Shown: piece by piece, positions 1 to 64,000 of the stretch
How the letters are laid out: the number at the start of each line of letters is the position of its first letter
How positions within the stretch are numbered: position 1 is the first letter of the stretch
From: an uncultured bacterium
Lineage (GTDB): Bacteria; CG03; SLGR01; JAGXOG01
DNA: 64,000 bases
Assembly (NCBI GenBank): GCA_964476445.1
Contig: CAYZAK010000001.1
Span: 83,271 to 147,270 of the forward strand
Reading direction: 5' to 3'
The notes under the pieces: model-generated
Told to the model about the DNA's origin: nothing
Database searches by the model: none
What the model saw: the letters and a program-made list of their open reading frames with translations, nothing else
Made by a program: the position numbers and the translations under genes

Positions 1-1639
1 CTCCCCATCTGTCTCCCCGCCAGTATTCCCAATTACCGGCACCATCGTCTTTTCTTAACTGTATTGCTACCTCACTTACTCTGGATCCGTAATTTGGATC
101 CCTGAAAGAACCCGTAAAAGTAGCAATCATTATATTATACGATTCTCCCCTGACCGGATAAACCATATCACTGTAAGGCGGAGTTATATCGTACCTGAAC
201 TCGGAATTGTAATTTTGGCTATTTAAAATATCGGTTTCCTCAACCTGCTCTTTATTAGGCTCCGATTTTACATCATCATAAGCCCTGACCCATATATTAT
301 TTACCAGTCCATCTCTCAAATTCACCCCGGTATAGGTCCAGGAAGAAGGATGCAATTCAGCTTCCACCCAGTTAATATCTTCCGTGGTCCATCCCTGTTC
401 TGTCCAGTAGTCCTCCTCATCCATCTGTATAACAAGTTCAACTTTGCTTACATCGGAATACTCATCAACTGCTGTTCCGTAAATAGTGAAAGTATGAGTG
501 GAGTCGTTTATCTGTTCGAATTCTCCCTCCATGGGGTACTCTACAAAAGATTCCGGAGTAGTGATATCGTAGATAAATGAAATACCGTTTTTTTCAGCGG
601 TGCTTTCCTGATTGCCGGCCAGGTCGGTCATTTTGGAAGTTACCCAATATTCCGAGCCGGCCGCTCCCCAATCTACATTGGAAGAATTCCAGCTCCAGGA
701 AGTAGTTCCTTCAACCAGGATCCAGTTTTCCTCTGCCAAGTCAAAATCAGTGGTTTCTGTATTATAATAATATTCACCGTTAAATATGGAAATACCCACA
801 AAATCCACTCCCTGGTCGTCGTAAGCAGACCCCTGGATTAAATCCATCTCATTGTAGTTCTGGCCTCCTCCTTCAGGATAGGTTACCGCCGAAACTCCCA
901 CTTGGGTATCGTAAACTATTCTATTCTTCAGAGGAGATTCAATATTTTGAGCTTCATCGTGAGCCCGGGTATATATCCAGTGTTCCTCCCCGTCATTCCA
1001 CTCGGCGGCGGTGGCGTCCCAAACCCATTGTTCGCTGGGAGAATCAAACGCTTCTCCTAACGGAGCCGCGGGATTCCAGATATAAGTTTCGCTTTCCTCC
1101 CAATTACCCTCACCGCTATGATTCCAGAAATAAGTAGTTCCTTCATCAATATATTTTAATGCTATATCAACTTCGGTTATGGCTGAAATTTCTCCCGCAT
1201 CCACCGCGGTACCTTCTATGGTGGGCTTCTCGTTTACATATTCCCCGTCCGGACTGCTTATTCCGGTCTCCGGGGGGGCATTATCCACCCAGAAATCAAT
1301 AGAACTTTCCACTGTCTCGGTAGAACCCAGAGAATCAAAAGACCTGGTCCACAGACGGTATCTTGCCGCCTGGGATTCTTCTTCCAGTCTCCACAGAGCA
1401 GGTACCCCGCCGGTCCACTCTTCGGTTCCATCCCGGGGACGCCAGTTTTCTTCGGCCACCCAGGAGCCTCCCCCTTCCCAGTATAGATCTTCATAGGCTT
1501 CGTCACCCTCCATATACCGGAGTTTTATTTGAGCTCCGGTAACTTCGGCCGGAGAGTATGCCAAAGCGGTTCCCGAAATATCGGTTAAAGGTTGAGTATG
1601 TAAACCAACATAGGGCATAGTTGATGCGGACACCGGTCG
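1..1639 (-). repeat. Trp-rich Ig-like repeat block 4 (4 full units + 1 partial)
   Basis: Units begin RPVSAST, DNAPPET, DTQVGVS, DITTPES, DITPPYS; same consensus as the other Trp-rich blocks. Confidence 0.8.
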
Positions 1640-4600
1640 GGTAGCCACAGTTATTCCGTCCTGCCAACCGTAGATATCCGGATCGTTTATATCGTATACC
1701 TGGACATCATGTTCTCCCGGAGTCATCATCTTAACTTCAAATTCTGATTCTCCTTCGTCTTCAAGTACAAAATTATACGGTTCCGGACTTACCTGTATAT
1801 CGGAAGTGGGAGCGTTAAAAGATACCGTGGAGGTATAATTCTCAAAAATATTACCGAACTGATCAACGGCCTGGACCAGGACCCCGGAAGTTTCATAATC
1901 AACCCTCTGGGGATCGGCTATCCCGGATAGGGATAAGCTGTCTAAAGAGGCGGGTTCAACAGATATCGGATATTGATGACCTTCAATAGTTTCATCATAA
2001 GGATCGCTCTGAAAAGCTCGCAGAGAAAAATTATCGCCGGATTCTCGGAATTCAACGGTAAAAAGGTTCAGGCCCCTCTCGGTGGAAGTGGAGTAAGTAA
2101 ACGTTCCCGGAGCCACGGTCCAATCAGTGTTGTCAGAAGTAAATGTTACGGTATTAGAATAATTGATATCCCGGTTGCCGTATTCATCCCGGGCTATCAC
2201 GTAAAAAGCGTCTTCCTCACCCGCTGCCAGCGTGGCTTGAATACCGGTGACCCTGAACTGACTGGTTTCCGCGGGGTTGACTTTTATACCCGGCTGACGG
2301 CCGTCTATTTCCGGCGAGGGATGATCAATATGCCTGACTTCCACGTACCACGGATCGTTAATATATCCTTCCGTGGTCCAGGAAGACCTGTTAAGGGTTA
2401 CCCCATCCGTAAATGTCCGTTCTCCTTCCACCAGATTCTGACCGGCAGTGGGCAGGGAATAGTAACCTACCGGATTATTGGTGAAAAACTGAACCGGGTC
2501 GGAGCTGCCGGTATCCAGATTGCCGAATTCATCGACGGCTCTTACCGTAATATCATAATCCGCACCGGCATCTATATCCGTGGACATTGAAACTTCGTAA
2601 TTCACCCGCTCGCCGGCAATTACTTCAATCTGGTCTTCTCCCATCCAGGGAGTGTAGTCTGTATCCTTTATCCTCACCACCCGATTTTCGGCGGCGGTAA
2701 TCAGTCGCACGGTGGTGGTATCATAGTCTGCTTCAAAGACGTGCAGTCCGTTATCGGCCAGGGTTCCGGTGGAGAAAGTATAATCAGCGGGAAGGATAAC
2801 TCCCTCATGCTCGTCGTCGGTATCGAAAGTAACTGTTCCTGTATAGTCGGTCTTTCTGTTGTTAAACTCATCCCTGGCCTCCACAACTATGCCCGTGGAA
2901 GTTCCCGCCCGATAGGGGTCGGGCAGGCCGGTAAGAACAAAATTATCTATCCCCGCCGGATCAACAGCTATGGTCATATCGCCATACCATTCGCCGGGGT
3001 TGGCCGTATCCCTGGCCCTGACTGTCCAACCTTCTTCGGCGGTAGTCCTTAAAACCATCTCCTCGGTAAATGTCCGATCGCCGTTATCTTCTCCTTCACC
3101 GGTTGTGAAAGTGTGGGTGGAAGGCAAAGTAGCCTGGGTATCTTCATCGCTGATAAAGGCGAACTCAACAGTCCCTTCATAGTCAAGAACCAGGTTGCCC
3201 CACTCGCCCCACTGACCGTCGTAAATTCTTACCCGGGGGCTTAACTCATCTCCGGCGGTCTCTGTCTGGGAACCTTCATAAAGATCAAGACGAACCTTCT
3301 CTATAGAAGCGTTTTCAACTGTAACAGTATTTGAATCCGAAGCAGGACCTTCCGGATCCACGGCGCTGACAGTCACCTGCCAGTCCCCCGATTTTTTCAG
3401 GTTTAATCCGGCCGGAAACTCAGCCAGTCCTTCATCATTAAGGGTAAAAGTATAATTATCTGGTAATTTTGCTTCCTCCGAATCCTCGGTGGTATAAAAG
3501 GTTATTTCTCCGGTATAACCCAGGGCCACGGTCCCGTCTTCGTTTAGGGCTCTTACCTGGATATCCATATCATCGCCGGCTACGGTGAACTGTCCGTCAA
3601 GATCCGTCCCATCTATTAATTCAAGAGAAAGATGGGTAACCGGTTTTACATACCTGAACCGACTTGAAGAAGGATCTGATTCCTGTAATCCCACATTATC
3701 CACCGCCCGGGCATATACATTGTAGTACCGGTCATCCTCCCACTGAATAGTTGAAGTGTCCAACTCAAAAAATTCTCCGCTTTGAGTGGTCGGATTATAT
3801 GTCTGTACTTCTGTCCAGGTAGAACCGGAGGCATCCCACCAGTAGTAAGGGCTAAAATCCTGTCTTATGGCCATATCCACGGTATCCAGGCCGGACAAAT
3901 CATCCGCTCCCGTGCTTCTTACAACATCCATCGATTCGTACATCGCTCCGTCCACCGGAGTATTAAGATAGGAATAGGGTTCGCTGTCATCGTAGATAAA
4001 AGTGACCGACGGCGTAGAAATCTGAACGTTGCCCGCCTCATCTTTAACGTAAGTTTTTACCTCATACGCCCCGGCGTCAGCCCAGGCTCCCGAAAGGGTG
4101 GTATAGGTCCAGGAAGAGGTGAACATCTGAGTTTCTACCCGAACCTCAGCGGTGGTCCAGGAACTTCCGGTCCAATTATAAGATCCCGAAGAGATTTGAA
4201 GTTTTACAAAATCGACCCCGGAGTATCCGTCATGCATTTCTCCTCTTATTTCTTCCGGTTCACCGCTGGTGTAGTACTCCCCTTCATCCGGATAGTTTAT
4301 AGTACTTGTCGGGGGAACCACATCATAGTGATATACGGACTTTATTTCCCAGGGTTCGATGTTCCCGGCATTGTCCCTGGCCCGGGAGTATATATAGTAA
4401 GTTTCCTCGTTATTTTCATAAAAAATTCCTATATCAGTTTCAGAGATACCGTATTCCCAGCTTCCCGCTCCATAATCCGCGTACATGGATATATCACCGC
4501 CCCAGACTTCTCCGTCCCAGTAATTTCCGTCGGAACTTCTTTGGATTTTTATTCTGACATCGCTTACTCCGCTGTTGGGGGAAGGATAATCCTCCGCTGC

Positions 4601-7600
4601 ACCGGTTAGAGGTTCCACCATATCATTATGACTGGCTTCATTTTTGGGATAATCTACCCAAGCCGTGGGAGTGGATTCGTCGTATCTGAAAGACAGCAGC
4701 GATCCCTGGTTGGCTTCTATATGCTGGGATACATCAGAATCGTACACTTCTTTGTTACCGGCCTCGTCCTTCACTCTCATCCACACCTGGTGCATCCGGC
4801 CGTTCTCCCAGTCTATCTGGGGCAGATTCCAGTTTTCATAATTATCCGCTGTCTGGCCGTCTATCCATTTCATATCTTCAAAATCTGTGCTCCAAGCTGT
4901 TCCGTCCCACCAGGCGCCCGGATCCCGTCGTAGAGCAACCTGAACCAGTTCCACTTCGTTTGTATCATAGGCCGTTCCCTCGATACCTTCAAATGACCAG
5001 TTCACCGCATCACCATCGTATACGGAAGTAACGGTGGCTGTCGGGGCCAGGGTATCGTAAATAAATATAACTTCAGTTAAATCCCCGGCATCTTCTACGT
5101 TTCCGGCCGTATCCTCGGCCCGGGAGGTAAGTTGATACTGGGTATTTTCATCAAAAGGTTCTCCGGGAATACTAAAATTCCAGCTCACTGCCGAATCACC
5201 CCAGTTTCCGGACGCTCCTTCAAGCCACTCTTCCCCGCCCCATCCGCTGCCGGTCCAGTACTGACCGTCCTTCTCTATTCTAACATCAATCTTATCCACT
5301 CCGAATTCGTTAAAAGCCGTACCAGAAATTACCTCGAGTTCGTTTCTTACCTCTCCCTCAGCGGGTACGTCAATATCCGACACCGGAGTATCTGTATCGT
5401 AAGTAACCGCTATCTCGTAAACCGGTTCTTCCACATTAGCTGCGTCATCTACCGACCGGGTACGGATTTTGTGTTCTTTCTGGTTCTGCCAGGCTACGTT
5501 CTCGGCGTTAAAATACCAGTCCACTACCGGAGAAATTCCGAACCCATCGCCGGTGGCTTCTGTGGTATCGTTCCAGTAAGAAGCTGTTGTTGTGGACTGG
5601 ATACTCTGGTTCCAGTAATATGTGGTTCCTTCATCTATATAACTTATCTGTATCTGGACATTAGTTATATTTGAAAATTCTCCCGGGTCTTTTGCCGTTC
5701 CTTCTATTAAATCTATGGAAGAATAATTTTCTCCGTGGCTGTGGGAGGTAATTTCCGATTCGGGCAGACCCCGGTCGGTGTAAAACCGGTAAGGGCCTCT
5801 GACCGTTTCGGTTCCCTTAAGCGAATCATAGGCCCGAAAGTAAAACCTGTAAATCGCATTGCCGTCTACATCCAGGTTATCCCAGGAAGGTAAATCTTCG
5901 CTGTAGAATACCTGTTCCTGACTGTTGTAATCCAGTTCTCTCCATCTTTCGGCTCCCCAGGAAATTCCTCCCCTCCAGTACTGACCTTCTCTGTCTCCTC
6001 CCGATTCACAGTAAAGACGCATCTCCACTTTAGTTACTTCAGCATAATCTTCGTGGTGGGGCACCGCTGTTCCCGAGGTCGAATCCAGGGACCAGGAACG
6101 GTAGCCGTCGTAAGGCATATCCACCGAAGTATCCGGGGGTAAAAGTACTCTGACATTTACCGATTCCCCGGTTTTTGTAGCATCATTATCATCGGTTACC
6201 GTAATCTTCCAACCTTCAGCGGTGTTAGAAGAGTTAAATACCGCTCCGCCGGGCCAGGTCTTTACCCCGTCGTCATCTTCAGTGTAATTGGAAGGTCCGG
6301 GTAAATCAGCAAGAATATCTTCAGAAGCAAAAGTTACAGTTGATACATAATTTTCTACTACATTGTCAAACTCATCCTGGGCTTCCACGGTTATATCCAC
6401 CGGTCGGTTTATACTCACGGCATTATCTTCTGAAAGTCCGCCCAATTTTACCCCGAATTGTTCCAATTCTCCGGCATCAACTGTTATTCCGGTCCGGGTA
6501 CCGGAAGAAAGTCCGCCGGCATAGGCCCACAGCTCCTGGTTCACTCCCGCGGAGCGGTATATCGCGGTATAGTTTTCACTGCCCTCGGTAAGGGTAAGCT
6601 CCACAGGTACAGCAAATCCATCCACCGTGGCCGTATCATCCGTTCCGCCGGTATGGAAGGTAACTTCTCCGGACCAGTCATATACAATATTGTTAAACTC
6701 GTCCCTGACTGATACTCCGGCGGTGTTCGGACTTCCGGCATCCACCTGTCCCGGATAATCTACGGTCAATTTTTCAGCAACAGCAGCCTCTACCATTATT
6801 CCTTCCTGAGATCCAAGGTTATTGTTGCCGTCTTCTACAGTTACTTCAAATCTTTGGGTTAACGGGTCGCTGGCCTCTTTAAGGGTAACCCAGTTGGTGA
6901 ATTCCTGGTAACCGTCAGATATTTCTCCGGGTCCCAGAGATTCAAAATTCTCGTTATCGCTGTCAAATACCACTGTTCCGGTATAATCTGTCTGCAAGTT
7001 ACCGAATTCATCCACCGCTTCTACAGTTATATTCTGAACCACTCCTGCAGTTATTTGAGTGGTCATACTAACTTCAAAAGCTTCCACTGCGGACGGCTCC
7101 ACAGTCACCGTCCGGGTTCCCATCCACACTCCAAAGGCCGTCTCTTCCACTCTCACGTATCGACTTCCCGAAGTAATCAGCCGCACGGTATCCGTCACCG
7201 TTAATCCTTCAAAATTATGGACTCCCGAATCTTCCGGTTCAAAGGTGTAATCATCCGGAAAATTGACTTCTTCATGGACATCATCTGTATCAAAAGATAT
7301 GGTTCCCTGGTAATCGGTTTTGGTGTTCTCAAATTCGTCCCTGGCTTCTACCGTTATCCCCGATTCAGCTCCGGCTTCAAAAGGATCGGGCAGACCGGTT
7401 AAGATAAAATGATCTATCCCAGCCGGATTTACAATAACGTACTGATCATTTTCTATACTTGTACCCACTATCCGGGCATTAACCTGCCAGCCGGTATCCT
7501 GGTTCTTTTCTTTTAACTCCAGCTGATCGGTGAACTCATGTTCTCCGCCTTCTATACCATCGAAATTATAATTTCCGGGCATGTCTGTCTCATAGGGATA

Positions 7601-10600
7601 ATTTTCACTTTCAAAAGTTACCTCCCCGTCAAAATCTTCCACCGGGTTACCCCAGTCACCCCACTGTCCGTCAAATATTTCCACTACCGGTGATTGTATT
7701 TCTCCGGCCACCTGATAGGCGGGTACCCCGGTAAGCTGGATTTTCTGAGCGGGAGCCCATTTTACGTCAATATTCTGTACTTTAAAAAGATCTTCGTCAT
7801 CGCTGTCTTCAGCTCTTACCCAGGAAGAAGCATCCCGGTAGACAAAGTTTAAAGCAGTTGAAGATACATTGCCTTCAAATATCCTGCTTCCTTCATCCGC
7901 GGTTGTAAATGTATAGCTTGTTGGAGCGGTATCGTATTCTTCATGGGCCACGCTGAATTCCACCGTTCCCTGGTACCATTTTGCCGGATTTCCATCTTCA
8001 TTTAAAGCTGTCAGTTTAAACGGTACTGTCGAACCGGCGGTAACTTCCCCGTCCAGTTCAGTACCGTCGGGACGGACAAATTCAAAATCGACCGCAGGCT
8101 TGTAGTAGGTAAAGACTGACTGGGATTCATTGGTAATATTAGTTTCGGTTATTCCCACATTATCTGTGGCACGCAAACGGATACGATAATCCGAATCATC
8201 CTGCCAGGGGACTCCGGAAGAATCAAAACGCCATTTTCCTCCAGAAAACACCATGGTGGAAAATACGGTTCCCGACACCCAGTCCCCGGTCTGAGTATCC
8301 CAGTGACGCAAATCACCAAAATTCTCTCTGATTGCCACCTCAACTTCATCCACTCCGCTGGTAGCATCTAAAGCCGTTCCGGTTATCTCATCCATCATCT
8401 CATACCCCTGGCCATCAACGGGCATCTCCACAAAACTTTCCGGTTCGGAAATATCGTACTGAAAACGTTTTGTAACGGGAGTCTCTCCTACGTTACCCGC
8501 CACATCCAGGGCCCGGGAGGTTATCTCATAAAGTACATCGTCTTCCCAGACAGGCACGTCGGTATAAGTCCAGGAGGAAGTATGGAGCTGAGCATTAATT
8601 GCAGAATACTGTTCTTCTTCGGTCCAGACGCTCCCGGTCCAATAGTTGTTTCCGGAAGAAATTTTTACCTCAACCTTATCAATTCCCGAATACCCGTCAT
8701 ATTGCCCCCCGTGTATTAAAGTGTCAACCTCATCACCGGCGGTATAATATTCTTCTTCGGTTTCTGTTTCGGGCAGTTCTACGGTACTTGTCGGGGGAAC
8801 CACATCGTAATAAAAAGTGGTCTTTGCCGTTAAGTCTTCGATATTTCCGGCGTAATCCTCAGCATAAGTATAAATAAAATATTCTTCTTCGGGATTTTCG
8901 TAAAAAACCGAACGAGCCTCTGGAGAAATATAAAATTCCCAGTCAGGATCAAAAAAGTCAACTGTCATAGTCCGTTCACCACCCCAGTATGTACCTCTCC
9001 ACCACTGGTCATCGCTGGCACGCTGGAGCAGTATTCTCACTCTTGAGACGCCGGAACCCGGCAGCGGATCAAAGGCCTGGCCTGTTACAGTTCCGTATTG
9101 AATGTTATAATATTTATTATTTTCAGGAAAATCTACCAGGGAGTCCGGCGGGGTTTCATCGTAAGTAAATCTGACATAATAATCCTGAATGTTTTCTATA
9201 GTAGAATCAGATTCGGTATCATAAACTGTCCTGTTCTCGGCTTTATCGGTTACCCTCATCCATATATGATGGGGGATGCCGTCTAGCCAATTTATCCCGC
9301 CAACCTTCCAGGTTTCATAAGTATCGGCAGTAGTTGATTCTGCAGGAATCCATATTATTTCATCTCCCTGCCATGATTCAGTTGCTGGGTTCCAGTACTC
9401 ATCTTCCGCTTCAACCACAACCTCTACCGAATAAATACCGGAAGGTTCACCCGAAGCTTCTCCTTCTATATCCACAAGTGTATTGGGATTATAATACTGC
9501 CCGGATTCAATATTCGTTATTTCTGCACTAGGGAAGGCTGTATCGTTATAAAAAGTCACAGCCGGCGCCGTATAGGTATTTCCGGCGTCGTCACTTATCA
9601 TGGCCAGGACTTCAAAAGGAGTACCATCATCATATTCGCCCAGCGCCGATGCCCCCGGCCCGGACTCGAAACTCCAATCCTCGACCGAGAAACTTGCTTC
9701 CACCCAGACTTCGTCCAACACCCAGTCCGTTCCACTCCAGTAGTATATTGGCGAATCCGACTTTCTTATTCTTAACTTTACTCCATCCACACTTATCCCG
9801 GAAAGATCATCCGCAGCGGTACCGGAAATATCGGTCATAGTGTTGTAGTACTCATCCGGTTCGGGAAACTCTATCAATCCTTCAGGGGGAACTGTATCCA
9901 TCATGAAAAGATGCGCGGTAGGAACAGTCTGGGTATTTGCCGCGCTGTCATAAGCCCGGGTTTCTACTCTGTACTCCCGGTTATGTTCAAACGCAGTAGT
10001 TACGGTAACTTCGTACTGCCATGATTCTGTCCCTTCGGCGGAAAGCCAGTGGGAACCGGAATCCCAGCTTTCACCATCCCAGCTTTCCTGAGAACCTTCC
10101 CCGTAATCTCTGAATATCCTGACTTCAGTTCCTTCCACTCCCGCGAAGAACGATCCCGCGGTCGGCGGCGGATCTTCAGCAGTACCGGAAATTATTGACA
10201 TTGTGGAATGATCGTATTTATACGGATAGGTAAACTTGGACTGGGGACGGGTAGTATCATAAATCATATCACTAAAATACCAAGAACCGTCATCAAAATT
10301 TCCGGCCAAATCCTGGCCCTCCAGTCTTAAGGTATACCTGTTACCGTCTATAAGTTCCCCGTCGAACTGATCCCAGGGTATAGTCTGGAATTCCAGATCT
10401 TCGCCCTGGGCTTCATTTAAGATGGCCGTATAGGTAGAACCTTCAACTTCCTCGTTCCAACCAGATTGGGCTTCAAAAACAACTCTTGTCGGTCCCACCT
10501 GCATTTTCTCATCAAGGGTAAGTCCAACATCCATAGAATTTATCGTAGCGGACGTAGAAGGACTCACATCGGAAAATCCGGGCGGGGTTAAATCCCAGGT

Positions 10601-13600
10601 GAATGTTACGGTAGAAAATTCCGTCTGCCAGTTTCCGGCCTTATCCAAGGCTCTTATTATCACCTGGTACTGTCCGTCATCAGGCGGTGAATCTTCATCG
10701 GCAAATGGATTTTCCACTTCTTCAGTCCAGTTGCCCGCGGAATAAAAAGCGGTCCACCAGTTGCCTTCGGAGCTCTGGCCGGTCCAGTCCTCCTGGGTCC
10801 AGTACCCGGTGGTCCCCTCTGATTTCCTGTAAGCCACTTCAACGTCTTCTATACCGGAGACCAGTTCCTGACCGGAACTATCATCCTGGGCGGTCCCTGT
10901 TATTTCCAGAAGTTCGTTATAATAACCCCCGTCTGAGGGTTGATCACCCCCGGTTACAGGAGGCCGGTTGTCATAAACGAATTCCGCGGTTTGAGTGGAA
11001 GTTTCTATATTGCCGGACCGGTCTTTACCTCTTACGGTTATACGATATTCATAACCTGAAGCCCAGGAAATGTCCGAATATGTCCAGGAAGAAGAGTATA
11101 TAATGAGATCCTCATCATCTTCATCGGACAACGTCTCTTTGGAAATAGACCAGCCCCCCCCGTCCCAGTATCTGGTAGTACCGGGAGTCCGGCGGATCAT
11201 TATATCAATATCGTACCATTCCCCGGGTGGCGTGTCCGCTCCCGTACCCATAATTTGAGGCAGAGCGTTGTAATACTCTTCATAGGGTTCGGTAATTCCG
11301 CTGGTGGGCGGTATAGTATCTATAATAAGTTCACTTAAACCCGAACTGCCGGTATTGGGCGACGGCTGAACATGATCCCTGGCCCTGGACCTTATAAAAT
11401 ACTGGCCGTCGTCTTCCCAGACCGCCGTGGGATAGTCAACGTCCCAGTACCATTCTTCGGAAAGAGAATCAAATGTTCCATCAATGGGTTGAACGGGAAT
11501 CCAGTGTTCTCCGGCTCCCCAGTCCCCTCCCTGCTGATAATAATTATCTTCAGTATCCTGGATAGTTATATGCACCTCTCCTATTTTTCCCAGCTCGTAA
11601 CCCCAGGCTTCCCCGGAAGGATCTTCGGCTATTCCCGATATCCGGGAAACACTCTGGTGATGCGCACCAGCGGCGGGCTCCTGGACACTGGCAGTCGGAT
11701 CGGTCTGGTCAATAATAAAGTATCTTCCGGAGCCGGGGGACTCTTCGCCCGCGGGGCCAACACCCTTAGACCTTATGTTATACATAGTTCCGTCAATCCA
11801 CACTGACTGGTCAACTGAAAGATACCAGGAATAAGGAGCTTCACCGGTCGGGGTATCCACCTGGTTCCAAACCTCGGTATCGGACCACTGTCCGGAATCA
11901 TTGTCCCAGTATGTACCGTAAGTGGGGCCCGAAGATATGAGAACATATGTTTCGTTCTCATATGTATACTCATCCGCCTCACCGCTTATCTGGGAGGGCG
12001 ACCTGTAATAGTTGGGGTTCAGCTCAGTTCCCGACGGCGTGTTGATTACGGTTGTCGGAAAAGGTGAACTGTAATACCAGGTATGAGACTTGGTCTCTTC
12101 TACATTTCCGGCTCTGTCCGTTGCCCGGAATTCTGTTTCATACTGCACACCTTCTGCAGTCGCCTGCCAGGAGACGCCGGAAGTGCTTATGCTCCAGCTT
12201 TCACCATCCGGTGTTATACCGTCGCTCCACTCCTGCTGGGGGCTTGAGCTCCACTCATCCTCCTGCCAGTCCCACATCATTCCCGTGAAATCTCCGCCGG
12301 CTGTCTGTCTTATCCTTATCTCAACATAATCCACCTCACCGGGAGGAGTGTCACTGGCGGTACCGTAAATCTCCGGCATCATCTCATACGTATTGTTATC
12401 CTCCGGCCTCTCCATAACTGTCTCGGGAGCTATGGTGTCATATATAAATGTCCTGGTGGAAAAGTCCACTTCCACGTTCGGCCCGGTAATTCCGTCAGAA
12501 GTAGTCCTGTCAATAGCCCGCGCATTAACGTTATAGGTAATGCCGTCCTCAAATGCTCCCTCAAGCGACGTGTACGTCCAGGAAGACCCCCACCACTCGG
12601 CCTCCTGCCAGGCCTGGCCGGGATCCATATGCTGCCAGGATGAACCGTCCCAGAAAATTTCCGTACCGGTCCCGGAGGATATTCTCACCTGAACCCGGTC
12701 CACTCCGGCGCTGTAGTACGGCTCGGCGGGAAGGTCCTCCGCGGTTCCCCATATCTTCTCCAGCGTCTTATCACTCTCGTAATCGCTGTCGGGCTTACTT
12801 ATGGTGCTCTCAGGCGGGGTCTCGTCATATATGAAAGATACTGATTTTATATCTTCCACGTTTCCAGCGTGGTCGCTGTGCCATGCATAAATATGGTAAA
12901 GGTAGCCCTCCTGCCAGTTAGGCATAGTATCATAGACCCACTCCTCTCCCGCGGGCGGGTAAAGAGTGCTTTCTGTGGTAACCCAGTCCGGAGTGTCCCA
13001 GTAATAGGTGGCCGGGTCCCCGGGGCGCTGATGCGTAATCTGAAGCCTTAGCTGAGCCAATCCGGAATCAAACCCTGCCGGGTAATCCATAGCCGTACCT
13101 GATACAAGAAAGGGCTCGTTCCTGTGCCCTCCATCCTCAGGATGGGTAAAAGAAGTCTCAGGAGGTGTGGAATCAAAAAGAAAGGTAATCGTGGAGTAAT
13201 CTATCTCGTAGTTACCCCTGTTATCCCTTGCTCTTGACATTATCCGGTAATCGTTACCGGATATCCAGTTTATGCCTTCTCCGGCATAAGTCCATGAAGA
13301 CTCATGCACTTCGGCCTCGTTTAAGAACTCATTCTCCTGCCACTCACCGGCGTCTTCATTCCAGAAAAACATGTTTGACACCCTCTGGATCTTTACCTTA
13401 ACTTCAACAACTTCTTCATCATCCCAGTGCGTTCCTTCTATGGCCGGCGGGGTCAACTCGTTAATATAATCTCCGTCTTCAGGAAAGGTTACCGTTGATA
13501 CCGGTCTGTCAGTTACAAATACATCTTCTTTAATTCCGTCTTTAGCGGGACTTTCAAAGTCATACACACGCAGGTAGTAAACCCCTCGCGTGGAAAATCT

Positions 13601-16600
13601 TATTCCCTCACCATCAATGGATCTAAACTCCCTGATTCCTTGGTCCTCTTCCTGAAAATCATATTCAAAGGGGATAAAATCAAAGTCAGACGCATCAGAA
13701 TCAAACCTGACACTGCCGGTATAATCAGTAACTATATTTCCATATTCATCTATAGACTCCACTCTAGTCGAGTACCTTTCGCCGCTCGTCTGTATTGTTG
13801 AAGTTTCCACCCTGAAGCCGTCATGTTCTGCGGGAACAACCGTGATGGCAATCGTAGAACCTATCACATCAGGACCTTCCATGCTGTTTATATATATATC
13901 CTGGTCTCCAAGTGTTTTAAGGGTGAAAAGGTCCGGAAACTCCCGGCGCCCTCCATGTTCCTCTGTATACTCAAAAGTTTCCGGGTTAAATACGGCTTGT
14001 TCATCACTTGAAGCAAATTCAACTGTGCCAAGGTATGGAGGATTCTGGCAGCGGTTGCCAAATTCATCCCTAATCCACACCCGGAAAGTTTCCATTGTAG
14101 TACCTGCCGCGATCGGCGGCTCGGGTGAAATTCTGTCAACCGTAAAGTGGTCCGGTTCGGCATTAAAAACCCTTATCCCATCTATTGTTTCGGAAATACC
14201 CACGGGCTCCTGATCAACAATATTTGTAGCAGTTATCTCTCTTCCGGTGCCGGCTTCTGTAAACGCAACAACAGCCGTATATGTACTGATTCCGTTATTG
14301 GCAGCATAGAAATCAACAATGTCATGAGAGACATTTGTCATAAATCCGCCGGTACCGGAAAGCTTTATACCTTCATCATTATCATCAAGTGATTCAAAAT
14401 TGACATCTCTGTTACCGTATGGATCCAATGCCTCTATAACAATATCGTTATATTCCCCCGCGGTTGCGTCGGTTGAAACCGAAAGCCGGAAATATGAAGC
14501 CGGTGCGGGCAAAATTTCAATTCCTTCCTGCAAGCCCTCTCTTTCACGCTCCTCATCTCTTACTCGGATCCAGTGCTCTCCGGCTGTCTTTAAGATAACC
14601 GATGTTTCAAACTCTACGTGAGCGTTATCTTCACCGGTAAAGGAGTAAGGAGATGCCGGAAGCTCTGCCTGGGTATCGGAAGATGTAAACTCCACTTCAC
14701 CCGTGTACTCGTAAGTTCCGCTTGATAGTAAATTTAGAAATTCATCTACGGCTGATACGGTGATACTGGCAGCCTGACCTTCATAACCTGCAATCTGCGG
14801 CCCGGTATCAGTCACAACAAGGAAACTGTCAAGCATATCAGGTTCGACCACTAAGTTTTCATAGAAAGATTCAGAGCCCGGAACTGTCTGATCGCGCGCC
14901 GATACGTGCCACTTTTCAGTTTCATTCCCTTCTCCTATATTGGCCCGCCTGAAAATAAATCCTTCCGTAAATGTTACGACCCCGTAATCTGATTCCTGAA
15001 ACTCGTAATCCTCGGGAAGGCCGTCTCCTCTTGAAATTAAAGGGTCGTTTGAAGCAAACCTTACAACACCCAGATAGTCATGTTTTATGTTTCCGTATCC
15101 TCCTTCCATATCCCCGAAATCATCCCTGGCCTCTATGGTTAACGTTCGGCTCTCACCAGCGCGGGTGTTTGCCCAGTTTTCCTGGAAAGTAAACCTTGAC
15201 AGTGCAGACGGATACACATTCACGTACGCCCTTGTTGAGATAGGTTCCGCATATGTATCATCGTCATAAACCTCGAGATAAATATCACCGTCAGCTGTAG
15301 GATAAGGACCGGTATTTGCTGAAAAGAACCGCGTTGTCTCGGTTGAAACTTCTCCCGAAAAAGTCTTTATCCCGTCATCCTCTGCGGTAAAAGTATAACT
15401 TGAAGGAACAACCCCTGCGACCCCCGCAGGTCCACCCAGGTTAAAATATACGGTCCCCCTGTATCCCATAGCTGTGATTTCCTCAGTTATGTTGTATGCT
15501 TCCACCTGTATTGTAAGTTCCTCACCCGCCTGTACATCGGTGGTATCGGAATCCGAAAGGTCCATGCTTATTTTGAAAGTCTCGGCCGGAGCCACAAACC
15601 TGAAAGTATTTTGATTTTTTCCAGTTTCTTCTTCCGTTTCTATGTTAAGGGCCTTATCCACACCTCTTGAGATAACAGTATAATATTCTCCGCTCTCCCA
15701 TATAACCCCGGGTAAATCATATTCCCACTCCCAGTGAAGCGGGCCTTCGCTTACAACATCGGTTTCAATCCAGTCATTGCCGCCCGAAGACCAGCTATCT
15801 CCGTTCCAGGTATAACCGTCACTATCTCTTACGATCATTAGTTCGACGTAATTCATACCTCTGGTTGGTATGTTCTCATAATTATCCTCAGCGGTCCCTC
15901 TTATCACATCAAGCGTATCATAGTCATTACCATGAATCGGCACCGTTATTTCGGTTTCCGGAGGAATAAAATCCGCAGCAAAAGACACAGTTGAAAAATC
16001 CGTTTCCCAGTTGCCTGCCGCATCCAGGGCCCTGATATTGGCTTCATAATCATCCTCAAGAGTCTCCCACTGGGGACTGTCTGAAAGCACCCAGCTTGTA
16101 GCATCAGGGGAGAGCTGGGTCTCGGCCCATACCGGATCAGTTGTCCATACGGACGGTGATGATGTATTATCCCACCAATACTCTGAGCCGCCGTCAATCT
16201 TTTTCAACCTTACGTAAACCGCTTCGACTTTCCCGGTTTTAACCATTTCACCCGGGATATCTTCCATGGCCCCGGTCTCATCATGTGCCGTTCCTTCAAT
16301 GAAAGCATCTTCTGCTATCAGCCCGTCATTAAGCGGATATACAGCTTCTGATTCGGGAGGTGCCGGATCCCAGATAAACTCATTCCAATTCTCCTCATAA
16401 TTTTCAACGTTTAAATATCTTGGGGAAGCGGGCCCTCTCTCATCCCGGGCCCTTGAAACTGCACGGTAAATACGACCCGGTGTAAAATCTGCCTCATCCG
16501 GCAGGTCGCCCGGATCCACGTGCCACTCAGAAAGAGGCTCCTCAACACTTATCCACTGCGGGGTCTCCGTCTCTGCCCAGCCAACCGAATCCCAGTAGAA

Positions 16601-19600
16601 ACTCTGTCCGCCCTCCGTATACTTAAGAAGGGCTCTTACATCATATACACCTGCTCCGCCATCATAGGAGGCACCCTGCAGCTGGGGAGAGCTGCTCCAG
16701 AAGGAATCTTCATCCGGCACGGTCACACTTGATTCAGGCGGTATTGAATCATAAATAAAAGAGTAGGTATTTCCAGGGATGGATTCAGTATTTGTGGCTG
16801 TGTCAACAGCGTAGCTCCAAACCCTGTACTCCCAGTTGTCCACCCAGGACGGAATATCGGTAAACGTCCAAGAGGAGCTCCATACCTGTGCCCTGTTCCA
16901 GCTATCCTCATCCTCCTCCCAGTCCTCGATTTCCGCATTCCAGTACTGATCAAGCGCTCCACGCTGTATCCTTACATATACATCCCTGACCTGCTGGTTA
17001 TCAGTAACCGTACCGTATATCATGTCTGTAATATCGTGATCGGAATCATTGTAATTGTGAAGCCCGTCGGGTTTTAAGACTTCAGACTCAGGCGGCTCAT
17101 CATCAAAAATAAACCAGATGCTGCTCTGGGCCGGTCCTATGTTGCCAAGGTTATCTATTGCCCGGACAGTGATAGTTGAAGAATGGTCGTTTACCCAGCA
17201 GTCTGTAGTCAGGGAGATATTCCATTCTCCTAACTCATATTCAGTCTGAAGCCAGTTATCCTCAGCATCCCAGCTGTAGTCATCCTGAAGATAATTTGCG
17301 CCTCTCTTTACCTGTATCTCGACCTGTTCAACCTGTGAAAGCGCATCATTTGCCGTACCGGATATATCGTAACTTTCGGTAAAAAAATTAATTATCCTGC
17401 CTGTGGGAGGTGATGTTATAACCGAATCCGGACCTTCCCTGTCACAGATTATTTGAGGTCCTTCCACGGGCGGATCTTCCACGTTTCCCGCCCTGTCTGT
17501 GGCCCGGCTCAGCAGTTGATACTCAATACCGTGTTGAAACTCATTATTTAAATTTGATGCATCAAATGTCCAGGTCACAGTTGAGCCTCCCACAGCGGAG
17601 TCACAGACGCCCGAATGCCATCTGTTATCCGTGGTGGAAGAGAATTCTCCCGCATCCTCATCCCAGTAGTAAATGGTGCCGCCGTCCTCGTATCTAATCT
17701 GCACTTCAATTCCGTTCTGCGCGATTCCCGAATCTTTATCCATTGCCGTACCCGAGATAGTTAATATATCTTTAAAAGTACCCGGAGAAGGATAAAGGAT
17801 TTCCGAAACCGGGTCAACTCTGTCTACCATGATAAGGGTTCCTCCGGTATGAGTTTCATTTATATCCCGCGCTCTGGAACGGATCCTGTAGTAATAGCCG
17901 TGAATCCAGTCTATTTCCCCTTCAGGGCCTGACTCCGAAACATCAAGCGACCAGTTCCAGTCCCCTTCAATACCGGACAAATCGGCATCCAGCCAGTAGA
18001 CAGTTGACTGCCATTCATCATGAGTCCATCTCCAGTATTCGTCTTCCTGGTTCTCGTCATATACATCAAGTTCCTCGGGAACGGCAACTTTCTGGACTGA
18101 TACCTGAACCTGGGCTGGAATATTTCCTGCTCCGAGCCCCGTTATTTCTTCTATCTCCGAAAGATAATCTCCATGCACCGGTGAATCGGGCCAGGTTAAA
18201 GGAAATCCGGTTTCAATTTCGAATGCGGTTCCTCTTCCGGCCGACTCCGAATAAGATTGTGTGCGCGCCCTGGAATATATACGGTATACCGCTTCCTGCT
18301 CATCAAAATTTATGCCGGAGACGTCAACCTCAAAATAATGCCGGTCTCCGGCAGGATAATCCGCACCGGCCCAGTGATAATATGACACTGTTCCGGAGAC
18401 CTCTACCCATTCCTCTTCTGCCCAGTCCCAACGATAGTACACTTTTTCGCTTCCAGAAATTTCACCTCTTACAATACTCACATCAACGCCACTTAGGCTC
18501 TCTTCCGAAAGGTTCAACACCTCTCCCCTAACAAGTGATATATTCCCGTCAATTATTGTCCCGTCTCTTGGAAGAGTTATAAGGGAATAGGGTATGTTTT
18601 CATTGTATGTAAAGGTGATTTCCGGATGTGTTTCTTCAACATTTCCGGCGTCATCGGTAGCTCTTGATACTACCGTATATTCTTTTCCATGCGAGAGTTC
18701 AGGCAGTTCATAATGCCATCTTCTGAATGAATAGGCTGACATCCAGCTTCCCCAGGAGGCTTCAAGCCACTGCATTTGGGAATCCCACTGGTTTCCGCTT
18801 CCCGTGTAATACTCCTCATCCGTTTCATTGTATATATAAATTTCAACAACCCCGTGCCCGTCCATATCCTGCGGCGAATCAAAGGAATATCCTTCAACCA
18901 TAGAAATAACGCCATACTGACCGTCATCGGGCGTGGTAATAAACGAAGAAGGAGATTCTATATCATAGTAGAACATATTTGTTGATCCGTAACTTACATT
19001 ACCGGCCACATCTTCCGCCCGGGGAGTTACGGAATATACGTGTCCGTGCTCAAGGGGAGGAACCGGATACTCCCATATTCCAAGTGGCGGGCTCACTTCC
19101 GCCCATGTATCCTCCGAGGGGTCATTTACCCAGGACGTTCCCGTCCAGAAAGTCGTTCCCCGGGACAGGTCCTGTATTTTAAGTGATACGGAATCAACAC
19201 CCGTCCCGTGTTCGTCATCGGCGGTCTCCCCCTGAAAATGTGTCAGTACATCATTATACCAGCCCCCATCTTCCGGAATAGAAACAATGTTGACATCGGG
19301 CGCTGTAGCATCAAACATAAATCCCCGGGCCGGACCTGGTTCCTCAATGTTTCCTACGATATCACTACCCCTGGTCCTAATCCTGTGTTCTCCCGAAAGC
19401 CAGGGGATACCGCTGTAAGACCAAGTCCCGTCATAAATTTCAAAATTAGCGAAGTCTTCACTTGAGACCCACTGTTCGCTGTGATCTGTCCACGAACCTC
19501 CCGTCCACCATCTGCCGGTATCGGTGTTTTCAATGCAGATTTCAATCCGGTCAATTCCATGAGGATCAGACCAAGTTCCTTCAACAACCATATCCGGATC

Positions 19601-22600
19601 GCTAATAATATCATCTTCCTCCGGAAAAACGACAGAAGTAACAGGCGGGGTTTCATCCCATGTGAAAAACACACTCTCCGGCTTGGATGTCCCATCGTCA
19701 CTGCACTCAAGATTCATTGCGCGGTCCTGAGCTCTCACCTTAATCTCATAATAACCGTCATCAAATGTACCTTCAACAACATTATAATGCCATTCTTCCT
19801 GGTCAAAAGAAGTAACATCTATCCACTCAATTGAATTCTGCCATTCTGTGCCGTCATAGTAAAAATCATCTGACTGCCTCTGTATATATATCTGAACCAT
19901 GGTAACTTCCCCTATGCCCGGTTCATCATTCACGGAACCGGAAATCACCGTTAGCTCGTTATAAATACCCTCATCCTCGGGGTTAAGCACTTCTGTTACA
20001 GGAACCTGAAAGTCCATCCGGAAAGTTCTGCCGGTGCCCGGAGTGGATATGTTTCCGGCAATATCGGTTGCCCTCACCCTAACATTATAACTGTGACCGT
20101 CTATCCAGTTTGCCGTTGATATGCTGTAGGACCAGTTGGACGGGTCTATCGCATTAACATCAAAAAACTGATCCTGACTCACCCAGTCGCTTCCATCCCA
20201 GAAAAGTTCCGAGTCCTGATCACGAATACGAAGCTCTATCTTTTCTGTCCCTTCTTCAGCAGTTCCGAATATCTGATTAAGGCGGTTATCAATCTCACCA
20301 GATCCATCATTGTAGTGGGCAAGGTGAACGGGTCTTGTTATAGAAACTTCCGGCGCCTCGGTATCATAAATAAAAGTCACTCCCGAGCCCGGCTGTTCTC
20401 TTCCGGCGTTTGTTCCGTGACCGTAAGTCCTTATGTAATAACTTGTGCCGTGCTGCAGCTCTCCAAGCGGCATACTGTATTCCCAGACCTCTTCACCGGT
20501 TGTATAGGCCGCCTCTATCCATTCCTCGGAAGTGGAAACAAACCCGGAACCGGCACGAAACCACCTCTCATCCGAAAGTCTTTTAAGGGACAGATACACT
20601 TTCTCTGCATCCGTGGTTACGGTACCGGTAGAATGAGTAAGTGTGTCATTATGACGTGATTTCCACGGGGCGCCTATGGCGGTCGCGGGGCTATCGCCAA
20701 CTGTAAACCCGTCTTCTAATATATAAGTTCCGCCGTCAGGATTAACCACTGTTACATCACGCGGTCCCAAGTCCGCCCCGTATGTTATGCTCAAAGTTAC
20801 CTGCAGCTCTCCAGAGCCAATGCGGGTGGTAGTAGACAAAGTCAGCCCCTCGCCACTGATTGTTACTGTTGAGCCTTCCTGAAAAGCGCCACCGTATATC
20901 CTCATATCCTGCTCAAGCGCTCCCCGGCCTCGTTCCGGATGATTAAGATGTGATATATAGGGTTTATCACTTACCGTAAAACCGTTCGTAACTGTTGTAA
21001 CTCCTCCGTCCCGGTTAACCACCGTTATATCATAATCCTGCGCTCCGGCAGTGGAAAGAATGTTTATATAAGCCCTCAGCTGACTATCAGAGATATAACT
21101 TACAGATATTGTTTCTATGGTTGTTGTGCCGAAAGAAACCTCTCTGGATATATTTCCCGGCACATCGAAACCGCTTCCGTATATATTGATTTCCTCATCG
21201 TACATATCCTGGGAGAGCTGGGACGGCACTATTTCCGTCACATCCGGCGCCGGGTTAACCGTAAATATTCCCGTCTCGGTTTTTATCCCGCCGTCAGGAT
21301 TAACAATTGTTATATCCCCTGTCTGAGCGGTACAGCCGTGAGGCACATTGACAGTTAATGTTATTTCCGAAGGGCTCTGATACTCTACGTTAGTTACTTC
21401 TATACCGTCACCGCCGTGAGAAAAGGAAATATCTTCCGGAGTTATACCATCCTGAAAATTGGATCCCTGAACAATAATTTCCCTCTGCTGGGCGCCCTGC
21501 CCCAGGCTGGAAGGAGAAAGCTGCGTAACTGACGGGGCTCTATTGATGGTAAAAGTATCAAAAACAATGCTGTAACCGTAATCCGGATCCTCCAATCTTA
21601 TGGAACGTTCCGAGGGAGCTGTGGCGTCGGTTGAAATGCTTATGGTCACACTCATCTCGGTCGAACTTCCCGAAGCTCCCGCGGGATTTGGGGAAATCCC
21701 GTCTCCGCCAAACAGTGCCTCCATCCCTGTTTGAAAACCCGTACCGTGTATCTCAATTATCCTGTTTTGGGCTCCCTGGCCCGCTGCATCCGGAGAGGCG
21801 TAGTGAAACCTGGGCCGGGGTGTTATCTGAAAACCATCTTCATCGACATCGGCTCCCTGATCTGGGTTTTCCACTCTCACATTCCGGAATCCCGGGTCAG
21901 CTTCAGCATTTATACTAACCCGGACCTGGATGGAATCCTCGCTTATACGGTTAACCTCGTGTTTGGTAATTCCGCTTGAGGGCTCAAAAGTTACGTTCCC
22001 GTATCCGATTCCTTCCTGAAAATTAAGCCCGCTTATATTCAGAGTTATATTTGAAGCATTTTGCCCAAGTCTGTTGGGAGAAATGGCCTGAATAACGGGA
22101 GCAAGCGTTACCTCAAAAACAGGCTCGTCGCTCACGGCCCGGCCCCCGTCGGGATTTATGACCACAAGATACCTGGGACCAATCTCCGCTTCGGGGTCAA
22201 CATCAACATTACTGAATGTTATTACATCTCCGTCTCCGCTTATATCACCGATGGAAATCTGGTTATCTTCCGTATCTCCGAGTGAACTAAGCGAAAAATA
22301 TGCTTCAAGGCCGCTCTGGAACCCCTCGCCCGTCACTTCTATAATCTGGTCAAGTGCTCCGGCACCAAGGGCATCAGGGTCGCATTCATAGATTTCCGGT
22401 TTAAGCCCTACCGTAAAAGCACCTTCTATGGTATCCATTCCCATGTCCGGGTTTCTTACAGTAACATCCCTGGCCGTATCGGTTGAGGCGTTGTGGGCAA
22501 TATCTATCACAACAGTCATAGACGATCCGTCTACGGCAACAAAAGGAACATCCGTAACGTCTATGCGGGTACCTGAAAACCACACATCATCATGGGTAAG

Positions 22601-25600
22601 CGCATCACTGAAATAAGCTCCCTTAATATCCACCTCCACCCCTTGGCTGCCCTGGCCTCTTGTGGTGGGACTTATAGAATCAACCCTCGGGCCGAGATTA
22701 ACTGAAAAAACATCTTCGCCAACGCCTACTCCGAAATCAGGATTAACAATAGTAACATCTCTGGCAACCGGAGATGCGTTTCCGTCAATATCCACCGTTA
22801 CCCTGAGTTCCTGATCGCTTTCAACGATAACATTCTTTACAGAAATGCCGCTTCCAAAATCAATATCCTCTTCTCCTATGCTTTGAAGGAAATATTCCCC
22901 TGTTAATACAATCTCCACATCTTCGGATCCCTGCCCGTAATTATCAGGCGATGCCGATGTTATTGCAGGTTTCGGTGTGATGGTCAAAAATTCGGGGTCA
23001 CTCTGAGTGGAGGTTCCCTCGTCGGGATTTGTAACCGTAACAGATGCCGCACCAAGCGCGGCATCGGGTGACACATTTACTGTCACATCAATACGGGATG
23101 AACTTATAAAATCTACATCAGTTACAGCCACATCACCGTCATCTTCATTTATAATTATATCTGCTCCTTCCTGAAAATTTTCCCCTCCAAGTTCCAGCGT
23201 TACGCTCTGGGCTCCCTGCCCGAGTTCGTAAGATTCGGCCGGCCAGGAGGCTCCCGTATTACAGGTCTCAAGCAGAGGAGGTTTATTAATAGTAAGCAGG
23301 GGATCTTCGGTAACATATTCCCCTCCGTCGGGGTTTAGCAACCGCAGATACCTGTCCGGATTTCCCCCGGGACTCCAGTCGGCTTCAGGCGAAACCGTAA
23401 TCTCTATATCCAGAGTCCTGCTGTCTGTATAAGTAATGGTAGTTACTGTTATACCCGGGTCTTCCGGGGACCCGGCGCTGTAAGTTGAAAAATATACTTC
23501 ACAACCCTCCTGGTAAGAACCCCACTCGGGCGCACGTATTCTTATTTCCCTGTCTGTTGCTCCTCTTGCCACATTATCAGGGGATATCCATTCAATTTCA
23601 GGATTTCTCCTTATTTCAATACCGTCTTCAAGAATATCCCATCCGAAATCGGGGTTTTCTATTCTCACGTCATACGTATCCACATCCAGTTCTTCTCCTA
23701 CATCAAGAAGAACAGTAAAAGATGAAGATCCATAATCATAATTGTAGCTGTGAAAATTATACTGACCCGAAGGAGGCCCCACAAGAGTCAGCACAGCTCC
23801 TTCTTTAAAACCGGGAGCCTGCACCACCATTTCTCTGTCATCGGCGCCACGGCCTATAAAATCGGGATCAAATTCCTGAAGTACGGGATGGGGATTAATC
23901 ATAACTCCGTCTGTAATAACGTAGTTACCCTGGTCGGGATTTACGATTATCAGATCGCTGTATCCGGTGCTCATATATTCATCAACGGTTATATCGCATT
24001 GAATTTTTGCCGGGTCTACGGAAACATTGGACAGAGGAATCCATTCTTCGCCAAAATATATTCTTAATCCCGAAACAAAATTATCACCCGTAATCTCAAC
24101 CGCCTGGCCGGAGGTCTGGGCGCGCTGGCCGAATTCAAACGGGACCGGCGAAACAATACTTATATTATCCGGCCGGGCACCTATTACAAAATATCCCGGA
24201 TCGTCTCTTGAGGCTGTTCCTCCGCTTACGGGATTTCTAACTGTAACCTCCCTGTCACCCACCGGGCAATCGTGATAAACATTTACAAGTACGTCAATCC
24301 TGCTGGAAGACCTCCAGTTAACAGTTTCAACCTCTATATGCGGCACGTCAAAAAAGACATCACTGGCGCTTATCCCGGTCTCAAAACCCGAGCCCCTTAT
24401 CCTCAGTGTTATCTCCCGGGCATTCTGCCCCAGCTGATTACTGGGGTTTGAACCCTCTACTGTCAGTTCATCGGGAGTAAGATAGGGAGGCTCAACTATA
24501 CTCAGCACGCTCACGCCCGAGATAAATATCCCTCCATCGGGATTCTCCGCTACAATCCACCTGTCTCCGAGATCCGCTTCGGCATCCACATTGAAATTCA
24601 CAAATTCCATCACATTCTGACTGAAACTGGTAAGCTCGCCGACATCTATTTTATCGTCAACAGGATACCCTGTCGAACTTTTTGAAAACCATATATCGAT
24701 TCCCTCCTGAAAGTACGGGCCGTCTCCCACAACCACCAGAGTTGACCCCGTCACACCCTGCGCCCTAACTTCAGGCGTAATGTAGTTTATATCCGGAGAG
24801 TGGGTGACATTGAAAAAATTGTTCCTGGTTACATAACCTCCATCCGGATTGGTTACGGTTACGTCTCTTAAACCCGTGGAAGTATACTCATCAATATTTA
24901 AAAGAACTGTTAAAGTTTCAGGATTGTAATCTACAATTTCCACCGATATACCGGAACCGAAATCTATTTCGCACCCGTCCTGAAAATTACTGCCATGCAG
25001 TGTAACTTGATAATCTTCAGCTCCCTGACCGGCTTCCGCTGGATCAAGGGATTCTAATCCGGGGGCACCAACCACATCAATCGCATCTGGAAGGGGATCG
25101 CTCTCCCCCAGGTCCTGGTTTATAATTTTAAGATCTTTGGGGCCCAGTGGACAGCCGTCATGTATTCTTACGGTAGCGTAAAGTTTGGTTCCCTCCTCCT
25201 CCACAACGGCATCTACCAGTTCAATCTCGTCATCCTCAACTCCAAAATCTAGCTGAATACGGCTCTCCACAAAATTCTGTCCTTCAATCTCCAGTGTAGT
25301 TTCCGAATAAACTCCTAGCTGAAGCGGCGTGGGCCACTCTGGGTGCACAATCTGGTTAATCACCGGTCTCGGGTTTACCGTCATCGAACCGAACCAGACG
25401 TAATAACCCCCGTTATTAATATTTCTTACATGTATATCACGGGGGCCGGCAGGACAGTCGCCGGCTACATCAATAAGGGCTTCAATGCGGGTGGCGTAGG
25501 TTTCAACACCCTTTACTTCAATATCCGCCTCTTCGTCGAACCAGACCTCCACGTTTCCGGACTCAAATCCCGATCCCGTTATTCTCAGGGTTTCATCAGT

Positions 25601-27313
25601 GGCTCCCTGGCCTATTTCATCACGGGGCCTGGACCCCATGATATTGATCTCATTAAGTGTGAGCCGGGGCGCCACTTCAAAACCTATTGGTGGAGATATA
25701 TCCTGTCTTGTATTTGTCTTTCCTCCATCCGGATGCCTGAGTTCAAGCTCCCAGTTGTCGGAAACCGGAGAAGCGGTAGATAGCACCGTAACATACAGCT
25801 CAAGAGTGTTTGCGCTTATACGGTTTTTATCCCTTATAATAACCCCGCCGTGCGGATCCGGGTGCTTAAGTTCGGCAATTACATCTTCTCCAATATAAGC
25901 TCCGTTTACTGTTATGGTAGACCACTGTTGAGAATCGAGAGGAACTCCTTGAGCCCGGCTTTTAGGATTAAAATCATATATCTGTGGGCGCCTGGTAATT
26001 GTAAACTCAGGACTGCGGCCGGGGGAGGAAATACCTCCGTCCGGATTTACCACCCTTACTCTTTCCGTTCCAATACCGGAATTTCGGGTTATCTCAACTG
26101 TTGCGGTTATGGTTCCCGGAGCGAGGTCGTAATTATAGTCATAAGCGAGCACACCTCCGTGTTCAAAATCAAGCGTCGCACCCGGCTGAAACCCGTGACC
26201 GTATACGCTGTAAGTGAAAGTCGAGGCGTTTTGACCGTAAGGCCCCTCGGTGCTTGCCTCGTATACCTGGGGAAGAAATCTGACGGGAACCTCCTGGGAA
26301 GCTCCTGCTCCGTCTATATTGACGCTTATATTTACCGTCCCTGTGATATTCGGGGCCTCAAAAAGAGTCCAGGAATTTTGCCAGACAGACGGCTCTGTTG
26401 ACGGTATATTGTAGTCATCCCAACCCTCAAACCTTATTTCACTCGAAGCGTTTCGGTCTCTAAACATTCCCCCCCGGATCTGGAGCATTATCGGTTCATC
26501 CGGAGTGCTTCCCAGAGTCTCGGTTATTTCTTCTTCGGCGGCATCAAGCACGCTGTATATGTAAGGCCTGAATGTCAGATTATCACTCCAGTTAAGGTAA
26601 GAGTTATTATCTCCCCCGGTATTGTTGTAATAAAAAGCCACTGCACCGCCGTCGCCGGCACTGACTATCTCGTTTTCCACTTCCAGGACCAGCCGGTCTC
26701 CATGATCAATCTCCAGATTTGGATGGGTCTCGGACTCACCGTCAATTATATTGGCCTGCCATCTGTTATATGAACCCTCGCCGCCTGTCTCAGTTTCCGA
26801 CATCGGGCTTTCTCTTATTATCCATTCATTTTTCCGGCTTCCATCGCCCCGCGGCTCAAAATATTCAGTAGAAAGCCAGTTCCTCCTCCATAAATAAATG
26901 TATGCGTTTGCCCTGTGCTGGGGCATTGCATCCTGGTCGTCGTCACTTCCGGCTATTCCAAAACATCCTCGGAAGGTCCAATTCGTTGCATTATATATGG
27001 TCTGTGCGCCATCCAGAGGCGGGGAGACAAAAACACCCATATTATAGTAATCCCCATCAGCTCCCACACTAAATCTATGCTCCTGCTCTTCACTTCCCTG
27101 CCCTATGGTCATAGGATAGGCTTCGCCACTTGCATATTCACGGTCATAATATATACGTCCCCGCGGACTGTTTGGCCTGGGGCCTCTTTCAAAACCGTAA
27201 ACCCCTCCGCTTCGGGGATAAATCGTGTCCGTCTCTATGCCGTCAGCGAAAACCGAGCCGGCGGACAAAATAAGCACAAATATTATGTTTAACAGCGTTT
27301 TATACATCTTCAT
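1..27313 (-). CDS. Giant secreted/surface repeat protein, at least 9,104 aa, 3'-partial (continues beyond position 1)
   Basis: ATG at 27313-27311 overlaps the TGA of the upstream gene (ATGA). N-terminus MKMYKTLLNIIFVLILSAGSVFA-DGIE is a Sec signal peptide. Hand translation stayed open down to position 2 (ends ...GAGNWEYWRGDRWG). Frame checks at 26564, 13508, 8099, 3644 and 1640 agree. The ORF track lists no fragment of this frame, as expected if it has no stop inside the window. Confidence 0.95.
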   Translation of the reverse strand, partial: MKMYKTLLNIIFVLILSAGSVFADGIETDTIYPRSGGVYGFERGPRPNSPRGRIYYDREYASGEAYPMTIGQGSEEQEHRFSVGADGDYYNMGVFVSPPLDGAQTIYNATNWTFRGCFGIAGSDDDQDAMPQHRANAYIYLWRRNWLSTEYFEPRGDGSRKNEWIIRESPMSETETGGEGSYNRWQANIIDGESETHPNLEIDHGDRLVLEVENEIVSAGDGGAVAFYYNNTGGDNNSYLNWSDNLTFRPYIYSVLDAAEEEITETLGSTPDEPIMLQIRGGMFRDRNASSEIRFEGWDDYNIPSTEPSVWQNSWTLFEAPNITGTVNISVNIDGAGASQEVPVRFLPQVYEASTEGPYGQNASTFTYSVYGHGFQPGATLDFEHGGVLAYDYNYDLAPGTITATVEITRNSGIGTERVRVVNPDGGISSPGRSPEFTITRRPQIYDFNPKSRAQGVPLDSQQWSTITVNGAYIGEDVIAELKHPDPHGGVIIRDKNRISANTLELYVTVLSTASPVSDNWELELRHPDGGKTNTRQDISPPIGFEVAPRLTLNEINIMGSRPRDEIGQGATDETLRITGSGFESGNVEVWFDEEADIEVKGVETYATRIEALIDVAGDCPAGPRDIHVRNINNGGYYVWFGSMTVNPRPVINQIVHPEWPTPLQLGVYSETTLEIEGQNFVESRIQLDFGVEDDEIELVDAVVEEEGTKLYATVRIHDGCPLGPKDLKIINQDLGESDPLPDAIDVVGAPGLESLDPAEAGQGAEDYQVTLHGSNFQDGCEIDFGSGISVEIVDYNPETLTVLLNIDEYTSTGLRDVTVTNPDGGYVTRNNFFNVTHSPDINYITPEVRAQGVTGSTLVVVGDGPYFQEGIDIWFSKSSTGYPVDDKIDVGELTSFSQNVMEFVNFNVDAEADLGDRWIVAENPDGGIFISGVSVLSIVEPPYLTPDELTVEGSNPSNQLGQNAREITLRIRGSGFETGISASDVFFDVPHIEVETVNWRSSSRIDVLVNVYHDCPVGDREVTVRNPVSGGTASRDDPGYFVIGARPDNISIVSPVPFEFGQRAQTSGQAVEITGDNFVSGLRIYFGEEWIPLSNVSVDPAKIQCDITVDEYMSTGYSDLIIVNPDQGNYVITDGVMINPHPVLQEFDPDFIGRGADDREMVVQAPGFKEGAVLTLVGPPSGQYNFHSYNYDYGSSSFTVLLDVGEELDVDTYDVRIENPDFGWDILEDGIEIRRNPEIEWISPDNVARGATDREIRIRAPEWGSYQEGCEVYFSTYSAGSPEDPGITVTTITYTDSRTLDIEITVSPEADWSPGGNPDRYLRLLNPDGGEYVTEDPLLTINKPPLLETCNTGASWPAESYELGQGAQSVTLELGGENFQEGADIIINEDDGDVAVTDVDFISSSRIDVTVNVSPDAALGAASVTVTNPDEGTSTQSDPEFLTITPKPAITSASPDNYGQGSEDVEIVLTGEYFLQSIGEEDIDFGSGISVKNVIVESDQELRVTVDIDGNASPVARDVTIVNPDFGVGVGEDVFSVNLGPRVDSISPTTRGQGSQGVEVDIKGAYFSDALTHDDVWFSGTRIDVTDVPFVAVDGSSMTVVIDIAHNASTDTARDVTVRNPDMGMDTIEGAFTVGLKPEIYECDPDALGAGALDQIIEVTGEGFQSGLEAYFSLSSLGDTEDNQISIGDISGDGDVITFSNVDVDPEAEIGPRYLVVINPDGGRAVSDEPVFEVTLAPVIQAISPNRLGQNASNITLNISGLNFQEGIGYGNVTFEPSSGITKHEVNRISEDSIQVRVSINAEADPGFRNVRVENPDQGADVDEDGFQITPRPRFHYASPDAAGQGAQNRIIEIHGTGFQTGMEALFGGDGISPNPAGASGSSTEMSVTISISTDATAPSERSIRLEDPDYGYSIVFDTFTINRAPSVTQLSPSSLGQGAQQREIIVQGSNFQDGITPEDISFSHGGDGIEVTNVEYQSPSEITLTVNVPHGCTAQTGDITIVNPDGGIKTETGIFTVNPAPDVTEIVPSQLSQDMYDEEINIYGSGFDVPGNISREVSFGTTTIETISVSYISDSQLRAYINILSTAGAQDYDITVVNRDGGVTTVTNGFTVSDKPYISHLNHPERGRGALEQDMRIYGGAFQEGSTVTISGEGLTLSTTTRIGSGELQVTLSITYGADLGPRDVTVVNPDGGTYILEDGFTVGDSPATAIGAPWKSRHNDTLTHSTGTVTTDAEKVYLSLKRLSDERWFRAGSGFVSTSEEWIEAAYTTGEEVWEYSMPLGELQHGTSYYIRTYGHGTNAGREQPGSGVTFIYDTEAPEVSITRPVHLAHYNDGSGEIDNRLNQIFGTAEEGTEKIELRIRDQDSELFWDGSDWVSQDQFFDVNAIDPSNWSYSISTANWIDGHSYNVRVRATDIAGNISTPGTGRTFRMDFQVPVTEVLNPEDEGIYNELTVISGSVNDEPGIGEVTMVQIYIQRQSDDFYYDGTEWQNSIEWIDVTSFDQEEWHYNVVEGTFDDGYYEIKVRAQDRAMNLECSDDGTSKPESVFFTWDETPPVTSVVFPEEDDIISDPDMVVEGTWSDPHGIDRIEICIENTDTGRWWTGGSWTDHSEQWVSSEDFANFEIYDGTWSYSGIPWLSGEHRIRTRGSDIVGNIEEPGPARGFMFDATAPDVNIVSIPEDGGWYNDVLTHFQGETADDEHGTGVDSVSLKIQDLSRGTTFWTGTSWVNDPSEDTWAEVSPPLGIWEYPVPPLEHGHVYSVTPRAEDVAGNVSYGSTNMFYYDIESPSSFITTPDDGQYGVISMVEGYSFDSPQDMDGHGVVEIYIYNETDEEYYTGSGNQWDSQMQWLEASWGSWMSAYSFRRWHYELPELSHGKEYTVVSRATDDAGNVEETHPEITFTYNENIPYSLITLPRDGTIIDGNISLVRGEVLNLSEESLSGVDVSIVRGEISGSEKVYYRWDWAEEEWVEVSGTVSYYHWAGADYPAGDRHYFEVDVSGINFDEQEAVYRIYSRARTQSYSESAGRGTAFEIETGFPLTWPDSPVHGDYLSEIEEITGLGAGNIPAQVQVSVQKVAVPEELDVYDENQEDEYWRWTHDEWQSTVYWLDADLSGIEGDWNWSLDVSESGPEGEIDWIHGYYYRIRSRARDINETHTGGTLIMVDRVDPVSEILYPSPGTFKDILTISGTAMDKDSGIAQNGIEVQIRYEDGGTIYYWDEDAGEFSSTTDNRWHSGVCDSAVGGSTVTWTFDASNLNNEFQHGIEYQLLSRATDRAGNVEDPPVEGPQIICDREGPDSVITSPPTGRIINFFTESYDISGTANDALSQVEQVEIQVKRGANYLQDDYSWDAEDNWLQTEYELGEWNISLTTDCWVNDHSSTITVRAIDNLGNIGPAQSSIWFIFDDEPPESEVLKPDGLHNYNDSDHDITDMIYGTVTDNQQVRDVYVRIQRGALDQYWNAEIEDWEEDEDSWNRAQVWSSSWTFTDIPSWVDNWEYRVWSYAVDTATNTESIPGNTYSFIYDSIPPESSVTVPDEDSFWSSSPQLQGASYDGGAGVYDVRALLKYTEGGQSFYWDSVGWAETETPQWISVEEPLSEWHVDPGDLPDEADFTPGRIYRAVSRARDERGPASPRYLNVENYEENWNEFIWDPAPPESEAVYPLNDGLIAEDAFIEGTAHDETGAMEDIPGEMVKTGKVEAVYVRLKKIDGGSEYWWDNTSSPSVWTTDPVWAETQLSPDATSWVLSDSPQWETLEDDYEANIRALDAAGNWETDFSTVSFAADFIPPETEITVPIHGNDYDTLDVIRGTAEDNYENIPTRGMNYVELMIVRDSDGYTWNGDSWSSGGNDWIETDVVSEGPLHWEWEYDLPGVIWESGEYYTVISRGVDKALNIETEEETGKNQNTFRFVAPAETFKISMDLSDSDTTDVQAGEELTIQVEAYNITEEITAMGYRGTVYFNLGGPAGVAGVVPSSYTFTAEDDGIKTFSGEVSTETTRFFSANTGPYPTADGDIYLEVYDDDTYAEPISTRAYVNVYPSALSRFTFQENWANTRAGESRTLTIEARDDFGDMEGGYGNIKHDYLGVVRFASNDPLISRGDGLPEDYEFQESDYGVVTFTEGFIFRRANIGEGNETEKWHVSARDQTVPGSESFYENLVVEPDMLDSFLVVTDTGPQIAGYEGQAASITVSAVDEFLNLLSSGTYEYTGEVEFTSSDTQAELPASPYSFTGEDNAHVEFETSVILKTAGEHWIRVRDEEREREGLQEGIEILPAPASYFRLSVSTDATAGEYNDIVIEALDPYGNRDVNFESLDDNDEGIKLSGTGGFMTNVSHDIVDFYAANNGISTYTAVVAFTEAGTGREITATNIVDQEPVGISETIDGIRVFNAEPDHFTVDRISPEPPIAAGTTMETFRVWIRDEFGNRCQNPPYLGTVEFASSDEQAVFNPETFEYTEEHGGRREFPDLFTLKTLGDQDIYINSMEGPDVIGSTIAITVVPAEHDGFRVETSTIQTSGERYSTRVESIDEYGNIVTDYTGSVRFDSDASDFDFIPFEYDFQEEDQGIREFRSIDGEGIRFSTRGVYYLRVYDFESPAKDGIKEDVFVTDRPVSTVTFPEDGDYINELTPPAIEGTHWDDEEVVEVKVKIQRVSNMFFWNEDAGEWQENEFLNEAEVHESSWTYAGEGINWISGNDYRIMSRARDNRGNYEIDYSTITFLFDSTPPETSFTHPEDGGHRNEPFLVSGTAMDYPAGFDSGLAQLRLQITHQRPGDPATYYWDTPDWVTTESTLYPPAGEEWVYDTMPNWQEGYLYHIYAWHSDHAGNVEDIKSVSFIYDETPPESTISKPDSDYESDKTLEKIWGTAEDLPAEPYYSAGVDRVQVRISSGTGTEIFWDGSSWQHMDPGQAWQEAEWWGSSWTYTSLEGAFEDGITYNVNARAIDRTTSDGITGPNVEVDFSTRTFIYDTIAPETVMERPEDNNTYEMMPEIYGTASDTPPGEVDYVEIRIRQTAGGDFTGMMWDWQEDEWSSSPQQEWSDGITPDGESWSISTSGVSWQATAEGVQYETEFRATDRAGNVEETKSHTWYYSSPFPTTVINTPSGTELNPNYYRSPSQISGEADEYTYENETYVLISSGPTYGTYWDNDSGQWSDTEVWNQVDTPTGEAPYSWYLSVDQSVWIDGTMYNIRSKGVGPAGEESPGSGRYFIIDQTDPTASVQEPAAGAHHQSVSRISGIAEDPSGEAWGYELGKIGEVHITIQDTEDNYYQQGGDWGAGEHWIPVQPIDGTFDSLSEEWYWDVDYPTAVWEDDGQYFIRSRARDHVQPSPNTGSSGLSELIIDTIPPTSGITEPYEEYYNALPQIMGTGADTPPGEWYDIDIMIRRTPGTTRYWDGGGWSISKETLSDEDDEDLIIYSSSWTYSDISWASGYEYRITVRGKDRSGNIETSTQTAEFVYDNRPPVTGGDQPSDGGYYNELLEITGTAQDDSSGQELVSGIEDVEVAYRKSEGTTGYWTQEDWTGQSSEGNWWTAFYSAGNWTEEVENPFADEDSPPDDGQYQVIIRALDKAGNWQTEFSTVTFTWDLTPPGFSDVSPSTSATINSMDVGLTLDEKMQVGPTRVVFEAQSGWNEEVEGSTYTAILNEAQGEDLEFQTIPWDQFDGELIDGNRYTLRLEGQDLAGNFDDGSWYFSDMIYDTTRPQSKFTYPYKYDHSTMSIISGTAEDPPPTAGSFFAGVEGTEVRIFRDYGEGSQESWDGESWDSGSHWLSAEGTESWQYEVTVTTAFEHNREYRVETRAYDSAANTQTVPTAHLFMMDTVPPEGLIEFPEPDEYYNTMTDISGTAADDLSGISVDGVKLRIRKSDSPIYYWSGTDWVLDEVWVEASFSVEDWSFESGPGASALGEYDDGTPFEVLAMISDDAGNTYTAPAVTFYNDTAFPSAEITNIESGQYYNPNTLVDIEGEASGEPSGIYSVEVVVEAEDEYWNPATESWQGDEIIWIPAESTTADTYETWKVGGINWLDGIPHHIWMRVTDKAENRTVYDTESDSTIENIQDYYVRFTYDETPPDSLVDFPENNKYYNIQYGTVTGQAFDPLPGSGVSRVRILLQRASDDQWWRGTYWGGERTMTVDFFDPDWEFYISPEARSVFYENPEEEYFIYTYAEDYAGNIEDLTAKTTFYYDVVPPTSTVELPETETEEEYYTAGDEVDTLIHGGQYDGYSGIDKVEVKISSGNNYWTGSVWTEEEQYSAINAQLHTSSWTYTDVPVWEDDVLYEITSRALDVAGNVGETPVTKRFQYDISEPESFVEMPVDGQGYEMMDEITGTALDATSGVDEVEVAIRENFGDLRHWDTQTGDWVSGTVFSTMVFSGGKWRFDSSGVPWQDDSDYRIRLRATDNVGITETNITNESQSVFTYYKPAVDFEFVRPDGTELDGEVTAGSTVPFKLTALNEDGNPAKWYQGTVEFSVAHEEYDTAPTSYTFTTADEGSRIFEGNVSSTALNFVYRDASSWVRAEDSDDEDLFKVQNIDVKWAPAQKIQLTGVPAYQVAGEIQSPVVEIFDGQWGDWGNPVEDFDGEVTFESENYPYETDMPGNYNFDGIEGGEHEFTDQLELKEKNQDTGWQVNARIVGTSIENDQYVIVNPAGIDHFILTGLPDPFEAGAESGITVEARDEFENTKTDYQGTISFDTDDVHEEVNFPDDYTFEPEDSGVHNFEGLTVTDTVRLITSGSRYVRVEETAFGVWMGTRTVTVEPSAVEAFEVSMTTQITAGVVQNITVEAVDEFGNLQTDYTGTVVFDSDNENFESLGPGEISDGYQEFTNWVTLKEASDPLTQRFEVTVEDGNNNLGSQEGIMVEAAVAEKLTVDYPGQVDAGSPNTAGVSVRDEFNNIVYDWSGEVTFHTGGTDDTATVDGFAVPVELTLTEGSENYTAIYRSAGVNQELWAYAGGLSSGTRTGITVDAGELEQFGVKLGGLSEDNAVSINRPVDITVEAQDEFDNVVENYVSTVTFASEDILADLPGPSNYTEDDDGVKTWPGGAVFNSSNTAEGWKITVTDDNDATKTGESVNVRVLLPPDTSVDMPYDGYRSWSLDSTSGTAVPHHEDYAEVTKVEMRLYCESGGDREGQYWRGGISWGAERWRELDYNSQEQVFYSEDLPSWDNLDVDGNAIYRFYFRAYDSLKGTETVRGPYRFYTDRGLPESEITSHSHGENYSSIDLIEGTAKDPGEFSNITNVQIQISYIDEGTTYYWNQSIQSTTTASYWNDTTEATGDGFGISPVVDWYFNAENVAWQNQKEHKIRTRSVDDAANVEEPVYEIAVTYDTDTPVSDIDVPAEGEVRNELEVISGTAFNEFGVDKIDVRIEKDGQYWTGSGWGGEEWLEGASGNWGDSAVSWNFSIPGEPFDENTQYQLTSRAEDTAGNVEDAGDLTEVIFIYDTLAPTATVTSVYDGDAVNWSFEGIEGTAYDTNEVELVQVALRRDPGAWWDGTAWSTDFEDMKWIDGQTADNYENWNLPQIDWENGRMHQVWMRVKDEAGNKEVYDSDVSQHIEANQGSLLSFRYDESTPTAWVDYPKNEASHNDMVEPLTGAAEDYPSPNSGVSDVRIKIQRSSDGNYWDGEVWGGDISMYADYGAGSWEYGISETDIGIFYENNEETYYIYSRARDNAGNIEPWEIKSVYHYDVVPPTSTINYPDEGEYYTSGEPEEIRGEMHDGYSGVDFVKLQISSGSYNWTGSSWTTAEVRVETQMFTSSWTYTTLSGAWADAGAYEVKTYVKDEAGNVQISTPSVTFIYDDSEPYSYLNTPVDGAMYESMDVVRSTGADDLSGLDTVDMAIRQDFSPYYWWDASGSTWTEVQTYNPTTQSGEFFELDTSTIQWEDDRYYNVYARAVDNVGLQESDPSSSRFRYVKPVTHLSLELIDGTDLDGQFTVAGDDMDIQVRALNEDGTVALGYTGEITFYTTEDSEEAKLPDNYTFTLNDEGLAEFPAGLNLKKSGDWQVTVSAVDPEGPASDSNTVTVENASIEKVRLDLYEGSQTETAGDELSPRVRIYDGQWGEWGNLVLDYEGTVEFAFISDEDTQATLPSTHTFTTGEGEDNGDRTFTEEMVLRTTAEEGWTVRARDTANPGEWYGDMTIAVDPAGIDNFVLTGLPDPYRAGTSTGIVVEARDEFNNRKTDYTGTVTFDTDDEHEGVILPADYTFSTGTLADNGLHVFEADYDTTTVRLITAAENRVVRIKDTDYTPWMGEDQIEVIAGERVNYEVSMSTDIDAGADYDITVRAVDEFGNLDTGSSDPVQFFTNNPVGYYSLPTAGQNLVEGERTFTDGVTLNRSSWTTEGYINDPWYVEVRHIDHPSPEIDGRQPGIKVNPAETSQFRVTGIQATLAAGEEDAFYVIARDEYGNRDINYSNTVTFTSDNTDWTVAPGTFTYSTSTERGLNLFTVEFRESGDNFSLRAFQSDPYDETIEGHQYPISVEPASLDSLSLSGIADPQRVDYETSGVLVQAVDQFGNIFENYTSTVSFNAPTSDIQVSPEPYNFVLEDEGESEFEVKMMTPGEHDVQVYDINDPDIYGWQDGITVATRPVSASTMPYVGLHTQPLTDISGTALAYSPAEVTGAQIKLRYMEGDEAYEDLYWEGGGSWVAEENWRPRDGTEEWTGGVPALWRLEEESQAARYRLWTRSFDSLGSTETVESSIDFWVDNAPPETGISSPDGEYVNEKPTIEGTAVDAGEISAITEVDIALKYIDEGTTYFWNHSGEGNWEESETYIWNPAAPLGEAFDSPSEQWVWDATAAEWNDGEEHWIYTRAHDEAQNIESPLKNRIVYDTQVGVSAVTYPEGGGQNYNEMDLIQGSAYDDQGVDFVGISIFNGEYYYNTETTDFDLAEENWILVEGTTSWSWNSSNVDWGAAGSEYWVTSKMTDLAGNQESTAEKNGISFIYDITTPESFVEYPMEGEFEQINDSTHTFTIYGTAVDEYSDVSKVELVIQMDEEDYWTEQGWTTEDINWVEAELHPSSWTYTGVNLRDGLVNNIWVRAYDDVKSEPNKEQVEETDILNSQNYNSEFRYDITPPYSDMVYPVRGESYNIMIATFTGSFRDPNYGSRVSEVAIQLRKDDGAGNWEYWRGDRWG
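1640..3646 (-). repeat. Type-B Ig-like repeat block 3 (6 units)
   Basis: Six ~100-115 aa units, e.g. AGIDNFVLTGLPDPYRAG..VEARDEFNNRKTDYTGTVTFDTDD..LPADYTF. Confidence 0.8.
3647..6146 (-). repeat. Trp-rich Ig-like repeat block 3 (7 units)
   Basis: Units begin PPDTSV, DRGLPES, DTDTPVS, DTLAPTA, DESTPTA, DVVPPTS, DDSEPYS. Confidence 0.8.
6147..8101 (-). repeat. Type-B Ig-like repeat block 2 (6 units)
   Basis: Six units with A-x-D-x-F/Y-G/x-N...Y-x-G-T-V-x-F motif. Confidence 0.8.
8102..13510 (-). repeat. Trp-rich Ig-like repeat block 2 (15 units, one Trp-poor variant at ~10262-10597)
   Basis: Units begin DRPVST, DSTPPET, DETPPES, DTIAPET, SSPFPTT, DQTDPTA, DTIPPTS, DNRPPVT, DLTPPGF, DTTRPQS, DTVPPEG, DTAFPSA, DETPPDS, DVVPPTS, DISEPES. 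Confidence 0.8.
13511..15592 (-). repeat. Type-B Ig-like repeat block 1 (6 units)
   Basis: Consensus AG..v.v.A.D.FGN....Y.G.V.F.S.D...LP..Y.F...D.G...F, e.g. VESIDEYGNIVTDYTGSVRFDSD..FEYDFQEEDQGIREF. Confidence 0.8.
15593..20692 (-). repeat. Trp-rich Ig-like repeat block 1 (14 units)
   Basis: ~115-130 aa units: DxxPPxSxIxxP...IxGTAxD..SGVxxVEVxI...YWxGxxW...W...WxY...WxxGxxYxIxSRAxDxAGNxE...FxY. Confidence 0.8.
20693..26569 (-). repeat. 20 tandem IPT/TIG-like repeats
   Basis: ~90-105 aa units with P-x-I-x-x-x-x-P..GQGA..v.I.GxxF.xG..v.F....R.V.V.NPDGG, e.g. APSVTQLSPSSLGQGAQQREIIVQGSNFQDG...ITIVNPDGG. The first unit is more divergent. Confidence 0.8.
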
Positions 27314-28890
27314 AATGCTATGACCACATATTTTCTTATGAAGTATAAAATCACGCCGTAATAAAGTATGCTTATATAAGAAACATAAGCAGCTTTATGC
27401 TCAAACCTGTAGACTATAAATGCCGCCGTCAGGCCCAACACTCCGGCGGCAATATACAGCATACTCAAACCCGTCAGTAACGGAACAACCATAAAAGCGC
27501 TAAAAATAACCGGGGGAACAATATGCCTGCTTAGCTTTTTTCTGTACCTTAAAATTCCTGCAAGTGTAAAACCTAAAAGAGCCGCTTGCCACAGAGGGCC
27601 GGGCAAAAGGTGGACCGCTTCCCTGTCTGCAAGCAATCCATATCCGGTAAAGAAAGAAAACATGTATGTAAGAGCAATAAACAGATCAGAAATTATAGGT
27701 ATCCGTTCTATCTTAAGAGGCGGAAGCATTATAAAATAAAAAAGAAGAATAAATACGATAAGATAAAGCAGGCACCAGTAAGTGGTGTTGATAGCAGCAA
27801 ATATTGCCATAAAAAGGAAAATTGACGCTATCAGCTTCTGCTCTCCGAAAGAGGCCCATTTTAAAGACCGGTCAGATCTTTTATTAATAATCCCTTTTAC
27901 CGTGCAGATATGTAAATAGGCAAAAAAGACAGCCAGGGCAAGCATTACGGAAGCAAAGTAATCTATCGGATTCTGAAAGGCGTGGGGCAGCACATTTTCC
28001 ATTCTCCAGATTCCCATAACAATCCCGGCAACCGTGAGTGCTGCATAATTTAAACCTTTTGACCAATTAATATTTTTAATCCAAACGCTAAAATTTTTCT
28101 TTCCAGCATATATTCTAAACCATATTAATAGAAAAATCGTTATCATAACCATAAGCAAAATTCCGGTTATCTGGGTATTGGTGTGTACTAAACCGGGTGT
28201 TCCCATAAGCTTATCGCCAAGCGAAGCCCCAATTAATTCCTCAGGAACATATCTGCTAAATATGGGAAATATTCTGTATATAGGCCCAACAGTAACAACG
28301 TGAAGGAAACCTAGTAGTACAACAAAACTGAACTGACTCATTATCCAGCCTGATACCGCTTTTAAAATACTTTGGGTTTTTATATATATGTAAGTTGCCA
28401 CACCGATACAAAGAAAGAGAGCCTCTAACCGTTGTCCGATTGAGTGCCTTTCAAATTGGTAGAAAGGGTTAAAAATGTTTATGAGTGCTGGGAGTATTTC
28501 CGAAAATTCGGTTCCGTACTGTAAGGGATATCCTCCAACGGTAACATAATCCCATAAGGGGACAATCCAGCTCACAATCCAGAAAACAATAACTATTTTG
28601 GATATTTTGAGGATATTTTCCTTTGTGAGAAGATATATTATGCAGCAGACTATCAGATACATTTCAATGTGAGCAAGTGCGTATGCGTTAAATATCTTCA
28701 ATATGGAAAAAAACTGAGGATAAGACGGATGGGTTTCGTGTCCTATTGTGTGGGTCCAGGCAAGCCCGTCACCAAAATTTCTCATCAGAATTACTACGGC
28801 AAAGAAAAGCAGCCACCAGGCGGTACCCGCCGGGTTATTTTCAACGGGTTCAATAATTTTTTCCTTTATGCAGTTAATCATTATCTCCAA
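27310..28890 (-). CDS. Multi-pass membrane protein: unknown N-terminal membrane domain plus catalytically degenerate UbiA-like C-terminal domain
   Basis: Many hydrophobic segments. The C-terminal ~260 aa align by eye to the 288-aa UbiA two genes upstream but lack both Asp-rich motifs. Confidence 0.8.
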   Translation of the reverse strand: MEIMINCIKEKIIEPVENNPAGTAWWLLFFAVVILMRNFGDGLAWTHTIGHETHPSYPQFFSILKIFNAYALAHIEMYLIVCCIIYLLTKENILKISKIVIVFWIVSWIVPLWDYVTVGGYPLQYGTEFSEILPALINIFNPFYQFERHSIGQRLEALFLCIGVATYIYIKTQSILKAVSGWIMSQFSFVVLLGFLHVVTVGPIYRIFPIFSRYVPEELIGASLGDKLMGTPGLVHTNTQITGILLMVMITIFLLIWFRIYAGKKNFSVWIKNINWSKGLNYAALTVAGIVMGIWRMENVLPHAFQNPIDYFASVMLALAVFFAYLHICTVKGIINKRSDRSLKWASFGEQKLIASIFLFMAIFAAINTTYWCLLYLIVFILLFYFIMLPPLKIERIPIISDLFIALTYMFSFFTGYGLLADREAVHLLPGPLWQAALLGFTLAGILRYRKKLSRHIVPPVIFSAFMVVPLLTGLSMLYIAAGVLGLTAAFIVYRFEHKAAYVSYISILYYGVILYFIRKYVVIAL

Positions 28891-29858
28891 TCAAGTTTTC
28901 TCTCTTCTGCTTCCCGTATTCGTTCTATGCTTTCAATACGGCTATCCAGTGTTTCTCTGTAAACATCCCCACGTGAAGGCACATATTTGTAGCTTTCCCT
29001 GTATATCTCTTCTGCTTTTTCCAACTCGCCTTTTCTCCTGTAAACATCTCCCAGAAGAAGACTTATCCCCGGGTTATCCGGTGATATTTCAAGCGCATCA
29101 TAAACAATACTCAAGGCCCTCTCATACTCCTCGGCACTCAGCATTGAATTAGCCAGGTACAGGTGGATAACTGCCGTTCTGTTACCTAATTCTTCATTTT
29201 TCAGGATTCCTTTAATGTATACTTTCTCCGCCTCATCATAGTTTTCTTTCCGGGCATGAAAAAACCCCAGGTAAATGTATCCCTTAAGAAAATCCGGATT
29301 TTCTTCAACAGTTCTCTTCAAGTTTTTTTCCGCATTTTCAGAGTCATCCAATTTCATGTGCGTATGCCCAAGCACGAAATAAGCAATAAATTTATCGGGG
29401 TTTCGGGATATTGCTTTTTCAAGTACGGAGAGCGCGTCATCATTACGATTAGCTCTGGCGTATGCATCACCAAGCATCACTTTGGAATAATAATTGCCGG
29501 GAATTGCCTCATTTAGTTGTTCGGCAAATTCAAGAAGCTGCTCAAATTCGGAATCCATCGACGCAGCCCTGCTTAACGTCTCCCTTGCTTCATCAGGATA
29601 GTTTAAAATGTAGTAAGAGTACGAAAGAAGATAAACAGGAACAGCGTTTTCCGGCTCATCATCCATCCATTCTTCCGCTAAATCTTTCAGCATATCGAAA
29701 TCTTCTTTTTCATAAGCAGCAGATACTTTTTGCAGGAGATTTTCGTCAGCCAAACCGGAAGTGCTTAAAGCAAGGCATATAAAAACAATAAGGATAAAAT
29801 ATTTAATTATAATTGCGTAGTTTCGCACAGAAATTGTTTTTTTATAACTGTTCCTCAT
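28881..29858 (-). CDS. Exported tetratricopeptide-repeat protein
   Basis: Signal peptide (..LALSTSGLA-DE). TPR units such as AYFVLGHTHMKLDDSENAEKNLKRTVEENPDF and ISLLLGDVYRRKGELEKAEEIY. Confidence 0.88.
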   Translation of the reverse strand: MRNSYKKTISVRNYAIIIKYFILIVFICLALSTSGLADENLLQKVSAAYEKEDFDMLKDLAEEWMDDEPENAVPVYLLSYSYYILNYPDEARETLSRAASMDSEFEQLLEFAEQLNEAIPGNYYSKVMLGDAYARANRNDDALSVLEKAISRNPDKFIAYFVLGHTHMKLDDSENAEKNLKRTVEENPDFLKGYIYLGFFHARKENYDEAEKVYIKGILKNEELGNRTAVIHLYLANSMLSAEEYERALSIVYDALEISPDNPGISLLLGDVYRRKGELEKAEEIYRESYKYVPSRGDVYRETLDSRIESIERIREAEERKLDWR

Positions 29859-30721
29859 ATAATTCCTCCGTACATAAGCTCACTTCTTAAAAATAAAAAC
29901 ATAACTGCCGAATAAACATAATAAGTTACAAAATACGGACCTTCGTCCCACTTTTTTTTAAGAAGCCAGTAAACACCAAGCACGGAACCCGCAATGGAAA
30001 AGTAATAAAGAGCGGTGATACCAAGAATTACAGGTACGCTAAAATAAGCCAGTACGGTAAGCATAATAATCATAGCGCGTGCCAATCTTTCGCCCATGAT
30101 CGTCGGAATAGTTTTTATACCCTCAACCAAATCTCCTTCTCTGTCTTTGATATCTTTAATATTTATAGAAAACATGAAAACCACAAATATCATAATTGCC
30201 ACGCGATGCGGAAATAATTTGGGCGTTTCATAGCCTGCTATTACACTGAATCCGGCAACCACAGCAATCAAAGCATTAAGAGCTATTACTAAAGTGTTTA
30301 GGGGGAAAAAACGTTTTAACCGAAAAGGCGGCATGGAATAAAAAACTGCTGATATATAGCAGCATAAAATAAGAATTAAAGGAACAAGCCCAGCCAGATA
30401 ACTTAAAATAACAGAGACAAAGAAACAAAATAGCCCCCACTTTTTATAAATAGAAGCGCTTACCTTCCCTGTCAGTAACGGGCGATCCGGGTTAGAAACC
30501 CTGTCTCCATTAATATCATAAAAATCATTAAAAACGCAGGCAGCCTGGAAAGCAAATATTATACCTGAAAAAAGAAATATTATTCTCATTAAATATTCAC
30601 TAAAACTTCCCTTAACGGCGGGATGCCAGCAGGCTATAAAAGCACCGCCTAAGACCAGTCCCGAATAATGAACCGAACGATACGGCCTCATATTTTTAAT
30701 GAGCACTTTTAAGTGACTCAT
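29855..30721 (-). CDS. UbiA-superfamily prenyltransferase (DGGGP-synthase/chlorophyll-synthase-like motifs), substrate unknown
   Basis: Both Asp-rich motifs intact: NDFYDINGDRVSNPDRPL and NIKDIKDREGDLVEGIKTIP; YSMPPFRLKR; ~9 hydrophobic segments. Confidence 0.92.
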   Translation of the reverse strand: MSHLKVLIKNMRPYRSVHYSGLVLGGAFIACWHPAVKGSFSEYLMRIIFLFSGIIFAFQAACVFNDFYDINGDRVSNPDRPLLTGKVSASIYKKWGLFCFFVSVILSYLAGLVPLILILCCYISAVFYSMPPFRLKRFFPLNTLVIALNALIAVVAGFSVIAGYETPKLFPHRVAIMIFVVFMFSINIKDIKDREGDLVEGIKTIPTIMGERLARAMIIMLTVLAYFSVPVILGITALYYFSIAGSVLGVYWLLKKKWDEGPYFVTYYVYSAVMFLFLRSELMYGGII

Positions 30722-31404
30722 CTTAACAGTTCTCCTCTTTCTCTTGTCTCTTCAACCCTCCTTAACCCTCTCAAAGCGGCGTTTTTAACAGTTGGTTCTC
30801 CTTCATCCGCCGCTTCTGTCAAAGCTCTCTCAATCCTGACGGTATCCCCATCGTCAGGCGCCCCCGATATAAGCATCTCTGCAAGCGAATCAAGGGCAGC
30901 TACCCGAACCCGGGAACTTTCATGGTCTTTGGCTTTTTCAACCAGGATATCAAGCACTTCCTCTCCCCCGCTTCTTCCCAACGCTCTTATAGCAGCTGGT
31001 CTTGTGTTTTCATCTCCTTCAGCAACTGCCTCTACAAGGGCTTCCACGGCTTTTTTCTCACGGAACCCGCCCAGTGCCTGGGCCGTCATTATCCTGACCG
31101 CAGCGGACTGATCGGAATTTAAAGCATTCAGCAGCGCCGGCAGGGCGCTTCTGTCCCCGATCCGACCAAGTGAAACTGCAGCATGTAACCTTACTCCGGA
31201 AGAGTTGTCCTCAAGCAAAGCTATTAACTGCGGAAGGGATTCCCTGTCAAGTTCGTTGCCCAGGCGCTGCGCTTCCCTCATCCGGACAACCGGGTCGGTG
31301 CTGGATAAAAGAGTGTATTCCGCCCAAAGAACAGAATTAACAGTTATTGCGAATATTGCCGCAATAACCGTAACTTTAACTAACTTATTAATTTTTTTAA
31401 TCAT
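30718..31404 (-). CDS. Exported HEAT (PBS-lyase-like) repeat protein
   Basis: Signal peptide (..VNSVLWA-E). Repeats such as DNSSGVRLHAAVSLGRIGDRSALPALLNAL. Confidence 0.88.
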   Translation of the reverse strand: MIKKINKLVKVTVIAAIFAITVNSVLWAEYTLLSSTDPVVRMREAQRLGNELDRESLPQLIALLEDNSSGVRLHAAVSLGRIGDRSALPALLNALNSDQSAAVRIMTAQALGGFREKKAVEALVEAVAEGDENTRPAAIRALGRSGGEEVLDILVEKAKDHESSRVRVAALDSLAEMLISGAPDDGDTVRIERALTEAADEGEPTVKNAALRGLRRVEETRERGELLR

Positions 31405-31422
31405 CTTTATTTTTTATTTTTC

Positions 31423-31493
31423 TTTCTCAACATGCAGATAAATACTTACGCCTGAAGGTTAAATTATAGTTGATTTATCTGAACCTTGAGAAA
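31423..31493. repeat. Two-armed imperfect inverted repeat enclosing a minus-strand TATAAT
   Basis: TTTCTCAA(31423-30)/TTGAGAAA(31486-93) and CAGATAAAT(31435-43)/ATTTATCTG(31473-81); attata at 31463-68 reads TATAAT on the minus strand. Confidence 0.7.
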
Positions 31494-31535
31494 TAGATTT
31501 GAACAGACGAGATATTTGGGGTGACTGGGTAAATA

Positions 31536-32042
31536 TTATTCTAAAAAGACGGGAACCCTGAATCTGGGCTCGTCTAAGGTAGGTAGGTTTCCCTTAAAAG
31601 TTAAAACTGTGGTAATAAAAATCAGGGGGAACCCTAAAAAGAAAAAAGTGCTGTTAGTACCGGAATGGGATAACAACCTGAAAAATTCTTTCATTGAAGT
31701 GTTTGGGCTGTAAAATAGAGTAATCGCCGGAGAAGGAAACTCAAAATTGGGAACATGGTTTAAATTTGCTTCCACCGGGGTTAAAGGTCCGCGACGCCAC
31801 CTGGTCGAACCGGCCGGGCTTAAAATATTGTAAATTTTTGAAAACGCGGTCTGTTCAAAGACAACTGCGGACTCTACCGGCCGGTTGTTTTTATCCCTGG
31901 ATTCTACCCTCATAAAATGAGAGGTGTCGCCGCCGGGAATATTTAAAACCCGGGCCTGGAGCTTTTGCCCGCCGGATAATCCTCCGATCATTATGGAGGT
32001 CAGCGCGAATATTAAAGTTATTTTTTTTATCTTATTATTCAT
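31536..32042 (-). CDS. Hypothetical exported protein with hydrophobic C-terminal segment
   Basis: 168-aa ORF with signal-peptide-like N-terminus and FFFLGFPLIFITTVL near the C-terminus; first gene after the riboswitch terminator; no recognised family. Confidence 0.6.
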   Translation of the reverse strand: MNNKIKKITLIFALTSIMIGGLSGGQKLQARVLNIPGGDTSHFMRVESRDKNNRPVESAVVFEQTAFSKIYNILSPAGSTRWRRGPLTPVEANLNHVPNFEFPSPAITLFYSPNTSMKEFFRLLSHSGTNSTFFFLGFPLIFITTVLTFKGNLPTLDEPRFRVPVFLE

Positions 32043-32050
32043 ATTTTTTG

Positions 32051-32076
32051 TCTATACATCTATACACATCTATACA
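32051..32076. repeat. Three copies of TCTATACA in the 5' leader of the 168-aa gene
   Basis: Copies at 32051, 32059 and 32069. Confidence 0.7.
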
Positions 32077-32077
32077 T

Positions 32078-32111
32078 AAAAAAATCCGGTTTCACTGATA
32101 AGGTAAACCGG
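32078..32111 (-). terminator. Intrinsic terminator (riboswitch expression platform)
   Basis: Minus-strand RNA CCGGUUU-AC-CUUAUCA-GU-G-AAACCGG followed by AUUUUUUU. Confidence 0.85.
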
Positions 32112-32127
32112 CTTTATGCTAACCTTG

Positions 32128-32213
32128 TCCTACCGGTAATCCAGCCCTCCGGATGTCCCGGAGCTGTGATTTTGCGAGCCGCCCGTTACCGAACGGTTGC
32201 CCTTATCAGCGGA
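32128..32213 (-). promoter_or_regulatory. Cyclic di-GMP-I (GEMM) riboswitch aptamer
   Basis: RNA UCCGCUGAUAAGGGCAA-CCGUUCG[GUAA]CGGGCGG-CUCGCAAAAUCACAG-CUCCGG[GACAU]CCGGAG-GGCUGGAUUACCGGUAGGA. P2 has a GNRA loop; GCAAA linker; UUACCG 3' motif; P1 UCCGCUG/CGGUAGGA. Positions equivalent to Vibrio Vc2 G14-C93, G20, A47 and C92 are all present. Confidence 0.88.
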
Positions 32214-32243
32214 CTTTCCATATATTTCATACTTCAATCGTTC

Positions 32244-32279
32244 ACTATAATTACTAACATCAGTTTTACAATTTGTCAA
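32244..32279 (-). promoter_or_regulatory. Probable sigma70-type promoter for the riboswitch leader
   Basis: TTGACA at 32279-74, TTGTAA at 32271-66, TATAGT at 32249-44 (TTGTAA-N16-TATAGT); exact -35/-10 pairing is ambiguous. Confidence 0.55.
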
Positions 32280-32347
32280 GGATAACCTACTTAAAATTAA
32301 CTTAAAATTCTCACTCCGGTTCAATGCTTAAAATTATTTGGAAAAAA

Positions 32348-33280
32348 TTACGGTAAATCTATACCCAGAAAAGAAGCCGCTGTTGCCGCATCCCTTTCCA
32401 CCCGGGGATTGTCCGAATTGTAAGCTGCCCGGACTGCAGCTTTTACCTGTTCATTTACCTGGCCTATGGCACCTAAAGCCCTGAGACCGGTTCTTTGAAT
32501 GTCGGTATCATTGGAAGTGGCCGCCTGTAAAGCTACGGGCAAACCCCGGTTATCCCCGAGCTGCCCCAGGGCGTGGGCGGCGGCTATCTTTACTTCCCGG
32601 TCCGGTTCCAGGTTTAATAAACTTTTTAACGGGGATAGGGCATCGGCTTCTCCCACTTCGCCTAAGGCACGGACTGAAAAAAGTCTTACGTCTTTATTTT
32701 CATCGTTTAATCTTTCTATTAGAGCACCTGTGGATTCTGAACTTCTAATACGGCCTAAAGACTGGGCGGCCACCCTACGAATTCGGGGTTCTTCGTTTTC
32801 AAGGGCTTCCGTCAATAAGGGCACCGCCTCACCGGCCCCTAAAACTCCCAGGACATTAATGGCAGAAACTTTAAGTCCCCTGTCCTCCTCTTTTCGGACA
32901 AAATCAATCAGATGTTCAACCGCGCTGCGGTCCCTTATGTAACCAAACGAAACTATGGCCGCCGCTTTAACGTTCCGGTTTTCATCTTGAAGGGCTTCTA
33001 TTAAATACGGCAGGGCATCCCGGTCTCTTAAATTACCGAGAACTTCCGCAGCCCTGGCTCTCACGCTAAAATGAGGATCCCGGGTCAAAACCCGGCCGAG
33101 CCTTTCAACTATTTCCGTTCCGTCATATTCCGAAAGTCCGGAAACGGCCGTCCGCCGGCGGGACGGAACTGTGCTCTCTAAAAGTTCAAAATGCTCCTCC
33201 GGACCGGCAGAGTAGCCTTCGCCGGACGTCACTAATAGTATTAATCCTATAACTGGAACTAAAATTGTTATTTTTCTCAT
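32348..33280 (-). CDS. Exported HEAT (PBS-lyase-like) repeat protein
   Basis: Signal-peptide-like N-terminus; ~8 repeats such as DPHFSVRARAAEVLGNLRDRDALPYLIEAL; AGGAGG RBS at 33290-85. Confidence 0.9.
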   Translation of the reverse strand: MRKITILVPVIGLILLVTSGEGYSAGPEEHFELLESTVPSRRRTAVSGLSEYDGTEIVERLGRVLTRDPHFSVRARAAEVLGNLRDRDALPYLIEALQDENRNVKAAAIVSFGYIRDRSAVEHLIDFVRKEEDRGLKVSAINVLGVLGAGEAVPLLTEALENEEPRIRRVAAQSLGRIRSSESTGALIERLNDENKDVRLFSVRALGEVGEADALSPLKSLLNLEPDREVKIAAAHALGQLGDNRGLPVALQAATSNDTDIQRTGLRALGAIGQVNEQVKAAVRAAYNSDNPRVERDAATAASFLGIDLP

Positions 33281-33314
33281 ATTTCCTCCTAAAATTTAAC
33301 TTTTTCTATTTAAA

Positions 33315-33343
33315 ATTATGATAGCTTTTTTACGGTTTGTCAA
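33315..33343 (-). promoter_or_regulatory. sigma70-type promoter
   Basis: TTGACA(33343-38)-N17-CATAAT(33320-15) upstream of the 310-aa HEAT gene. Confidence 0.75.
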
Positions 33344-33352
33344 ATATTCTGC

Positions 33353-36300
33353 TCAATTATCTCCCAAAAGATCAATATTTTTCAGCATATCTTCAATTTC
33401 CCGGAAATTGTCTGATTTTTTAAGCCGGGTCTTAATCTTCTCTCCGGATTGCAATTTAAAAATAACTTCCTGCTTTTTGTTTGCCGAGATCCCGGATACT
33501 CCCGCCTTAGAAGCTAGAATCTTAAGTTTTATAATCTTTAAAAGATTTCTCAACGGACCGGGAATACTCCCGAACCGGTCATATAGCTCATCTGTTAATT
33601 CTTTTAAGGTTTCTTCTTCTTTAGTGCCCGCAAGCCGGCGGTAAAAAGAGAGCCTCAACCTGGCTGAGTCTATATAATCTTCGGGTATATACGCATTTAG
33701 GGGTAAAGAAATGTCCACCTCCAGAGGGGTCACATAATCCTCCCCTTTCATCCGGGCCACCTCCTCTTTTAGAATTTCGGAATAGTACTCAAATCCCACT
33801 TTCATAATATTGCCGTGCTGACGGGGTCCTAAAAGTTCTCCGGCACCCCGGAGTTCAAGATCTTTCAGGGACAGCTGAAACCCTCCACCCAGGTTTGAAA
33901 ATGAAGAGAGCACGGACAGCCTTTTTGATACTTTGGGAGTGAGTTTTTTATATTCCGGATACATAAGATAACAGTAGCCTTTAATATCGCTTCTGCCCAC
34001 CCGTCCTCTTAGCTGGTATATGTCGGCCAGGCCCAGTTCATCGGCCCGGTCTATTACCATGGTATTAGCATTAGGTATATCCAGCCCGTTTTCCACAATG
34101 GTGGTGGCCACCAGACAATCTATTTCCCCCTCTACGAATTTCTCCATTTTACCGTCTATCCGACCGGAACTCATCCGGCCATGGATATAATCTATTGTCA
34201 ATCCTGGTAACTTCTCTTTTAATTCGCCGGCGACCTTTTTAATACTCCGGACCCGGGAATGGATGTAAAAACTCTGTCCTCCCCGAGCAACTTCTTTTTT
34301 TAAGGCTTCCTGTACGGTATACATATCCATTTCCATAACCATAGTTTTTACCCCTACCCTTCCCGGTGGGGGCGTATTTATAAGGGAAAACCCTTTAACT
34401 CTTCCCAGGGCCATGCCAAGGGTCCGGGGTATGGGAGTGGCGGTAGTGGTTAGAATATCCACATTTTCACTTTTAAATCTCAATTTTTCTTTCTGTTTTA
34501 CCCCGAACTGCTGTTCTTCGTCTATAATAACCAGACCAAGTGAGGGAAATTTAAGGGCGTCGGATAAAAGTTTATGGGTTCCTATGACTATATCCACTTT
34601 TCCGCGATTGACATTTTTAATGATTTTTCTCTGGCGTTTTTTAGGCACTAGCCTGGACAACATCTCTATTATAACCGGCTGGTTTGAAAATCTATCCAAA
34701 AATGTATGAAAATGCTGTCGGGCTAAAACAGTGGTGGGGGCCAAAAAAGCCACCTGTTTTCCGTTTAAAACCGCCCGGTAGGCGGCTCTCATGGATACCT
34801 CGGTCTTTCCGAAACCCACGTCGCCGCAGACCAGCCGGTCCATGGCCTGCTCCGATTCCATATCCCCGATCACATCCTCCACGGCATCTTTCTGGTGAGG
34901 AGTCAAAGTATGGGGAAAAGCCCGGTTAAACTCTTTTTCCATCTTTGAAAAAGGCTCAAACGAAAACCCTTTATTCTGCCGTTTTTTGTACATCTTTATA
35001 AGTTTTTTGGCCAACTGTTTTACGGATTTTCTTATCCTGAAAACCTTCTTTTGCCAGGAATTGCCGGAGAGTGAATCCAGGCGGGTGGAAAACCGGCTGC
35101 CAACGTACTTTTGAACCATGTCGGCATTCTCCACCGCCACATACAGCTTTCCAGCACCCCTGTATTTTAACTTCAGAAAATCACTGGTTATTCCATCGTG
35201 CTTCATTTTTATTAATCCACTAAAAAGCCCTACCCCGAATTTTTTATGGACCACGTAATCCCCCCGGTTTAACCCTGATACTTTTTCCATTGGATGCTTG
35301 GGAACCGCCCGGGAAGAAGAAATTCTTCGGTGATAGGGGAAAATATCAGTTATGCAGACCACGGCTTTTTCACTATCCTTTACAATAAACCCCTTTTCCA
35401 GGGGAGAAATTTCTGACCGGGGGATAAACCCCAGGACCTGTTTAACTTTTTCGGAAAGTATCCTTAATTCTGAAGCGGTGTGGGCGGTCAGGGTTATATC
35501 ATAACCTTCTTTTTTTAACGGACGTAAAATTTCATCCGGTGAAATATCGTACTGTCTGGAATATCTTACCGGCCGGATGTCAAACTCCATATCCGGTTTT
35601 TGCACCTCCGTTTTTATGATAAAAACAGGAGAAAAATTGTTTTCTTTTTCCTTTATTTTTGACAAAATTTCTTCATTAAATATAAAAACTGGGATATTTT
35701 TATCCATATATTCTGCTACGGTTGAACTGTCCGAGTCACCTCCGGCGGTTACGGGTATTATTTCGGTTTCCTCCACAGTTTTTAAGGTTCTCTGGGTGGT
35801 AACGTCAAAAACTTTAATTTCGTTTAACCGGTCGAATTCAAATACCAGCCGGACAGGATTGTCGTTCCCGGGAGGCCAGAAATCTATAACCTCGCCCCTT
35901 CTTGAAAAATCTCCGGGTTCGGCTACAATTTGCTCTCTTGAGTAAGAGGCTTTTTCCAAAACTTTAAGTATTTTTTCGTATGTACTATTAGTAGGCCGGA
36001 GTATTAACCCCTCGGCTTTAAATTCTTCCGGTGGTACAACTTTCTCAAAAAAAGAATCCAACGAAGCCACCACTACCATGGATTCTTCACGGGTAAGGGC
36101 TTTTAAAACTTCAACCTGTCGGGAAAGGTAATCCGAAGGATATGCCATTACTTTACGATCAGTGAAACTCTGGATATTGTTTTTTACCTTGTGTAACCGG
36201 TTATCTTTTTGGATCAGGCAAAGAATATTTCGGTCAACGGTTTTCGAAAAAGATCCGGCCAGGGAAGCAAAGGCAGGGGGAGTGGTCCCCCGGATTTTAC

Positions 36301-36421
36301 ATTCCTTATTTTTATGAAAAAACTTTAACAGTTTTTCCGGCGCCGTAGAACCGGTTCCCGGACCGGATCGGTACCATAAATCTATAATTTTTTTTTTATC
36401 TTTAGAATGCTTTTCGGGCAA
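33353..36421 (-). CDS. mfd: Transcription-repair coupling factor
   Basis: CarD-like RID (GDYVVHKKFGVG), MDRLVCGDVGFGKTEV, IIDEEQQFGV, TATPIPRT, QLRGRVGRS, DLELRGAGELLG, TRCF C-terminus. Confidence 0.96.
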   Translation of the reverse strand: MPEKHSKDKKKIIDLWYRSGPGTGSTAPEKLLKFFHKNKECKIRGTTPPAFASLAGSFSKTVDRNILCLIQKDNRLHKVKNNIQSFTDRKVMAYPSDYLSRQVEVLKALTREESMVVVASLDSFFEKVVPPEEFKAEGLILRPTNSTYEKILKVLEKASYSREQIVAEPGDFSRRGEVIDFWPPGNDNPVRLVFEFDRLNEIKVFDVTTQRTLKTVEETEIIPVTAGGDSDSSTVAEYMDKNIPVFIFNEEILSKIKEKENNFSPVFIIKTEVQKPDMEFDIRPVRYSRQYDISPDEILRPLKKEGYDITLTAHTASELRILSEKVKQVLGFIPRSEISPLEKGFIVKDSEKAVVCITDIFPYHRRISSSRAVPKHPMEKVSGLNRGDYVVHKKFGVGLFSGLIKMKHDGITSDFLKLKYRGAGKLYVAVENADMVQKYVGSRFSTRLDSLSGNSWQKKVFRIRKSVKQLAKKLIKMYKKRQNKGFSFEPFSKMEKEFNRAFPHTLTPHQKDAVEDVIGDMESEQAMDRLVCGDVGFGKTEVSMRAAYRAVLNGKQVAFLAPTTVLARQHFHTFLDRFSNQPVIIEMLSRLVPKKRQRKIIKNVNRGKVDIVIGTHKLLSDALKFPSLGLVIIDEEQQFGVKQKEKLRFKSENVDILTTTATPIPRTLGMALGRVKGFSLINTPPPGRVGVKTMVMEMDMYTVQEALKKEVARGGQSFYIHSRVRSIKKVAGELKEKLPGLTIDYIHGRMSSGRIDGKMEKFVEGEIDCLVATTIVENGLDIPNANTMVIDRADELGLADIYQLRGRVGRSDIKGYCYLMYPEYKKLTPKVSKRLSVLSSFSNLGGGFQLSLKDLELRGAGELLGPRQHGNIMKVGFEYYSEILKEEVARMKGEDYVTPLEVDISLPLNAYIPEDYIDSARLRLSFYRRLAGTKEEETLKELTDELYDRFGSIPGPLRNLLKIIKLKILASKAGVSGISANKKQEVIFKLQSGEKIKTRLKKSDNFREIEDMLKNIDLLGDN

Positions 36422-36869
36422 GATACTTATCGGATTTAAAATGCAGTTTGCAGGTAAGCTTATCTTTATCTATCCAGGCTGAGGGATAGGAATCGGTAGC
36501 AGATTTTTCGCCTTTTTCAACCGGCTCCATTTCAAACCAAAACACCTTCTTAATTATCAGTTTGCCGGACCGGATAAACAGATAACCGGCGGAGAGAAGA
36601 CTTCGTTTTATCGTGCAAGAGTATCCGGTCTCTTCCCTGACTTCTCTTCGGGCTCCCTGACCAAGAGTTTCAAAAACTTTGAGTTTGCCTTTGGGGAAGG
36701 TATATACCGTTCGGGGAGAATATTTGCCGGTCTTGATTACCAAAACTTTATTGTTTTTTACCGCTATTCCCCCGGCGGAAAATTCAAAACCGGGTTTCCC
36801 GGGAGAATCAATATCTTCTTTTTTAATCGTACACGTATTCATTTTCACTGTCCGGAGTTTTTCCCTCAA
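36402..36869 (-). CDS. NUDIX hydrolase
   Basis: Nudix box PKGKLKVFETLGQGARREVREETG; true start may be the ATG at 36842. Confidence 0.88.
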   Translation of the reverse strand: MREKLRTVKMNTCTIKKEDIDSPGKPGFEFSAGGIAVKNNKVLVIKTGKYSPRTVYTFPKGKLKVFETLGQGARREVREETGYSCTIKRSLLSAGYLFIRSGKLIIKKVFWFEMEPVEKGEKSATDSYPSAWIDKDKLTCKLHFKSDKYLARKAF

Positions 36870-38742
36870 ACCCCTCTTCTATGAACCGGGAGGGTATATG
36901 CCATCTGGTCTGGCCGTAGAGCATTCTCTGGGAAGCCGAGGTTAAATAGAGCCGTTCTTCGGCCCGGGTTATTCCCACGTAACACAATCTTCTTTCTTCT
37001 TCCATCTGGGCAGGGTCTTCAAGAGCGTCGTAGTGGGGAAAAAGTTCTTCCTCCATGCCGGTTAAAAATACCACCGGGAACTCCAATCCCTTGGCTAAAT
37101 GTACGGTCATAAGGGTTATAAATTCCCGGTCGTAATCCCAGTTGTCCATATTGGTAACCAGAGAAATTTCGTTAAGAATTTCGGGAAGAGATTTTGATTT
37201 ATTATCTTCCTCGGCAAAAGCAGTTACCAGCTCCTCCACGTTTTCAAGCCGGCTCCGGGCCTGAATATCTTTTTTACTCTTCTCTTCCAACATCTTATGA
37301 TAGCCGGAAAGTTCTATTACATCCCTGGTCAGCCGGTCGGGAGATTTTTCCCGGGCTGAAACTTTCAGTTTCTTGAATAATTTTCTCAAGGGTTTTAACT
37401 TTTTTTCAGCCCTTAAAGAAATTTTATCGCTACCTTTCATCACCACTTCAAAAAGAGATTTCGACTCTCCGGCGGCAGCATCTTTAAGACGGCCCAGCGT
37501 TACCTTCCCTATTCCCCGGCGGGGAGTATTTATTATTCTCTCCATGCTTACATCGTCATCGGGGTTTACCAGTACTTTTATATAACCTAAAATATCTTTT
37601 ATCTCCTTCCTCTCGTAAAATTTTACTCCCCCTATAATCCTGTAGTTCAATCTGGCCGAACGGAGGCTGTCTTCAAAAGATCTGGACTGGGCGTTTACCC
37701 GGTAGAAGACGGCTACATCGCTGGGAGAATACCCCTCTTCCCTGATTAACCTTCTTATCTCTTCTATTACCCCCCGGCTCTCTTCGCGGGCTGTAAAAAA
37801 CTCCCTGTACCGAACGCTACGGCCTCCTTCTTTTTTAGTCCACAATTTCTTGCTTTTCCGAGACTCATTATGTTTTATTACATTGTGGGCCACATCCAGT
37901 ATTTTTTGGGTGGAGCGGTAATTTTCTTCCAGTTTAAGGACCCGGGCGTTCTCAAAATGTTTTTCAAATTTAAGTATATTTTCTATATTGGCACCCCGGA
38001 AACTGTATATGCTCTGATCGTCGTCACCCACCACGCATATATTATTCTGGGGGGGAGAAAGCAGCCTGATAAATACATACTGGGCGTAATTGGTATCCTG
38101 GTACTCATCCACCATTATATACTTAAACCGCTGGCGATACTTATTCAGTATTTCCGGATTATTCTTTAAAAGCCTTACCGCCTCCACTAAAAGATCAGCG
38201 AAATCATAGCCCCCGTTGGACTGTAATATTTTTTGATATATTTCGTAAATCCGACTTATTTTATGCCTGGCCCCGTCCCCGGCGGCGGACGCGTTTATAG
38301 CGTAACTTTCCGGGTCCACCAGGTTGTTTTTGGCGTTGGATATTAAACTTCTCAGTTGGGAGGGTGGGAACTTTTTTCGGTCTATATCCAGTCTCTCGAG
38401 GGCTTCTTTTATAACCACGTTCTGATCTTTCTCGTCGTATATGGTAAAATCCTTCTCGCCGTCCTTGCGAAGAATTTTTGTAGCCAGAGAATGAAACGTG
38501 GATATCCATACGCTCATGCCCCGGGCTCCCACCAGTTTCTTTACCCTGCCTCTCATCTCCTCAGCGGCTTTATTGGTAAAGGTGACCGCTAATATTCTAT
38601 AAGGCGGAACCCCTTTTTTCAAAAGACGGGCAATTCTGCGGATTATTACAAGGGTCTTGCCACTGCCCGCTCCGGCAAAAATCAACACCGGTCCTTCAGT
38701 AATACTTACCGCCTGTTTCTGTTTACTGTTCAATTCATTCAT
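36823..38742 (-). CDS. pcrA: ATP-dependent DNA helicase PcrA/UvrD
   Basis: AGAGSGKT, VDEYQDTN, VGDDDQSIYSFRGA, LEENYRST, TVHLAKGLEFP, EEERRLCYVGITRA; no C-terminal Tudor-like domain. Confidence 0.95.
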   Translation of the reverse strand: MNELNSKQKQAVSITEGPVLIFAGAGSGKTLVIIRRIARLLKKGVPPYRILAVTFTNKAAEEMRGRVKKLVGARGMSVWISTFHSLATKILRKDGEKDFTIYDEKDQNVVIKEALERLDIDRKKFPPSQLRSLISNAKNNLVDPESYAINASAAGDGARHKISRIYEIYQKILQSNGGYDFADLLVEAVRLLKNNPEILNKYRQRFKYIMVDEYQDTNYAQYVFIRLLSPPQNNICVVGDDDQSIYSFRGANIENILKFEKHFENARVLKLEENYRSTQKILDVAHNVIKHNESRKSKKLWTKKEGGRSVRYREFFTAREESRGVIEEIRRLIREEGYSPSDVAVFYRVNAQSRSFEDSLRSARLNYRIIGGVKFYERKEIKDILGYIKVLVNPDDDVSMERIINTPRRGIGKVTLGRLKDAAAGESKSLFEVVMKGSDKISLRAEKKLKPLRKLFKKLKVSAREKSPDRLTRDVIELSGYHKMLEEKSKKDIQARSRLENVEELVTAFAEEDNKSKSLPEILNEISLVTNMDNWDYDREFITLMTVHLAKGLEFPVVFLTGMEEELFPHYDALEDPAQMEEERRLCYVGITRAEERLYLTSASQRMLYGQTRWHIPSRFIEEGFEGKTPDSENEYVYD

Positions 38743-38778
38743 ATATATCTTTTCCTTATATTTCTCGTTACCTGTTTA

Positions 38779-39933
38779 TTATAAGTTAAATTCCGCTATC
38801 ACTTCAAGATGTGGGGTATGTACGAACTGGTCTATACCGGTTATATCTGTTAACTCCCAGCCCAGTTTTTCTTTTAAATGGTAGATATCTTCCTCTAAAT
38901 TTTTTAAACTGCAGCATATATAGATAACTTTTTCAGGGCCCCCGGTCTCTTTTTTCAACCTGTTTATATGATTAAACACTCTGTAGCTTATACCCCCCCG
39001 GGGCGGATCAAGTATAACCGTATGGTAAAATTTATCCGCAGAATCCAGAAACTGCCGGGCTTTGCTGTAAATAAACTTCAACTGACCCGGAGGCTGTATC
39101 CGGGCATGATTGTATCGGGCGTCCTCTATGCAGGAGCGAAAATTTTCCACCCCGGTTATCTCCCGGCCTGGACCGGAAATATAAAAAGGTATGCTACCCA
39201 CCCCGGTATAAAGATCCAGTATATTTTTTACGTCACCCACACCTTTTTTTACGGTTTTATATATATTGCTTATCTGGTAGGAGTTGGGTTGAAAAAAAGA
39301 ATAAGGCGATAAACTTATGCTGAAATCCTCGGAAGGGGAAATTTTCATATTTAGATATTTTTTTGAAGTTAATATCTCATAATCGTTCGATACTGCCGTA
39401 TCCCCCCGGCTGTGCCTGTAGGAAATTACCGCAACCGCTGGGCAATTAAAATATTCAACCACTGTTTTTTTAAATTTATCTTTAACCTCATTAAATTTTT
39501 GAAGTTCGGAAGTATTTCCGTCCACTACCAGCATCACCAGCTTCTCTTTGGTAAATTTGCTCTCCTTCACTATAAGATACCTCAACAGCCCCCGGTTTTT
39601 CTCCCGGTTGTAATAAGATAGCCCGTACCCGGCGGCGAATTTACGGATATTCTCTAAAAAATCTCCTATCCATTTTGAAAACACGGGACATTCTTTTAAA
39701 TCTACCACTTTGTTGTACTTTCCTTTAGGATGCAGCCCGAGATTACCTTTTTCAAACGAATACTCCATCTTATTTCTGAAACCGTAAATATTTAAAGAAG
39801 GAACTATCCGGGGATTTGAAACGCTGGTAATATGCTCTAATCTTTCTGTTTTTTTCTCCAGCTGACGGGAGTATTTCACATCCTGAAAACTGCACCCCCC
39901 GCATTCTTTAAAATGTTGGCATTTTGCCCTCAC
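38779..39933 (-). CDS. rlmD: 23S rRNA m5U methyltransferase, RlmD/TrmA family
   Basis: Fe-S motif CQHFKECGGC..CPVF, SFFQPN, DLYTGVG, LDPPRGG, YICCS, DQFVHTPHLE; no TRAM domain. Exact target base not determinable. Confidence 0.85.
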   Translation of the reverse strand: MRAKCQHFKECGGCSFQDVKYSRQLEKKTERLEHITSVSNPRIVPSLNIYGFRNKMEYSFEKGNLGLHPKGKYNKVVDLKECPVFSKWIGDFLENIRKFAAGYGLSYYNREKNRGLLRYLIVKESKFTKEKLVMLVVDGNTSELQKFNEVKDKFKKTVVEYFNCPAVAVISYRHSRGDTAVSNDYEILTSKKYLNMKISPSEDFSISLSPYSFFQPNSYQISNIYKTVKKGVGDVKNILDLYTGVGSIPFYISGPGREITGVENFRSCIEDARYNHARIQPPGQLKFIYSKARQFLDSADKFYHTVILDPPRGGISYRVFNHINRLKKETGGPEKVIYICCSLKNLEEDIYHLKEKLGWELTDITGIDQFVHTPHLEVIAEFNL

Positions 39934-40781
39934 AGTTTAATTACCCCGTCCCCCTCTTTTACTCCGGTGCTCCGGGCCACCACCGGGCACTTGGCCCTTA
40001 AAAGATAAACTATATTTTTAAGGCGGGTATCGGTAAGTATCTCGTAATTGGCCTGCCCCTTGGCTATTATAAAATCTGATTCATCCATTATTTTTTTAAG
40101 CTCCGGCGGAAGGTTTCTATAATCAAGCCCTACTGTATTGGGAGCTTCCACTATTTCAAATTTTCTGTCCAGTCCGAAAAATTCAACATCCTCCGAGGTG
40201 ACATCGTTTATAATGGGTGCGGAGTTGACAAATACAGTTATCTTAAGCCCGGGATTTAATTTTTTTAACTGTTCTAAAAAGATCCCGTCAAAACCTATCT
40301 CCCCGGCATTATCAGCCAAAAAGGTTGTACTATCGGCTCTTAAAATTTTACTTTTAAATTTTTTAATCTTTGAATCATCCAGATTTTTTTTCAACTCCTC
40401 TTTTATTAGGTCTTCCACGTTAAAATCTTCCAGAATACCGTAATCTATTATATTTCCGCAAAGAGCCAGATTTAGGGCTGTCCTGAACTGCGAGGGTGAT
40501 TTTTGAACTATTTTTTCAAGACGGGGTATTAATTTTTTAACTTTCCGGTTTGATGCTCTTTTAAGCTCCCTGAAAGCATCTTTTTGATTGGTCTCTTCAA
40601 TAACAGTTTTAAATACCCCGGTGGCCGTCTCCGGAGGAGTCTTATAAGGGTCAAGATCGCCTATTAGCCGGGCGGCCTGTTTTACCGCCTTTAACTGTAT
40701 CTTAAAATCATCCGTCGATAATTTTGCGGCTTTAACCGCCTGTTTCATAAAACATGTAACGCAATCAATCTCCATATTCAT
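39930..40781 (-). CDS. DUF89/ARMT1-like damage-control phosphatase
   Basis: DCVTC, GNIIDYG, LADNAGEIGFD, PIINDVT, IAKGQANYE, LRAKCPVVA. Confidence 0.92.
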   Translation of the reverse strand: MNMEIDCVTCFMKQAVKAAKLSTDDFKIQLKAVKQAARLIGDLDPYKTPPETATGVFKTVIEETNQKDAFRELKRASNRKVKKLIPRLEKIVQKSPSQFRTALNLALCGNIIDYGILEDFNVEDLIKEELKKNLDDSKIKKFKSKILRADSTTFLADNAGEIGFDGIFLEQLKKLNPGLKITVFVNSAPIINDVTSEDVEFFGLDRKFEIVEAPNTVGLDYRNLPPELKKIMDESDFIIAKGQANYEILTDTRLKNIVYLLRAKCPVVARSTGVKEGDGVIKL

Positions 40782-40821
40782 ATCTTAAAAATTAATCTCC
40801 TTTTCTTATTCTCTTATTCTT

Positions 40822-40986
40822 TTACTGAACCATTTCATCCGGCATAAGAGCAGCTTTATGGTTACCGGGGTCCAGCTCAAGCACTTTTTCAAATTTTTAG
40901 GCCGTTTCCCTCCGTTTCCCCTGATGGTAGTATATATATCCCAGATTAAAAGGGGTGGCAACATATCCGGGATACTGCTTTGGAAT
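40822..40986 (-). pseudogene. TPR gene remnant
   Basis: Translates IPKQYPGYVATPFNLGYIYYHQGKRRETA*KFEKVLELDPGNHKAALMPDEMVQ*; internal TAA at 40899-97, another TAA immediately upstream, no start codon. Confidence 0.7.
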
Positions 40987-41092
40987 TTAACGGTAAGGTA
41001 TATAACCCCCTTTAACTTATACTTTCCAAAATACGCTAAAAAGATAAAGCCTATACCTGATCCAATATCTCTGCCAAAGTTTTTACCATTTT

Positions 41093-41116
41093 AAAACCAG
41101 CCTTCGGTGGCTTTTT
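41093..41116 (-). terminator. Probable intrinsic terminator after degP
   Basis: AAAGCCA-CC-GAA-GG-C-UGGUUUU directly after the degP stop; a U-tract is also present on the opposite strand. Confidence 0.6.
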
Positions 41117-41122
41117 AAAGTA

Positions 41123-42649
41123 TCAGTTTGATTTATAAGTTATATACATAGGTTGACCTCTTCTTAAAATGTCCAGCACTATCCCATCCGAAAGATCTAC
41201 TTTATCAACCGCTTTTTCAAAATTTCCCACAGTTTCTATACTGTCTTTATTTATCTGCCTTATAACATCCCCCACCCGGAGACCTATTTCATATCCCTCT
41301 TTAGAGGGAGCTATCTCACTGACTACCACCCCTCCATTTACATCTATATCAAACTGTTCTCTGGCCATAGGCGTGATCTTAGAAACCGTAATCCCTTTCC
41401 ATTTAGCTGTTATTTCCTCCACGGCTTCAGGCCTTTCAACCTGTTCATCGGGAAGACTGTCGGGCATTTCCCCCAGCTCTACATTGAGAGTTTCCCTGTT
41501 ACCGTCCCTTATTACGGTTAATAAGACGTTTTCTCCAGGGTTCGCCGCACTTACCATATCCTGTAAAGTTCTTACATCCCCTATCGGAGTACCCTCAAAT
41601 TCTACTATTACATCCCCCCGTTTCAGACCATCTTTATATGCCGCGGAATCTTTAAATACCCGATTAATTAAGACCCCCTCTTCGGCTTCCAGATCAAAAT
41701 GTCTCTGAACTACCTCGTCAACTTCTCTTATCTCCACACCCAGCCAACCCCGGACCACTTTACCCTCTTGTATTAAAGCGTCTAAAATATCTTTGGCCCG
41801 GTTTATAGGAGAGGCGAATCCCACTCCGGAGAACACCCCCGTGGGGGCATATATGGCCGTATTTATTCCTATAGCCTGCCCATTCAAATTCACCAGGGGC
41901 CCGCCGGAATTTCCTCGGTTTATGGCCGCGTCAGTCTGAATCATATCCCTGTAAACCGTATTCTGTATAGTTATATCCTGACGGACCGCGCTTATTATCC
42001 CCGCAGTATAGGTCTGCTGGAGTCCAAAAGGACTACCGGCCGCTATAACCCAATCACCTATGTTCATATCGGCGGAATCCCCCATCTCCAGCACATCAAA
42101 ATTGCGGGAAGATTTCATCTTAACTACCGCCAGATCGGTCCGGGGATCCGTCCCCACCACTTCGGCATCATACTGTTCTTCATCGTAGGTGGTAACTTTT
42201 ATCTCTTCGGCGTCCTCTACAACGTGGGCGTTGGTAAGAACATACCCGTCAGGGGTAACTATAAACCCAGAACCCGTCCCCTCCTGACGATGTTCTCTCC
42301 GGCTATCTGGCTCTCTTCTTCCAGGGGGCTGACCAAAAAATTTTTCAAAAAAATCTTCAAATGGCTCTCCGAACCTGAACTCTCCAAATGGAGACCGTAC
42401 CTCAAAAACATGAACCGCGGAAACATTTACTACCGCCGGCTTTATCTTTTCAACGGTATCCGCAAAAGACTGCTTGGGTATATAATTACGGGAGGGTGGT
42501 TCATTTACAGAATTATCTATAACCGGTTCACTCTTGGGCTCTTCAGTTGAAACTTCTTCACTGTTGTCCTGATAAAAATCTGAATAATATCCTAAAGTTA
42601 TACCTCCAATTAAAATCACCATCAGGATAAAAAAGCTTTTTTTATTCAT
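41123..42649 (-). CDS. degP: HtrA/DegP (Do family) serine endoprotease with two PDZ domains
   Basis: TNAHVV, DLAVVK, IQTDAAINRGNSGGPL, VVRGWLGV, two PDZ domains, N-terminal membrane/signal segment. Confidence 0.94.
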   Translation of the reverse strand: MNKKSFFILMVILIGGITLGYYSDFYQDNSEEVSTEEPKSEPVIDNSVNEPPSRNYIPKQSFADTVEKIKPAVVNVSAVHVFEVRSPFGEFRFGEPFEDFFEKFFGQPPGRREPDSRREHRQEGTGSGFIVTPDGYVLTNAHVVEDAEEIKVTTYDEEQYDAEVVGTDPRTDLAVVKMKSSRNFDVLEMGDSADMNIGDWVIAAGSPFGLQQTYTAGIISAVRQDITIQNTVYRDMIQTDAAINRGNSGGPLVNLNGQAIGINTAIYAPTGVFSGVGFASPINRAKDILDALIQEGKVVRGWLGVEIREVDEVVQRHFDLEAEEGVLINRVFKDSAAYKDGLKRGDVIVEFEGTPIGDVRTLQDMVSAANPGENVLLTVIRDGNRETLNVELGEMPDSLPDEQVERPEAVEEITAKWKGITVSKITPMAREQFDIDVNGGVVVSEIAPSKEGYEIGLRVGDVIRQINKDSIETVGNFEKAVDKVDLSDGIVLDILRRGQPMYITYKSN

Positions 42650-42694
42650 AATATTTCTCCATTTTTTTTCTTTTAACCTATAGTTAAATAATCC

Positions 42695-45295
42695 TTATTC
42701 TTTTATCTTTAGAGCCGGAATTTCAATAGCTCCTCCACGACGATTGCCCCCTAAAATCTCTCTTTGAGAATATCCGGAGGGTAAGATAACATCTAAAATA
42801 TTAGTGTCCGACTCTTCCCGGCGGCCGGTTATGGTAACCGTGGACTTAGTATCTTCATAATCGACCCGTTGAATCTTACCATCTGCCCCGTTAGCAGCCA
42901 TTAAAACAGGAATCACATGAAAATTTTCTAAAGAGGCGGGGACAAGTTCATCCGGGATAAAAATATTTATTTTATTTTCAAACGGACTCACGCTAACTTC
43001 CGGCTCGCCTATTTTATTAAACGACGTATTGTAAATAGACTTATGGTAGCCACTGACCGATATACAGTACTCCCAGGCGTCCTGCGAAGTCGTATAGGCA
43101 TTACGATCCGGCAAAAGCTGCGTTCTTCCCGACCCCGGTATATTATTTATATCTATATATAAATCTACCACCGGATAACTGAATCCATAGGGAGCTTTAT
43201 CCGGATTGTCCAGGGCGCCAAGCTCTACTCTTATAACTTTCTCATCTTCCCGGTTTTCAAACTGGATACCTCTAAAATCTAAATTTGCGGTTTTATCTTC
43301 TAATTTTTGGGGATATCTATAATTACCCGGTCCATAATTATCTCCTGCCGGATCGACAAACGAAGCCATAATATCACTATCCCCGAATTCGGGAGCCGTT
43401 TTGATATAGTAGCTTTTTTGGGGAAAAATTTGTTCATTATTAAAAAATTTAAAAAATATTCTCTCATTTGATTTCACCCCTAAATATCTAAAAGGCACTG
43501 AGAACTCAACATAATTATCTTTAAATTCCACATCGTAATATCTGGTTAAATGCTCCCATCTGTCAATTCCTCCGGCCCGATAAATATTAACTGACCCTGG
43601 CCGGTCCCGGCGCCATAACACTTCTATACATATCGGGAAATCTTGTATATTATCTAAAGTTATCTCTTTTTCACTACGGGCAACCAGCGCCGGAGATCCA
43701 GACCCTATAGTTCCCATAAAAACTCCAAGTTCCTTAACCGTACCGGTATCTATTTTAAACATATAATATATATTTTCCTCATCCATACCGGTATATATTT
43801 TTTCTACACCATTTACGGGACGGTCTAATTTAAAGGCTCCCGCCCATTCTTTTTTCTCTACCTCTCCGTTTATATTGACATCTACCATACTGGACATTTC
43901 TTTATCGGGTAAGGAGGGGTCTTTTTCAATAACCGGTAAAAAATAATTTCCCGGAGGAGACTGACCTATTTTACGGTAAATATTAAGTAAAGTATTTCTA
44001 AAAAAACGATCATATCTATTTTTATCAAGAGAATCATGAAGTAACCCTGACTCGATTTTTAATAATTTATTCTGAATTTTCCTAACTATATCCATCCTTC
44101 CCCGACCAGAATTTTGATAAATGTCTATAATTTGATAGGTATCCTCTAAAATTCTTTTTACATTTCCCAATCTACCCTCTAAATCAACTTTAACAGGAGT
44201 ATATACGGATGTGCTTAATCGAACTTCTTTTCCAGCTGAATATTCTATAGTATTTTTAACATCTTCAAAACTTATAAAATTTAAAAGATCGGATTTTACA
44301 AAATACTCCAGCTGATCGAAACTAACAATAATTGATAACGGCGAAACTTCCCGGGGTAATCTCCCAGCTACTTTAATAACCGAAGTAGAGCTGTTGTTAT
44401 TGTAAAAATAACTATCAGTAAAAATAACCTGGGGGGCAGTATTTAGATACTCCACCGGCGAGGTTGAAAGAACCGTAATCCATTTAACCGGTGTCGGCTT
44501 AATTAAATCGATGCTCGATTCATCAAGAAAACCTTGCCTGGGAATAAAACCGGAAGGAAAAGTATCTCTCCATCTGTTATAACTTATTAAACTTTCCATG
44601 AGGTGAGCCCGGCGGCGGCGGGGATTGAGAACGTTAAGATAAGAATCGCTTAATGAGGTTGTGGCTTCTTCAACATTATCTTTATTTAGTATTTCAAACA
44701 GTTCCTGTTCAAAATTCAATAATTTTTTTTCCATAAAATTTAAAACTGTATTTTTATCAGTGACCGTGGGCGAACTTTTTTTAACTATATCTTTCAGGGG
44801 TTCCTGCTCTAATAAAAATTGGTCAAAATAGTTTAAAACTTCTTCAACCTGATAACTGATTATAGTGCCGGTATTTAAATCAAGTCTGTATTCTCCGGTT
44901 AACTGTTCAATTTGGGATTCAGATAGTTTTTCAGGCGAAATAATTAAATGCTCTCCTATTTCTAACTGATCCTGCTTTAATCTTTTAATCTGTTCAATTA
45001 CAGGCACTGAAATATTAATACTTATATAAAAGTTACTGTCATCTTTTTGTAAAATATGTAATGGTTTCTGCCAGTCTCCGAGAACTTTTCTATAAAATTC
45101 ATCTTGATCTCCGGTATCCATATACTCTAGACTAGCCGTTAAAAAAACATCTTTCTCAGTTATTTCTTCGGTGATCTCCCACACTTTTTCTTCAAACTCT
45201 ATTTTTTCGTGCGGCACAACCGTTACCCTGGGCCCGGCGCAGCCTGATACAAAAATAAATATAATAAAAATAATTGTTCTTTTAATAAATTTCAT
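42695..45295 (-). CDS. Lipoprotein: degenerate GH57 amylopullulanase-like body plus DOMON-like/glucodextranase C-terminal domain
   Basis: Lipobox FVSG-C. C-terminal DPAGDNYGPGNYRYP..LDNPDKAPYGFSYPVVDLYID. YDRFFRNTLLNIYRKIGQSPP resembles the GH57 C-terminal helices. Confidence 0.7.
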   Translation of the reverse strand: MKFIKRTIIFIIFIFVSGCAGPRVTVVPHEKIEFEEKVWEITEEITEKDVFLTASLEYMDTGDQDEFYRKVLGDWQKPLHILQKDDSNFYISINISVPVIEQIKRLKQDQLEIGEHLIISPEKLSESQIEQLTGEYRLDLNTGTIISYQVEEVLNYFDQFLLEQEPLKDIVKKSSPTVTDKNTVLNFMEKKLLNFEQELFEILNKDNVEEATTSLSDSYLNVLNPRRRRAHLMESLISYNRWRDTFPSGFIPRQGFLDESSIDLIKPTPVKWITVLSTSPVEYLNTAPQVIFTDSYFYNNNSSTSVIKVAGRLPREVSPLSIIVSFDQLEYFVKSDLLNFISFEDVKNTIEYSAGKEVRLSTSVYTPVKVDLEGRLGNVKRILEDTYQIIDIYQNSGRGRMDIVRKIQNKLLKIESGLLHDSLDKNRYDRFFRNTLLNIYRKIGQSPPGNYFLPVIEKDPSLPDKEMSSMVDVNINGEVEKKEWAGAFKLDRPVNGVEKIYTGMDEENIYYMFKIDTGTVKELGVFMGTIGSGSPALVARSEKEITLDNIQDFPICIEVLWRRDRPGSVNIYRAGGIDRWEHLTRYYDVEFKDNYVEFSVPFRYLGVKSNERIFFKFFNNEQIFPQKSYYIKTAPEFGDSDIMASFVDPAGDNYGPGNYRYPQKLEDKTANLDFRGIQFENREDEKVIRVELGALDNPDKAPYGFSYPVVDLYIDINNIPGSGRTQLLPDRNAYTTSQDAWEYCISVSGYHKSIYNTSFNKIGEPEVSVSPFENKINIFIPDELVPASLENFHVIPVLMAANGADGKIQRVDYEDTKSTVTITGRREESDTNILDVILPSGYSQREILGGNRRGGAIEIPALKIKE

Positions 45296-45692
45296 GATCC
45301 CCTTGTTTTGTAAGTTTTATATTAAATATTTTTTTTTGACCCGGATTAATATTTATAATTTTTTGCTCCTTTATATATCCGGGTTCCACCAAAGTAAGTA
45401 AATACTGTTTTTTTCTTTCCACGGAGACAATAGTGAACTCTCCCGGGGTTCTTCCTTTTAAATAACCATCTATAAAAACTTTTACTCCGGAAGGTTTTGA
45501 ATTTACTTTAATCCGCCCCGGTTTAGACTCTTTATCGGAAATTTCAGAAGTTGCAATTGTTTCCTCATTCTTGTTAATAGTTTTAAAGCCCGGGATATAA
45601 TCCCTGTTTACATAATTATACAAATTTATTCCCGCAGCGGAAAAGCCTAAAAAATTTATTATAAATATTATTATAAGAGAAAGTTTTTTCAT
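45282..45692 (-). CDS. Exported PEGA-domain protein
   Basis: Signal peptide; GRIKVNSKPSGVKVFIDG..GRTP...L.EPGY. Confidence 0.88.
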   Translation of the reverse strand: MKKLSLIIIFIINFLGFSAAGINLYNYVNRDYIPGFKTINKNEETIATSEISDKESKPGRIKVNSKPSGVKVFIDGYLKGRTPGEFTIVSVERKKQYLLTLVEPGYIKEQKIININPGQKKIFNIKLTKQGDHEIY

Positions 45693-45694
45693 TT

Positions 45695-46165
45695 TTACAG
45701 GTCTTCTATATCTTCCTGATCTACACTTAAAGATTGTAATTTATTTTTTAGGTTTTTCATATCTTTTTTCATATTGGTTAGTTCTGTTAAACTTTTATTT
45801 AATTTTTTCAGCTGTAAATGCTCCCGCTTTACCAGAGAAAATATTTTTTTAGTACCCGCTTTTACAGTTTTCATATCTTTGTTTTCTATTTGCACATTTC
45901 CGGACTTTTCCAGTCTGTCTATCTGTTTTTCCAATTCTTTTAATTTATCCAGGACTCCCCAGAGCTGATCTTCAATTTTTTCGTTTTTTTGATCTGCCGT
46001 CTTAAGAGAATTACTGATTTTTTTAAAATTTATAGTTCCAGAATATTTTCTTCTGGTTTTTAATATATTCCATACCATAGTCCATAAGGCAAAGTTTAAA
46101 ATTGCAAATATTATGGCTAACGCTGTAAAAATTACGGTTGGATTAAGCTGTTCAATATAATCCAT
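45695..46165 (-). CDS. Hypothetical protein, N-terminal TM helix plus coiled coil
   Basis: VIFTALAIIFAILNFALW followed by heptad-rich charged sequence. Confidence 0.75.
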   Translation of the reverse strand: MDYIEQLNPTVIFTALAIIFAILNFALWTMVWNILKTRRKYSGTINFKKISNSLKTADQKNEKIEDQLWGVLDKLKELEKQIDRLEKSGNVQIENKDMKTVKAGTKKIFSLVKREHLQLKKLNKSLTELTNMKKDMKNLKNKLQSLSVDQEDIEDL

Positions 46166-46219
46166 TAAATTTACTCCTTATTTATTATTTTTTTATGTTA
46201 TTTTATTTAATCTTATTTT

Positions 46220-46783
46220 TCAAATACCGGCGGTGAATATTTTCTTCTTAAATAGTATTTTTGAAGAAAACTCCAACGTTGAAACTATACCTGCGGCACC
46301 GGCAATTGTATCTGAAACTGAAAATACTCCGTGGTCTTTTATTATTACCGCTTTTACATTTTTAAGAATACCCGGAATAACACCGGCCACCTCTTTTGAA
46401 CCTATGCTTTTATCAACCTCCACTACCGGTACCTCGGGTATATATAGTTTACCTTCCGCATCAATCGGTTTTACAATCTCTACCTTTTCAGCTACTACCA
46501 GAGTGTTGGGAGGATGGGTATGGATAATGGCCCTGTAGCCGGTATTGTTATAAATTTCTTGGTGGACTTTGTACTCCACAGAAGCCTTTTTTGGCCTGTC
46601 TCTTCCGGTTCTGCTGTGCACTATGTCGCTTTTTTTTAAATCCCCCAGCATACTCCCGGATGCTGTAATATACATATCTTTCTTTATCTTTCGGCTCATA
46701 TTTCCGGCGGTAAGAGATATCACGCCCTGTTTAAACAGCATTTTTCCGGTTCTGATAAATTCTTTGTAAATTTTTGTTTTCAT
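46220..46783 (-). CDS. Class II aldolase/adducin family protein (FucA-like)
   Basis: GNMS, TASGS, ASVEYKVHQEIY, IHTHP, DHGVF. Confidence 0.9.
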   Translation of the reverse strand: MKTKIYKEFIRTGKMLFKQGVISLTAGNMSRKIKKDMYITASGSMLGDLKKSDIVHSRTGRDRPKKASVEYKVHQEIYNNTGYRAIIHTHPPNTLVVAEKVEIVKPIDAEGKLYIPEVPVVEVDKSIGSKEVAGVIPGILKNVKAVIIKDHGVFSVSDTIAGAAGIVSTLEFSSKILFKKKIFTAGI

Positions 46784-46791
46784 ACAGTTAA

Positions 46792-48288
46792 CTAATTTTT
46801 AGGAAATAGGGATTCGCCTTTAGACACCTGATCAAAATTTAGCTTTATATCCCATTTTAAATTTTCCTGGGCGGATATTTTATTTATGCCCATTTGGTGC
46901 CTGATCTTCAGGCTGGTTTCCGGCATAAACGGATATATCAGCTGGCCAACTATTCTCAATAAATTAAATAAATTAGTCAACACCTCGTTTAACCTATGCT
47001 CTTTGTTTTTTTTATTTAAAACCCAGGGTTTTTCTTCCTCAATATAAGAGTTGCCTTTTTTAATTATTTTCCATATATTTGCCAGGATCCGGTTGAATTT
47101 CAGATGATGATAATGATTCTTATTTATTTCAATTATCTCTTTAACCATTATGGCAAATCCATCCGGCTGACCGGATTGAAATTGAGGTTCATACTTTTCT
47201 ATCATCCCCAGTACTCTGCTTAACAGATTCCCAAGTTCGTTAGCCAGGTCTGAATTATAGCGATTTTTAAACTGCTTGTGAGAAAAATTTCCGTCCTGCC
47301 CAAAGGTAACCTGTCTTAATAAAAAATACCTAAATGAATCCACATTCCACTTATCTATCACATCCAGCGGCTCTATCACATTACCCAGGGATTTACTCAT
47401 TTTTTCGCCGGTGATTGTCCACCAGCCGTGGGCGAAAATTTTACAGGGCAACTCTAAATCCAGAGCCATCAGCATGGTGGACCAGTATACCGAATGGGTG
47501 GTCAGTATATCTTTGCCTATTAAATGACAAGTTGCCGGCCACCATTTTATTTCTTCCGGGGTAAGATATTTTGTTGCCGAATAGTAGTTAATAAGGGCGT
47601 CAAACCAGACATAAGTGACATACTCTTTATCAAAAGGTACGGTTATGCCCCAGGATAACCGGCTCTTGGGTCGGGATATACACAGATCATCAAGTTTATT
47701 GTTTTTTAAAAAACCAAGTACTTCATTTCTTCTAATTTCAGGGCTGATGTAATCGGGGTTAGACTGTATATGATTTATTAATTTGTCCTGATATTTAGAC
47801 ATTAAAAAAAAGTAGTTTTCTTCTTCTATTTTTTCAACTTCTCTGCCGCAGTCCGGACATTTTCCGTCCTCTAAATCGCTTTTTTTCCAAAATCGTTCAT
47901 CCGGGACACAGTACCACCCCGAATACGAGCGCTTTTCAATATCCCCTTTTTCATAAAGTTTCATTAGAAAATTTTGAACAACTTTTTTGTGCTCGGGATC
48001 GGTTGTTCTTATAAAATCGTCATTAGAAATATTTAGTTTTTCCCATAAATTTTTAAAACTTTTAACCATCTGATCGGTATGCTCTTTTGGCGGAATACCC
48101 CGCTCGGACGCTGCAGACTCAACTTTCTGCCCGTGTTCATCGGTTCCGGTTAGAAAAAAGACTTTATGCCCCCTGCTCCGATAATATCTAGCCAGAACAT
48201 CTCCGGCCACCTGAGTATAGGCATGTCCTATATGAGGATCAGCGTTTACATAATACAATGGAGTTGTAATATATTTTGGTTCGGTCAT
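46792..48288 (-). CDS. metG: Methionyl-tRNA synthetase (short form)
   Basis: ITTPLYYVNADPHIGHAY, GTDEHGQK, YVWFDALINY, KMSKSLGN. Confidence 0.97.
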   Translation of the reverse strand: MTEPKYITTPLYYVNADPHIGHAYTQVAGDVLARYYRSRGHKVFFLTGTDEHGQKVESAASERGIPPKEHTDQMVKSFKNLWEKLNISNDDFIRTTDPEHKKVVQNFLMKLYEKGDIEKRSYSGWYCVPDERFWKKSDLEDGKCPDCGREVEKIEEENYFFLMSKYQDKLINHIQSNPDYISPEIRRNEVLGFLKNNKLDDLCISRPKSRLSWGITVPFDKEYVTYVWFDALINYYSATKYLTPEEIKWWPATCHLIGKDILTTHSVYWSTMLMALDLELPCKIFAHGWWTITGEKMSKSLGNVIEPLDVIDKWNVDSFRYFLLRQVTFGQDGNFSHKQFKNRYNSDLANELGNLLSRVLGMIEKYEPQFQSGQPDGFAIMVKEIIEINKNHYHHLKFNRILANIWKIIKKGNSYIEEEKPWVLNKKNKEHRLNEVLTNLFNLLRIVGQLIYPFMPETSLKIRHQMGINKISAQENLKWDIKLNFDQVSKGESLFPKN

Positions 48289-48329
48289 TTTATTGTTTTA
48301 TCCTTATTCTTTAATTTCTTTTATACACT

Positions 48330-48989
48330 TCAATTACTTTTATTATTATCATTTTTATCATTACTGTACATCTGATTTTCAAATCTCAGACAGCACAGCA
48401 ACCGGCCGCAACATCCGGTTATATTTTCCGGGTTTATAGAAATATTCTGTTTTCTGGCCATTTCCAGATTCACGGATTCTAAGCCCTTTAAAAATTTAGA
48501 ACAACATACTTCTCGGCCACATAACCCTATCCCCCCCATAAGTGAAACTTCATCTCTTACACCTATCTGAACCATCTGTATTCTAACCTTTAATTTACGG
48601 CCTAACACCCGGATTAGTGCTCTAAAATCCACCCTGGTCTCAGCGGTGTAGTAAATATATAATTTTTTACGATCGTACGTATAATTGATTTTTGTAACAC
48701 TCATGCTGAGATTTTTCCGGCTAATCTCTTTTATAATCTTAGGTCTAACTTCATTAACTTTTTTTCTATTTTCCTTAAGGACATGGTAATCGTTCTTATT
48801 TAATTTTCGTATAACTTTCATATCCATTTCCTCTTTAGCGGAGGATTTAATTTCAGAAATAACACGGGCGGTTTCCAATCCGTTATTAGTACTTAATAAA
48901 ACCCTATCCCGGGGGACTACCTTTTTTCTGCCTGGAGACGCCGGATAGTACTCGCATAATTGTCTTAATGCTACAGTTACTATTTTCAT
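48330..48989 (-). CDS. ricT: PSP1-domain regulatory iron-sulfur protein RicT/YaaT
   Basis: RVDFRALI, QIGVRDE, GLCGREVCC, ITGCCGRLLCCLRFE; located between holB and metG. Confidence 0.9.
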   Translation of the reverse strand: MKIVTVALRQLCEYYPASPGRKKVVPRDRVLLSTNNGLETARVISEIKSSAKEEMDMKVIRKLNKNDYHVLKENRKKVNEVRPKIIKEISRKNLSMSVTKINYTYDRKKLYIYYTAETRVDFRALIRVLGRKLKVRIQMVQIGVRDEVSLMGGIGLCGREVCCSKFLKGLESVNLEMARKQNISINPENITGCCGRLLCCLRFENQMYSNDKNDNNKSN

Positions 48990-49030
48990 AAATCTATTTT
49001 CACCTGATTAATTTTAATCTTCCTCTTTTA

Positions 49031-50062
49031 CTATATATCCGTTAACCCTAATTTTAAAAACATATTTGAAACTGTCAAAGTTATATTTGCATTTTTATTC
49101 AGATCCCGTATTGCTTTTTCCATTACTTTTATATTTCTGTATTTTTTTTCACCGGGACTTCTATTAAAATCAACTCCCTCTTTTTTAAGAAGCATATTTA
49201 GTTTTTCTATACTTTCTTCCCGGTCTGAAAACTGTTTTGAAATAACCTTAAAAAAATCGGTTATATTAATATTATCCGAAATAAATTCTTCTATATCTAA
49301 AAATTTTAAAAACTTACCCGGAGAACCATCTGAAATATCAATTAATTTTTCAGCAGTCTCTTTATTTAATTTCTTATCAACTTTTTTATTTATAAAATTT
49401 TCCATCTGCCTATCAGTTAAAGGTGAAAATTCTACTGTCTGGCATCTGGAATGTACGGTAGGTAACAATTTTCGGGGACTGAATGTTATAAGAATAAAAT
49501 AAGTACTACCCGGTGGTTCTTCTAAAACTTTTAATATGCCGTTAAGGGCTTCCCCGCTGGCTTGGGCAACGTCATCAATTATAAATATTTTCTTACCATC
49601 TATGTACGGTTTGTGATTGGCTTCTTTTTTTAATTCCCTGATCTGATCTATATTAATTTTTACGGTTTTACTTATTTGATTATTTTTATTTTTTTCTGCG
49701 GGTTTATCTTTACCGGATGTTATAGACCGGCGACGGCCGGAATGAACCATATTATTAAATCTGATTTTTAAACCGGAACCGTAATTTAATACTATATGAG
49801 GCTCTTTTTTAGGAGATCCTATAAACCTTATAAGAGGATGGGAACCGTTCAGTACTCTTTTACAGGAAATACATTTAAGACACGGTCTGTTTTTTTGTCT
49901 ACTGCGGCAATTTATATATGCGCCCAGACTAAATGCCGTTAACCTTTTTCCTATCCCTTCAGAACCTGTGAAAAGTAAGGAGTGAGGAATTCTTTTATCC
50001 CTGGCCATATTTTTAAATCTTTGCTTTATTAGTCGGTGTCCTATTATGTTTTTAAATTTCAT
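49031..50062 (-). CDS. holB: DNA polymerase III subunit delta-prime
   Basis: HSLLFTGSEGIGK, Cys4 zinc module, KVLEEPP, LLPTVHSRCQ; follows tmk. Confidence 0.9.
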   Translation of the reverse strand: MKFKNIIGHRLIKQRFKNMARDKRIPHSLLFTGSEGIGKRLTAFSLGAYINCRSRQKNRPCLKCISCKRVLNGSHPLIRFIGSPKKEPHIVLNYGSGLKIRFNNMVHSGRRRSITSGKDKPAEKNKNNQISKTVKINIDQIRELKKEANHKPYIDGKKIFIIDDVAQASGEALNGILKVLEEPPGSTYFILITFSPRKLLPTVHSRCQTVEFSPLTDRQMENFINKKVDKKLNKETAEKLIDISDGSPGKFLKFLDIEEFISDNINITDFFKVISKQFSDREESIEKLNMLLKKEGVDFNRSPGEKKYRNIKVMEKAIRDLNKNANITLTVSNMFLKLGLTDI

Positions 50063-50097
50063 TTTTAATTTCTACTTAATAATTACCTGGCATGCAC

Positions 50098-50736
50098 TTA
50101 AATTATTGTTTTATTTTTTAACACAGATATCAATTCCAAATGTAAATCGGATATAGATTTGCAGGCGTCCAGAACTACAATATTATCTTCTTCTTTACTG
50201 AGTTTTAAATATCCTTTTCTTACTCTCCGGTGAAATTGTAGATTTTCTGATTCAAGCCGGTCTAACTGATTACCAGAATCCTTGGTTCTTTGTAAACCCT
50301 TTTTGACCGGAATATCAAAAATAACAGTTAAATCGGGGTTTATTCCCCCGGTAGCTATATCATTTAAATTTCTTATTAAATCCAAATTCAACTTTCTACC
50401 GTATCCCTGATAAGCGAGACTGGCATGAATATACCGCTCGCATATAACGTATTTGCCGGCCTGTAACGCCGGATTAATGAGTTCTTCGGTATGCTGGGCC
50501 CGGCCGGCGGCGTAAATAAGTAACTCCGCACGCGAAAAAATTTTACTGTCCGGATTTAAGAGCAATTCCCTTAGTTGTTCAGCGATACTTACTCCGCCCG
50601 GCTCCCGGGTCCAGACCGACGGATAACCTTTTTCTTTTAAATACTTAGACAGCAGTCTTGCCTGAGTTGATTTCCCTGCTCCTTCGGGGCCCTCCAAAGT
50701 TATAAATTTTCCTGGGTTGTTGTTAGATTCTATCAT
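50098..50736 (-). CDS. tmk: Thymidylate kinase
   Basis: FITLEGPEGAGKSTQ, TREPGG, SLAYQGYGR, DRLESE. Confidence 0.96.
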   Translation of the reverse strand: MIESNNNPGKFITLEGPEGAGKSTQARLLSKYLKEKGYPSVWTREPGGVSIAEQLRELLLNPDSKIFSRAELLIYAAGRAQHTEELINPALQAGKYVICERYIHASLAYQGYGRKLNLDLIRNLNDIATGGINPDLTVIFDIPVKKGLQRTKDSGNQLDRLESENLQFHRRVRKGYLKLSKEEDNIVVLDACKSISDLHLELISVLKNKTII

Positions 50737-50737
50737 A

Positions 50738-51238
50738 CTATTGATTAATTTTCCTCCCTCTCAACATTACTCTTTGAGAAAGCGTCGCGCTCTGCTGATT
50801 CTGAGTTACAGTCAGAGTGGCTCCCACATGGGCATAGTTTGAAGCGGGTTCCGTATCCATATATATAAAAAATTTTTCCACCCCACCGGGAATTAAAGTA
50901 GTAGTTGACTTTCTCATCATCCTGTATAGATTATCTCCGGATTTAAAATATTTAATTGTATTGTCCCCCCCCCACTCCTGGGTTGAGCGAGAAATTTTAA
51001 ATTTTATTGAACTGTTACCGGTTATCTCAATAGGATCTTCCGAAGTCTGCCGGACATATCTTGTGATTTCATTCATGGCCGATCTGGATTTTCCAAACAC
51101 ATCAACCGAATCCCTGGTCATCCACCATATATCAAAAGTATTTCTAAAAAACCTGAAAGTTCCAATACTTAAAATTCCCAATATGGCTATACTTATACCC
51201 AACTCTATTAAGGTTACACCCTGGTTCTTTTTTATCAT
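50738..51238 (-). CDS. Type IV prepilin-like protein (PilW/GspJ-like minor pilin)
   Basis: Class III signal KKNQG-VTLIELGISIAILGIL (G-1, E+5). Confidence 0.88.
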   Translation of the reverse strand: MIKKNQGVTLIELGISIAILGILSIGTFRFFRNTFDIWWMTRDSVDVFGKSRSAMNEITRYVRQTSEDPIEITGNSSIKFKISRSTQEWGGDNTIKYFKSGDNLYRMMRKSTTTLIPGGVEKFFIYMDTEPASNYAHVGATLTVTQNQQSATLSQRVMLRGRKINQ

Positions 51239-53583
51239 TTTATAATAATAATTTTTTCAGTATCTTCACTGCCGTTAATCTGAATATTAACAAAATACGT
51301 TCCGCTGGCCGCATAATGGCCGGTATTAGTAAGTCCGTACCATTTTTTACTTCCCGAACCCTTTTTTACATATCCATCCATTAATGATTTTACCAGTTCT
51401 CCCCGGATATTAAAAATTCTTAATTTTATATTACCGCTTTCTTCGGCAACATAATTTATCCGGGCAAACTGTACCCCGGGCTCCCGAATAAAATTATTAT
51501 CCACTGTAATTAGTTCAACGGGGGTCACTTCCCCGCTCCATTCAGACCAGCCGCTGTAAGGCCCATCTAAGGTATAATGTTTTGATTCCGGGTGCCATAA
51601 AACATATTCGTCGGATTCCCCCGAAAATTGGCCGGTTTTGTATGTTTCAGTCGCCAGAGATGGTTCGGTGAAACCGTGCCTGGCTTTGCATCTTATCCGG
51701 TAAGTTTTATTATATTCTCCCCGATAATTATACATCCACCGACCGGTTTCACTCCATACCGGAGGTTCGCCCTCAGACCATATTTCTTCTGAAAATATAA
51801 CCTCCCCATCTTCTTCAATCTCTATATAAGCGCCGTAAATCCCCGTTTCCGGATCCCGGGAAGATCCTTTATCAATTACGAATTCTATATCCCTTTCATA
51901 AATAAATTCACCCGGTATTTCTGGACGAGACGGATAACCCACCGGTGGTGAAGTGTCCACAAAAACCTGTTGTTCCGACCATCCGCTGTAATCGGGATTG
52001 GCCCAGGAATATCCCAGGCCGGTATCTATGGTCTGAACCGCCCAGTAGTAGTCCGAACCAGAAATATTCATTGCCCGAACATGCCGGTGATTGCTCACAT
52101 TGATTCTGTCGGGTACATCTATGGTATCGGAGGTAACCTTGGTTAAATAATTCCCCATGAGCGGGGAGCCGTAACTCATGGGCACCAGGTTGTCCGCTCC
52201 CGATGAGGTTCCCACTCTGAAATTGTAGTACAACCCGCTGGTGGGAGTTTCAAAATCCGGCACCTTCGGATCGTTCCACATAATATAAAGAGTTCCATCA
52301 AAGTACCGGGTAGCGAAACTTTCCACTTGAGGAGGTAGATTATTTTCATCATAAGGAGCAGAATCCACATTGTTTTTTAATAATTTAGTTACCGGGTCAT
52401 CCGTGTCATCTTCCCCTAAAACTGCAAGATCCAGGGCTCTGGAATTATTATAATCTGCCCAGCTGACAGCACCTCGCTGTAAACCTTCCACCCCTACAGA
52501 ATTTCCGATATCTATATAACTGTCAAAGGTATCGGTTCCCTTATAAATTTTTAAATGAAAAGGCCCGGTAATCTCTTCTTCGGCGCCCAAAACAGCAAGA
52601 TCCAGTCGGCCGTCGTTATTATAATCCCCGAAAGCCAGGTTGCTGTTGTACACTCCCGGGAAGCTGAATGTGGATGAACTGAAATTTATCTCCCCCCCGG
52701 GCTGAGTCTTATTGGTATACACTACAGTCTCGGGGGTATCGGGTTCCCGACTAACTATTCCGGAGATCACTAAGTCTATCAGACCGCTGTTGTTATAATC
52801 TCCGGCGATCAGCGAGCCCAGGGCAAAACCTTCTTCTATAATATTGTTCTCCCCGGTGGAAATATTTTCTTTAAAACTTTCCCCGTCCTGGTTTTCATAT
52901 ATTACCGTCACCGGGTTGTCGTCTTCATCCTGCCCTATTCCTATTAAATCCGTCCAGCCGTTATTATTTAAATCCGCCTGGCCCAGGTTCTCAATAGATA
53001 TATTGGTATTAAAACCGGCCTCTTTAGAAACGAATTCTTCGGCGGTGTTAATATATAAAACAGGTTTACTATCAGCAGAAACCGGGCCCACCACTAAATC
53101 CATACGGCCGTTATTGTTAAAATCAATTGTTTCCACAGACCCGGCCCCGATATCCGACAGTTCCTGCATAAGATTAAAGTAGCCGTTATTATTTTTGTAT
53201 ATCCAGACTTTCTGGCCGGTACCGTCATGGCCGGCAATAACTAAATCCAGGGTCCCGCTGTTATCCATATCCCCCCAGACAATATTACCGAAATGACGGT
53301 TTTCCAGAGCTATACCCCTTATGCCGTGGTTTTCAATTTTCTGAAACGAGGAACCGTTGTTTTTATAAATTATAGTTCGTCGCTCTCCTTCACTGTCCCG
53401 CCCCACCGTTATTAAATCCCAGGCGCCGTCATTGGTATAATCGCCCCAGGCCGCTGCCGACTGGGCCAGAGGAACAGCAACGCTGTTAAAATCTGTATCT
53501 TCACCAAAATTGGCAAATAAATACGCCGGCAAAGCAAAAGATATATAAAGGAATATCCCCGCCGATTTTATTAATAACTTCAT
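51235..53583 (-). CDS. Secreted FG-GAP/VCBS beta-propeller protein with FN3-like domains and C-terminal FlgD-Ig/T9SS-type sorting-like domain
   Basis: Signal peptide; seven xGDxNNxGxxDL repeats; C-terminus IKLRIFNIRGELVKSL..WYG..SGTYFVNI..EKIIIIK. Confidence 0.85.
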   Translation of the reverse strand: MKLLIKSAGIFLYISFALPAYLFANFGEDTDFNSVAVPLAQSAAAWGDYTNDGAWDLITVGRDSEGERRTIIYKNNGSSFQKIENHGIRGIALENRHFGNIVWGDMDNSGTLDLVIAGHDGTGQKVWIYKNNNGYFNLMQELSDIGAGSVETIDFNNNGRMDLVVGPVSADSKPVLYINTAEEFVSKEAGFNTNISIENLGQADLNNNGWTDLIGIGQDEDDNPVTVIYENQDGESFKENISTGENNIIEEGFALGSLIAGDYNNSGLIDLVISGIVSREPDTPETVVYTNKTQPGGEINFSSSTFSFPGVYNSNLAFGDYNNDGRLDLAVLGAEEEITGPFHLKIYKGTDTFDSYIDIGNSVGVEGLQRGAVSWADYNNSRALDLAVLGEDDTDDPVTKLLKNNVDSAPYDENNLPPQVESFATRYFDGTLYIMWNDPKVPDFETPTSGLYYNFRVGTSSGADNLVPMSYGSPLMGNYLTKVTSDTIDVPDRINVSNHRHVRAMNISGSDYYWAVQTIDTGLGYSWANPDYSGWSEQQVFVDTSPPVGYPSRPEIPGEFIYERDIEFVIDKGSSRDPETGIYGAYIEIEEDGEVIFSEEIWSEGEPPVWSETGRWMYNYRGEYNKTYRIRCKARHGFTEPSLATETYKTGQFSGESDEYVLWHPESKHYTLDGPYSGWSEWSGEVTPVELITVDNNFIREPGVQFARINYVAEESGNIKLRIFNIRGELVKSLMDGYVKKGSGSKKWYGLTNTGHYAASGTYFVNIQINGSEDTEKIIIIK

Positions 53584-53586
53584 CTT

Positions 53587-54555
53587 TTAAAACTCCACAG
53601 CCGCCATCACGGAATGTTCACTGTTTATGGCTCCTACAATACCCATACCGTAATCCAGCGAAAAACGATTGTATTTAAGACCGATACCCCAGGTAAAATT
53701 TTTTATTTCGTAGTTTAACCGGTAGCCTGCTCGGAAAAAGATTATCTCGCTGTGGCTGTACTCCAGCCCCACATTTCCCCGGACAGATTCACATTCCGGT
53801 TCATAGGTAATATCCAGACTAATAAGAGAAGCATGTTCATCATTAAACCTTACCGGGTAGCTTGCTCCCCCCTTAAATAAAACAGGCAGAGGATCGGTAT
53901 CTGCCCCTGAAGTATACGCTACCCCCTGACCCAGGTTTAATACAGCCCCTCCCACTTGAATCCCCGGGGAAAATAGTCTGGTATATACATTCTTATGTCC
54001 GGTTTTAAAAAAATGTGTTTTAACTAACACCCCCCCGTCACCGGAAAAAGAAGAAGCCCTATAACTTTCAAGTAATTTTGAAGTGTAGTATTTTAGCCGC
54101 CACCCGGCGTACACTCCCGTAATAATACGGAACCCGTAACCTGAAGAATAAATTATGTCTTTTTGGGTCTGGAAGTTCTGTTCGTGTAAGCCTTCATGCC
54201 TTCCGGAAGAATCGTCTATAGTTATCATCCCTCCAAAATACCCCAAAACGCCTATCCCCAGACTTCCCGGACCTATTTTTAAGGAAGAACCTAAATAGCC
54301 TACGTTCGAATCAAGAAAGGAATTATAAAAAAGAGCTGAAAAATTTCTTTTTTCAACCGTTCCTAGGATGGCCGGATTTAAATCCGAAGCCGAATAATCT
54401 CCGGACAGAGAAACCCCGCTTTCACCCATAGAATTCACTCTGGGGGACGGATAAAACTTAAGCATGGCTCCGCCGGTAACTCCCCCGGCGTAAGAACACT
54501 GAAGCCCCCCCGATAATACAAAGTAAAAAAGAATAGTAAATAGTTTAAAAAACAT
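53587..54555 (-). CDS. PorV/PorQ-family outer-membrane beta-barrel
   Basis: Signal peptide; SPRVNSMGESGVS..LNPAILG; alternating beta strands; GLEY...FFRAGY...GIGLKY..FSLDYG; terminal Phe. Confidence 0.85.
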   Translation of the reverse strand: MFFKLFTILFYFVLSGGLQCSYAGGVTGGAMLKFYPSPRVNSMGESGVSLSGDYSASDLNPAILGTVEKRNFSALFYNSFLDSNVGYLGSSLKIGPGSLGIGVLGYFGGMITIDDSSGRHEGLHEQNFQTQKDIIYSSGYGFRIITGVYAGWRLKYYTSKLLESYRASSFSGDGGVLVKTHFFKTGHKNVYTRLFSPGIQVGGAVLNLGQGVAYTSGADTDPLPVLFKGGASYPVRFNDEHASLISLDITYEPECESVRGNVGLEYSHSEIIFFRAGYRLNYEIKNFTWGIGLKYNRFSLDYGMGIVGAINSEHSVMAAVEF

Positions 54556-54573
54556 TAAGCCACAAAAAGTACT

Positions 54574-55842
54574 TTAAAGCTCCGTCCAGGAAATTATTTT
54601 TACCCCACCGGCGCCGTCGGTGTCCTTTAACGGAGGCATAAATAAATCGTCTTCATAAGTAATTTCAACGTTTGAAGATGCGTCCAAATTTCCTCCGGCG
54701 GCAACTATTCCGGTTAACTCCACATTGGAGGAAAGCGAAATATCTCCGGGACACTGAATTATCCCCACGGGATCAACATTGGATTCTATATTTATATCTA
54801 TTCCGTCTTTCCATTCCCCGCCGGACACGATCCAGTTAACCTTTCCGTCACCCTGGACATTGGATCTTATATCAATACCGTGATGGTCTGTATCACCGTC
54901 GGGACCGACCACAAAACTCCCGTCCCCGATAAACTCCACATTTGAGTCCACATTGAGCCCCCCCGGATAATAGTAAGTACCTCCGTCTAAATTATAAGTA
55001 TAGCCGGATTGAAAATTTGCCCGCCCTCCGGTTATATTTACTTTTCCGCCAAAATCGTAATTTTCAATTGTATCTTCATCATCAATCATGGCTTGGGCGT
55101 CTACAAACTCAACTTCGTCGATCGGGTCGGTTTTTTCGGTATAATCAGGAGAGTTCCAGTGAACATCATCGGGGATCCGGGTATTATTGAATATTTCTTC
55201 CCGGGCCAGAATTTCTCTGATTCCGGTTGCGTTATTATCGGGATCAAAATCAAAATTGTTGCCTATGTCTATGGTTCTGGCGCTGTATAGAGCAACATTC
55301 CCTTCTTTGTCCGGTTTAAATACAACTCCCGACCCCATGCTCACCGGGTCATTGGAAAAAATTACTCCCCTGACCTCTGTATTGGCCGCAAAATCAGTAC
55401 GTCCTTCGGTCATAGTTGCGTAATTCGGTAATCCGGCCTGTACTTCGACCCTGGCCCGGATAGTCCTTTCTCCAAGAGCCTGAGCCGGCTTTGGCACATA
55501 TCCGGTGGAGGTTACGGTATAAATACTACCGGACTGAACAACACTCACCCGGGCTACGCCATTACTGTTTCCGGTAGTAGTCCCCACGTCAATTTCAAAA
55601 TCCTGATAATTTTTGTTCTGAATCCGGTAAATGGCATTTTCTATACCGCCGTCGGCCACATAAAAAGCCATCTCCCCCAGTCTCTGACTGGTTTCACTCC
55701 TTGTTTCAAACCAGGTAATCATCAACATACCCGTACCCAGTATTACCAGCACTACCATCATCAATATGGCCCCCACCAGCGCCATACCCCTGTTTTTATT
55801 ATTTTTTTTCATCACATTAGTTGGCAGAGTAGTCCGCTGCAT
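54574..55842 (-). CDS. PilX/GspK-like minor pilin with beta-solenoid C-terminal region
   Basis: RG-MALVGAILMMVVLVILG (no E+5), AFYVADGGIENAI, ends IISWTEL; likely start at 55812. Confidence 0.85.
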   Translation of the reverse strand: MQRTTLPTNVMKKNNKNRGMALVGAILMMVVLVILGTGMLMITWFETRSETSQRLGEMAFYVADGGIENAIYRIQNKNYQDFEIDVGTTTGNSNGVARVSVVQSGSIYTVTSTGYVPKPAQALGERTIRARVEVQAGLPNYATMTEGRTDFAANTEVRGVIFSNDPVSMGSGVVFKPDKEGNVALYSARTIDIGNNFDFDPDNNATGIREILAREEIFNNTRIPDDVHWNSPDYTEKTDPIDEVEFVDAQAMIDDEDTIENYDFGGKVNITGGRANFQSGYTYNLDGGTYYYPGGLNVDSNVEFIGDGSFVVGPDGDTDHHGIDIRSNVQGDGKVNWIVSGGEWKDGIDINIESNVDPVGIIQCPGDISLSSNVELTGIVAAGGNLDASSNVEITYEDDLFMPPLKDTDGAGGVKIISWTEL

Positions 55843-56209
55843 AAGAGACCAGCCGGTTTTCTCTTTGACCTTCCAGCGTCTCCCAGGTAACTTTAACTAC
55901 TATCTCTTTTAGACCACCGTTAACTTTGTTTACCGTAACGATTTGGGTAAAATTTATGTTTTCGCCCAGTTTTTTTGAATCAGAAGTCCAGGTCCCCGTA
56001 GCTATATCAGCATAATAAAAAGATTTCACCTCTTCTATCTTATCCGCGGCCCAGCTGGTAGCCAGAGTACTCATTTTAGCCTGGTTTAAAGCTATATTAT
56101 TTTTCATGAAAAGCTGGGCAAAAGAGACTACGATAAAACCAATTATGGCTATCGAAAGCATAATTTCTATATAAGTAACCCCCAAGTTCCTGTTTTTTTT
56201 AATTTTCAT
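55817..56209 (-). CDS. Type IV prepilin-like protein (PilV/GspI-like)
   Basis: LG-VTYIEIMLSIAIIG; AADKIEEVK..Y; GLKEIVVKVTW. Confidence 0.88.
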   Translation of the reverse strand: MKIKKNRNLGVTYIEIMLSIAIIGFIVVSFAQLFMKNNIALNQAKMSTLATSWAADKIEEVKSFYYADIATGTWTSDSKKLGENINFTQIVTVNKVNGGLKEIVVKVTWETLEGQRENRLVSYAADYSAN

Positions 56210-56239
56210 AGTACTGTAATAATAACTGAAGAAAAAGGT

Positions 56240-56662
56240 TTAATCAATCCGGTCAGAATCTTCAGATATTACGATCTCGCCGGAAGCGGCGACATTATCA
56301 TCTACCAGGACCTCTCCTTTAAACTTAAATGAGCTCTGTTCTATATTTTCTAAAATTACATTTATTTCTATTATATCATCAGGTTGTATAGTATGACGGA
56401 ACTTTACTTTATTTACCTTTCTTAATTTTAAATCACCTCTTTTTAAAACAGCCATTGCAGTCTGGGCTATACTTTCGATTATAATAACCCCGGGCATAAC
56501 CGGTCTTTCGGGAAAATGACCTTCAAAAAAATAATCATTGGAAAGCATTTTTTTCACCCCCCGGCCTTTGACCCCTTCCTCCTCTATATATACCCGATCA
56601 ATAAACAGATATGGGTCTCTGTGAGGTAATACTTCTTCAAGCTGTTTTTTCTTTAATAGCAT
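56240..56662 (-). CDS. fabZ: 3-hydroxyacyl-ACP dehydratase
   Basis: LPHRDPYLFIDRV, FEGHFPERPVMPGVIIIESIAQ. Confidence 0.9.
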   Translation of the reverse strand: MLLKKKQLEEVLPHRDPYLFIDRVYIEEEGVKGRGVKKMLSNDYFFEGHFPERPVMPGVIIIESIAQTAMAVLKRGDLKLRKVNKVKFRHTIQPDDIIEINVILENIEQSSFKFKGEVLVDDNVAASGEIVISEDSDRID

Positions 56663-56699
56663 TTTTTTATTAATCTTACATACCCTGACTATATTTAAA

Positions 56700-56728
56700 A
56701 GTATATATAATTAAATTTAGTTTATCAA
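56700..56728 (-). promoter_or_regulatory. sigma70-type promoter upstream of fabZ and the pilin cluster
   Basis: TTGATA(56728-23)-N17-TATACT(56705-00). Confidence 0.7.
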
Positions 56729-56760
56729 TTACAAACTTTAACCCCGAAAAATAACAGCAA

Positions 56761-58437
56761 TTATTTTTTCCGGTTCTGTATTTTTGCCCAGGTATCTTTC
56801 AGGGGAACAATCCGGTTAAATACCGGATTTTTTTTGGTATAATCCTCTATATCCGCACAATAATATCCCTGTCTAAAAAACTGAACTCTTCTACCCGGTT
56901 TAAACTCTTTTATTGAAGATTCAGCCAGAGCTTTTTTATTTACGGTAAGTGAATTTTCATTTAAACTATCAGTAAAATCTTCTCCCCGGTCAACTTCTTC
57001 CGGATTGACAGTTTTAAAAAGACGGTCGTAATTACGGACTCTTACATTAACCGAATTTTTTGCGCTCACCCAGTGTAGAGTTCCTTTAACTTTATGTCCA
57101 TCGGGATTCCACCCCCCTCGGGATTCAGGGTCATAGGTACACCTAAGTTCGGTGATTTCACCCCTCTCATTTTTTATCACTTCCTGGCAGGTTATGTAGT
57201 AAGCGTGTTTGAGTCTCACCTCTTTTCCCGGATACAGCCGGAAAAATTTTTCATCGGGATGCTCCTGAAAATCTTCCCTTTCTATATAAAGTTCCTTAGT
57301 AAAAGTTACTTTTCTTTTACCGGCGCTATTATCTTCAGGATTGTTTTCTACCTCGAATTTTTCAACTTTATCCGAAGGATAATCGGTAATAACAACCTTT
57401 AGAGGATCAAGTATAACAAAAATTCGGGCTGCCGTACGGTTTAAATTGTCTCTGACACAATGTTCGAGTAATGCCATATCAACCCTGGAATTAGCTTTGG
57501 AAATTCCTATCTCCCGGCAAAAATTTCTTATGGCCGCCGGGGGATAACCCCGTCTTCTCATACCCGATAAAGTGGGCATACGGGGATCGTCCCACCCGAT
57601 CACATGCTCCTCTTTTACAAGTTTATTTAATTTTCTTTTACTTAACACCGTGTAACTTAAATTCAGTCTGGCAAACTCAATCTGCCGGGGCTGATAAATA
57701 TCCAGTTTTTCCAGAAACCAGTTATACAGCGGACGGTGATCTTCAAACTCAAGAGTACACAGAGAATGGGTTATCTCTTCTATGGAATCTTCAATACCGT
57801 GGGCCCAGTCATAAGTAGGATATATGGTCCATTCATCTTCAGTCCGGGGATGATCCTGCTTTACTATCCGGTACATAACCGGATCTCTGAGGTTAAGATT
57901 TCCCGATGACATATCAATTTTGGCCCTTAAAACTTTTTCTCCTTCTTTAAACTCACCGTTTTTCATCCCCTTAAAAAGTTTAAGGTTTTCCTCTACACTC
58001 CGATCCCGGTAAGGACTGTTTTTACCGGGTTGAGTAAGAGTGCCCCGGTATTCTCTAATCTTCTGGGGACTTAACTCATCAACGTATGCATAACCTTGCC
58101 CTATTAATTCCAAAGCGTAGCTATACATCTTTTCAAAATAATCTGAAGCATAACATAAATCATCCCATTTAAATCCCAGCCATTTCACATCTTTAATTAT
58201 GGAATTGATATACTCCTGCTCTTCTTTTTCAGGATTAGTGTCGTCAAATCTTAGATTACAGGTACCCCCGTAATCCTGGGCAATTGTAAAGTTAAGATAT
58301 ATGGATTTAGCGTGTCCTATATGCAGGTATCCGTTGGGTTCGGGAGGAAAACGGGTGGCCACCCGGTCTCCATACCTACCGGAACTCCGGTCCCGTTCTA
58401 TTATTTCATAAATAAAATTTTTATATTTGGGAGACAT
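56761..58437 (-). CDS. glnS: Glutaminyl-tRNA synthetase
   Basis: TRFPPEPNGYLHIGHAK, THSLCTLEF, VLSKRKL, GWDDPRMPT, KVKGTLHWVS. Confidence 0.96.
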   Translation of the reverse strand: MSPKYKNFIYEIIERDRSSGRYGDRVATRFPPEPNGYLHIGHAKSIYLNFTIAQDYGGTCNLRFDDTNPEKEEQEYINSIIKDVKWLGFKWDDLCYASDYFEKMYSYALELIGQGYAYVDELSPQKIREYRGTLTQPGKNSPYRDRSVEENLKLFKGMKNGEFKEGEKVLRAKIDMSSGNLNLRDPVMYRIVKQDHPRTEDEWTIYPTYDWAHGIEDSIEEITHSLCTLEFEDHRPLYNWFLEKLDIYQPRQIEFARLNLSYTVLSKRKLNKLVKEEHVIGWDDPRMPTLSGMRRRGYPPAAIRNFCREIGISKANSRVDMALLEHCVRDNLNRTAARIFVILDPLKVVITDYPSDKVEKFEVENNPEDNSAGKRKVTFTKELYIEREDFQEHPDEKFFRLYPGKEVRLKHAYYITCQEVIKNERGEITELRCTYDPESRGGWNPDGHKVKGTLHWVSAKNSVNVRVRNYDRLFKTVNPEEVDRGEDFTDSLNENSLTVNKKALAESSIKEFKPGRRVQFFRQGYYCADIEDYTKKNPVFNRIVPLKDTWAKIQNRKK

Positions 58438-58451
58438 ATTTTACCTCTAAT

Positions 58452-58799
58452 TTAATTTTTCTCATCCGAATCTTTATCTTTGCCGTCTTCAGTGTTTGGG
58501 GACTCTTTTTCTTTCTCCATTTCATCAACATACGTTAACTGTAAATTGGTGACGGTGGACTCCAGAATGTCTTTCTCTTTTTTGGTTAAATTCCCTTTGG
58601 TCTTTTCAGACAGCATCTCGAGCATATCAATGTAAGTCCGGGCCATATTCAGATTTTTATCCACTTTACCGGTCTGGGGGTTGGAAATTTTCCCCATTCC
58701 CACCAGAGCAGTTTGAGAAAAAGAGACCACTATATTGGAAAAATCTTCATCCACCTGATTAACTTTATTTTTCTGTTGATTCATAATTACCTCCATCAT
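58452..58799 (-). CDS. DUF1844-domain protein
   Basis: ALVGMGKISNPQTG..NLNMARTYIDMLEMLSEKTKGNLT..E...L..LQLTYV. Confidence 0.88.
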   Translation of the reverse strand: MMEVIMNQQKNKVNQVDEDFSNIVVSFSQTALVGMGKISNPQTGKVDKNLNMARTYIDMLEMLSEKTKGNLTKKEKDILESTVTNLQLTYVDEMEKEKESPNTEDGKDKDSDEKN

Positions 58800-60213
58800 T
58801 TAAAATATTTTCTAAAGTATATTCTATTCTGTCTAACACTTTTTCACGGCCCAGGATCTCAAGTATTTCAAAAACCCCCGGGCCCTTCATTCTGCCGGAA
58901 ACCGCCACCCTTAAAGGATGAAATATTTTTCCTCCACTTATACTATTGTCCTGGCAATAACCCCGCAGATTATCCTCCAGTTCACTCTTTTTAAAAAATT
59001 CTACAGTTTTAAAAATTTGGTGAAGATCTTCAATGATTTTTTTCACCCCTTCTTTTTTTAACCTTTTTTGTACTGCTTCAGGACGGTACTCATATCTCTC
59101 ATTTACAAGAAAATCTATTCTGCTCGGAAGTTCACTTAATACTTTTATTTTATTTTTTTCAGCTTTTATTGCCTTTAAAATTGCGGTTTTGTTTTTCTCA
59201 GGTTTTAAATTTTCTTTTATTAGCCAGGGTTTTGCTTGTTCATATAGTTTATCAACCGTGAGTACCCTTATGTACTTACCGTTAATCCAATCCAGTTTTT
59301 CAATATCAAATATAGCCGAAGAGGAATTACACCTTGAAATATCAAACTTCTCAATAAGCTCTTGTTCCTGAAACAACTGCTGGGAATCACTGGTTGACCA
59401 GCCAAGAAGAGCAAGATAATTTTTAAGCGCTCCAGGAAGATAACCTTTCTTTTTATATTCCTCCAGGGATACCGCTCCGGTCCGTTTGGAAAGTTTCTTT
59501 CCGTCTTTACCGTGAACCTGGGGCAGATGCGCAAATTTAGGATGTTTTTTCTTCAGCGCTCGGCAAATTAAAATCTGCTTGGGGGTATTGGAAATATGAT
59601 CATCACCACGGATAACATGGGATATATTTAAATCGTCATCATCCACCGCACAGGCAAAATTATAAGTGGGCAACCCGTCTGATTTTAAAATAATAAAATC
59701 AGAAAGCGTACCCGAATCTATCTCGATTTCCCCCTTAACTAAATCCTTAAAAACAATATTTCCGGATCCGGGAGTTTTTAAACGATATACAAAGCCCTGT
59801 TTTTCTTTCGAAAATTGTTTTTTTTGAGCTTCGCCAATATTTCTACATCTACCCGAATATCCCATCCCGGAAGTTAACTCTCTTTCTTTTTTTAATTCCT
59901 CCGGCGTACAGTAACATTTATATACCGAACCGGTTTCAATTAATTTTTTCAGGGCACGATCATAAATATTTTTCCGTTTACTCTGATAATACGGTCCTTC
60001 ATCGGGTTCCATACCCAGCCATCTCATACCTCTTAGAATAGCTTCAGTATAATTTTTTTGGGACCGTCTCCGGTCAGTATCTTCAATTCTTAATATAAAC
60101 TTACCTTCTCGGTGTCTAGCGTAAAGATAGTTATAGAGAGCCGTGCGCACACCACCTATATGGAGGTAACCCGTGGGGGACGGAGCGAATCTGACCCGAG
60201 TTTCAGCTGACAA
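58765..60213 (-). CDS. gltX: Glutamyl-tRNA synthetase
   Basis: RVRFAPSPTGYLHIGG, RIEDTD, HVIRGDDH, KLSKR, PLRVAVSG. Confidence 0.97.
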   Translation of the reverse strand: MSAETRVRFAPSPTGYLHIGGVRTALYNYLYARHREGKFILRIEDTDRRRSQKNYTEAILRGMRWLGMEPDEGPYYQSKRKNIYDRALKKLIETGSVYKCYCTPEELKKERELTSGMGYSGRCRNIGEAQKKQFSKEKQGFVYRLKTPGSGNIVFKDLVKGEIEIDSGTLSDFIILKSDGLPTYNFACAVDDDDLNISHVIRGDDHISNTPKQILICRALKKKHPKFAHLPQVHGKDGKKLSKRTGAVSLEEYKKKGYLPGALKNYLALLGWSTSDSQQLFQEQELIEKFDISRCNSSSAIFDIEKLDWINGKYIRVLTVDKLYEQAKPWLIKENLKPEKNKTAILKAIKAEKNKIKVLSELPSRIDFLVNERYEYRPEAVQKRLKKEGVKKIIEDLHQIFKTVEFFKKSELEDNLRGYCQDNSISGGKIFHPLRVAVSGRMKGPGVFEILEILGREKVLDRIEYTLENILNDGGNYESTEK

Positions 60214-61096
60214 TTTTATTTAGGGGATATTCTATAATTCCCTGTGCTCCGGCTCTCTTTAGACGGGGAATTATTTCTTTTACTTTCTCTTCCTTTATTA
60301 TTACCTCCAGGGCGACCCAGTCTTTAACAGTTAGCTGGGATACGGTAGGTTTTTTAAGGGAAGGTAATATATTAATAATTTTTTGGATCTTATCTTTTTT
60401 TATATTCATTTTAAGGCCGACCATTCCTTCAGCTCTTACGGCGGATAATAACAAAGTGGCCATATTTTCAAGTTTTTTCTTTTTCCAGGGGTCTTTATAG
60501 GACTCCCGGTTGGCCACTAACCGGGTTGTGGAAGTAAGAATTTCTTCTACAACTTTAAGATTATTTGCCCTCAAAGAGCTGCCGGTTTCGGTTAACTCGA
60601 CAATGGCATCGCAAAGGACACCCGGTTTAACTTCGGTGGCTCCCCAGCTGAATTCAACTTCGCAATCTATATTTTTTTTATTTAAATATCTGGTTATATA
60701 ATTTTTTAACTCTGTCGATATTCTTTTTCCCTGTAGATCTTCAACAGAATTTATATCAGAATTTTCGGGGACAGCCAAAACCCATCTTACCGGTCTAAAT
60801 CCGCTTTTTGCATACACCAATTCACAGATTTCTTGCACTTGAGAATTATTTTCTTTCAACCAGTCCCAGCCGCACAGACCGCCGTCAAATACCCCTTTTT
60901 CTATGTACCTTCCCATTTCCTGAGGCCGTATTAACATTAACTCCAGTTCATTGTCATCCGAAGTAGGATAGTAAGAACGTTCATCGGAAAGATATATATT
61001 TATCCCTCCCTTTTTAAAAATCTCTATAGTCGATTCCTGTAAGCTACCCTTGGGTAACGCAAATTTTAATTTATTACTATTCATTATTCTCTCCAT
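60203..61096 (-). CDS. hisG: ATP phosphoribosyltransferase (long form)
   Basis: LPKGSL, EFSWGATE, DAIVELTETGSSLRANNL, C-terminal regulatory domain. Confidence 0.95.
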   Translation of the reverse strand: MERIMNSNKLKFALPKGSLQESTIEIFKKGGINIYLSDERSYYPTSDDNELELMLIRPQEMGRYIEKGVFDGGLCGWDWLKENNSQVQEICELVYAKSGFRPVRWVLAVPENSDINSVEDLQGKRISTELKNYITRYLNKKNIDCEVEFSWGATEVKPGVLCDAIVELTETGSSLRANNLKVVEEILTSTTRLVANRESYKDPWKKKKLENMATLLLSAVRAEGMVGLKMNIKKDKIQKIINILPSLKKPTVSQLTVKDWVALEVIIKEEKVKEIIPRLKRAGAQGIIEYPLNKIVS

Positions 61097-61115
61097 TAAC
61101 TACTTTATTTCTCTT

Positions 61116-61688
61116 TTAACTGTATTTAGGTTTATACTCGGTTTCCATTATATAAATAGGCTCAATTGACCGCCAACTCTTTGATTTACCTTTTTTATAA
61201 ATTTCTACAGTCCGACATAAAACATCCTCAACTTTTATCTTTTTACTGACGGTTTCAATATCAGGATGCTCTTCAGCCCTGATAATGCTGTATTTTGATT
61301 TTCTTATTCCATTTTTGTCATAACGGGCTGTATAATACTTATCCCGGTAGGCCTTTAATACCGGTCTGGAAATACTTTTGCCCATAATATCTAACACCGA
61401 AAAACTACATACCGGAACTGATAAATACTGTCCCATAGTTATTATACAACTCATACCCACACGAATCCCCGTAAACGAACCCGGCCCTGTTCCCACGCCC
61501 AAAACATCAATATCTTTAACTCCAAGTCCGGCACGGGATAAAATTTCTTTTATCACCGGCATTAATCTATCTGCGTGTTTTCGGCCCGGGATAGACTTTT
61601 CAGCTATCAGGTTCTGCCCCTGACCGAGACCGGCCAGGAATTTATCCGTGGTAGTATCTATTACCAGAAAATATTTATTGTCTTTCAA
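61116..61688 (-). CDS. tsaB: t6A biosynthesis protein TsaB
   Basis: IDTT, GTGPGSFTGIRVG, IEPIY; adjacent to tsaE. Confidence 0.92.
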   Translation of the reverse strand: MKDNKYFLVIDTTTDKFLAGLGQGQNLIAEKSIPGRKHADRLMPVIKEILSRAGLGVKDIDVLGVGTGPGSFTGIRVGMSCIITMGQYLSVPVCSFSVLDIMGKSISRPVLKAYRDKYYTARYDKNGIRKSKYSIIRAEEHPDIETVSKKIKVEDVLCRTVEIYKKGKSKSWRSIEPIYIMETEYKPKYS

Positions 61689-62121
61689 AAATGGATATCT
61701 TTCTTTCTAATTTGGAAATTACATCGATTTTAATAACTAATGACCCCTCTGGCCATAATGCCTCTACCCGGTTTGCCCATTCAACTACGGTTACTGTCTC
61801 TGAACTTAAAATTTCCGGCCAATCCAGGCCCCAGGCTTCTTTTGGGCCTTCTATTCTATAGAGATCCACATGGGTTAAAACACTGTTTTCTTCCGGGTAA
61901 GTTTTTATAAGCTGGTACGTAGGACTAATTATCCTTTCCCGTATGTTTAACCCTTTACCTAACCCCTGAATAAAAGTAGTCTTACCTGCTCCAAGCTCTC
62001 CGCACAGCATAAGATTTTCATCCCCTTTTAGCCTCTCAGTAAATTTTTTCCCTAATCTGTATGTCGATTCAGGACTGGAGGTTACCTTATGGGTTTTTCC
62101 ACAATCCAAAAAGTTTTCCAC
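61675..62121 (-). CDS. tsaE: t6A biosynthesis ATPase TsaE
   Basis: GELGAGKTT, SPTYQLI, HVDLYRI, VEWA; GTG start uncertain. Confidence 0.93.
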   Translation of the reverse strand: MENFLDCGKTHKVTSSPESTYRLGKKFTERLKGDENLMLCGELGAGKTTFIQGLGKGLNIRERIISPTYQLIKTYPEENSVLTHVDLYRIEGPKEAWGLDWPEILSSETVTVVEWANRVEALWPEGSLVIKIDVISKLERKISIFERQ

Positions 62122-62133
62122 AGGTTATCAACA
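62095..62133 (+). promoter_or_regulatory. Cluster of three DnaA-box-like 9-mers
   Basis: TTTTCCACA at 62095 and 62114 (match TTWTNCACA), TTATCAACA at 62125 (one mismatch), same orientation, followed by an AT-rich stretch. Confidence 0.6.
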
Positions 62134-62205
62134 GGTTAATAATTATTCGTTATAAGACGATAATTGAATTCAAATTTAGAAGTTATTAACTATTTTCGTG
62201 CCTAT

Positions 62206-62451
62206 TTATTCTTTTTCTTCTTCTTCAGAATCTTCTAAATCTTCCTGCTCAAGTTTTTCTTCCTCAAGCTGAGCTGCTTTTTTATCTTTAATGCTGGAAA
62301 TTCCGGCAGCAATAGCCACCAGCCCGACCAAAATTAAAAACGGAGGTACAGATCCCTGAAGAACAGTTAAAAACGGCTGCCAGGCTCCCCATATCGCCAT
62401 CCATAAAATACCTACAACTACTCCGATCAAACCAAATAAAATACTCAACAT
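62206..62451 (-). CDS. Small two-helix membrane protein with acidic tail
   Basis: Two hydrophobic segments then Glu-rich C-terminus; AGGAGG RBS upstream. Confidence 0.8.
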   Translation of the reverse strand: MLSILFGLIGVVVGILWMAIWGAWQPFLTVLQGSVPPFLILVGLVAIAAGISSIKDKKAAQLEEEKLEQEDLEDSEEEEKE

Positions 62452-62495
62452 AATTTTCCTCCTTAAAGAAATTCTATTCTAACAAACTTACTGCT

Positions 62496-63980
62496 TTAAA
62501 CTATTTCTCCCAAACTTTTTACAATATTATCCGGACAAATAAATTTTTCCCCCTTACTCCAGGAACTTATATCTCCCGCCCGGCCATGTATCCAAACACC
62601 GGTTTTTGCGCTTTCCAGTCCGCCAAAATTTTGTCCTATAAGCGAAGATATTATTCCAGTCAGCACATCACCAGATCCACCGGTAGCCATCCCCGGATTT
62701 CCGGTAGTATTAATAAAAACTTTTTGTCCGTCGGTTACTACTGTTCTGTACCCTTTTAAAACAGTTACACATCTGTATTCGCCGGCAAAATCTTTTGCAA
62801 TTTTTATTCTCTCTTCAAGTAATTCGGAAGTGGTTTTTTTAATTAAACCGGACATTTCCCCCGGATGTGGCGTTATAACTGTTGGATAATCCCGGGTTTT
62901 TAAAATCTTAACATTTCCAGCCAAATTATTCAGTCCGTCCGCATCTAGCACCACTGGTTTTTTTATATCCTCCAATAAATTAACAACTAATTTACGAACC
63001 CCCAAACCTGTTCCCAAACCCGGTCCTAAAACTAAAACATCTACATTCCGCTGTTCAATAAACTCTTTAATACTTCCAAAATTTTCCGGATTTATAAAAC
63101 CAGACCGGTCTTCTTTTAAGTTTAAAGACATGGCACTTATTATATTACTAGATACCGCACAGGCTAATCTGCGGGGTAATCCTAAAGTTACCAGACCGGC
63201 ACCGGACTTAACGGCCCCCTGTGCAGCCATTATCGGGGCTCCGTCCATTCCCGGTGAGCCTCCTATCACTAAAATATGCCCATACGTTTTTTTGTGGGTA
63301 TCTTTTTCTCTTTTTGTAAAATACCTTCTACTTTCTTCCCTGGTTATAAATTCAGCTTCTTTTAAATAATCTTTTGGAGAAACTTCAAGTCCTATTTTTA
63401 TATTTTCAATACTACCGGAATACTCACTGCCCGGCTTACGGTAATGGCCCACTTTCGGATAGCCAAAAGTCACCGTACAATCGGCCCGGACAGCGGATTT
63501 ATCCGCCTGGCCGGTATCTCCGTTAACCCCCGTGGGTATATCGCAGGCTATGATTATTTTACTTTTTTTATTTATTATTTCAAGAATATCTTTTAGAGTA
63601 TTTCTCAGTGGGGGTTCGAATCCGGTACCCAGAAGGCAATCCACAACAATCATCCGTCGCTCCAAACTGTAACTTAAACTTTCTCTTTTCAGGGTTTTTA
63701 AATGTATTTTTAGTTTACCGGCCTGTTTTTTAGCTAAACCTTTTAAGTTTTCTTTGGCATATACTTCCACTTCCCGGTTCCGTTCAACCAGGTACCTGGC
63801 CGCCACCAGCCCATCCCCGCCATTATTGCCGCTTCCGCAGATAAAACATACCGGCCAGGAGGGGAAATTTTCCTGTATAAAATTAGCCAGACCACGGCCC
63901 GCTCTATCCATTAAAATTTCTGCTTTTACCGGCGAGATCTTATCCAGCCGGGCCATTTCTTGGGCGGTGATAATCTTCAT
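62496..63980 (-). CDS. nnr: Bifunctional NAD(P)H-hydrate epimerase/dehydratase
   Basis: CGSGNNGGDG, DCLLGTG, DIPTG, HKKTYGHILVIGGS, VLDADGLN, TPHPGEM, ATGGSGDVLTG. Confidence 0.96.
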   Translation of the reverse strand: MKIITAQEMARLDKISPVKAEILMDRAGRGLANFIQENFPSWPVCFICGSGNNGGDGLVAARYLVERNREVEVYAKENLKGLAKKQAGKLKIHLKTLKRESLSYSLERRMIVVDCLLGTGFEPPLRNTLKDILEIINKKSKIIIACDIPTGVNGDTGQADKSAVRADCTVTFGYPKVGHYRKPGSEYSGSIENIKIGLEVSPKDYLKEAEFITREESRRYFTKREKDTHKKTYGHILVIGGSPGMDGAPIMAAQGAVKSGAGLVTLGLPRRLACAVSSNIISAMSLNLKEDRSGFINPENFGSIKEFIEQRNVDVLVLGPGLGTGLGVRKLVVNLLEDIKKPVVLDADGLNNLAGNVKILKTRDYPTVITPHPGEMSGLIKKTTSELLEERIKIAKDFAGEYRCVTVLKGYRTVVTDGQKVFINTTGNPGMATGGSGDVLTGIISSLIGQNFGGLESAKTGVWIHGRAGDISSWSKGEKFICPDNIVKSLGEIV

Positions 63981-64000
63981 ATACTCTCCTTAAATACCAC

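What the first reader, a model, noticed from the sequence alone, without database searches (positions are those of the whole stretch)
27310..30721. Active UbiA and a dead paralogous UbiA domain in the same operon
Seen by eye alignment, 526-aa C-terminus vs 288-aa UbiA: WIKNINWSKGLNYAALTVAGIVMGIW vs LIKNMRPYRSVHYSGLVLGGAFIACW; MLPPLKIERIPIISDLFIAL vs SMPPFRLKRFFPLNTLVIAL; FMVVPLLTGLSMLY vs YFSVPVILGITALY. The first Asp-rich motif (NDFYDINGDRVSNPDRPL) is reduced to KGIINKRSDRSL, and the second (KDIKDREGD..TIP) to RYRKK. Established: these motifs bind Mg2+-prenyl diphosphate. Inference: subfunctionalisation into an enzyme plus a pseudoenzyme partner fused to an unknown membrane domain (flippase, acceptor-binding or transfer role).
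Basis: partly seen in the sequence, partly recalled or inferred. Interest (0 to 1): 0.7.

Follow-up and report, generated by a model that had tools for sequence, protein, structure and literature searches.

The report
Dead UbiA domain beside live paralogue
A membrane protein here carries a prenyltransferase-like (UbiA) domain that has lost every catalytic residue, an intact sister copy of that enzyme sits two genes upstream, and both lie in a c-di-GMP-riboswitch-led operon ending in a giant surface protein; the protein belongs to a large, unnamed family whose N-terminal domain matches no known fold.

Summary

**The two UbiA copies**
- The 288-aa ORF (29855-30721, minus strand) is a bona fide UbiA with both Asp-rich motifs.
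- The C-terminal half of the 526-aa ORF (27310-28890, minus strand; the real start is probably the ATG at 28881, giving 523 aa) is homologous to UbiA along its whole length. Profile-profile comparison gives 99.2% probability, E 9e-20.
- That half has lost both Asp motifs, the conserved Asn, the Tyr-Ser pair and about 19 residues of the loop that follows motif 2.
- No frameshift is involved.

**The family**
- An exhaustive search shows the 526-aa protein belongs to an unnamed family: 340 cluster representatives.
- Members consist of a roughly 260-aa six-helix N-domain with no Pfam or PDB match, followed by a UbiA domain, often followed by TPR repeats.
- About 85% of members keep the Asp motifs.
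- The standalone UbiA branches from inside the fusion family's UbiA domains. The fusion is therefore ancestral and the free enzyme is a derived duplicate.

**Context**
- The arrangement small secreted protein, HEAT, UbiA, TPR, dead fusion, giant Ig/TIG protein recurs in related soda-lake and Elusimicrobiota-type MAGs.

**Open points**
- The chemistry and any physical partnership between the two proteins are untested.
- Some other dead-domain members have no adjacent UbiA.

**Verdict:** It is a new variant of a known kind, of moderately high interest.
The parts
27310..28890 (-). Fusion gene (526-aa ORF; probable true start is the ATG at 28881, giving 523 aa). It combines a novel N-terminal membrane domain with a catalytically dead UbiA-fold domain.
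   Evidence: The AF2 model built with a 60-sequence alignment has pLDDT 92.5 and pTM 0.92.
28105..28890 (-). N-terminal domain (aa 1-262): six long helices plus short ones. Family-conserved residues E17, R37, P111, D114, Y125, G152 and Y167 are all kept. No Pfam, NCBIfam or PDB relative was found.
   Evidence: It is not related to the UbiA domain (hhalign probability 0.2).
27313..28104 (-). C-terminal UbiA-fold pseudoenzyme domain (aa 263-526).
   Evidence: hhalign 99.2%, E 9e-20 against standalone UbiAs. The 13 best Foldseek PDB hits for the full-length 526-aa model are all UbiA-superfamily structures. It keeps only 7 of 22 highly conserved family columns. dN/dS is about 0.2 against P0002.
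27871..27897 (-). Degenerate first Asp-rich motif: K332 G I I N336 K R S D340. The family has N-D-x-x-D-x-x-x-D here.
27526..27549 (-). Degenerate second motif (R Y449 R K K452 L S R), followed by a deletion of about 19 residues. The deletion removes the family's EGDxxxGxxTLPxxxG stretch, which is the L6-7 loop.
   Evidence: Loop and motif roles are taken from PMC4106721.
28881..29858 (-). TPR protein (325 aa) with an N-terminal hydrophobic signal or anchor. The equivalent module is fused to the C-terminus of the 750-950-aa family members.
29855..30721 (-). Standalone, motif-intact UbiA prenyltransferase (288 aa).
   Evidence: Pfam PF01040 at 116 bits. Orthologues are 44-59% identical and 281-331 aa long. 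It nests among the fusion-family UbiA domains.
30503..30529 (-). Intact first Asp-rich motif N65-D66-F-Y-D69-I-N-G-D73 of the 288-aa UbiA.
30131..30163 (-). Intact second motif region N187-I-K-D-I-K-D193-R-E-G-D197 of the 288-aa UbiA.
30718..31404 (-). HEAT-repeat protein (228 aa) with an N-terminal signal-like segment. It is conserved next to the UbiA in relatives.
31536..32042 (-). Small (168 aa) signal-bearing protein of unknown family, conserved in relatives (48% identical to the L004 160-aa protein).
32132..32211 (-). c-di-GMP-I riboswitch aptamer, 90 nt upstream of the 168-aa gene. It is the likely leader of the operon.
   Evidence: Rfam RF01051, 45.4 bits against a gathering score of 35.
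1..27313 (-). Giant secreted Ig/TIG-repeat protein. More than 9,104 aa lie in the window and the ORF runs off its start. Its ATG overlaps the stop codon of the fusion gene (ATGA).
   Evidence: The orthologue in L001 is 17,658 aa.

Best explanation
**Shown**
- The 526-aa protein belongs to an uncharacterised, widespread family of polytopic membrane proteins. Members have a ~260-aa N-domain of unknown fold, then a nine-helix UbiA domain, then often C-terminal TPR repeats.
- In the window's lineage the UbiA domain was duplicated as a free gene, which keeps every catalytic residue.
- The fused copy lost both Asp-rich motifs, the conserved Asn, the Tyr-Ser pair and the L6-7 loop. It can no longer bind Mg2+-prenyl diphosphate in the canonical way.
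- The dead domain is kept under purifying selection. It is predicted to pack rigidly against the N-domain, whose own conserved residues are intact.

**Inferred**
- The dead domain now serves as a structural scaffold or lipid-binding module for the N-domain.
- The free UbiA supplies the prenyl-transfer step in trans, within the same operon-encoded pathway.

**Inferred, weaker**
- UbiA active sites face the cytoplasm.
- The conserved polar residues of the N-domain (R37, D41, P111, D114, Y125, G152, R154, E156) map to the outer ends of helices, and the TPR, HEAT and small proteins carry signal peptides.
- The system therefore probably makes a polyprenyl-linked intermediate on the inner face of the membrane and uses it on the periplasmic face.
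- The TPR and HEAT proteins would present an exported acceptor, most plausibly the giant Ig/TIG surface protein encoded immediately downstream.
- The whole operon would be under c-di-GMP riboswitch control.
For: **Family and architecture**
- The exhaustive search found 340 representatives, most of them 520-550 aa.
- Nearly all match the window's own 288-aa UbiA at E 1e-20 to 1e-59 in their C-terminal half.
- Long members carry Pfam UbiA plus TPR.

**Motif loss**
- Shown: - The lost residues correspond to those that bind Mg2+/diphosphate or stabilise the intermediate in AfUbiA (PMC4106721).

**Homology of the dead domain**
- hhalign gives E 9e-20.
- Foldseek's top 13 PDB hits are all UbiA-superfamily structures.

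**Paralogy and direction of evolution**
- The standalone clade is monophyletic in 94 of 100 bootstraps and nested among fusion C-domains in 98 of 100.
- The N-domain tree places the window protein in the same subclade: P0004, P0005, P0006, P0007.

**Selection**
- dN/dS is 0.09 for the N-domain and 0.22 for the C-domain against P0002.
- The N-domain keeps 7 of 10 highly conserved columns. The C-domain keeps 7 of 22.

**Rigid two-domain model**
- pTM is 0.92.

**Operon coupling**
- Start and stop codons overlap by 4, 4, 1 and 4 nt.

**Conserved synteny: standalone UbiA with a dead fusion and a giant protein**
- L004: UbiA, motif-dead 537-aa fusion, 160 aa, HEAT, giant.
- L007 plus L013, from one MAG: UbiA, TPR, dead fusion, giant N-terminus.
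- L001 and L015: rSAM, TPR, dead fusion, giant.
- L009: free UbiA plus an N-domain protein with only a UbiA remnant.
- Three loci with intact fusions have no free UbiA nearby.

**Periplasmic-use model**
- P0033 (dead UbiA plus TPR) is translationally coupled to an AglJ/ArnC-like polyprenyl-phosphate GT2 and to nucleotide-sugar enzymes.
- P0014 (intact) sits among proteins bearing type IX secretion (T9SS) C-terminal sorting tails and Kelch/Ig surface proteins.
- The C-terminus of a nine-helix UbiA domain lies outside the cell, which matches a periplasmic TPR.
Against: - There is no experimental or co-folding evidence that the free UbiA and the fusion protein interact.
- Dead-domain members in other clades (P0033, P0039, P0057) have no adjacent UbiA, so the dead domain does not universally need a UbiA partner.
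- The NJ trees lack a clean outgroup. The five 'outgroup' UbiAs never fell outside (0 of 100), so the direction fusion-to-free-copy depends on rooting.
- dS is saturated, so the dN/dS values are rough.
- The last 80 residues are only 35% identical to P0002.
- The N-domain has no detectable similarity to GT-C or to any other transferase or flippase, so its activity is unknown.
- Positive-inside support for the topology is modest: 6 K+R against 3 in the short loops.
- The AF2 model leans on an alignment dominated by intact members.
- The substrate of the 288-aa UbiA is unknown. Its best NCBIfam hits are generic prenyltransferase and DGGGP synthase models, all far below their cut-offs.
Confidence: 0.68

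Rival explanations
1. Neofunctionalised domain. The C-terminal domain is not dead but has acquired a different activity or ligand that does not need the Asp motifs. Examples would be binding or translocating the polyprenyl product, or a new catalytic site.
For: - The domain is under purifying selection: dN/dS about 0.2 overall, and 74% identity across aa 355-445.
- The dead clade shares strongly conserved motifs of its own, such as GLLADREAVHLLPG and GIWRMENV.
- Dead domains persist in several clades without an adjacent UbiA.
Against: - No new conserved acidic, His or Cys constellation is evident.
- The cavity-capping L6-7 loop is deleted.
- Conservation is equally explained by packing against the N-domain (pTM 0.92).
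Confidence: 0.17
2. Independent functions. The 288-aa UbiA works in an unrelated lipid or quinone pathway and merely neighbours the fusion gene. The fusion protein functions through its N-domain alone.
For: - The UbiA's best model hits are generic prenyltransferase or DGGGP-synthase-like.
- In relatives it is followed by B12-binding radical SAM genes, which suggests an isoprenoid-lipid tailoring pathway.
- Other dead fusions lack a neighbouring UbiA.
Against: - The standalone clade derives from within the fusion family.
- It was found with an N-domain gene in every locus long enough to show one: the window, L004, L007 and L009.
- Overlapping start and stop codons link the genes.
- Intact-fusion loci lack a free copy.
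Confidence: 0.1
3. Chance transmembrane-composition similarity, or a decaying pseudogene or assembly artefact.
For: Pfam and NCBIfam HMMs do not detect UbiA in the 526-aa protein. Direct identity is only 17-22%.
Against: - hhalign gives E 9e-20 end to end.
- There is a continuous chain of intermediates.
- Foldseek returns a UbiA-only top list.
- The ORF is intact in at least four independent assemblies and lineages, and dN/dS is below 1.
- No motif is hidden in another frame.
Confidence: 0.02

Closest known systems
UbiA superfamily of intramembrane prenyltransferases (Pfam PF01040; structures AfUbiA 4TQ3, ApUbiA 4OD5, DGGGP synthase 6M31/7BPU)
   Same: The 288-aa protein is an ordinary member, with the fold and both Asp motifs. 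The C-terminal domain of the 526-aa protein shares the fold and is homologous along its whole length.
   Different: - The fused domain lacks N/D/D/D of motif 1, D/D of motif 2, the Tyr-Ser pair and the L6-7 loop.
- It is preceded by a ~260-aa domain found in no described UbiA enzyme.
- A full-text search for papers containing both 'UbiA' and 'pseudoenzyme' returned none.
Catalytically inactive partner subunits of soluble or cis-prenyltransferases. Examples are the geranyl diphosphate synthase small subunit and NgBR/Nus1 with DHDDS (from my own knowledge; 3QKC appears in the Foldseek list).
   Same: The concept is the same: an inactive paralogue retained alongside an active prenyltransferase.
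   Different: The enzyme superfamily and fold context differ. Here the inactive copy is an integral-membrane domain fused to another domain, and heteromer formation has not been shown.
Three-component extracytoplasmic glycosylation systems. One type uses a UbiA-type polyprenyl phosphoribose synthase, a flippase and a GT-C transferase with a substrate-binding domain (PMC11127046). Arn/Gtr systems use a polyprenyl-phosphate GT2 instead.
   Same: - The logic is the same: a lipid-linked intermediate is made on the cytoplasmic face and used by a periplasm-facing membrane protein that carries a substrate-binding module (here TPR).
- One family member (P0033) is translationally coupled to an AglJ/ArnC-like GT2 and to sugar-nucleotide enzymes.
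   Different: - The N-domain has no GT-C similarity.
- The window has no MATE or GtrA-like flippase gene next to the operon.
- The UbiA here is not specifically phosphoribosyltransferase-like.
- This is an analogy only.
Eukaryotic TPR-bearing GT-C O-mannosyltransferases acting on cadherin and IPT/TIG domains (TMTC1-4, TMEM260; from my own knowledge, not tested here)
   Same: A polytopic membrane enzyme plus lumenal TPR repeats acts on Ig-like or TIG repeat proteins. Here a TPR module and a giant TIG/Ig protein are encoded in the same operon.
   Different: No sequence or fold relationship was detected. There is no evidence that the giant protein is glycosylated.

Membership tests
UbiA prenyltransferase family (PF01040): 288-aa protein | Pfam model score above the gathering cut-off | tested here: met
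   116 bits against 34.2, covering profile positions 20-227 of 250.
UbiA prenyltransferase family (PF01040): 288-aa protein | First Asp-rich motif NDxxDxxxD and second motif DxxxD | tested here: met
   N65 D66 D69 D73 and D193 D197 are present, and are invariant in 7 orthologues.
UbiA prenyltransferase family: C-terminal domain of the 526-aa protein | Homologous UbiA fold | tested here: met
   hhalign 99.2%, E 9e-20, 250 columns. The 13 best Foldseek PDB hits are all UbiA-superfamily structures, with probability 1.0 for ranks 1-13 and TM-score normalised to target length (TMt) 0.45-0.60.
UbiA prenyltransferase family: C-terminal domain of the 526-aa protein | Pfam or NCBIfam model score above cut-off | tested here: not met
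   No UbiA hit even at E<=10 when the domain is scanned alone.
UbiA prenyltransferase family: C-terminal domain of the 526-aa protein | Asp-rich motifs 1 and 2, which bind Mg2+ and diphosphate | tested here: not met
   Motif 1 reads K-G-x-x-N-x-x-x-D. Motif 2 reads Y-x-x-K and is followed by a deletion. One of the 5 scored acidic residues is kept, and that one only in some alignments.
UbiA prenyltransferase family: C-terminal domain of the 526-aa protein | Conserved polar residues that stabilise the intermediate (equivalents of AfUbiA N68, Y139, S140) | tested here: not met
   N332 is K, Y387 is I and S388 is M. Residue roles are taken from PMC4106721.
Catalytic prenyltransferase activity (either protein) | Mg2+-dependent transfer from a prenyl diphosphate to an acceptor | not testable with these tools
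   Needs a biochemical assay.
GT-C glycosyltransferases (considered for the N-domain) | GT-C membrane fold | tested here: not met
   Foldseek of the N-domain model (pLDDT 86.8) against the PDB: best probability 0.12, all TM-scores 0.26 or lower, and no GT-C chain among the 50 best hits listed. No Pfam hit in 33 N-domains.
Three-component pentofuranose or Gtr/Arn-type periplasmic glycosylation systems | Lipid-linked donor synthase, dedicated flippase and GT-C transferase encoded together | tested here: not met
   The window operon has a UbiA but no recognisable flippase or GT-C. Only a distant family member (P0033) neighbours a polyprenyl-phosphate GT2.
c-di-GMP-I riboswitch (RF01051) | Covariance-model score above the Rfam gathering score | tested here: met
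   45.4 bits against 35, full-length match to model positions 1-87.

The most novel reading that the evidence does not exclude
The ~260-aa N-domain is a new class of periplasm-facing, polyprenyl-carrier-dependent transferase or translocase, functionally analogous to GT-C enzymes but with an unrelated fold. Together with a TPR acceptor-binding module it would covalently modify (glycosylate or lipidate) giant Ig/TIG surface proteins. The UbiA module, whether fused, split off or replaced by a GT2, would make the lipid-linked donor on the cytoplasmic face.
Probability: 0.22. Interest if true: 0.85.

Novelty: new variant of a known kind. Interest (0 to 1): 0.62.

Why it matters
- I could find no described pseudoenzyme in the UbiA superfamily. 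This locus, with its relatives, gives a natural series: intact fusion, then duplicated free enzyme plus motif-dead fusion, then strongly decayed fusion, then remnant only. That series shows how a membrane enzyme domain becomes a scaffold.
- It also exposes a sizeable family that databases label only 'UbiA family prenyltransferase'. The family has 340 clusters at 50% identity and spans Elusimicrobiota, Planctomycetota, Eisenbacteria, Edwardsbacteria and other labels.
- The family's conserved N-domain has a confidently predicted fold with no match in the PDB or Pfam.
- Its recurrent linkage to TPR modules and to secreted, giant surface proteins makes a concrete question testable. How do uncultivated bacteria process, anchor or decorate their giant adhesin-like proteins, here apparently under c-di-GMP control?

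Tried and rejected
**Searches that gave little or nothing**
- The word-indexed homologue search found only one relative of the 526-aa protein. Run with a 60-sequence profile, it found almost nothing further. The exhaustive HMMER search was needed.
- The genome scan with the standalone-UbiA alignment gave only 4 loci, most on short contigs. The metagenome scan gave 1 locus.
- PDB sequence searches with the whole protein and with the N-domain found nothing meaningful.
- The literature searches UbiA+pseudoenzyme, giant gene+Elusimicrobia+UbiA and UbiA+TPR+adhesin found nothing on this family. The giant-gene preprint does not mention prenyltransferases.
- No RNA runs contain the locus, so co-transcription could not be checked.

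**Ideas rejected**
- The N-domain as an internal duplicate of UbiA: hhalign probability 0.2.
- The N-domain as GT-C, Lgt, CarS, exosortase or a flippase: no Foldseek match, and it has no conserved Cys or His.
- A conserved extra partner among the small neighbouring genes of intact-fusion loci: none is shared.
- Frameshift or assembly error.

**Methods that did not work well**
- A simple Kyte-Doolittle transmembrane prediction undercounted helices and was not used for topology.
- Promoter and terminator scans were no better than shuffled sequence for promoters and gave no clear operon boundaries.

Full report
**1. What is in the sequence**

On the minus strand there is a run of tightly packed ORFs:
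- a 168-aa ORF at 31536-32042;
- a HEAT-repeat protein at 30718-31404;
- a 288-aa UbiA at 29855-30721;
- a 325-aa TPR protein at 28881-29858;
- the 526-aa membrane protein at 27310-28890;
- an open frame of more than 9,104 codons that starts at the ATG at 27313 and runs off the window.

Start and stop codons overlap as follows:
- HEAT/UbiA by 4 nt;
- UbiA/TPR by 4 nt;
- TPR/fusion as TAATG, if the ATG at 28881 with its GGAG Shine-Dalgarno sequence is the real start, giving 523 aa as in the database copy P0001 and its relatives;
- fusion/giant as ATGA.

A c-di-GMP-I riboswitch aptamer lies 90 nt upstream of the 168-aa gene (45.4 bits against a gathering score of 35). The rest of the window looks like ordinary chromosome: Mfd-like, MetRS, holB, tmk. 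Public runs that hold the sequence are soda-lake and salt-lake metagenomes.

**2. Checking the observation**

The 288-aa protein is a clear UbiA: Pfam PF01040 at 116 bits, NDFYDINGD and DREGD.

The 526-aa protein has no Pfam or NCBIfam hit at all, even when its halves are scanned separately at E<=10. BLASTP of the two window proteins gives 38.9 bits, E 1e-7, 22% identity over 259 columns, covering residues 265-487 against 2-250. That is suggestive, but weak for transmembrane proteins.

Two independent tests settle it.
- hhalign of the four close 'dead-clade' C-domains against seven standalone orthologues gives 99.2% probability, E 9.2e-20, with 250 aligned columns end to end.
- An AlphaFold2 model of the whole protein (pLDDT 92.5, pTM 0.92) retrieves only UbiA-superfamily structures as its 13 best PDB matches: DGGGP synthase 6M31/7BPU, AfUbiA 4TQ3-6 and ApUbiA 4OD4/5. 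The phosphoribosyltransferase 8J8J follows at rank 15.

**3. The key result: an ancestral fusion family**

The word-indexed search found only one relative (P0002, 67% identical). The exhaustive HMMER search found 340 cluster representatives, most of them 520-550 aa and aligned over their full length.

Searching the window's own 288-aa UbiA against the best 150 of them showed that nearly all have a strongly UbiA-like C-terminal half (E 1e-20 to 1e-59; P0010 at 193 bits). The window protein scores 15.8 bits, P0002 scores 7 and P0003 scores 8.

In the family alignment:
- The first motif N-D-x-x-D-x-x-x-D is present in 116-131 of 151 sequences, and the second-motif aspartates in 122-131.
- 128 of 151 keep at least 4 of the 5 scored acidic positions, and about 20 have lost them.

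The window protein has K-G-I-I-N-K-R-S-D and R-Y-R-K-K. Together with P0002 and P0003 it also has a ~19-residue deletion that removes the EGDxxxGxxTLPxxxG loop.

Against the 58 other members of alignment A2, it keeps 7 of 10 highly conserved N-domain columns but only 7 of 22 C-domain columns. The losses include the equivalents of AfUbiA N68, Y139 and S140 (roles from PMC4106721).

Members of 750-950 aa add C-terminal TPR repeats, both with intact and with dead UbiA domains. The separate TPR gene of the window is therefore a split version of a module that is fused elsewhere.

**4. Not an artefact, not a pseudogene**

- No Asp-rich motif occurs in any other frame of the region.
- A JGI soda-lake contig that is 92% identical at nucleotide level has identical dead motifs.
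- Logan contigs from three runs cover the C-domain without indels.
- Against P0002, dN/dS is about 0.09 for the N-domain and about 0.22 for the C-domain. dS is saturated, so these are rough. The last 80 residues are only 35% identical.
- The dead domain is therefore relaxed but still constrained.

**5. Where the free UbiA came from**

- Its closest relatives are standalone proteins of 281-331 aa at 44-59% identity. Sources label them Elusimicrobia/Elusimicrobiota. The contigs carry inconsistent MAG labels (Sumerlaeota, Planctomycetia).
- The next closest relatives are the C-domains of fusion proteins P0010, P0006 and P0005, at 35-37% identity.
- In NJ trees the standalone clade is monophyletic in 94 of 100 bootstraps. 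It nests among fusion C-domains in 98 of 100, sister to the P0005/6/11/12/16 group.
- The N-domain tree puts the window protein in the same neighbourhood: P0002, P0007, P0004, P0005, P0006.
- Caveat: the five 'outgroup' UbiAs did not fall cleanly outside, so the rooting is not secure.

The most economical history is a partial duplication of the UbiA domain of a fusion gene, followed by loss of catalysis in the fused copy. Locus L004 shows an intermediate stage. There a standalone UbiA lies directly upstream of a 537-aa fusion whose UbiA domain still scores 290 bits and hits Pfam, yet whose motifs read N-K-I-F-S-Y-K-N and I-K-N-L-K-S-D.

**6. Conserved neighbourhood**

- The giant protein is orthologous in relatives: 52% identity over 3,000 aa to the 17,658-aa protein of L001, and 43% to the gene following P0003.
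- It consists of IPT/TIG and bacterial Ig-like repeats behind a signal peptide.
- The 168-aa protein, the HEAT protein and the TPR protein also have orthologues in these loci.
- L007 and L013 are two contigs of one Elusimicrobia MAG. Together they reconstruct UbiA, TPR, dead fusion, giant.
- L009 has a free UbiA, pilin-like genes, a TPR-like protein and an N-domain protein with only a UbiA remnant.
- Three intact-fusion loci (P0005, P0006, P0007) have neither a free UbiA nor a giant gene nearby.
- However, dead-domain TPR-fused members from other clades (P0033, P0039, P0057) also lack an adjacent UbiA. A free UbiA is one way, not the only way, to live with a dead domain.

**7. The N-domain**

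- It is about 260 aa, with six long helices.
- It is confidently modelled alone (pLDDT 86.8, pTM 0.88).
- It has no structural match in the PDB (best probability 0.12).
- It has no PDB sequence match and no Pfam family in 33 members.
- It is unrelated to the UbiA domain.
- Its near-invariant residues are E17, R37, P111, D114, Y125, G152 and Y167.

The topology argument runs as follows. A UbiA domain starts in the cytoplasm, has cytoplasmic Asp motifs and ends outside the cell (PMC4106721). Working backwards through the AF2 helices places R37/D41, P111/D114, Y125 and G152/R154/E156 at the periplasmic ends of helices. K+R counts are 6 in the proposed cytoplasmic short loops against 3 in the periplasmic ones, which is modest support. 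A C-terminal TPR after 6+9 helices would be periplasmic. That fits the signal or anchor sequence on the window's separate TPR protein. This topology is inferred, not shown.

**8. How it most likely works**

*Shown:* the fused UbiA domain cannot perform canonical Mg2+-diphosphate chemistry, an intact paralogue is co-encoded, and the N-domain is conserved.

*Inferred:* the free UbiA performs the prenyl-transfer step, and the dead domain is retained as a scaffold or lipid-binding partner of the N-domain. The two-domain pTM of 0.92 fits this.

*Inferred, weaker:* a lipid-linked intermediate is made on the inner face of the membrane and used on the outer face by the N-domain, with TPR and HEAT proteins presenting an exported acceptor, probably the giant Ig/TIG protein. 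Support for this logic comes from other family members.
- P0033 is translationally coupled to an AglJ/ArnC-like polyprenyl-phosphate GT2, a nucleotide-sugar dehydrogenase and an epimerase. It lies near LPS genes and a PMT_2+TPR GT-C.
- P0014 sits between proteins bearing type IX secretion (T9SS) C-terminal sorting tails and Kelch/Ig surface proteins.

The described three-component periplasmic glycosylation systems (PMC11127046) are the closest functional analogy, but no membership can be claimed. In relatives, two to four B12-binding radical SAM genes sit between UbiA and TPR. This hints that the prenyl product is further tailored. The window has none.

**9. Comparison and novelty**

The 288-aa protein is an ordinary, though functionally unassigned, UbiA. 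The 526-aa protein is filed as a UbiA-fold pseudoenzyme domain fused to a novel domain. It fails the catalytic membership features. Database names for family members are only 'UbiA family prenyltransferase', and no paper in the library links UbiA with pseudoenzymes.

I rate it a new variant of a known kind. The N-domain may turn out to be something more novel.

**10. Verdict**

- The partnership and the chemistry are untested.
- Interest 0.62.

Noticed in passing
window 32132-32211 (-): A c-di-GMP-I riboswitch aptamer (RF01051, 45.4 bits) lies 90 nt upstream of the 168-aa gene. It appears to lead the operon that ends in the giant surface protein. No clear expression-platform terminator was identified.
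   Followed up: partly
window 1-27313 (-): A giant ORF of more than 9,104 aa runs off the window. It has a signal peptide, is acidic, and contains IPT/TIG, Big_13, Big_7 and Big_3_2 repeats. Its orthologue in L001 is annotated at 17,658 aa.
   Followed up: partly
window 29672 (breakpoint); L015:1-2348, L005:1696-7479, L006:2103-3982, L008:2809-4122, L001:2-538: Relatives carry two to four B12-binding radical SAM genes between the UbiA and the TPR gene. The window has none anywhere in its 64 kb. Its 92% nucleotide identity to L015 stops at 29672, inside the 5' end of the TPR gene, which suggests a deletion or recombination there.
   Followed up: partly
window 28879-28890 (-): The listed TTG start of the 526-aa ORF is probably wrong. 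An ATG at 28881, with GGAG upstream and a TAATG overlap with the TPR stop codon, gives 523 aa. This matches the database copy and the relatives.
   Followed up: yes
window 30718-31404, 32348-33280, 31536-32042 (-): Two HEAT-repeat proteins and a small 168-aa protein all begin with signal-peptide-like segments. Exported HEAT-repeat proteins are unusual. The 228-aa HEAT protein and the 168-aa protein are conserved next to the UbiA in relatives.
   Followed up: partly
L017:8423-18455 (P0033 locus, 99.7-kb contig GBSed_10000319): A family member with a dead UbiA domain and fused TPR is translationally coupled to an AglJ/ArnC-like polyprenyl-phosphate GT2, a nucleotide-sugar dehydrogenase and an epimerase. 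It is flanked by three paralogous lipoprotein-like 256-257-aa genes, and lies near LptC/LptD, Kds genes and a PMT_2+TPR GT-C.
   Followed up: partly
L009:9974-19750 (Spirochaetia-labelled MAG contig): This locus has a free UbiA (30% identical), prepilin-like genes, a 632-aa TPR-like protein and a 447-aa N-domain protein. The C-terminus of the 447-aa protein keeps only a faint remnant of the first UbiA helices (hhalign probability 41%). It looks like another split or decayed variant.
   Followed up: partly
L020:4328-13034 (P0014 locus): An intact N-domain-UbiA-TPR member sits in an operon with proteins carrying type IX secretion C-terminal tails and with a Kelch/FlgD_ig protein. This is another link between the family and secreted surface proteins.
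   Followed up: no
L006, L007, L008 (record titles): Close orthologues of the 288-aa UbiA (52-59% identical) sit in MAGs labelled Sumerlaeota, Elusimicrobia and Planctomycetia. The taxonomic labels of these short contigs are inconsistent, so the phylum of the window's organism remains uncertain (soda-lake origin).
   Followed up: no
window 44001-50000: A low-GC stretch (0.33-0.36, against 0.43-0.50 in most of the window) contains housekeeping genes: MetRS, PSP1, holB-like, tmk and a class II aldolase. It does not look like an island.
   Followed up: partly

What the first reader, a model, noticed from the sequence alone, without database searches (positions are those of the whole stretch)
32078..32213. 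c-di-GMP-I riboswitch with a readable OFF-switch platform upstream of the giant-protein locus
Seen: a complete GEMM fold with G at the Vc2 G20-equivalent and C at the C92-equivalent. Established: G20 is associated with c-di-GMP preference and A20 with 3',3'-cGAMP. Seen: the aptamer 5' strand CGCUGAUAAGG (32211-32201) is complementary over 11 nt to CCUUAUCAGUG (32103-32093) in the terminator loop and 3' arm. Inference: without ligand this pairing blocks the terminator (ON); ligand locks P1 and the terminator forms (OFF). Downstream surface genes would then be expressed at low c-di-GMP, opposite to the usual biofilm-adhesin logic and more like a motile or host-seeking state.
Basis: partly seen in the sequence, partly recalled or inferred. 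Interest (0 to 1): 0.8.

Follow-up and report, generated by a model that had tools for sequence, protein, structure and literature searches.

The report
c-di-GMP OFF riboswitch before giant-protein operon
This is a genuine c-di-GMP-sensing RNA switch of a well-known class that most likely stops transcription when c-di-GMP is high; it sits in front of an envelope-protein operon ending in a giant (>9,000 aa) surface protein of an Elusimicrobiota bacterium.

Summary
Rfam's c-di-GMP-I model (RF01051) matches window 32211-32132 on the minus strand at 45.4 bits (gathering score 35), over the full model. It is the only Rfam hit in the 64 kb. G20, C92 and A47 equivalents are present, and a closing P1 helix has the same geometry as in Vc2.

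An intrinsic terminator follows: a 7-bp stem, a 12-nt loop and U7.

Ligand-free folding favours the antiterminated fold by about 10 kcal/mol. The ligand-competent aptamer is compatible only with the terminator fold. This is the OFF logic of the characterised Cd1 riboswitch.

A relative (L135-L137, flanking protein 56% identical) has the same riboswitch at the same syntenic position (45.7 bits), with the same three alternative helices and a 9-nt identical terminator-loop block.

Control of the first gene (168 aa) is well supported. Control of the giant gene is plausible but uncertain, because a conserved promoter-like block lies in the 131-nt gap after the first gene. Nothing was tested experimentally. 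This is a new member of a known kind.

The parts
32244..32279 (-). Promoter-like region: TTGACA 32279-32274, TTGTAA 32271-32266, TATAGT 32249-32244. The block TGTTA.T.ATTATAGTGA is conserved with L135.
   Evidence: Consensus scan and alignment with L135. The transcription start site was not determined.
32207..32214 (-). P1 5' strand, GUCCGCUG. G32207 is the Vc2 G14 equivalent.
   Evidence: Co-transcriptional MFE at length ending 32127; pairs listed; G14 stacks under the C92:ligand pair in Vc2 (PMC11705072).
32201..32206 (-). J1/2 junction, AUAAGG. G32201 is the G20 equivalent, which contacts one guanine of the ligand.
   Evidence: Rfam alignment; role of G20 from PMC6140456.
32132..32211 (-). 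c-di-GMP-I aptamer as matched by Rfam RF01051. First hairpin with GUAA loop 32195-32180; second hairpin 32171-32138.
   Evidence: 45.4 bits against a gathering score of 35, full model.
32127..32137 (-). A91/C92/C93 equivalents (32137-32135) and P1 3' strand CGGU(A)GGAC (32135-32127). ACCGGU 32137-32132 doubles as the antiterminator strand.
32105..32112 (-). Switching strand GCCGGUUU. It pairs either with ACCGGU 32137-32132 (antiterminator, -8.6 kcal/mol) or with AAACCGG 32092-32086 (terminator).
32093..32103 (-). Terminator-loop element CCUUAUCAGUG, complementary to 32211-32201 (11 bp, -15.1 kcal/mol). CUUAUCAGU is identical in L135.
32078..32092 (-). Terminator 3' arm AAACCGG (32092-32086), A, then U7 (32084-32078).
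   Evidence: Sequence; the isolated hairpin folds at -9.4 kcal/mol. The scan missed it because its loop limit is 8 nt.
31536..32042 (-). First regulated gene: 168-aa protein with a signal peptide, a C-terminal TM segment and an invariant EPRFRxPV..E tail. No Pfam or NCBIfam match.
31405..31535 (-). 131-nt gap with promoter-like TTCTCA-18-TATAAT (31492-31463) and the conserved block TCTGCATGTTGAGAAA (31438-31423). No intrinsic terminator was found.
27310..31404 (-). Four overlapping genes: HEAT 228 aa, UbiA prenyltransferase 288 aa, TPR 325 aa, and a polytopic membrane protein of 526 aa.
   Evidence: Overlaps are 4, 4 and 10 nt.
1..27313 (-). Giant ORF. Its start ATG 27313 forms an ATGA overlap with the stop of the 526-aa gene. 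It has a signal peptide and TIG/Big Ig-like repeats, exceeds 9,100 aa, and runs off the window.

Best explanation
This is a class I (GEMM-I) c-di-GMP riboswitch acting as a transcriptional OFF switch.

The leader is transcribed on the minus strand, probably from a promoter around 32279-32244. Once the RNA reaches about 32127 the aptamer is complete. It consists of P1 (32214-32207 : 32135-32127), the J1/2 junction AUAAGG with G20 at 32201, two hairpins, and C92 at 32136.

If c-di-GMP binds, P1 and the junction are held in place. The downstream strand GCCGGUUU stays free and pairs with AAACCGG. The hairpin plus U7 then terminates transcription at about 32084-32078, before the 168-aa gene.

If no ligand is bound, the weak P1 is displaced by two helices. 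First ACCGGU (with C92/C93) pairs with GCCGGU in the terminator 5' arm. Then CGCUGAUAAGG (P1 5' strand, junction and G20) pairs with the terminator loop. This four-way-junction fold prevents the terminator, and transcription continues into the 168-aa gene. It probably continues through the 131-nt gap into the HEAT-UbiA-TPR-membrane protein-giant protein operon.

Shown: family membership, the helices and their mutual exclusivity in silico, and conservation in one relative. Inferred: ligand binding, termination, the promoter, and read-through to the giant gene.
For: - Rfam score above threshold, and for the syntenic ortholog as well.
- G20, C92 and A47 equivalents are present. Their roles are described in PMC6140456.
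- P1 closes exactly at the G14-C93 equivalent with a 5-nt junction before G20, as in Vc2 (PMC11705072).
- The MFE series along the transcript goes in order: aptamer with P1 at 32127, the ACCGGU:GCCGGU helix at 32105, then the 5'-strand:loop helix from 32096.
- At the decision point the antiterminated fold is -53.5 kcal/mol. The P1 + free junction + terminator fold is -43.8 kcal/mol. The default state is therefore ON, and about 10 kcal/mol must be supplied. Vc2 binds c-di-GMP with a picomolar KD (PMC6140456), which by my estimate is roughly 15 kcal/mol.
- L135 has the same P1, antiterminator, terminator with U8, and a loop block CUUAUCAGU that is identical over 9 nt although the adjacent linker has diverged.
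- Pair-preserving changes between the two sequences: A-U to G-C at the base of the second hairpin, U-G to C-G in the first hairpin, G-U to G-C in P1, and A-U to G-U plus U-G to C-G in the antiterminator.
- The same PATH-type logic is established experimentally for Cd1 (PMC9262584). Class I riboswitches are uniformly OFF in C. difficile (PMC6200980).
Against: - There are no experimental data.
- Only two distinct sequences are available, so covariation is anecdotal.
- The terminator stem is modest (7 bp, -9.4 kcal/mol) with an unusually large 12-nt loop.
- In the window the antiterminated fold is so much more stable that switching must be kinetic. In L135 the two folds are nearly isoenergetic (-52.0 against -53.0), so the balance differs between orthologs.
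- The transcription start is unknown.
- A related locus (L003) has the same gene cluster without any riboswitch.
- A conserved promoter-like block before the HEAT gene could uncouple the giant operon from the switch.
Confidence: 0.75

Rival explanations
1. ON switch. The long-range helix 32211-32201 : 32103-32093 is the real P1, using the second ACC at 32104-32102. Ligand would stabilise it and so prevent the terminator, giving expression at high c-di-GMP.
For: The 3' partner begins with ACC followed by a perfect P1-like strand. This fold is the MFE.
Against: That helix pairs G20 and all five junction nucleotides, and the companion helix pairs C92/C93. The ligand contacts are therefore buried (G20 uses its Watson-Crick edge, PMC6140456). 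The fold is already about 10 kcal/mol more stable without ligand, so ligand would have nothing to switch. Rfam's best alignment uses the proximal ACC, which has a Vc2-like P1. In L135 the long-range helix is only 6 contiguous pairs and ends in a G-A mismatch at G20.
Confidence: 0.05
2. The switch is real but controls only the 168-aa gene. The HEAT-to-giant operon is driven mainly by its own promoter in the 131-nt gap.
For: The promoter-like TTCTCA-18-TATAAT matches 10 of 12 consensus positions. TTCTCA and a 16-nt block before the HEAT start are conserved in the window, in L135 and in the riboswitch-less L003.
Against: No intrinsic terminator was found in the gap. The order riboswitch, 168-aa-family gene, HEAT gene, giant gene is conserved in two lineages, and the 168-aa family co-occurs with the HEAT and giant genes in L003 as well. 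This suggests one functional unit.
Confidence: 0.3
3. The aptamer senses another cyclic dinucleotide (3',3'-cGAMP), or is promiscuous.
For: GEMM-I and GEMM-Ib are nearly indistinguishable by sequence (PMC6140456).
Against: Position 20 is G in both the window and L135. cGAMP riboswitches carry A there, and wild-type Vc2 binds cGAMP only at about 10 uM (PMC6140456).
Confidence: 0.04
4. Chance match, or a decayed non-functional relic.
For: The score is only about 10 bits above threshold. The second hairpin lacks the model's tetraloop-receptor positions.
Against: The full-length match is conserved at the same syntenic site in a lineage whose flanking protein is only 56% identical. Pair-preserving substitutions and a conserved platform are present. 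The fold z-score is -4.9.
Confidence: 0.03

Closest known systems
Cd1 c-di-GMP-I riboswitch of Clostridioides difficile (flgB leader), a transcriptional OFF switch
   Same: Same aptamer class. An intrinsic terminator can coexist with the ligand-bound aptamer. The antiterminator is formed by the aptamer-stabilising 3' strand pairing with the terminator 5' (switching) strand. This is the P-A-T-H scheme of PMC9262584.
   Different: Here the 5' aptamer strand plus the whole J1/2 junction is also clamped, by 11 bp to the terminator loop. I did not see this described for Cd1 in the text I read. The window between aptamer completion and the switching strand is short, about 15 nt. The phylum differs (Elusimicrobiota against Bacillota), and the regulated genes differ (an envelope and giant Ig-repeat protein operon against flagella).
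Vc2 c-di-GMP-I riboswitch of Vibrio cholerae (structural reference)
   Same: G20, C92, the G14-C93-type closing pair, a 5-nt junction before G20, and a GNRA-type loop on the first hairpin.
   Different: The loop is GUAA rather than GAAA, and the model's receptor positions in the second hairpin are deleted. Vc2 has no simple terminator platform.
Cdi-1-2 class I riboswitch upstream of the calcium-binding putative adhesin CD630_27970 in C. difficile
   Same: A class I riboswitch acting as an OFF switch in front of a surface adhesin-type gene (PMC6200980). The 'surface protein made at low c-di-GMP' logic therefore has a precedent.
   Different: The target here is a multi-gene operon ending in a protein of more than 9,000 aa (15,767-18,919 aa in relatives), in an uncultured phylum.

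Membership tests
c-di-GMP-I riboswitch (Rfam RF01051, GEMM-I) | Covariance-model score at or above the curated gathering score | tested here: met
   45.4 bits against 35, full model 1-87. The ortholog scores 45.7 bits.
c-di-GMP-I riboswitch (Rfam RF01051, GEMM-I) | Ligand-contact nucleotides: G at Vc2 position 20, C at 92, and the intercalating A of the CGCAAA motif | tested here: met
   G32201, C32136 and CGCAAA 32176-32171 in the Rfam alignment. Roles from PMC6140456. The mapping of model positions to Vc2 numbering rests partly on my own knowledge of the Vc2 sequence.
c-di-GMP-I riboswitch (Rfam RF01051, GEMM-I) | Three-helix junction: two hairpins closed by a P1 (P1a) helix whose top pair abuts C92 | tested here: met
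   An 8-bp P1 with one bulge, G32207-C32135 on top and 5 nt before G20, predicted as the MFE at transcript end 32127. The need for P1a is shown in PMC11705072.
c-di-GMP-I riboswitch (Rfam RF01051, GEMM-I) | GNRA tetraloop docking into a receptor in the second hairpin. This is a frequent feature, not a universal one. | tested here: inconclusive
   A GUAA loop is present, but the model's CUAA/AuG receptor positions are deleted in both the window and L135. From memory of the original GEMM descriptions, GYRA-loop members often lack the 11-nt receptor, so I do not treat this feature as defining.
c-di-GMP-I riboswitch (Rfam RF01051, GEMM-I) | Selective high-affinity binding of c-di-GMP | not testable with these tools
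   Needs in-line probing or ITC.
Transcriptional OFF riboswitch (Cd1-type P-A-T-H platform) | Intrinsic terminator directly after the aptamer that can coexist with the ligand-competent aptamer | tested here: met
   A 7-bp stem plus U7, -9.4 kcal/mol. A constrained fold with P1, free junction and terminator is feasible at -43.8 kcal/mol.
Transcriptional OFF riboswitch (Cd1-type P-A-T-H platform) | Antiterminator that uses aptamer strands and excludes both the terminator and ligand binding | tested here: met
   ACCGGU:GCCGGU (-8.6) and the 11-bp 5'-strand:loop helix (-15.1) form the MFE at -53.5. The same design appears in L135.
Transcriptional OFF riboswitch (Cd1-type P-A-T-H platform) | Ligand-dependent increase in termination | not testable with these tools
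   Needs a single-round transcription assay or a reporter.

The most novel reading that the evidence does not exclude
In a clade of Elusimicrobiota, transcription of an operon ending in a 9,000-19,000-aa Ig-repeat surface protein is gated by c-di-GMP through a double-clamped OFF riboswitch. Both ligand-contacting strands are sequestered, one by the terminator 5' arm and one by the terminator loop. The giant protein would then be made only at low c-di-GMP. This would be the first regulatory handle on when bacteria express giant genes.
Probability: 0.4. Interest if true: 0.55.

Novelty: new member of a known kind. Interest (0 to 1): 0.4.

Why it matters
Giant genes are reported as common in Omnitrophota and Elusimicrobia, but nothing is known about when they are expressed (bioRxiv 10.1101/2023.11.21.568195; PMC12057145; neither mentions riboswitches).

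A conserved, readable c-di-GMP OFF switch at the head of such a locus gives a testable prediction: the operon is transcribed at low c-di-GMP. It also provides a compact RNA element that can be assayed in vitro without culturing the organism.

Mechanistically it is a clean natural example of an antiterminator that clamps both ligand-contacting strands. The riboswitch class and the OFF logic themselves are already well known.

Tried and rejected
1. Genome-collection pattern scan (AAGGGCAA...CGCAAAR...TTACCGG). It returned 119 or more diverse GEMM-I loci. None was a close relative (best alignments), and their platforms were too heterogeneous for a survey; only 29 of 121 had a terminator-like hairpin.

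2. Metagenome pattern scan with lineage-specific bases. All 10 hits are chance matches inside coding sequence.

3. Homologs of the 168-aa protein. Only two were found. Their loci, L003 and L004, have no GEMM match even at E <= 1.

4. A homolog of the 526-aa protein at 67% identity. The contig L134 starts inside the UbiA gene, so the leader region is missing.

5. HEAT-310 orthologs in L138, L139 and L140. They are not adjacent to a giant-gene cluster and have no riboswitch.

6. AlphaFold model of the 168-aa protein from a 3-sequence alignment. Mean pLDDT was 40.6, too poor for a fold search.

7. MAFFT alignment of the two leaders. It misaligned the switching strand by one column, so the L135 helices were checked directly by coordinates. 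The first attempt used coordinates off by one and should be ignored.

8. Search for c-di-GMP enzymes. None was found in the window or in 10 kb beyond its right end. Only a c-di-AMP synthase (DAC) lies outside the window.

9. The ON-switch reading with the distal ACC was considered and rejected on structural and energetic grounds.

Full report
**1. Observation**

On the minus strand, Rfam's covariance model for the c-di-GMP-I riboswitch (RF01051) matches 32211-32132. The score is 45.4 bits against a gathering score of 35, with E 1.1e-5, over model positions 1-87 of 87. It is the only Rfam family that reaches threshold in the 64 kb.

The alignment puts G32201 at the position just 5' of the G-C/G-C pairs closing the first hairpin, and C32136 as the first C after the second hairpin. 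By Vc2 numbering these are G20 and C92. G20's Watson-Crick edge reads one guanine of the ligand and C92 pairs with the other. cGAMP-sensing relatives carry A at position 20 (PMC6140456). The CGCAAA motif is intact.

The stated 11-nt complementarity is exact. CGCUGAUAAGG (32211-32201) pairs with CCUUAUCAGUG (32103-32093) through ten Watson-Crick pairs and one G-U, at -15.1 kcal/mol as a duplex. A run this long between the 5' flank and the 60 nt after the aptamer appeared in 96 of 20,000 shuffles. The leader as a whole folds 4.9 SD better than dinucleotide shuffles.

**2. Anatomy**

When the transcript is folded in steps, the aptamer closes once the RNA reaches 32127. The closing helix is P1, GUCCGCUG (32214-32207) with CGGU(A)GGAC (32135-32127). 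Its top pair is G32207-C32135, and the five nucleotides AUAAG precede G20. In Vc2, G14 lies directly under the ligand guanine paired to C92, and the P1a helix is required for stable binding (PMC11705072). The geometry here is the same.

After the aptamer comes a terminator: CCGGUUU (32111-32105), a 12-nt loop, AAACCGG (32092-32086), one A, then U7 (32084-32078). It folds at -9.4 kcal/mol in isolation. The consensus scan missed it only because its loop limit is 8 nt.

Two alternative helices compete with this arrangement.

- ACCGGU (32137-32132), which contains the C92 and C93 equivalents and the start of the P1 3' strand, pairs with GCCGGU (32112-32107) in the terminator 5' arm (-8.6 kcal/mol). 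It becomes the MFE as soon as 32105 is transcribed.
It pairs with the terminator loop from 32096 onward.

The 11-bp helix fills the 12-nt loop, leaving at most one unpaired nucleotide on either side. By my steric inference, it cannot coexist with the terminator stem.

**3. Direction of the switch**

At the decision point (RNA ending at 32086) the ligand-free MFE is the antiterminated four-way junction at -53.5 kcal/mol. The fold with P1, a free junction and the terminator is -43.8 kcal/mol. Two conclusions follow.

- The default state is read-through.
- The only fold in which G20, C92 and the junction are available for ligand is the one that leaves the terminator free to form.

Ligand must therefore favour termination, which is OFF. 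The roughly 10 kcal/mol gap is within reach of a class I aptamer. Vc2 binds c-di-GMP with a picomolar KD, which I estimate at about 15 kcal/mol. The decision is presumably kinetic, as modelled for the experimentally characterised Cd1 OFF switch. There the terminator and holo-aptamer coexist, and the antiterminator is the aptamer's 3' strand paired with the switching strand (PMC9262584).

I considered the opposite reading: that the long-range helix with the second ACC at 32104-32102 is the true P1, stabilised by ligand. I reject it for two reasons. That helix buries G20 and the junction, and the fold is already the most stable one without ligand.

**4. Comparative evidence**

The lineage is sparsely sampled. 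The 168-aa protein has only two database homologs.

Searching with the upstream HEAT-repeat protein led to a relative at 56% identity. It is held as L135, L136 and L137 (two JGI metagenomes and NCBI GCA_003552215.1). Rfam finds a c-di-GMP-I riboswitch there at 45.7 bits, at the same syntenic place. It lies directly after the HEAT gene and before a 160-aa homolog of the 168-aa protein, followed by the HEAT-228 homolog and a giant gene of 15,767-18,919 aa. The three copies are identical in the leader, so there are two independent sequences in total.

L135 has the same parts:

| Element | L135 sequence and coordinates |
|---|---|
| P1 | UCUGC(A)G / C(G)GCAGA |
| Antiterminator | GCCGGC 9105-9110 : GCCGGU 9133-9138 |
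| Terminator | AGCCGGU 9132-9138 : ACCGGCU 9154-9160, then U8 |
| Loop element | CUUAUC, pairing with the junction GAUAAG |

The loop block CUUAUCAGU is identical over 9 nt although the neighbouring linker has diverged.

Substitutions between the two sequences keep pairing:

- A-U to G-C at the base of the second hairpin
- U-G to C-G in the first hairpin
- G-U to G-C in P1
- A-U to G-U and U-G to C-G in the antiterminator

In L135 the two folds are nearly isoenergetic (-52.0 against -53.0 kcal/mol), so the set-point differs between orthologs. With two sequences this is consistent, not statistical, support.

Other relatives do not carry the element. L003 (an Elusimicrobiota MAG) has the HEAT gene, a 200-nt spacer, two UbiA genes, the 160-aa gene, a HEAT gene and a giant gene, but no GEMM match. 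L134 is cut before the leader. Best hits named by their sources are all Elusimicrobiota.

**5. What is regulated**

The first gene (32042-31536) encodes a 168-aa protein. It has a signal peptide, a C-terminal membrane segment and an invariant EPRFRxPV..E tail, and no family match.

After a 131-nt gap come five overlapping genes:

- HEAT 228 aa
- UbiA prenyltransferase 288 aa
- TPR 325 aa
- an approximately 11-TM protein of 526 aa
- the giant ORF

The giant ORF's ATG at 27313 overlaps the preceding stop codon as ATGA. It has a signal peptide and TIG/Big-type Ig-like repeats, and it runs off the window after more than 9,100 aa.

No terminator was found in the gap, so read-through is plausible. 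However, the gap contains a promoter-like TTCTCA-18-TATAAT, and that hexamer plus a 16-nt block before the HEAT start are conserved in the window, L135 and L003. I give about 0.3 to the possibility that the giant operon is largely independent of the switch.

**6. Comparison with what is known, and novelty**

The element is a member of a well-known family with a well-known type of platform. Class I riboswitches act uniformly as OFF switches in C. difficile, including one in front of a putative adhesin (PMC6200980). The 'surface protein at low c-di-GMP' logic is therefore not unprecedented.

Three things are new.

- The host phylum. A full-text search found no paper combining Elusimicrobia, riboswitch and c-di-GMP.
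- The conserved association with a giant-gene locus. The giant-gene literature I read does not mention riboswitches.
- The extra clamp between the 5' aptamer strand and the terminator loop.

I rate it a new member of a known kind, of moderate interest.

**7. Limits**

- There is no experimental evidence of binding or termination.
- The transcription start is unmapped.
- Only two sequences are available.
- The mapping of Rfam columns to Vc2 numbering rests partly on my recollection of the Vc2 sequence, cross-checked.
- The pseudoknot exclusion argument is steric reasoning, not computation.

Noticed in passing
window 32077-32039 (minus strand): Between the terminator and the start codon there are three tandem copies of ATG(TG)TATAG, which are absent from L135. 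They create three mini-ORFs. The last one (ATG 32059 ... TGA 32041-32039) overlaps the 168-aa gene's ATG as ATGA.
   Followed up: partly
window 31438-31423; L135 9725-9740; L003 about 3455-3470: A 16-nt block, TCTGnATGTTGAGAAA, just upstream of the HEAT-228 start is conserved in three lineages. It opens a mini-ORF (MLRK...) that stops after 7-8 codons in the window and L003, but is in frame with the HEAT gene in L135. An upstream TTCTCA hexamer is also conserved. This may be an internal promoter or leader.
   Followed up: partly
L135 8978-9658; L001 2764-2913: Gene callers placed ORFs across the riboswitch: a 226-aa ORF in L135 and a 49-aa ORF in the window's own contig. The real L135 gene starts at ATG 9176 (160 aa), which is probably why it was not retrieved as a homolog.
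   Followed up: yes
window 1-27313 against 28000-64000: The giant ORF is clearly more GC-rich (0.46-0.50) than the rest of the window (0.33-0.45).
   Followed up: no
window 27310-30721; L003 421-2796; L135 10423: The UbiA prenyltransferase, TPR and polytopic 526-aa genes sit between the HEAT gene and the giant gene in the window. They lie upstream of the 160-aa gene in L003 and are absent from that position in L135. The accessory genes of the cluster are therefore shuffled between lineages. UbiA plus a large polytopic membrane protein suggests a lipid-linked modification system, but this is speculation.
   Followed up: partly
L135 1-7913: In the relative, a complete chemotaxis cluster (CheA, CheB, CheY-like, CheR, ParA-like, CheW) lies directly upstream of the HEAT gene, riboswitch and giant-gene locus. 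In the window the upstream neighbours are mfd and uvrD-type repair genes.
   Followed up: no
window 50738-55842 (minus strand): There is a cluster with a pilin-like N-methylation-motif protein (166 aa), an FG-GAP/FlgD-Ig protein (782 aa) and a weak PilX_N-like protein (422 aa). It may be a type IV pilus or pseudopilus tip module.
   Followed up: no
L142 7738-8526 (beyond the right end of the window): A CdaA-type diadenylate cyclase (c-di-AMP synthase) lies just outside the window. No GGDEF, EAL or HD-GYP gene was seen in the window or in this 10-kb extension.
   Followed up: partly

What the first reader, a model, noticed from the sequence alone, without database searches (positions are those of the whole stretch)
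50738..56209. Minor-pilin cluster with a PorV-like barrel and a CTD-tagged seven-repeat propeller where PilY1 usually sits
Seen, in transcription order: pilV-like, pilX-like, PorV-family barrel, FG-GAP propeller with FlgD-Ig/T9SS-type CTD, pilW-like, with gaps of 19 nt or less or overlaps. Established: PilV/W/X form the type IV pilus priming complex with the beta-propeller adhesin PilY1, and PorV shuttles CTD-bearing cargo in Bacteroidota T9SS. Inference: a hybrid in which a pilin or pseudopilin machine works with a PorV/CTD cargo pair, either as a PilY1 replacement or as a T2SS-like route for CTD proteins in a lineage without a full T9SS. It could also be the export route for the giant protein.
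Basis: partly seen in the sequence, partly recalled or inferred. Interest (0 to 1): 0.75.

Follow-up and report, generated by a model that had tools for sequence, protein, structure and literature searches.

The report
Pilin cassette with PorV barrel, propeller
A small group of uncultured bacteria (Elusimicrobiota) keeps one five-gene block that joins pilus-tip proteins to an outer-membrane barrel and an integrin-like surface protein with a type IX secretion tag, two kinds of part not reported together before, but whether they work together is inferred from gene neighbourhood only.

Summary
Five tightly packed minus-strand genes encode: a PilV/GspI-like minor pilin; a PilX/GspK-like cap pilin; a PorV/PorQ-family outer-membrane barrel; a Sec-exported seven-bladed FG-GAP propeller with two fn3-like domains and a T9SS type-A-like C-terminal domain (CTD); and a PilW/GspJ-like minor pilin.

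The organism is an Elusimicrobiota MAG from a soda lake. The arrangement is not unique to it. The same cassette, followed by tmk-holB-PSP1-metG, occurs in at least 9 distinct complete loci, down to about 31% propeller identity.

Six other lineages keep pilV-pilX-pilW-tmk but lack the barrel, the propeller and the C-terminal domain of the PilX-like protein. These three parts always occur together or not at all.

The propeller is integrin-like, not PilY1-like. The closest precedents are barrel/CTD anchoring pairs of the T9SS (PorQ-PorZ, PorV-PorU, SprF-SprB).

Best reading: a type IV filament tip complex linked to a dedicated adhesin and its barrel anchor. The link rests on gene context only. 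No interface could be modelled, and neither the filament machinery nor a T9SS core could be searched genome-wide. Nothing supports a link to the giant protein. It is a new variant of known kinds, of moderate to high interest.

The parts
55817..56209 (-). PilV/GspI-like minor (pseudo)pilin, 130 aa. Class III signal: ...NRNLG|VTYIE, with Gly at -1 and Glu at +5.
   Evidence: All 15 orthologues hit PilV (TIGR02523), 13 hit ComGE and 12 hit GspI, all below curated cut-offs. The profile matches only the pilin N-termini of solved pilins.
54574..55842 (-). PilX/GspK-like large cap pilin, 422 aa (probable true start at M11, coordinate 55812). The N-terminal hydrophobic pilin segment lacks Glu at +5. 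The C-terminal domain, about residues 140-422, is repeat-rich and DUF7305-like.
   Evidence: PilX_N 19.6 bits, GspK 24.4 bits and DUF7305 21.7 bits are all sub-threshold. An HMM of the C-terminal domain finds it only in loci that also carry the barrel and propeller. The family is small: 25 clusters at E <= 1e-30.
53587..54555 (-). PorV/PorQ-family outer-membrane beta-barrel, 322 aa, with a Sec-type signal peptide.
   Evidence: NF033709 scores 116.6 bits against a cut-off of 90. The profile hits PorV 6h3i_F at E = 6.6e-11. The AF2 model is low-confidence (pLDDT 51), but its best Foldseek match is PorV 6h3i_F (TM 0.54, E = 1.3e-7), followed by TbuX, FapF, TodX and FadL.
52369..53583 (-). Propeller protein, N-terminal part: signal peptide (residues 1-24) and a seven-bladed FG-GAP, integrin-alpha-like Ca-binding beta-propeller (about residues 36-405).
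   Evidence: FG-GAP_3 scores 91.9 bits. There are seven Ca motifs and 28 strands. Foldseek matches integrin alphaV at 1.3e-13, then CRTAC1 and UmbA4.
51664..52326 (-). Propeller protein, middle part: two fn3/Ig-like domains (about residues 420-640). The first holds the densest run of invariant residues in the family.
   Evidence: AF2 model. fn3 (PF00041) is precomputed in many orthologues. Invariant columns 436-547 in alignment A2.
51235..51531 (-). Propeller protein, C-terminal domain (about residues 685-782 plus the stop codon): a beta-sandwich of FlgD_ig / T9SS type-A CTD kind, ending ...ASGTYFVNIQINGSEDTEKIIIIK.
   Evidence: FlgD_ig scores 28.1 bits (cut-off 27). Por_Secre_tail 21.9 and TIGR04183 21.7 are just below cut-off. 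It is strongly conserved in all orthologues. The family CTD HMM finds exactly one copy in the window. PorZ 5m11 and PorU 6za2 are among the Foldseek matches.
50738..51238 (-). PilW/GspJ-like minor (pseudo)pilin, 166 aa. Class III signal: ...KKNQG|VTLIE.
   Evidence: N_methyl scores 23.0 bits (cut-off 21.2). GspJ hit at E = 1.3e-5. Of the orthologues, 11 of 12 hit Verru_Chthon cassette protein C and 5 of 12 hit GspJ.
56700..56728 (-). Candidate sigma-70-like promoter upstream of the fabZ-like gene, which precedes the cassette. This is the only intergenic gap over 40 nt near the cassette.
   Evidence: Consensus match of 10 of 12. The scan as a whole is not enriched over shuffles, so this is weak evidence.

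Best explanation
The five genes form one functional unit, restricted to a clade within Elusimicrobiota.

Three of them encode the tip, or priming, complex of a type IV filament (T4P/T2SS class). These are a PilV/GspI-like and a PilW/GspJ-like pilin, capped by a PilX/GspK-like pilin that carries a clade-specific C-terminal domain.

The other two encode a Sec-exported, Ca-binding, integrin-like propeller adhesin and its own PorV/PorQ-type outer-membrane barrel.

Proposed mechanism (inferred, not shown):
1. The folded propeller protein meets the tip complex in the periplasm, probably through the PilX-like C-terminal domain.
2. The growing filament carries or pushes it through the outer-membrane channel, as PilY1 or a T2SS/T4bP cargo would be.
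3. Its uncleaved T9SS-type CTD is then captured by the dedicated barrel. This holds the propeller on the cell surface, as PorQ holds PorZ and PorV holds PorU.

Shown: the gene identities, the domain architecture, the tight operon packing, the deep conservation, and the strict three-way co-occurrence.
Inferred: every physical interaction, the route across the outer membrane, and the adhesin role.
For: - Identities and folds.
- The genes overlap or are separated by 18 nt or less.
- The cassette recurs in at least 9 distinct complete loci and 5 partial ones, down to about 31% propeller identity, while the upstream neighbours change several times.
- The barrel and propeller never occur singly wherever both positions are visible. 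In L007 and L008 their order is swapped, yet they stay between pilX and pilW.
- Six lineages lack the barrel, the propeller and the PilX-like C-terminal domain all together.
- Loci with the pair fall in two deep clades of a housekeeping-gene tree.
- There is one CTD and one barrel per locus, and none in any flank. More distant FG-GAP/FlgD_ig proteins have no barrel or pilin neighbours.
- Precedent for barrel/CTD anchoring: PorU and PorZ are anchored through PorV and PorQ (PMC5562754). Retained CTDs are bound to cognate PorV-like barrels, including PorP/SprF-like barrels for type-B cargo (PMC10202324).
Against: - The evidence is gene context only.
- The pilW-tmk-holB-PSP1-metG adjacency is just as conserved, with a 1-nt gap, although those genes have no plausible role with pilins. 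Conserved synteny in this phylum therefore does not prove joint function.
- The tree is neighbour-joining, midpoint-rooted and without support values. A different root would make the pair a single gain, inherited vertically.
- No major pilin, assembly ATPase, platform protein or secretin lies in the window or next to any Elusimicrobial cassette.
- Endomicrobium genomes are reported to keep pilD and pilin genes without a complete T4P machine (PMC8809381).
- The pilin assignments are all below curated cut-offs.
- The barrel model has low confidence.
- The co-fold test was not possible.
Confidence: 0.45

Rival explanations
1. Independent module. The barrel and the propeller-CTD protein form a self-contained surface-protein and anchor pair, like PorQ-PorZ or SprF-SprB. 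The pair landed once inside a minor-pilin operon and has been inherited vertically. It is exported by some other route, either an unrecognised T9SS-like translocon or a barrel-assisted route, and the pilins play no part.
For: Barrel plus cognate CTD cargo is a known stand-alone pairing (PMC5562754, PMC10202324). Unrelated housekeeping genes (tmk, holB) are just as tightly and stably linked to the cassette. The loci with the pair could form one clade under a different rooting.
Against: The PilX-like C-terminal domain is present exactly where the pair is present. The pair stays between pilX and pilW even where its internal order is swapped. No T9SS core gene is seen in the window or any flank. 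The T9SS is described as a Bacteroidota system (PMC12365241, PMC10202324).
Confidence: 0.25
2. True tip adhesin. The propeller rides on the filament tip like PilY1, PilC or ComZ and mediates adhesion at a distance. The barrel is a docking or parking site for the tip, through the CTD, when the filament is retracted, or it stands in for a secretin-associated outer-membrane component.
For: The non-pilin genes sit where pilY1 sits in pilVWXY1 operons (own knowledge). PilY1 also has a seven-bladed Ca-binding propeller (own knowledge). The slot between pilX and pilW holds other lineage-specific secreted proteins in sister lineages.
Against: There is no sequence or top-50 structural likeness to PilY1. 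A CTD plus cognate barrel points to outer-membrane anchoring rather than a travelling tip protein. There is no evidence for a long filament: no major pilin lies nearby.
Confidence: 0.15
3. The barrel is a FadL/UPF0164-type channel for small hydrophobic molecules. It is unrelated to the CTD, and the propeller is a periplasmic or secreted protein with another role.
For: Relatives of the barrel hit Pfam UPF0164. Foldseek also lists TbuX, TodX and FadL. A fabZ-like gene lies just upstream in the closer relatives.
Against: The sequence profile finds only PorV in the PDB, not FadL or TodX. The NCBIfam PorV/PorQ family is hit above cut-off. The barrel and the CTD protein co-occur strictly, one to one. 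The fabZ-like gene is missing from the more distant cassettes.
Confidence: 0.07

Closest known systems
PorQ-PorZ and PorV-PorU sub-complexes of the Porphyromonas gingivalis T9SS attachment complex
   Same: A PorV/PorQ-family barrel is paired one to one with a surface protein that keeps a T9SS-type CTD. PorZ itself is built of beta-propellers plus a CTD (5m11 is among the structural matches). Anchoring through the barrel is documented in PMC5562754 and PMC10202324.
   Different: The propeller here is a single FG-GAP, integrin-type propeller followed by two fn3-like domains. The barrel scores far below the PorV and PorQ equivalog cut-offs (62.3 against 250; 36.9 against 220). No SprA/PorKLMN/PorU context is seen. 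The phylum is Elusimicrobiota, not Bacteroidota. The pair is embedded among minor-pilin genes.
Cognate PorP/SprF-like barrel next to a type-B CTD cargo gene (for example sprF-sprB in Flavobacterium)
   Same: A dedicated barrel gene lies next to the gene of its single CTD cargo (PMC10202324). One relative's barrel also has a weak PorP_SprF hit.
   Different: The CTD here resembles type A / FlgD_ig, not type B. No T9SS context is seen. The flanking genes are pilins.
T4aP priming complex PilV-PilW-PilX with PilY1 (Pseudomonas, Myxococcus)
   Same: Three minor pilins of the same classes, with a large Sec-exported non-pilin protein encoded among them. Both non-pilin proteins have seven-bladed Ca-binding propellers (the PilY1 facts are from own knowledge).
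   Different: There is no homology to PilY1/PilC. No FimU or PilE is present. An outer-membrane barrel and a CTD are added. The cassette is detached from any pilus machinery genes.
T2SS pseudopilus tip GspI-GspJ-GspK, and T4bP-dependent secretion of operon-encoded proteins (TcpF, CofJ)
   Same: There are weak GspI, GspJ and GspK likenesses. The cap pilin lacks Glu5. There is precedent that a filament tip engages a soluble protein encoded in the same operon and exports it (own knowledge).
   Different: No GspD, E, F, G or H lies nearby. The proposed cargo carries a T9SS-type CTD and has its own barrel.
Verru_Chthon cassette (TIGR02596-TIGR02600) of Verrucomicrobia
   Same: A free-standing cassette of prepilin-type proteins. 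Eleven of 12 PilW-like orthologues hit cassette protein C weakly.
   Different: All scores are far below cut-off (best individual score 21.2 against 256.5 for the window protein). That cassette has no barrel or propeller (own knowledge).

Membership tests
Type IX secretion system (T9SS) | PorV/PorQ-family outer-membrane barrel | tested here: met
   NF033709 scores 116.6 bits against a cut-off of 90. The profile hits PorV 6h3i_F at E = 6.6e-11. The best Foldseek match of a low-confidence model is 6h3i_F. It is not an equivalog of PorV (62.3 against 250) or PorQ (36.9 against 220). This copy has no Pfam hit.
Type IX secretion system (T9SS) | Cargo with a C-terminal sorting domain (type A CTD) | tested here: inconclusive
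   FlgD_ig 28.1 bits just passes its cut-off of 27. PF18962 scores 21.9 against 27, and TIGR04183 scores 21.7 against 23, so both fall just short. The AF2 model shows a C-terminal beta-sandwich. PorZ and PorU are among the structural matches.
Type IX secretion system (T9SS) | SprA/Sov translocon and PorK/L/M/N (GldK-N) motor and ring | not testable with these tools
   None is present among the window's genes or the roughly 100 annotated neighbours in related loci. The rest of the genome could not be reached.
Type IX secretion system (T9SS) | PorU sortase and CTD cleavage with A-LPS attachment | not testable with these tools
   There is no PorU-like gene in the window. The only PorU hit is the shared CTD region. 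Cleavage needs an experiment.
T4aP minor-pilin / PilY1 priming complex | Class III (prepilin) signal with Gly at -1 and Glu at +5 | tested here: met
   G|VTYIE in the first pilin and G|VTLIE in the last. N_methyl scores 23.0 bits against a cut-off of 21.2. The PilX-like protein has G|MALVG without Glu5, as cap pilins do.
T4aP minor-pilin / PilY1 priming complex | Equivalog-level PilV, PilW, PilX | tested here: not met
   PilV scores 17.9 bits against 52.2. PilX_N scores 19.6 against 25.5. There is no PilW model hit. The likeness is consistent across orthologues but always sub-threshold.
T4aP minor-pilin / PilY1 priming complex | PilY1/PilC-type propeller protein | tested here: not met
   No PilY1/PilC family is hit at E <= 0.1. 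The best 50 structural matches are integrin alpha, CRTAC1, UmbA4, BBSome, DDB1, PorZ and others, not PilY1.
T4aP or T2SS machine | Major pilin, PilB/GspE ATPase, PilC/GspF platform, PilQ/GspD secretin, PilD peptidase | not testable with these tools
   All are absent from the 64-kb window and from the flanks of all Elusimicrobial cassettes. A genome-wide search was not possible. PMC8809381 reports pilD and pilins without a full T4P set in Endomicrobium.
T2SS pseudopilus tip (GspI-J-K) | Homology to GspI, GspJ and GspK | tested here: inconclusive
   GspI scores 17.5 bits against 44.35. GspJ scores 25.1 against 64.85. GspK scores 24.4 against 130, N-terminus only. Twelve of 15 orthologues hit GspI and 5 of 12 hit GspJ.
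FG-GAP / integrin-alpha-type beta-propeller | Seven FG-GAP repeats with Ca-binding loops forming a seven-bladed propeller | tested here: met
   FG-GAP_3 scores 91.9 bits against 26.9. There are seven motifs (plus direct reading). The AF2 model has 28 strands, mostly with pLDDT >= 85. Integrin alphaV matches at 1.3e-13.

The most novel reading that the evidence does not exclude
Recognition of a CTD by a PorV-type barrel is not exclusive to the T9SS. In Elusimicrobiota it is coupled to a type IV filament tip complex. This would make a previously unrecognised hybrid pathway in which a pseudopilus or pilus exports one dedicated integrin-like adhesin, and a PorV-like barrel then captures its CTD on the cell surface. 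It would imply that the barrel/CTD hand-over module is older than, or was exchanged independently of, the SprA/PorKLMN machine.
Probability: 0.3. Interest if true: 0.8.

Novelty: new variant of a known kind. Interest (0 to 1): 0.6.

Why it matters
T9SS parts (the PorV barrel and CTD cargo) and type IV filament parts (minor pilins) are treated as belonging to separate machines with separate phylogenetic ranges. Here is a conserved operon that interleaves them, in a phylum not known for a T9SS.

If the parts do work together, three things would follow:
- The barrel/CTD anchoring module would prove portable between secretion routes.
- There would be a new example of what can fill the 'PilY1 slot' of a pilus tip complex.
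- There would be a concrete candidate for how these ultra-small, uncultured bacteria attach to surfaces or partners.

It also yields a compact five-gene system whose interactions can be tested by co-folding and heterologous co-expression.

If the parts are independent, the finding is still a useful warning: very deep synteny conservation can arise without shared function, as it does here with tmk-holB.

Tried and rejected
- Co-folding the barrel with the CTD. I built eight paired barrel-linker-CTD fusions (alignment A4).
- Barrel structure. Only 7 homologues were found, and the AF2 model is poor (pLDDT 51). I used it only as weak support.
- PilX-like profile against the PDB. Nothing meaningful came back. 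The PilV-like and PilW-like profiles match only the pilin N-terminal helices.
- Literature. 'PorV' with 'minor pilin' returned two irrelevant papers. 'Elusimicrobia' with 'T9SS' returned nothing relevant. The Elusimicrobium minutum genome paper is not held.
- Horizontal transfer of the pilX-barrel-propeller core. GC3 is 0.40-0.46 against 0.25-0.40 in the close flanks, but this is within the range of other window genes (UvrD 0.50, Mfd 0.44). There is no clear signal.
- Apparent N-terminal truncation of the barrel in L002, L003 and L006. This was rejected: the reading frame is open upstream and encodes a signal peptide. Only a canonical start codon is missing.
- A link between the fabZ-like gene and the barrel (a lipid or FadL idea). 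This was rejected: fabZ is upstream only in the closer relatives.
- RNA evidence for co-transcription. Only soda-lake DNA metagenome runs hold the sequence.
- Promoter and terminator scans are not enriched over shuffles.


Full report
**1. What is there.** The window is transcribed almost entirely on the minus strand. In transcription order they are:
- 55817-56209, 130 aa. It has a prepilin signal (G|VTYIE). It and all 15 aligned orthologues resemble PilV, ComGE and GspI, always below curated cut-offs.
- 54574-55842, 422 aa. It has a PilX_N/GspK-like N-terminus without Glu5 and a roughly 280-residue repeat-rich C-terminal domain with a sub-threshold DUF7305 hit. Homologues start at M11.
- 53587-54555, 322 aa. 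It has a Sec signal and belongs to the NCBIfam PorV/PorQ family at 116.6 bits against a cut-off of 90. A profile of its homologues finds one thing in the PDB, Flavobacterium PorV (6h3i_F, E = 6.6e-11, aligned over almost the full length). Its AlphaFold2 model is poor (pLDDT 51), but the model still matches PorV best (TM 0.54) ahead of TbuX, FapF, TodX and FadL.
- 51235-53583, 782 aa. FG-GAP_3 scores 91.9 bits and FlgD_ig 28.1 bits (cut-off 27). Por_Secre_tail falls just short of its cut-offs.
- 50738-51238, 166 aa. It has a prepilin signal (G|VTLIE). N_methyl is above cut-off. It is GspJ-like and Verru_Chthon-C-like below cut-off.

The junctions are a 26-nt overlap (or a 4-nt gap from M11), then an 18-nt gap, a 3-nt gap and a 4-nt overlap. 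The last pilin stops 1 nt before tmk.

**2. The propeller protein.** I predicted its structure with an alignment of 53 full-length orthologues. The model is good (pLDDT 83.5, pTM 0.73). It shows four parts:
- a signal peptide;
- a seven-bladed, 28-strand propeller (about residues 36-405) with seven Ca-type loops (and direct reading);
- two fn3/Ig-like domains (about residues 420-640);
- a C-terminal beta-sandwich (about residues 685-782).

The best structural matches are integrin alphaV (1.3e-13), CRTAC1 and the Streptomyces lectin UmbA4. PorZ (5m11) and PorU (6za2) also appear. PilY1 is not among the best 50, and no PilY1/PilC Pfam family is hit. It is therefore an integrin-type propeller adhesin with a T9SS type-A-like tail. 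It is not a PilY1 homologue.

**3. Whose genome, and is the arrangement unique?** Homologues of the PilX-like protein are few, and all come from Elusimicrobiota MAGs. The DNA comes from soda-lake metagenomes.

Context look-ups and a scan of 185,579 species genomes show the same block in at least 9 distinct complete loci: pilV-like, PilX-like, barrel, propeller-CTD, pilW-like, then tmk-holB-PSP1-metG. These loci are the window, L001, L002, L007, L013, L016, L037, L039 and L041. Five truncated contigs (L008, L011, L012, L017, L022) are consistent with it. Conservation reaches down to about 31-35% identity of the propeller protein and about 26% of the barrel. Meanwhile the upstream neighbours change: GlnRS/fabZ, GidA/fabZ, MoaC/MoCF, or an HTH gene. 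In L007 and L008 the propeller gene precedes the barrel gene, but the pair is still between pilX and pilW.

**4. A variable slot and a three-way co-occurrence.** Six other lineages (L020, L021, L024, L025, L026, L028) keep pilV-pilX...pilW-tmk-holB-PSP1-metG but have no barrel and no propeller. Their slot is empty or holds other secreted or PilX-like proteins.

An HMM of the C-terminal domain of the window's PilX-like protein detects that domain in every locus that has the barrel and propeller, and in contigs that are cut before them. It detects it in none of the six loci without the pair, whose PilX-like proteins share only the pilin N-terminus. Wherever both positions are visible, the barrel and propeller never occur singly.

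HMMs of the CTD and of the barrel find exactly one copy each in the window. In all fetched loci they find nothing outside the cassettes. Pfam annotation of about 100 neighbouring genes shows no other CTD. More distant FG-GAP/FlgD_ig proteins (P0072, P0073) have no barrel or pilin neighbours.

In a neighbour-joining tree of tmk, holB, PSP1 and MetRS, the loci with the pair fall into two deep clades. The clade without the pair is sister to one of them. This suggests an old pair that was lost or replaced once. The tree is midpoint-rooted and has no support values, so a single gain cannot be excluded.

**5. What is missing.** The 64-kb window holds no major pilin, no PilB/GspE-type ATPase, no platform protein, no secretin and no T9SS core gene. 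No flank of an Elusimicrobial cassette holds any of these either. I could not reach the rest of the genome.

The literature held here says that Elusimicrobiota encode pilins as their only appendages (PMC11257099). It also says that Endomicrobium genomes keep pilD and pilin genes without a complete T4P set (PMC8809381), and that the T9SS is a Bacteroidota system (PMC12365241, PMC10202324). No paper links PorV to minor pilins.

**6. How it most likely works.** In the T9SS, PorZ and PorU keep their CTDs and are held on the cell surface by the barrels PorQ and PorV (PMC5562754). Cognate PorV-like barrels, including PorP/SprF-like ones, handle individual CTD cargoes (PMC10202324). PorZ is itself a propeller protein with a CTD.

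The barrel and propeller-CTD pair here fits that pattern: one barrel, one CTD, adjacent genes. The three pilins are the universal GspI/J/K or PilV/W/X tip set. The cap pilin carries a domain that exists only where the pair exists.

My best reading (confidence 0.45) is a single unit. The filament tip complex engages the folded adhesin in the periplasm and takes it through the outer membrane. The dedicated barrel then captures the uncleaved CTD and displays the propeller on the surface. Every contact in this scheme is inferred.

The main rival (0.25) is that the pair is an autonomous surface module that sits in the pilin operon for historical reasons. That rival is strengthened by one fact: tmk-holB are equally conserved neighbours although they share no function with pilins. 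A PilY1-like travelling tip adhesin (0.15) and a FadL-like role for the barrel (0.07) are less likely.

**7. The giant protein.** An ORF of more than 9,100 codons with a signal peptide runs from 27313 off the left end of the window. It is 23 kb and about 20 mostly housekeeping genes downstream of the cassette. Its C-terminus is not in the window. Nothing connects it to the cassette.

The cassette is rare. The full-length PilX-like family has only 25 clusters at E <= 1e-30 among 1.84 billion representatives. As far as the searches here show, it has not been described. It is a new variant of known kinds of system, not a new kind.

Interest is 0.6. It is surprising enough for secretion-system specialists and directly testable by co-folding and co-expression, but it rests on gene neighbourhood in uncultured organisms.

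Noticed in passing
window 2-27313 (-): A giant ORF of more than 9,100 codons with a Sec-type signal peptide and TIG/IPT-like hits. It runs off the left end of the window, so its C-terminus cannot be read. Its GC content (0.48) is higher than that of most neighbours.
   Followed up: partly
window 46792-50736 (-); loci L001, L002, L007, L013, L016, L020-L028, L037-L041: The minor-pilin cassette always directly precedes tmk-holB-PSP1-metG across Elusimicrobiota. In the window the last pilin stops 1 nt before tmk. This is an unexplained, very stable linkage of pilin genes to essential replication and translation genes.
   Followed up: partly
L013, L014, L016, L017, L025: MAGs labelled 'Clostridia' carry the same cassette, including an outer-membrane barrel, and the same tmk-holB-PSP1-metG synteny. 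The taxonomic labels are probably wrong.
   Followed up: no
L007 5501-8806; L008 2492-3025: The order of the barrel and propeller genes is swapped (propeller first). The pair stays between pilX and pilW.
   Followed up: yes
L002 11293-11479 (also L003, L006): The barrel gene has an open frame that encodes a signal peptide, but no ATG, GTG or TTG at its N-terminus, in three independent assemblies. It probably uses a non-canonical start codon.
   Followed up: partly
L024 9561-10952; L026 7509-8924; L028 2254-3645: Lineages without the barrel and propeller carry, in the same slot, a protein of about 465 aa. It has a Sec-like N-terminus and an internal PilX_N-like segment (about residues 158-258).
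   Followed up: partly
L017 7351-8001 and 10292-12342; L019 7321-7977: This variant cassette has an extra membrane-anchored gene of about 216 aa between pilV and pilX. In L017 the propeller gene is split across two frames, from either a frameshift or an assembly error.
   Followed up: no
window 42695-46165 (-): A conserved trio lies downstream of metG and an aldolase gene: a 156-aa protein, a PEGA-domain protein, and an 866-aa protein with a Glucodextran_C (SLH-like) module. It may be a cell-envelope or S-layer unit. It is syntenic in L001, L037 and L039.
   Followed up: no
window 56761-60213 (-): GluRS and GlnRS genes lie in tandem, with a DUF1844 gene between them.
   Followed up: no
window 27310-28890 (-): A 526-aa polytopic membrane protein with no family hit lies directly upstream of the giant ORF, after UbiA, TPR and HEAT-repeat genes.
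   Followed up: no
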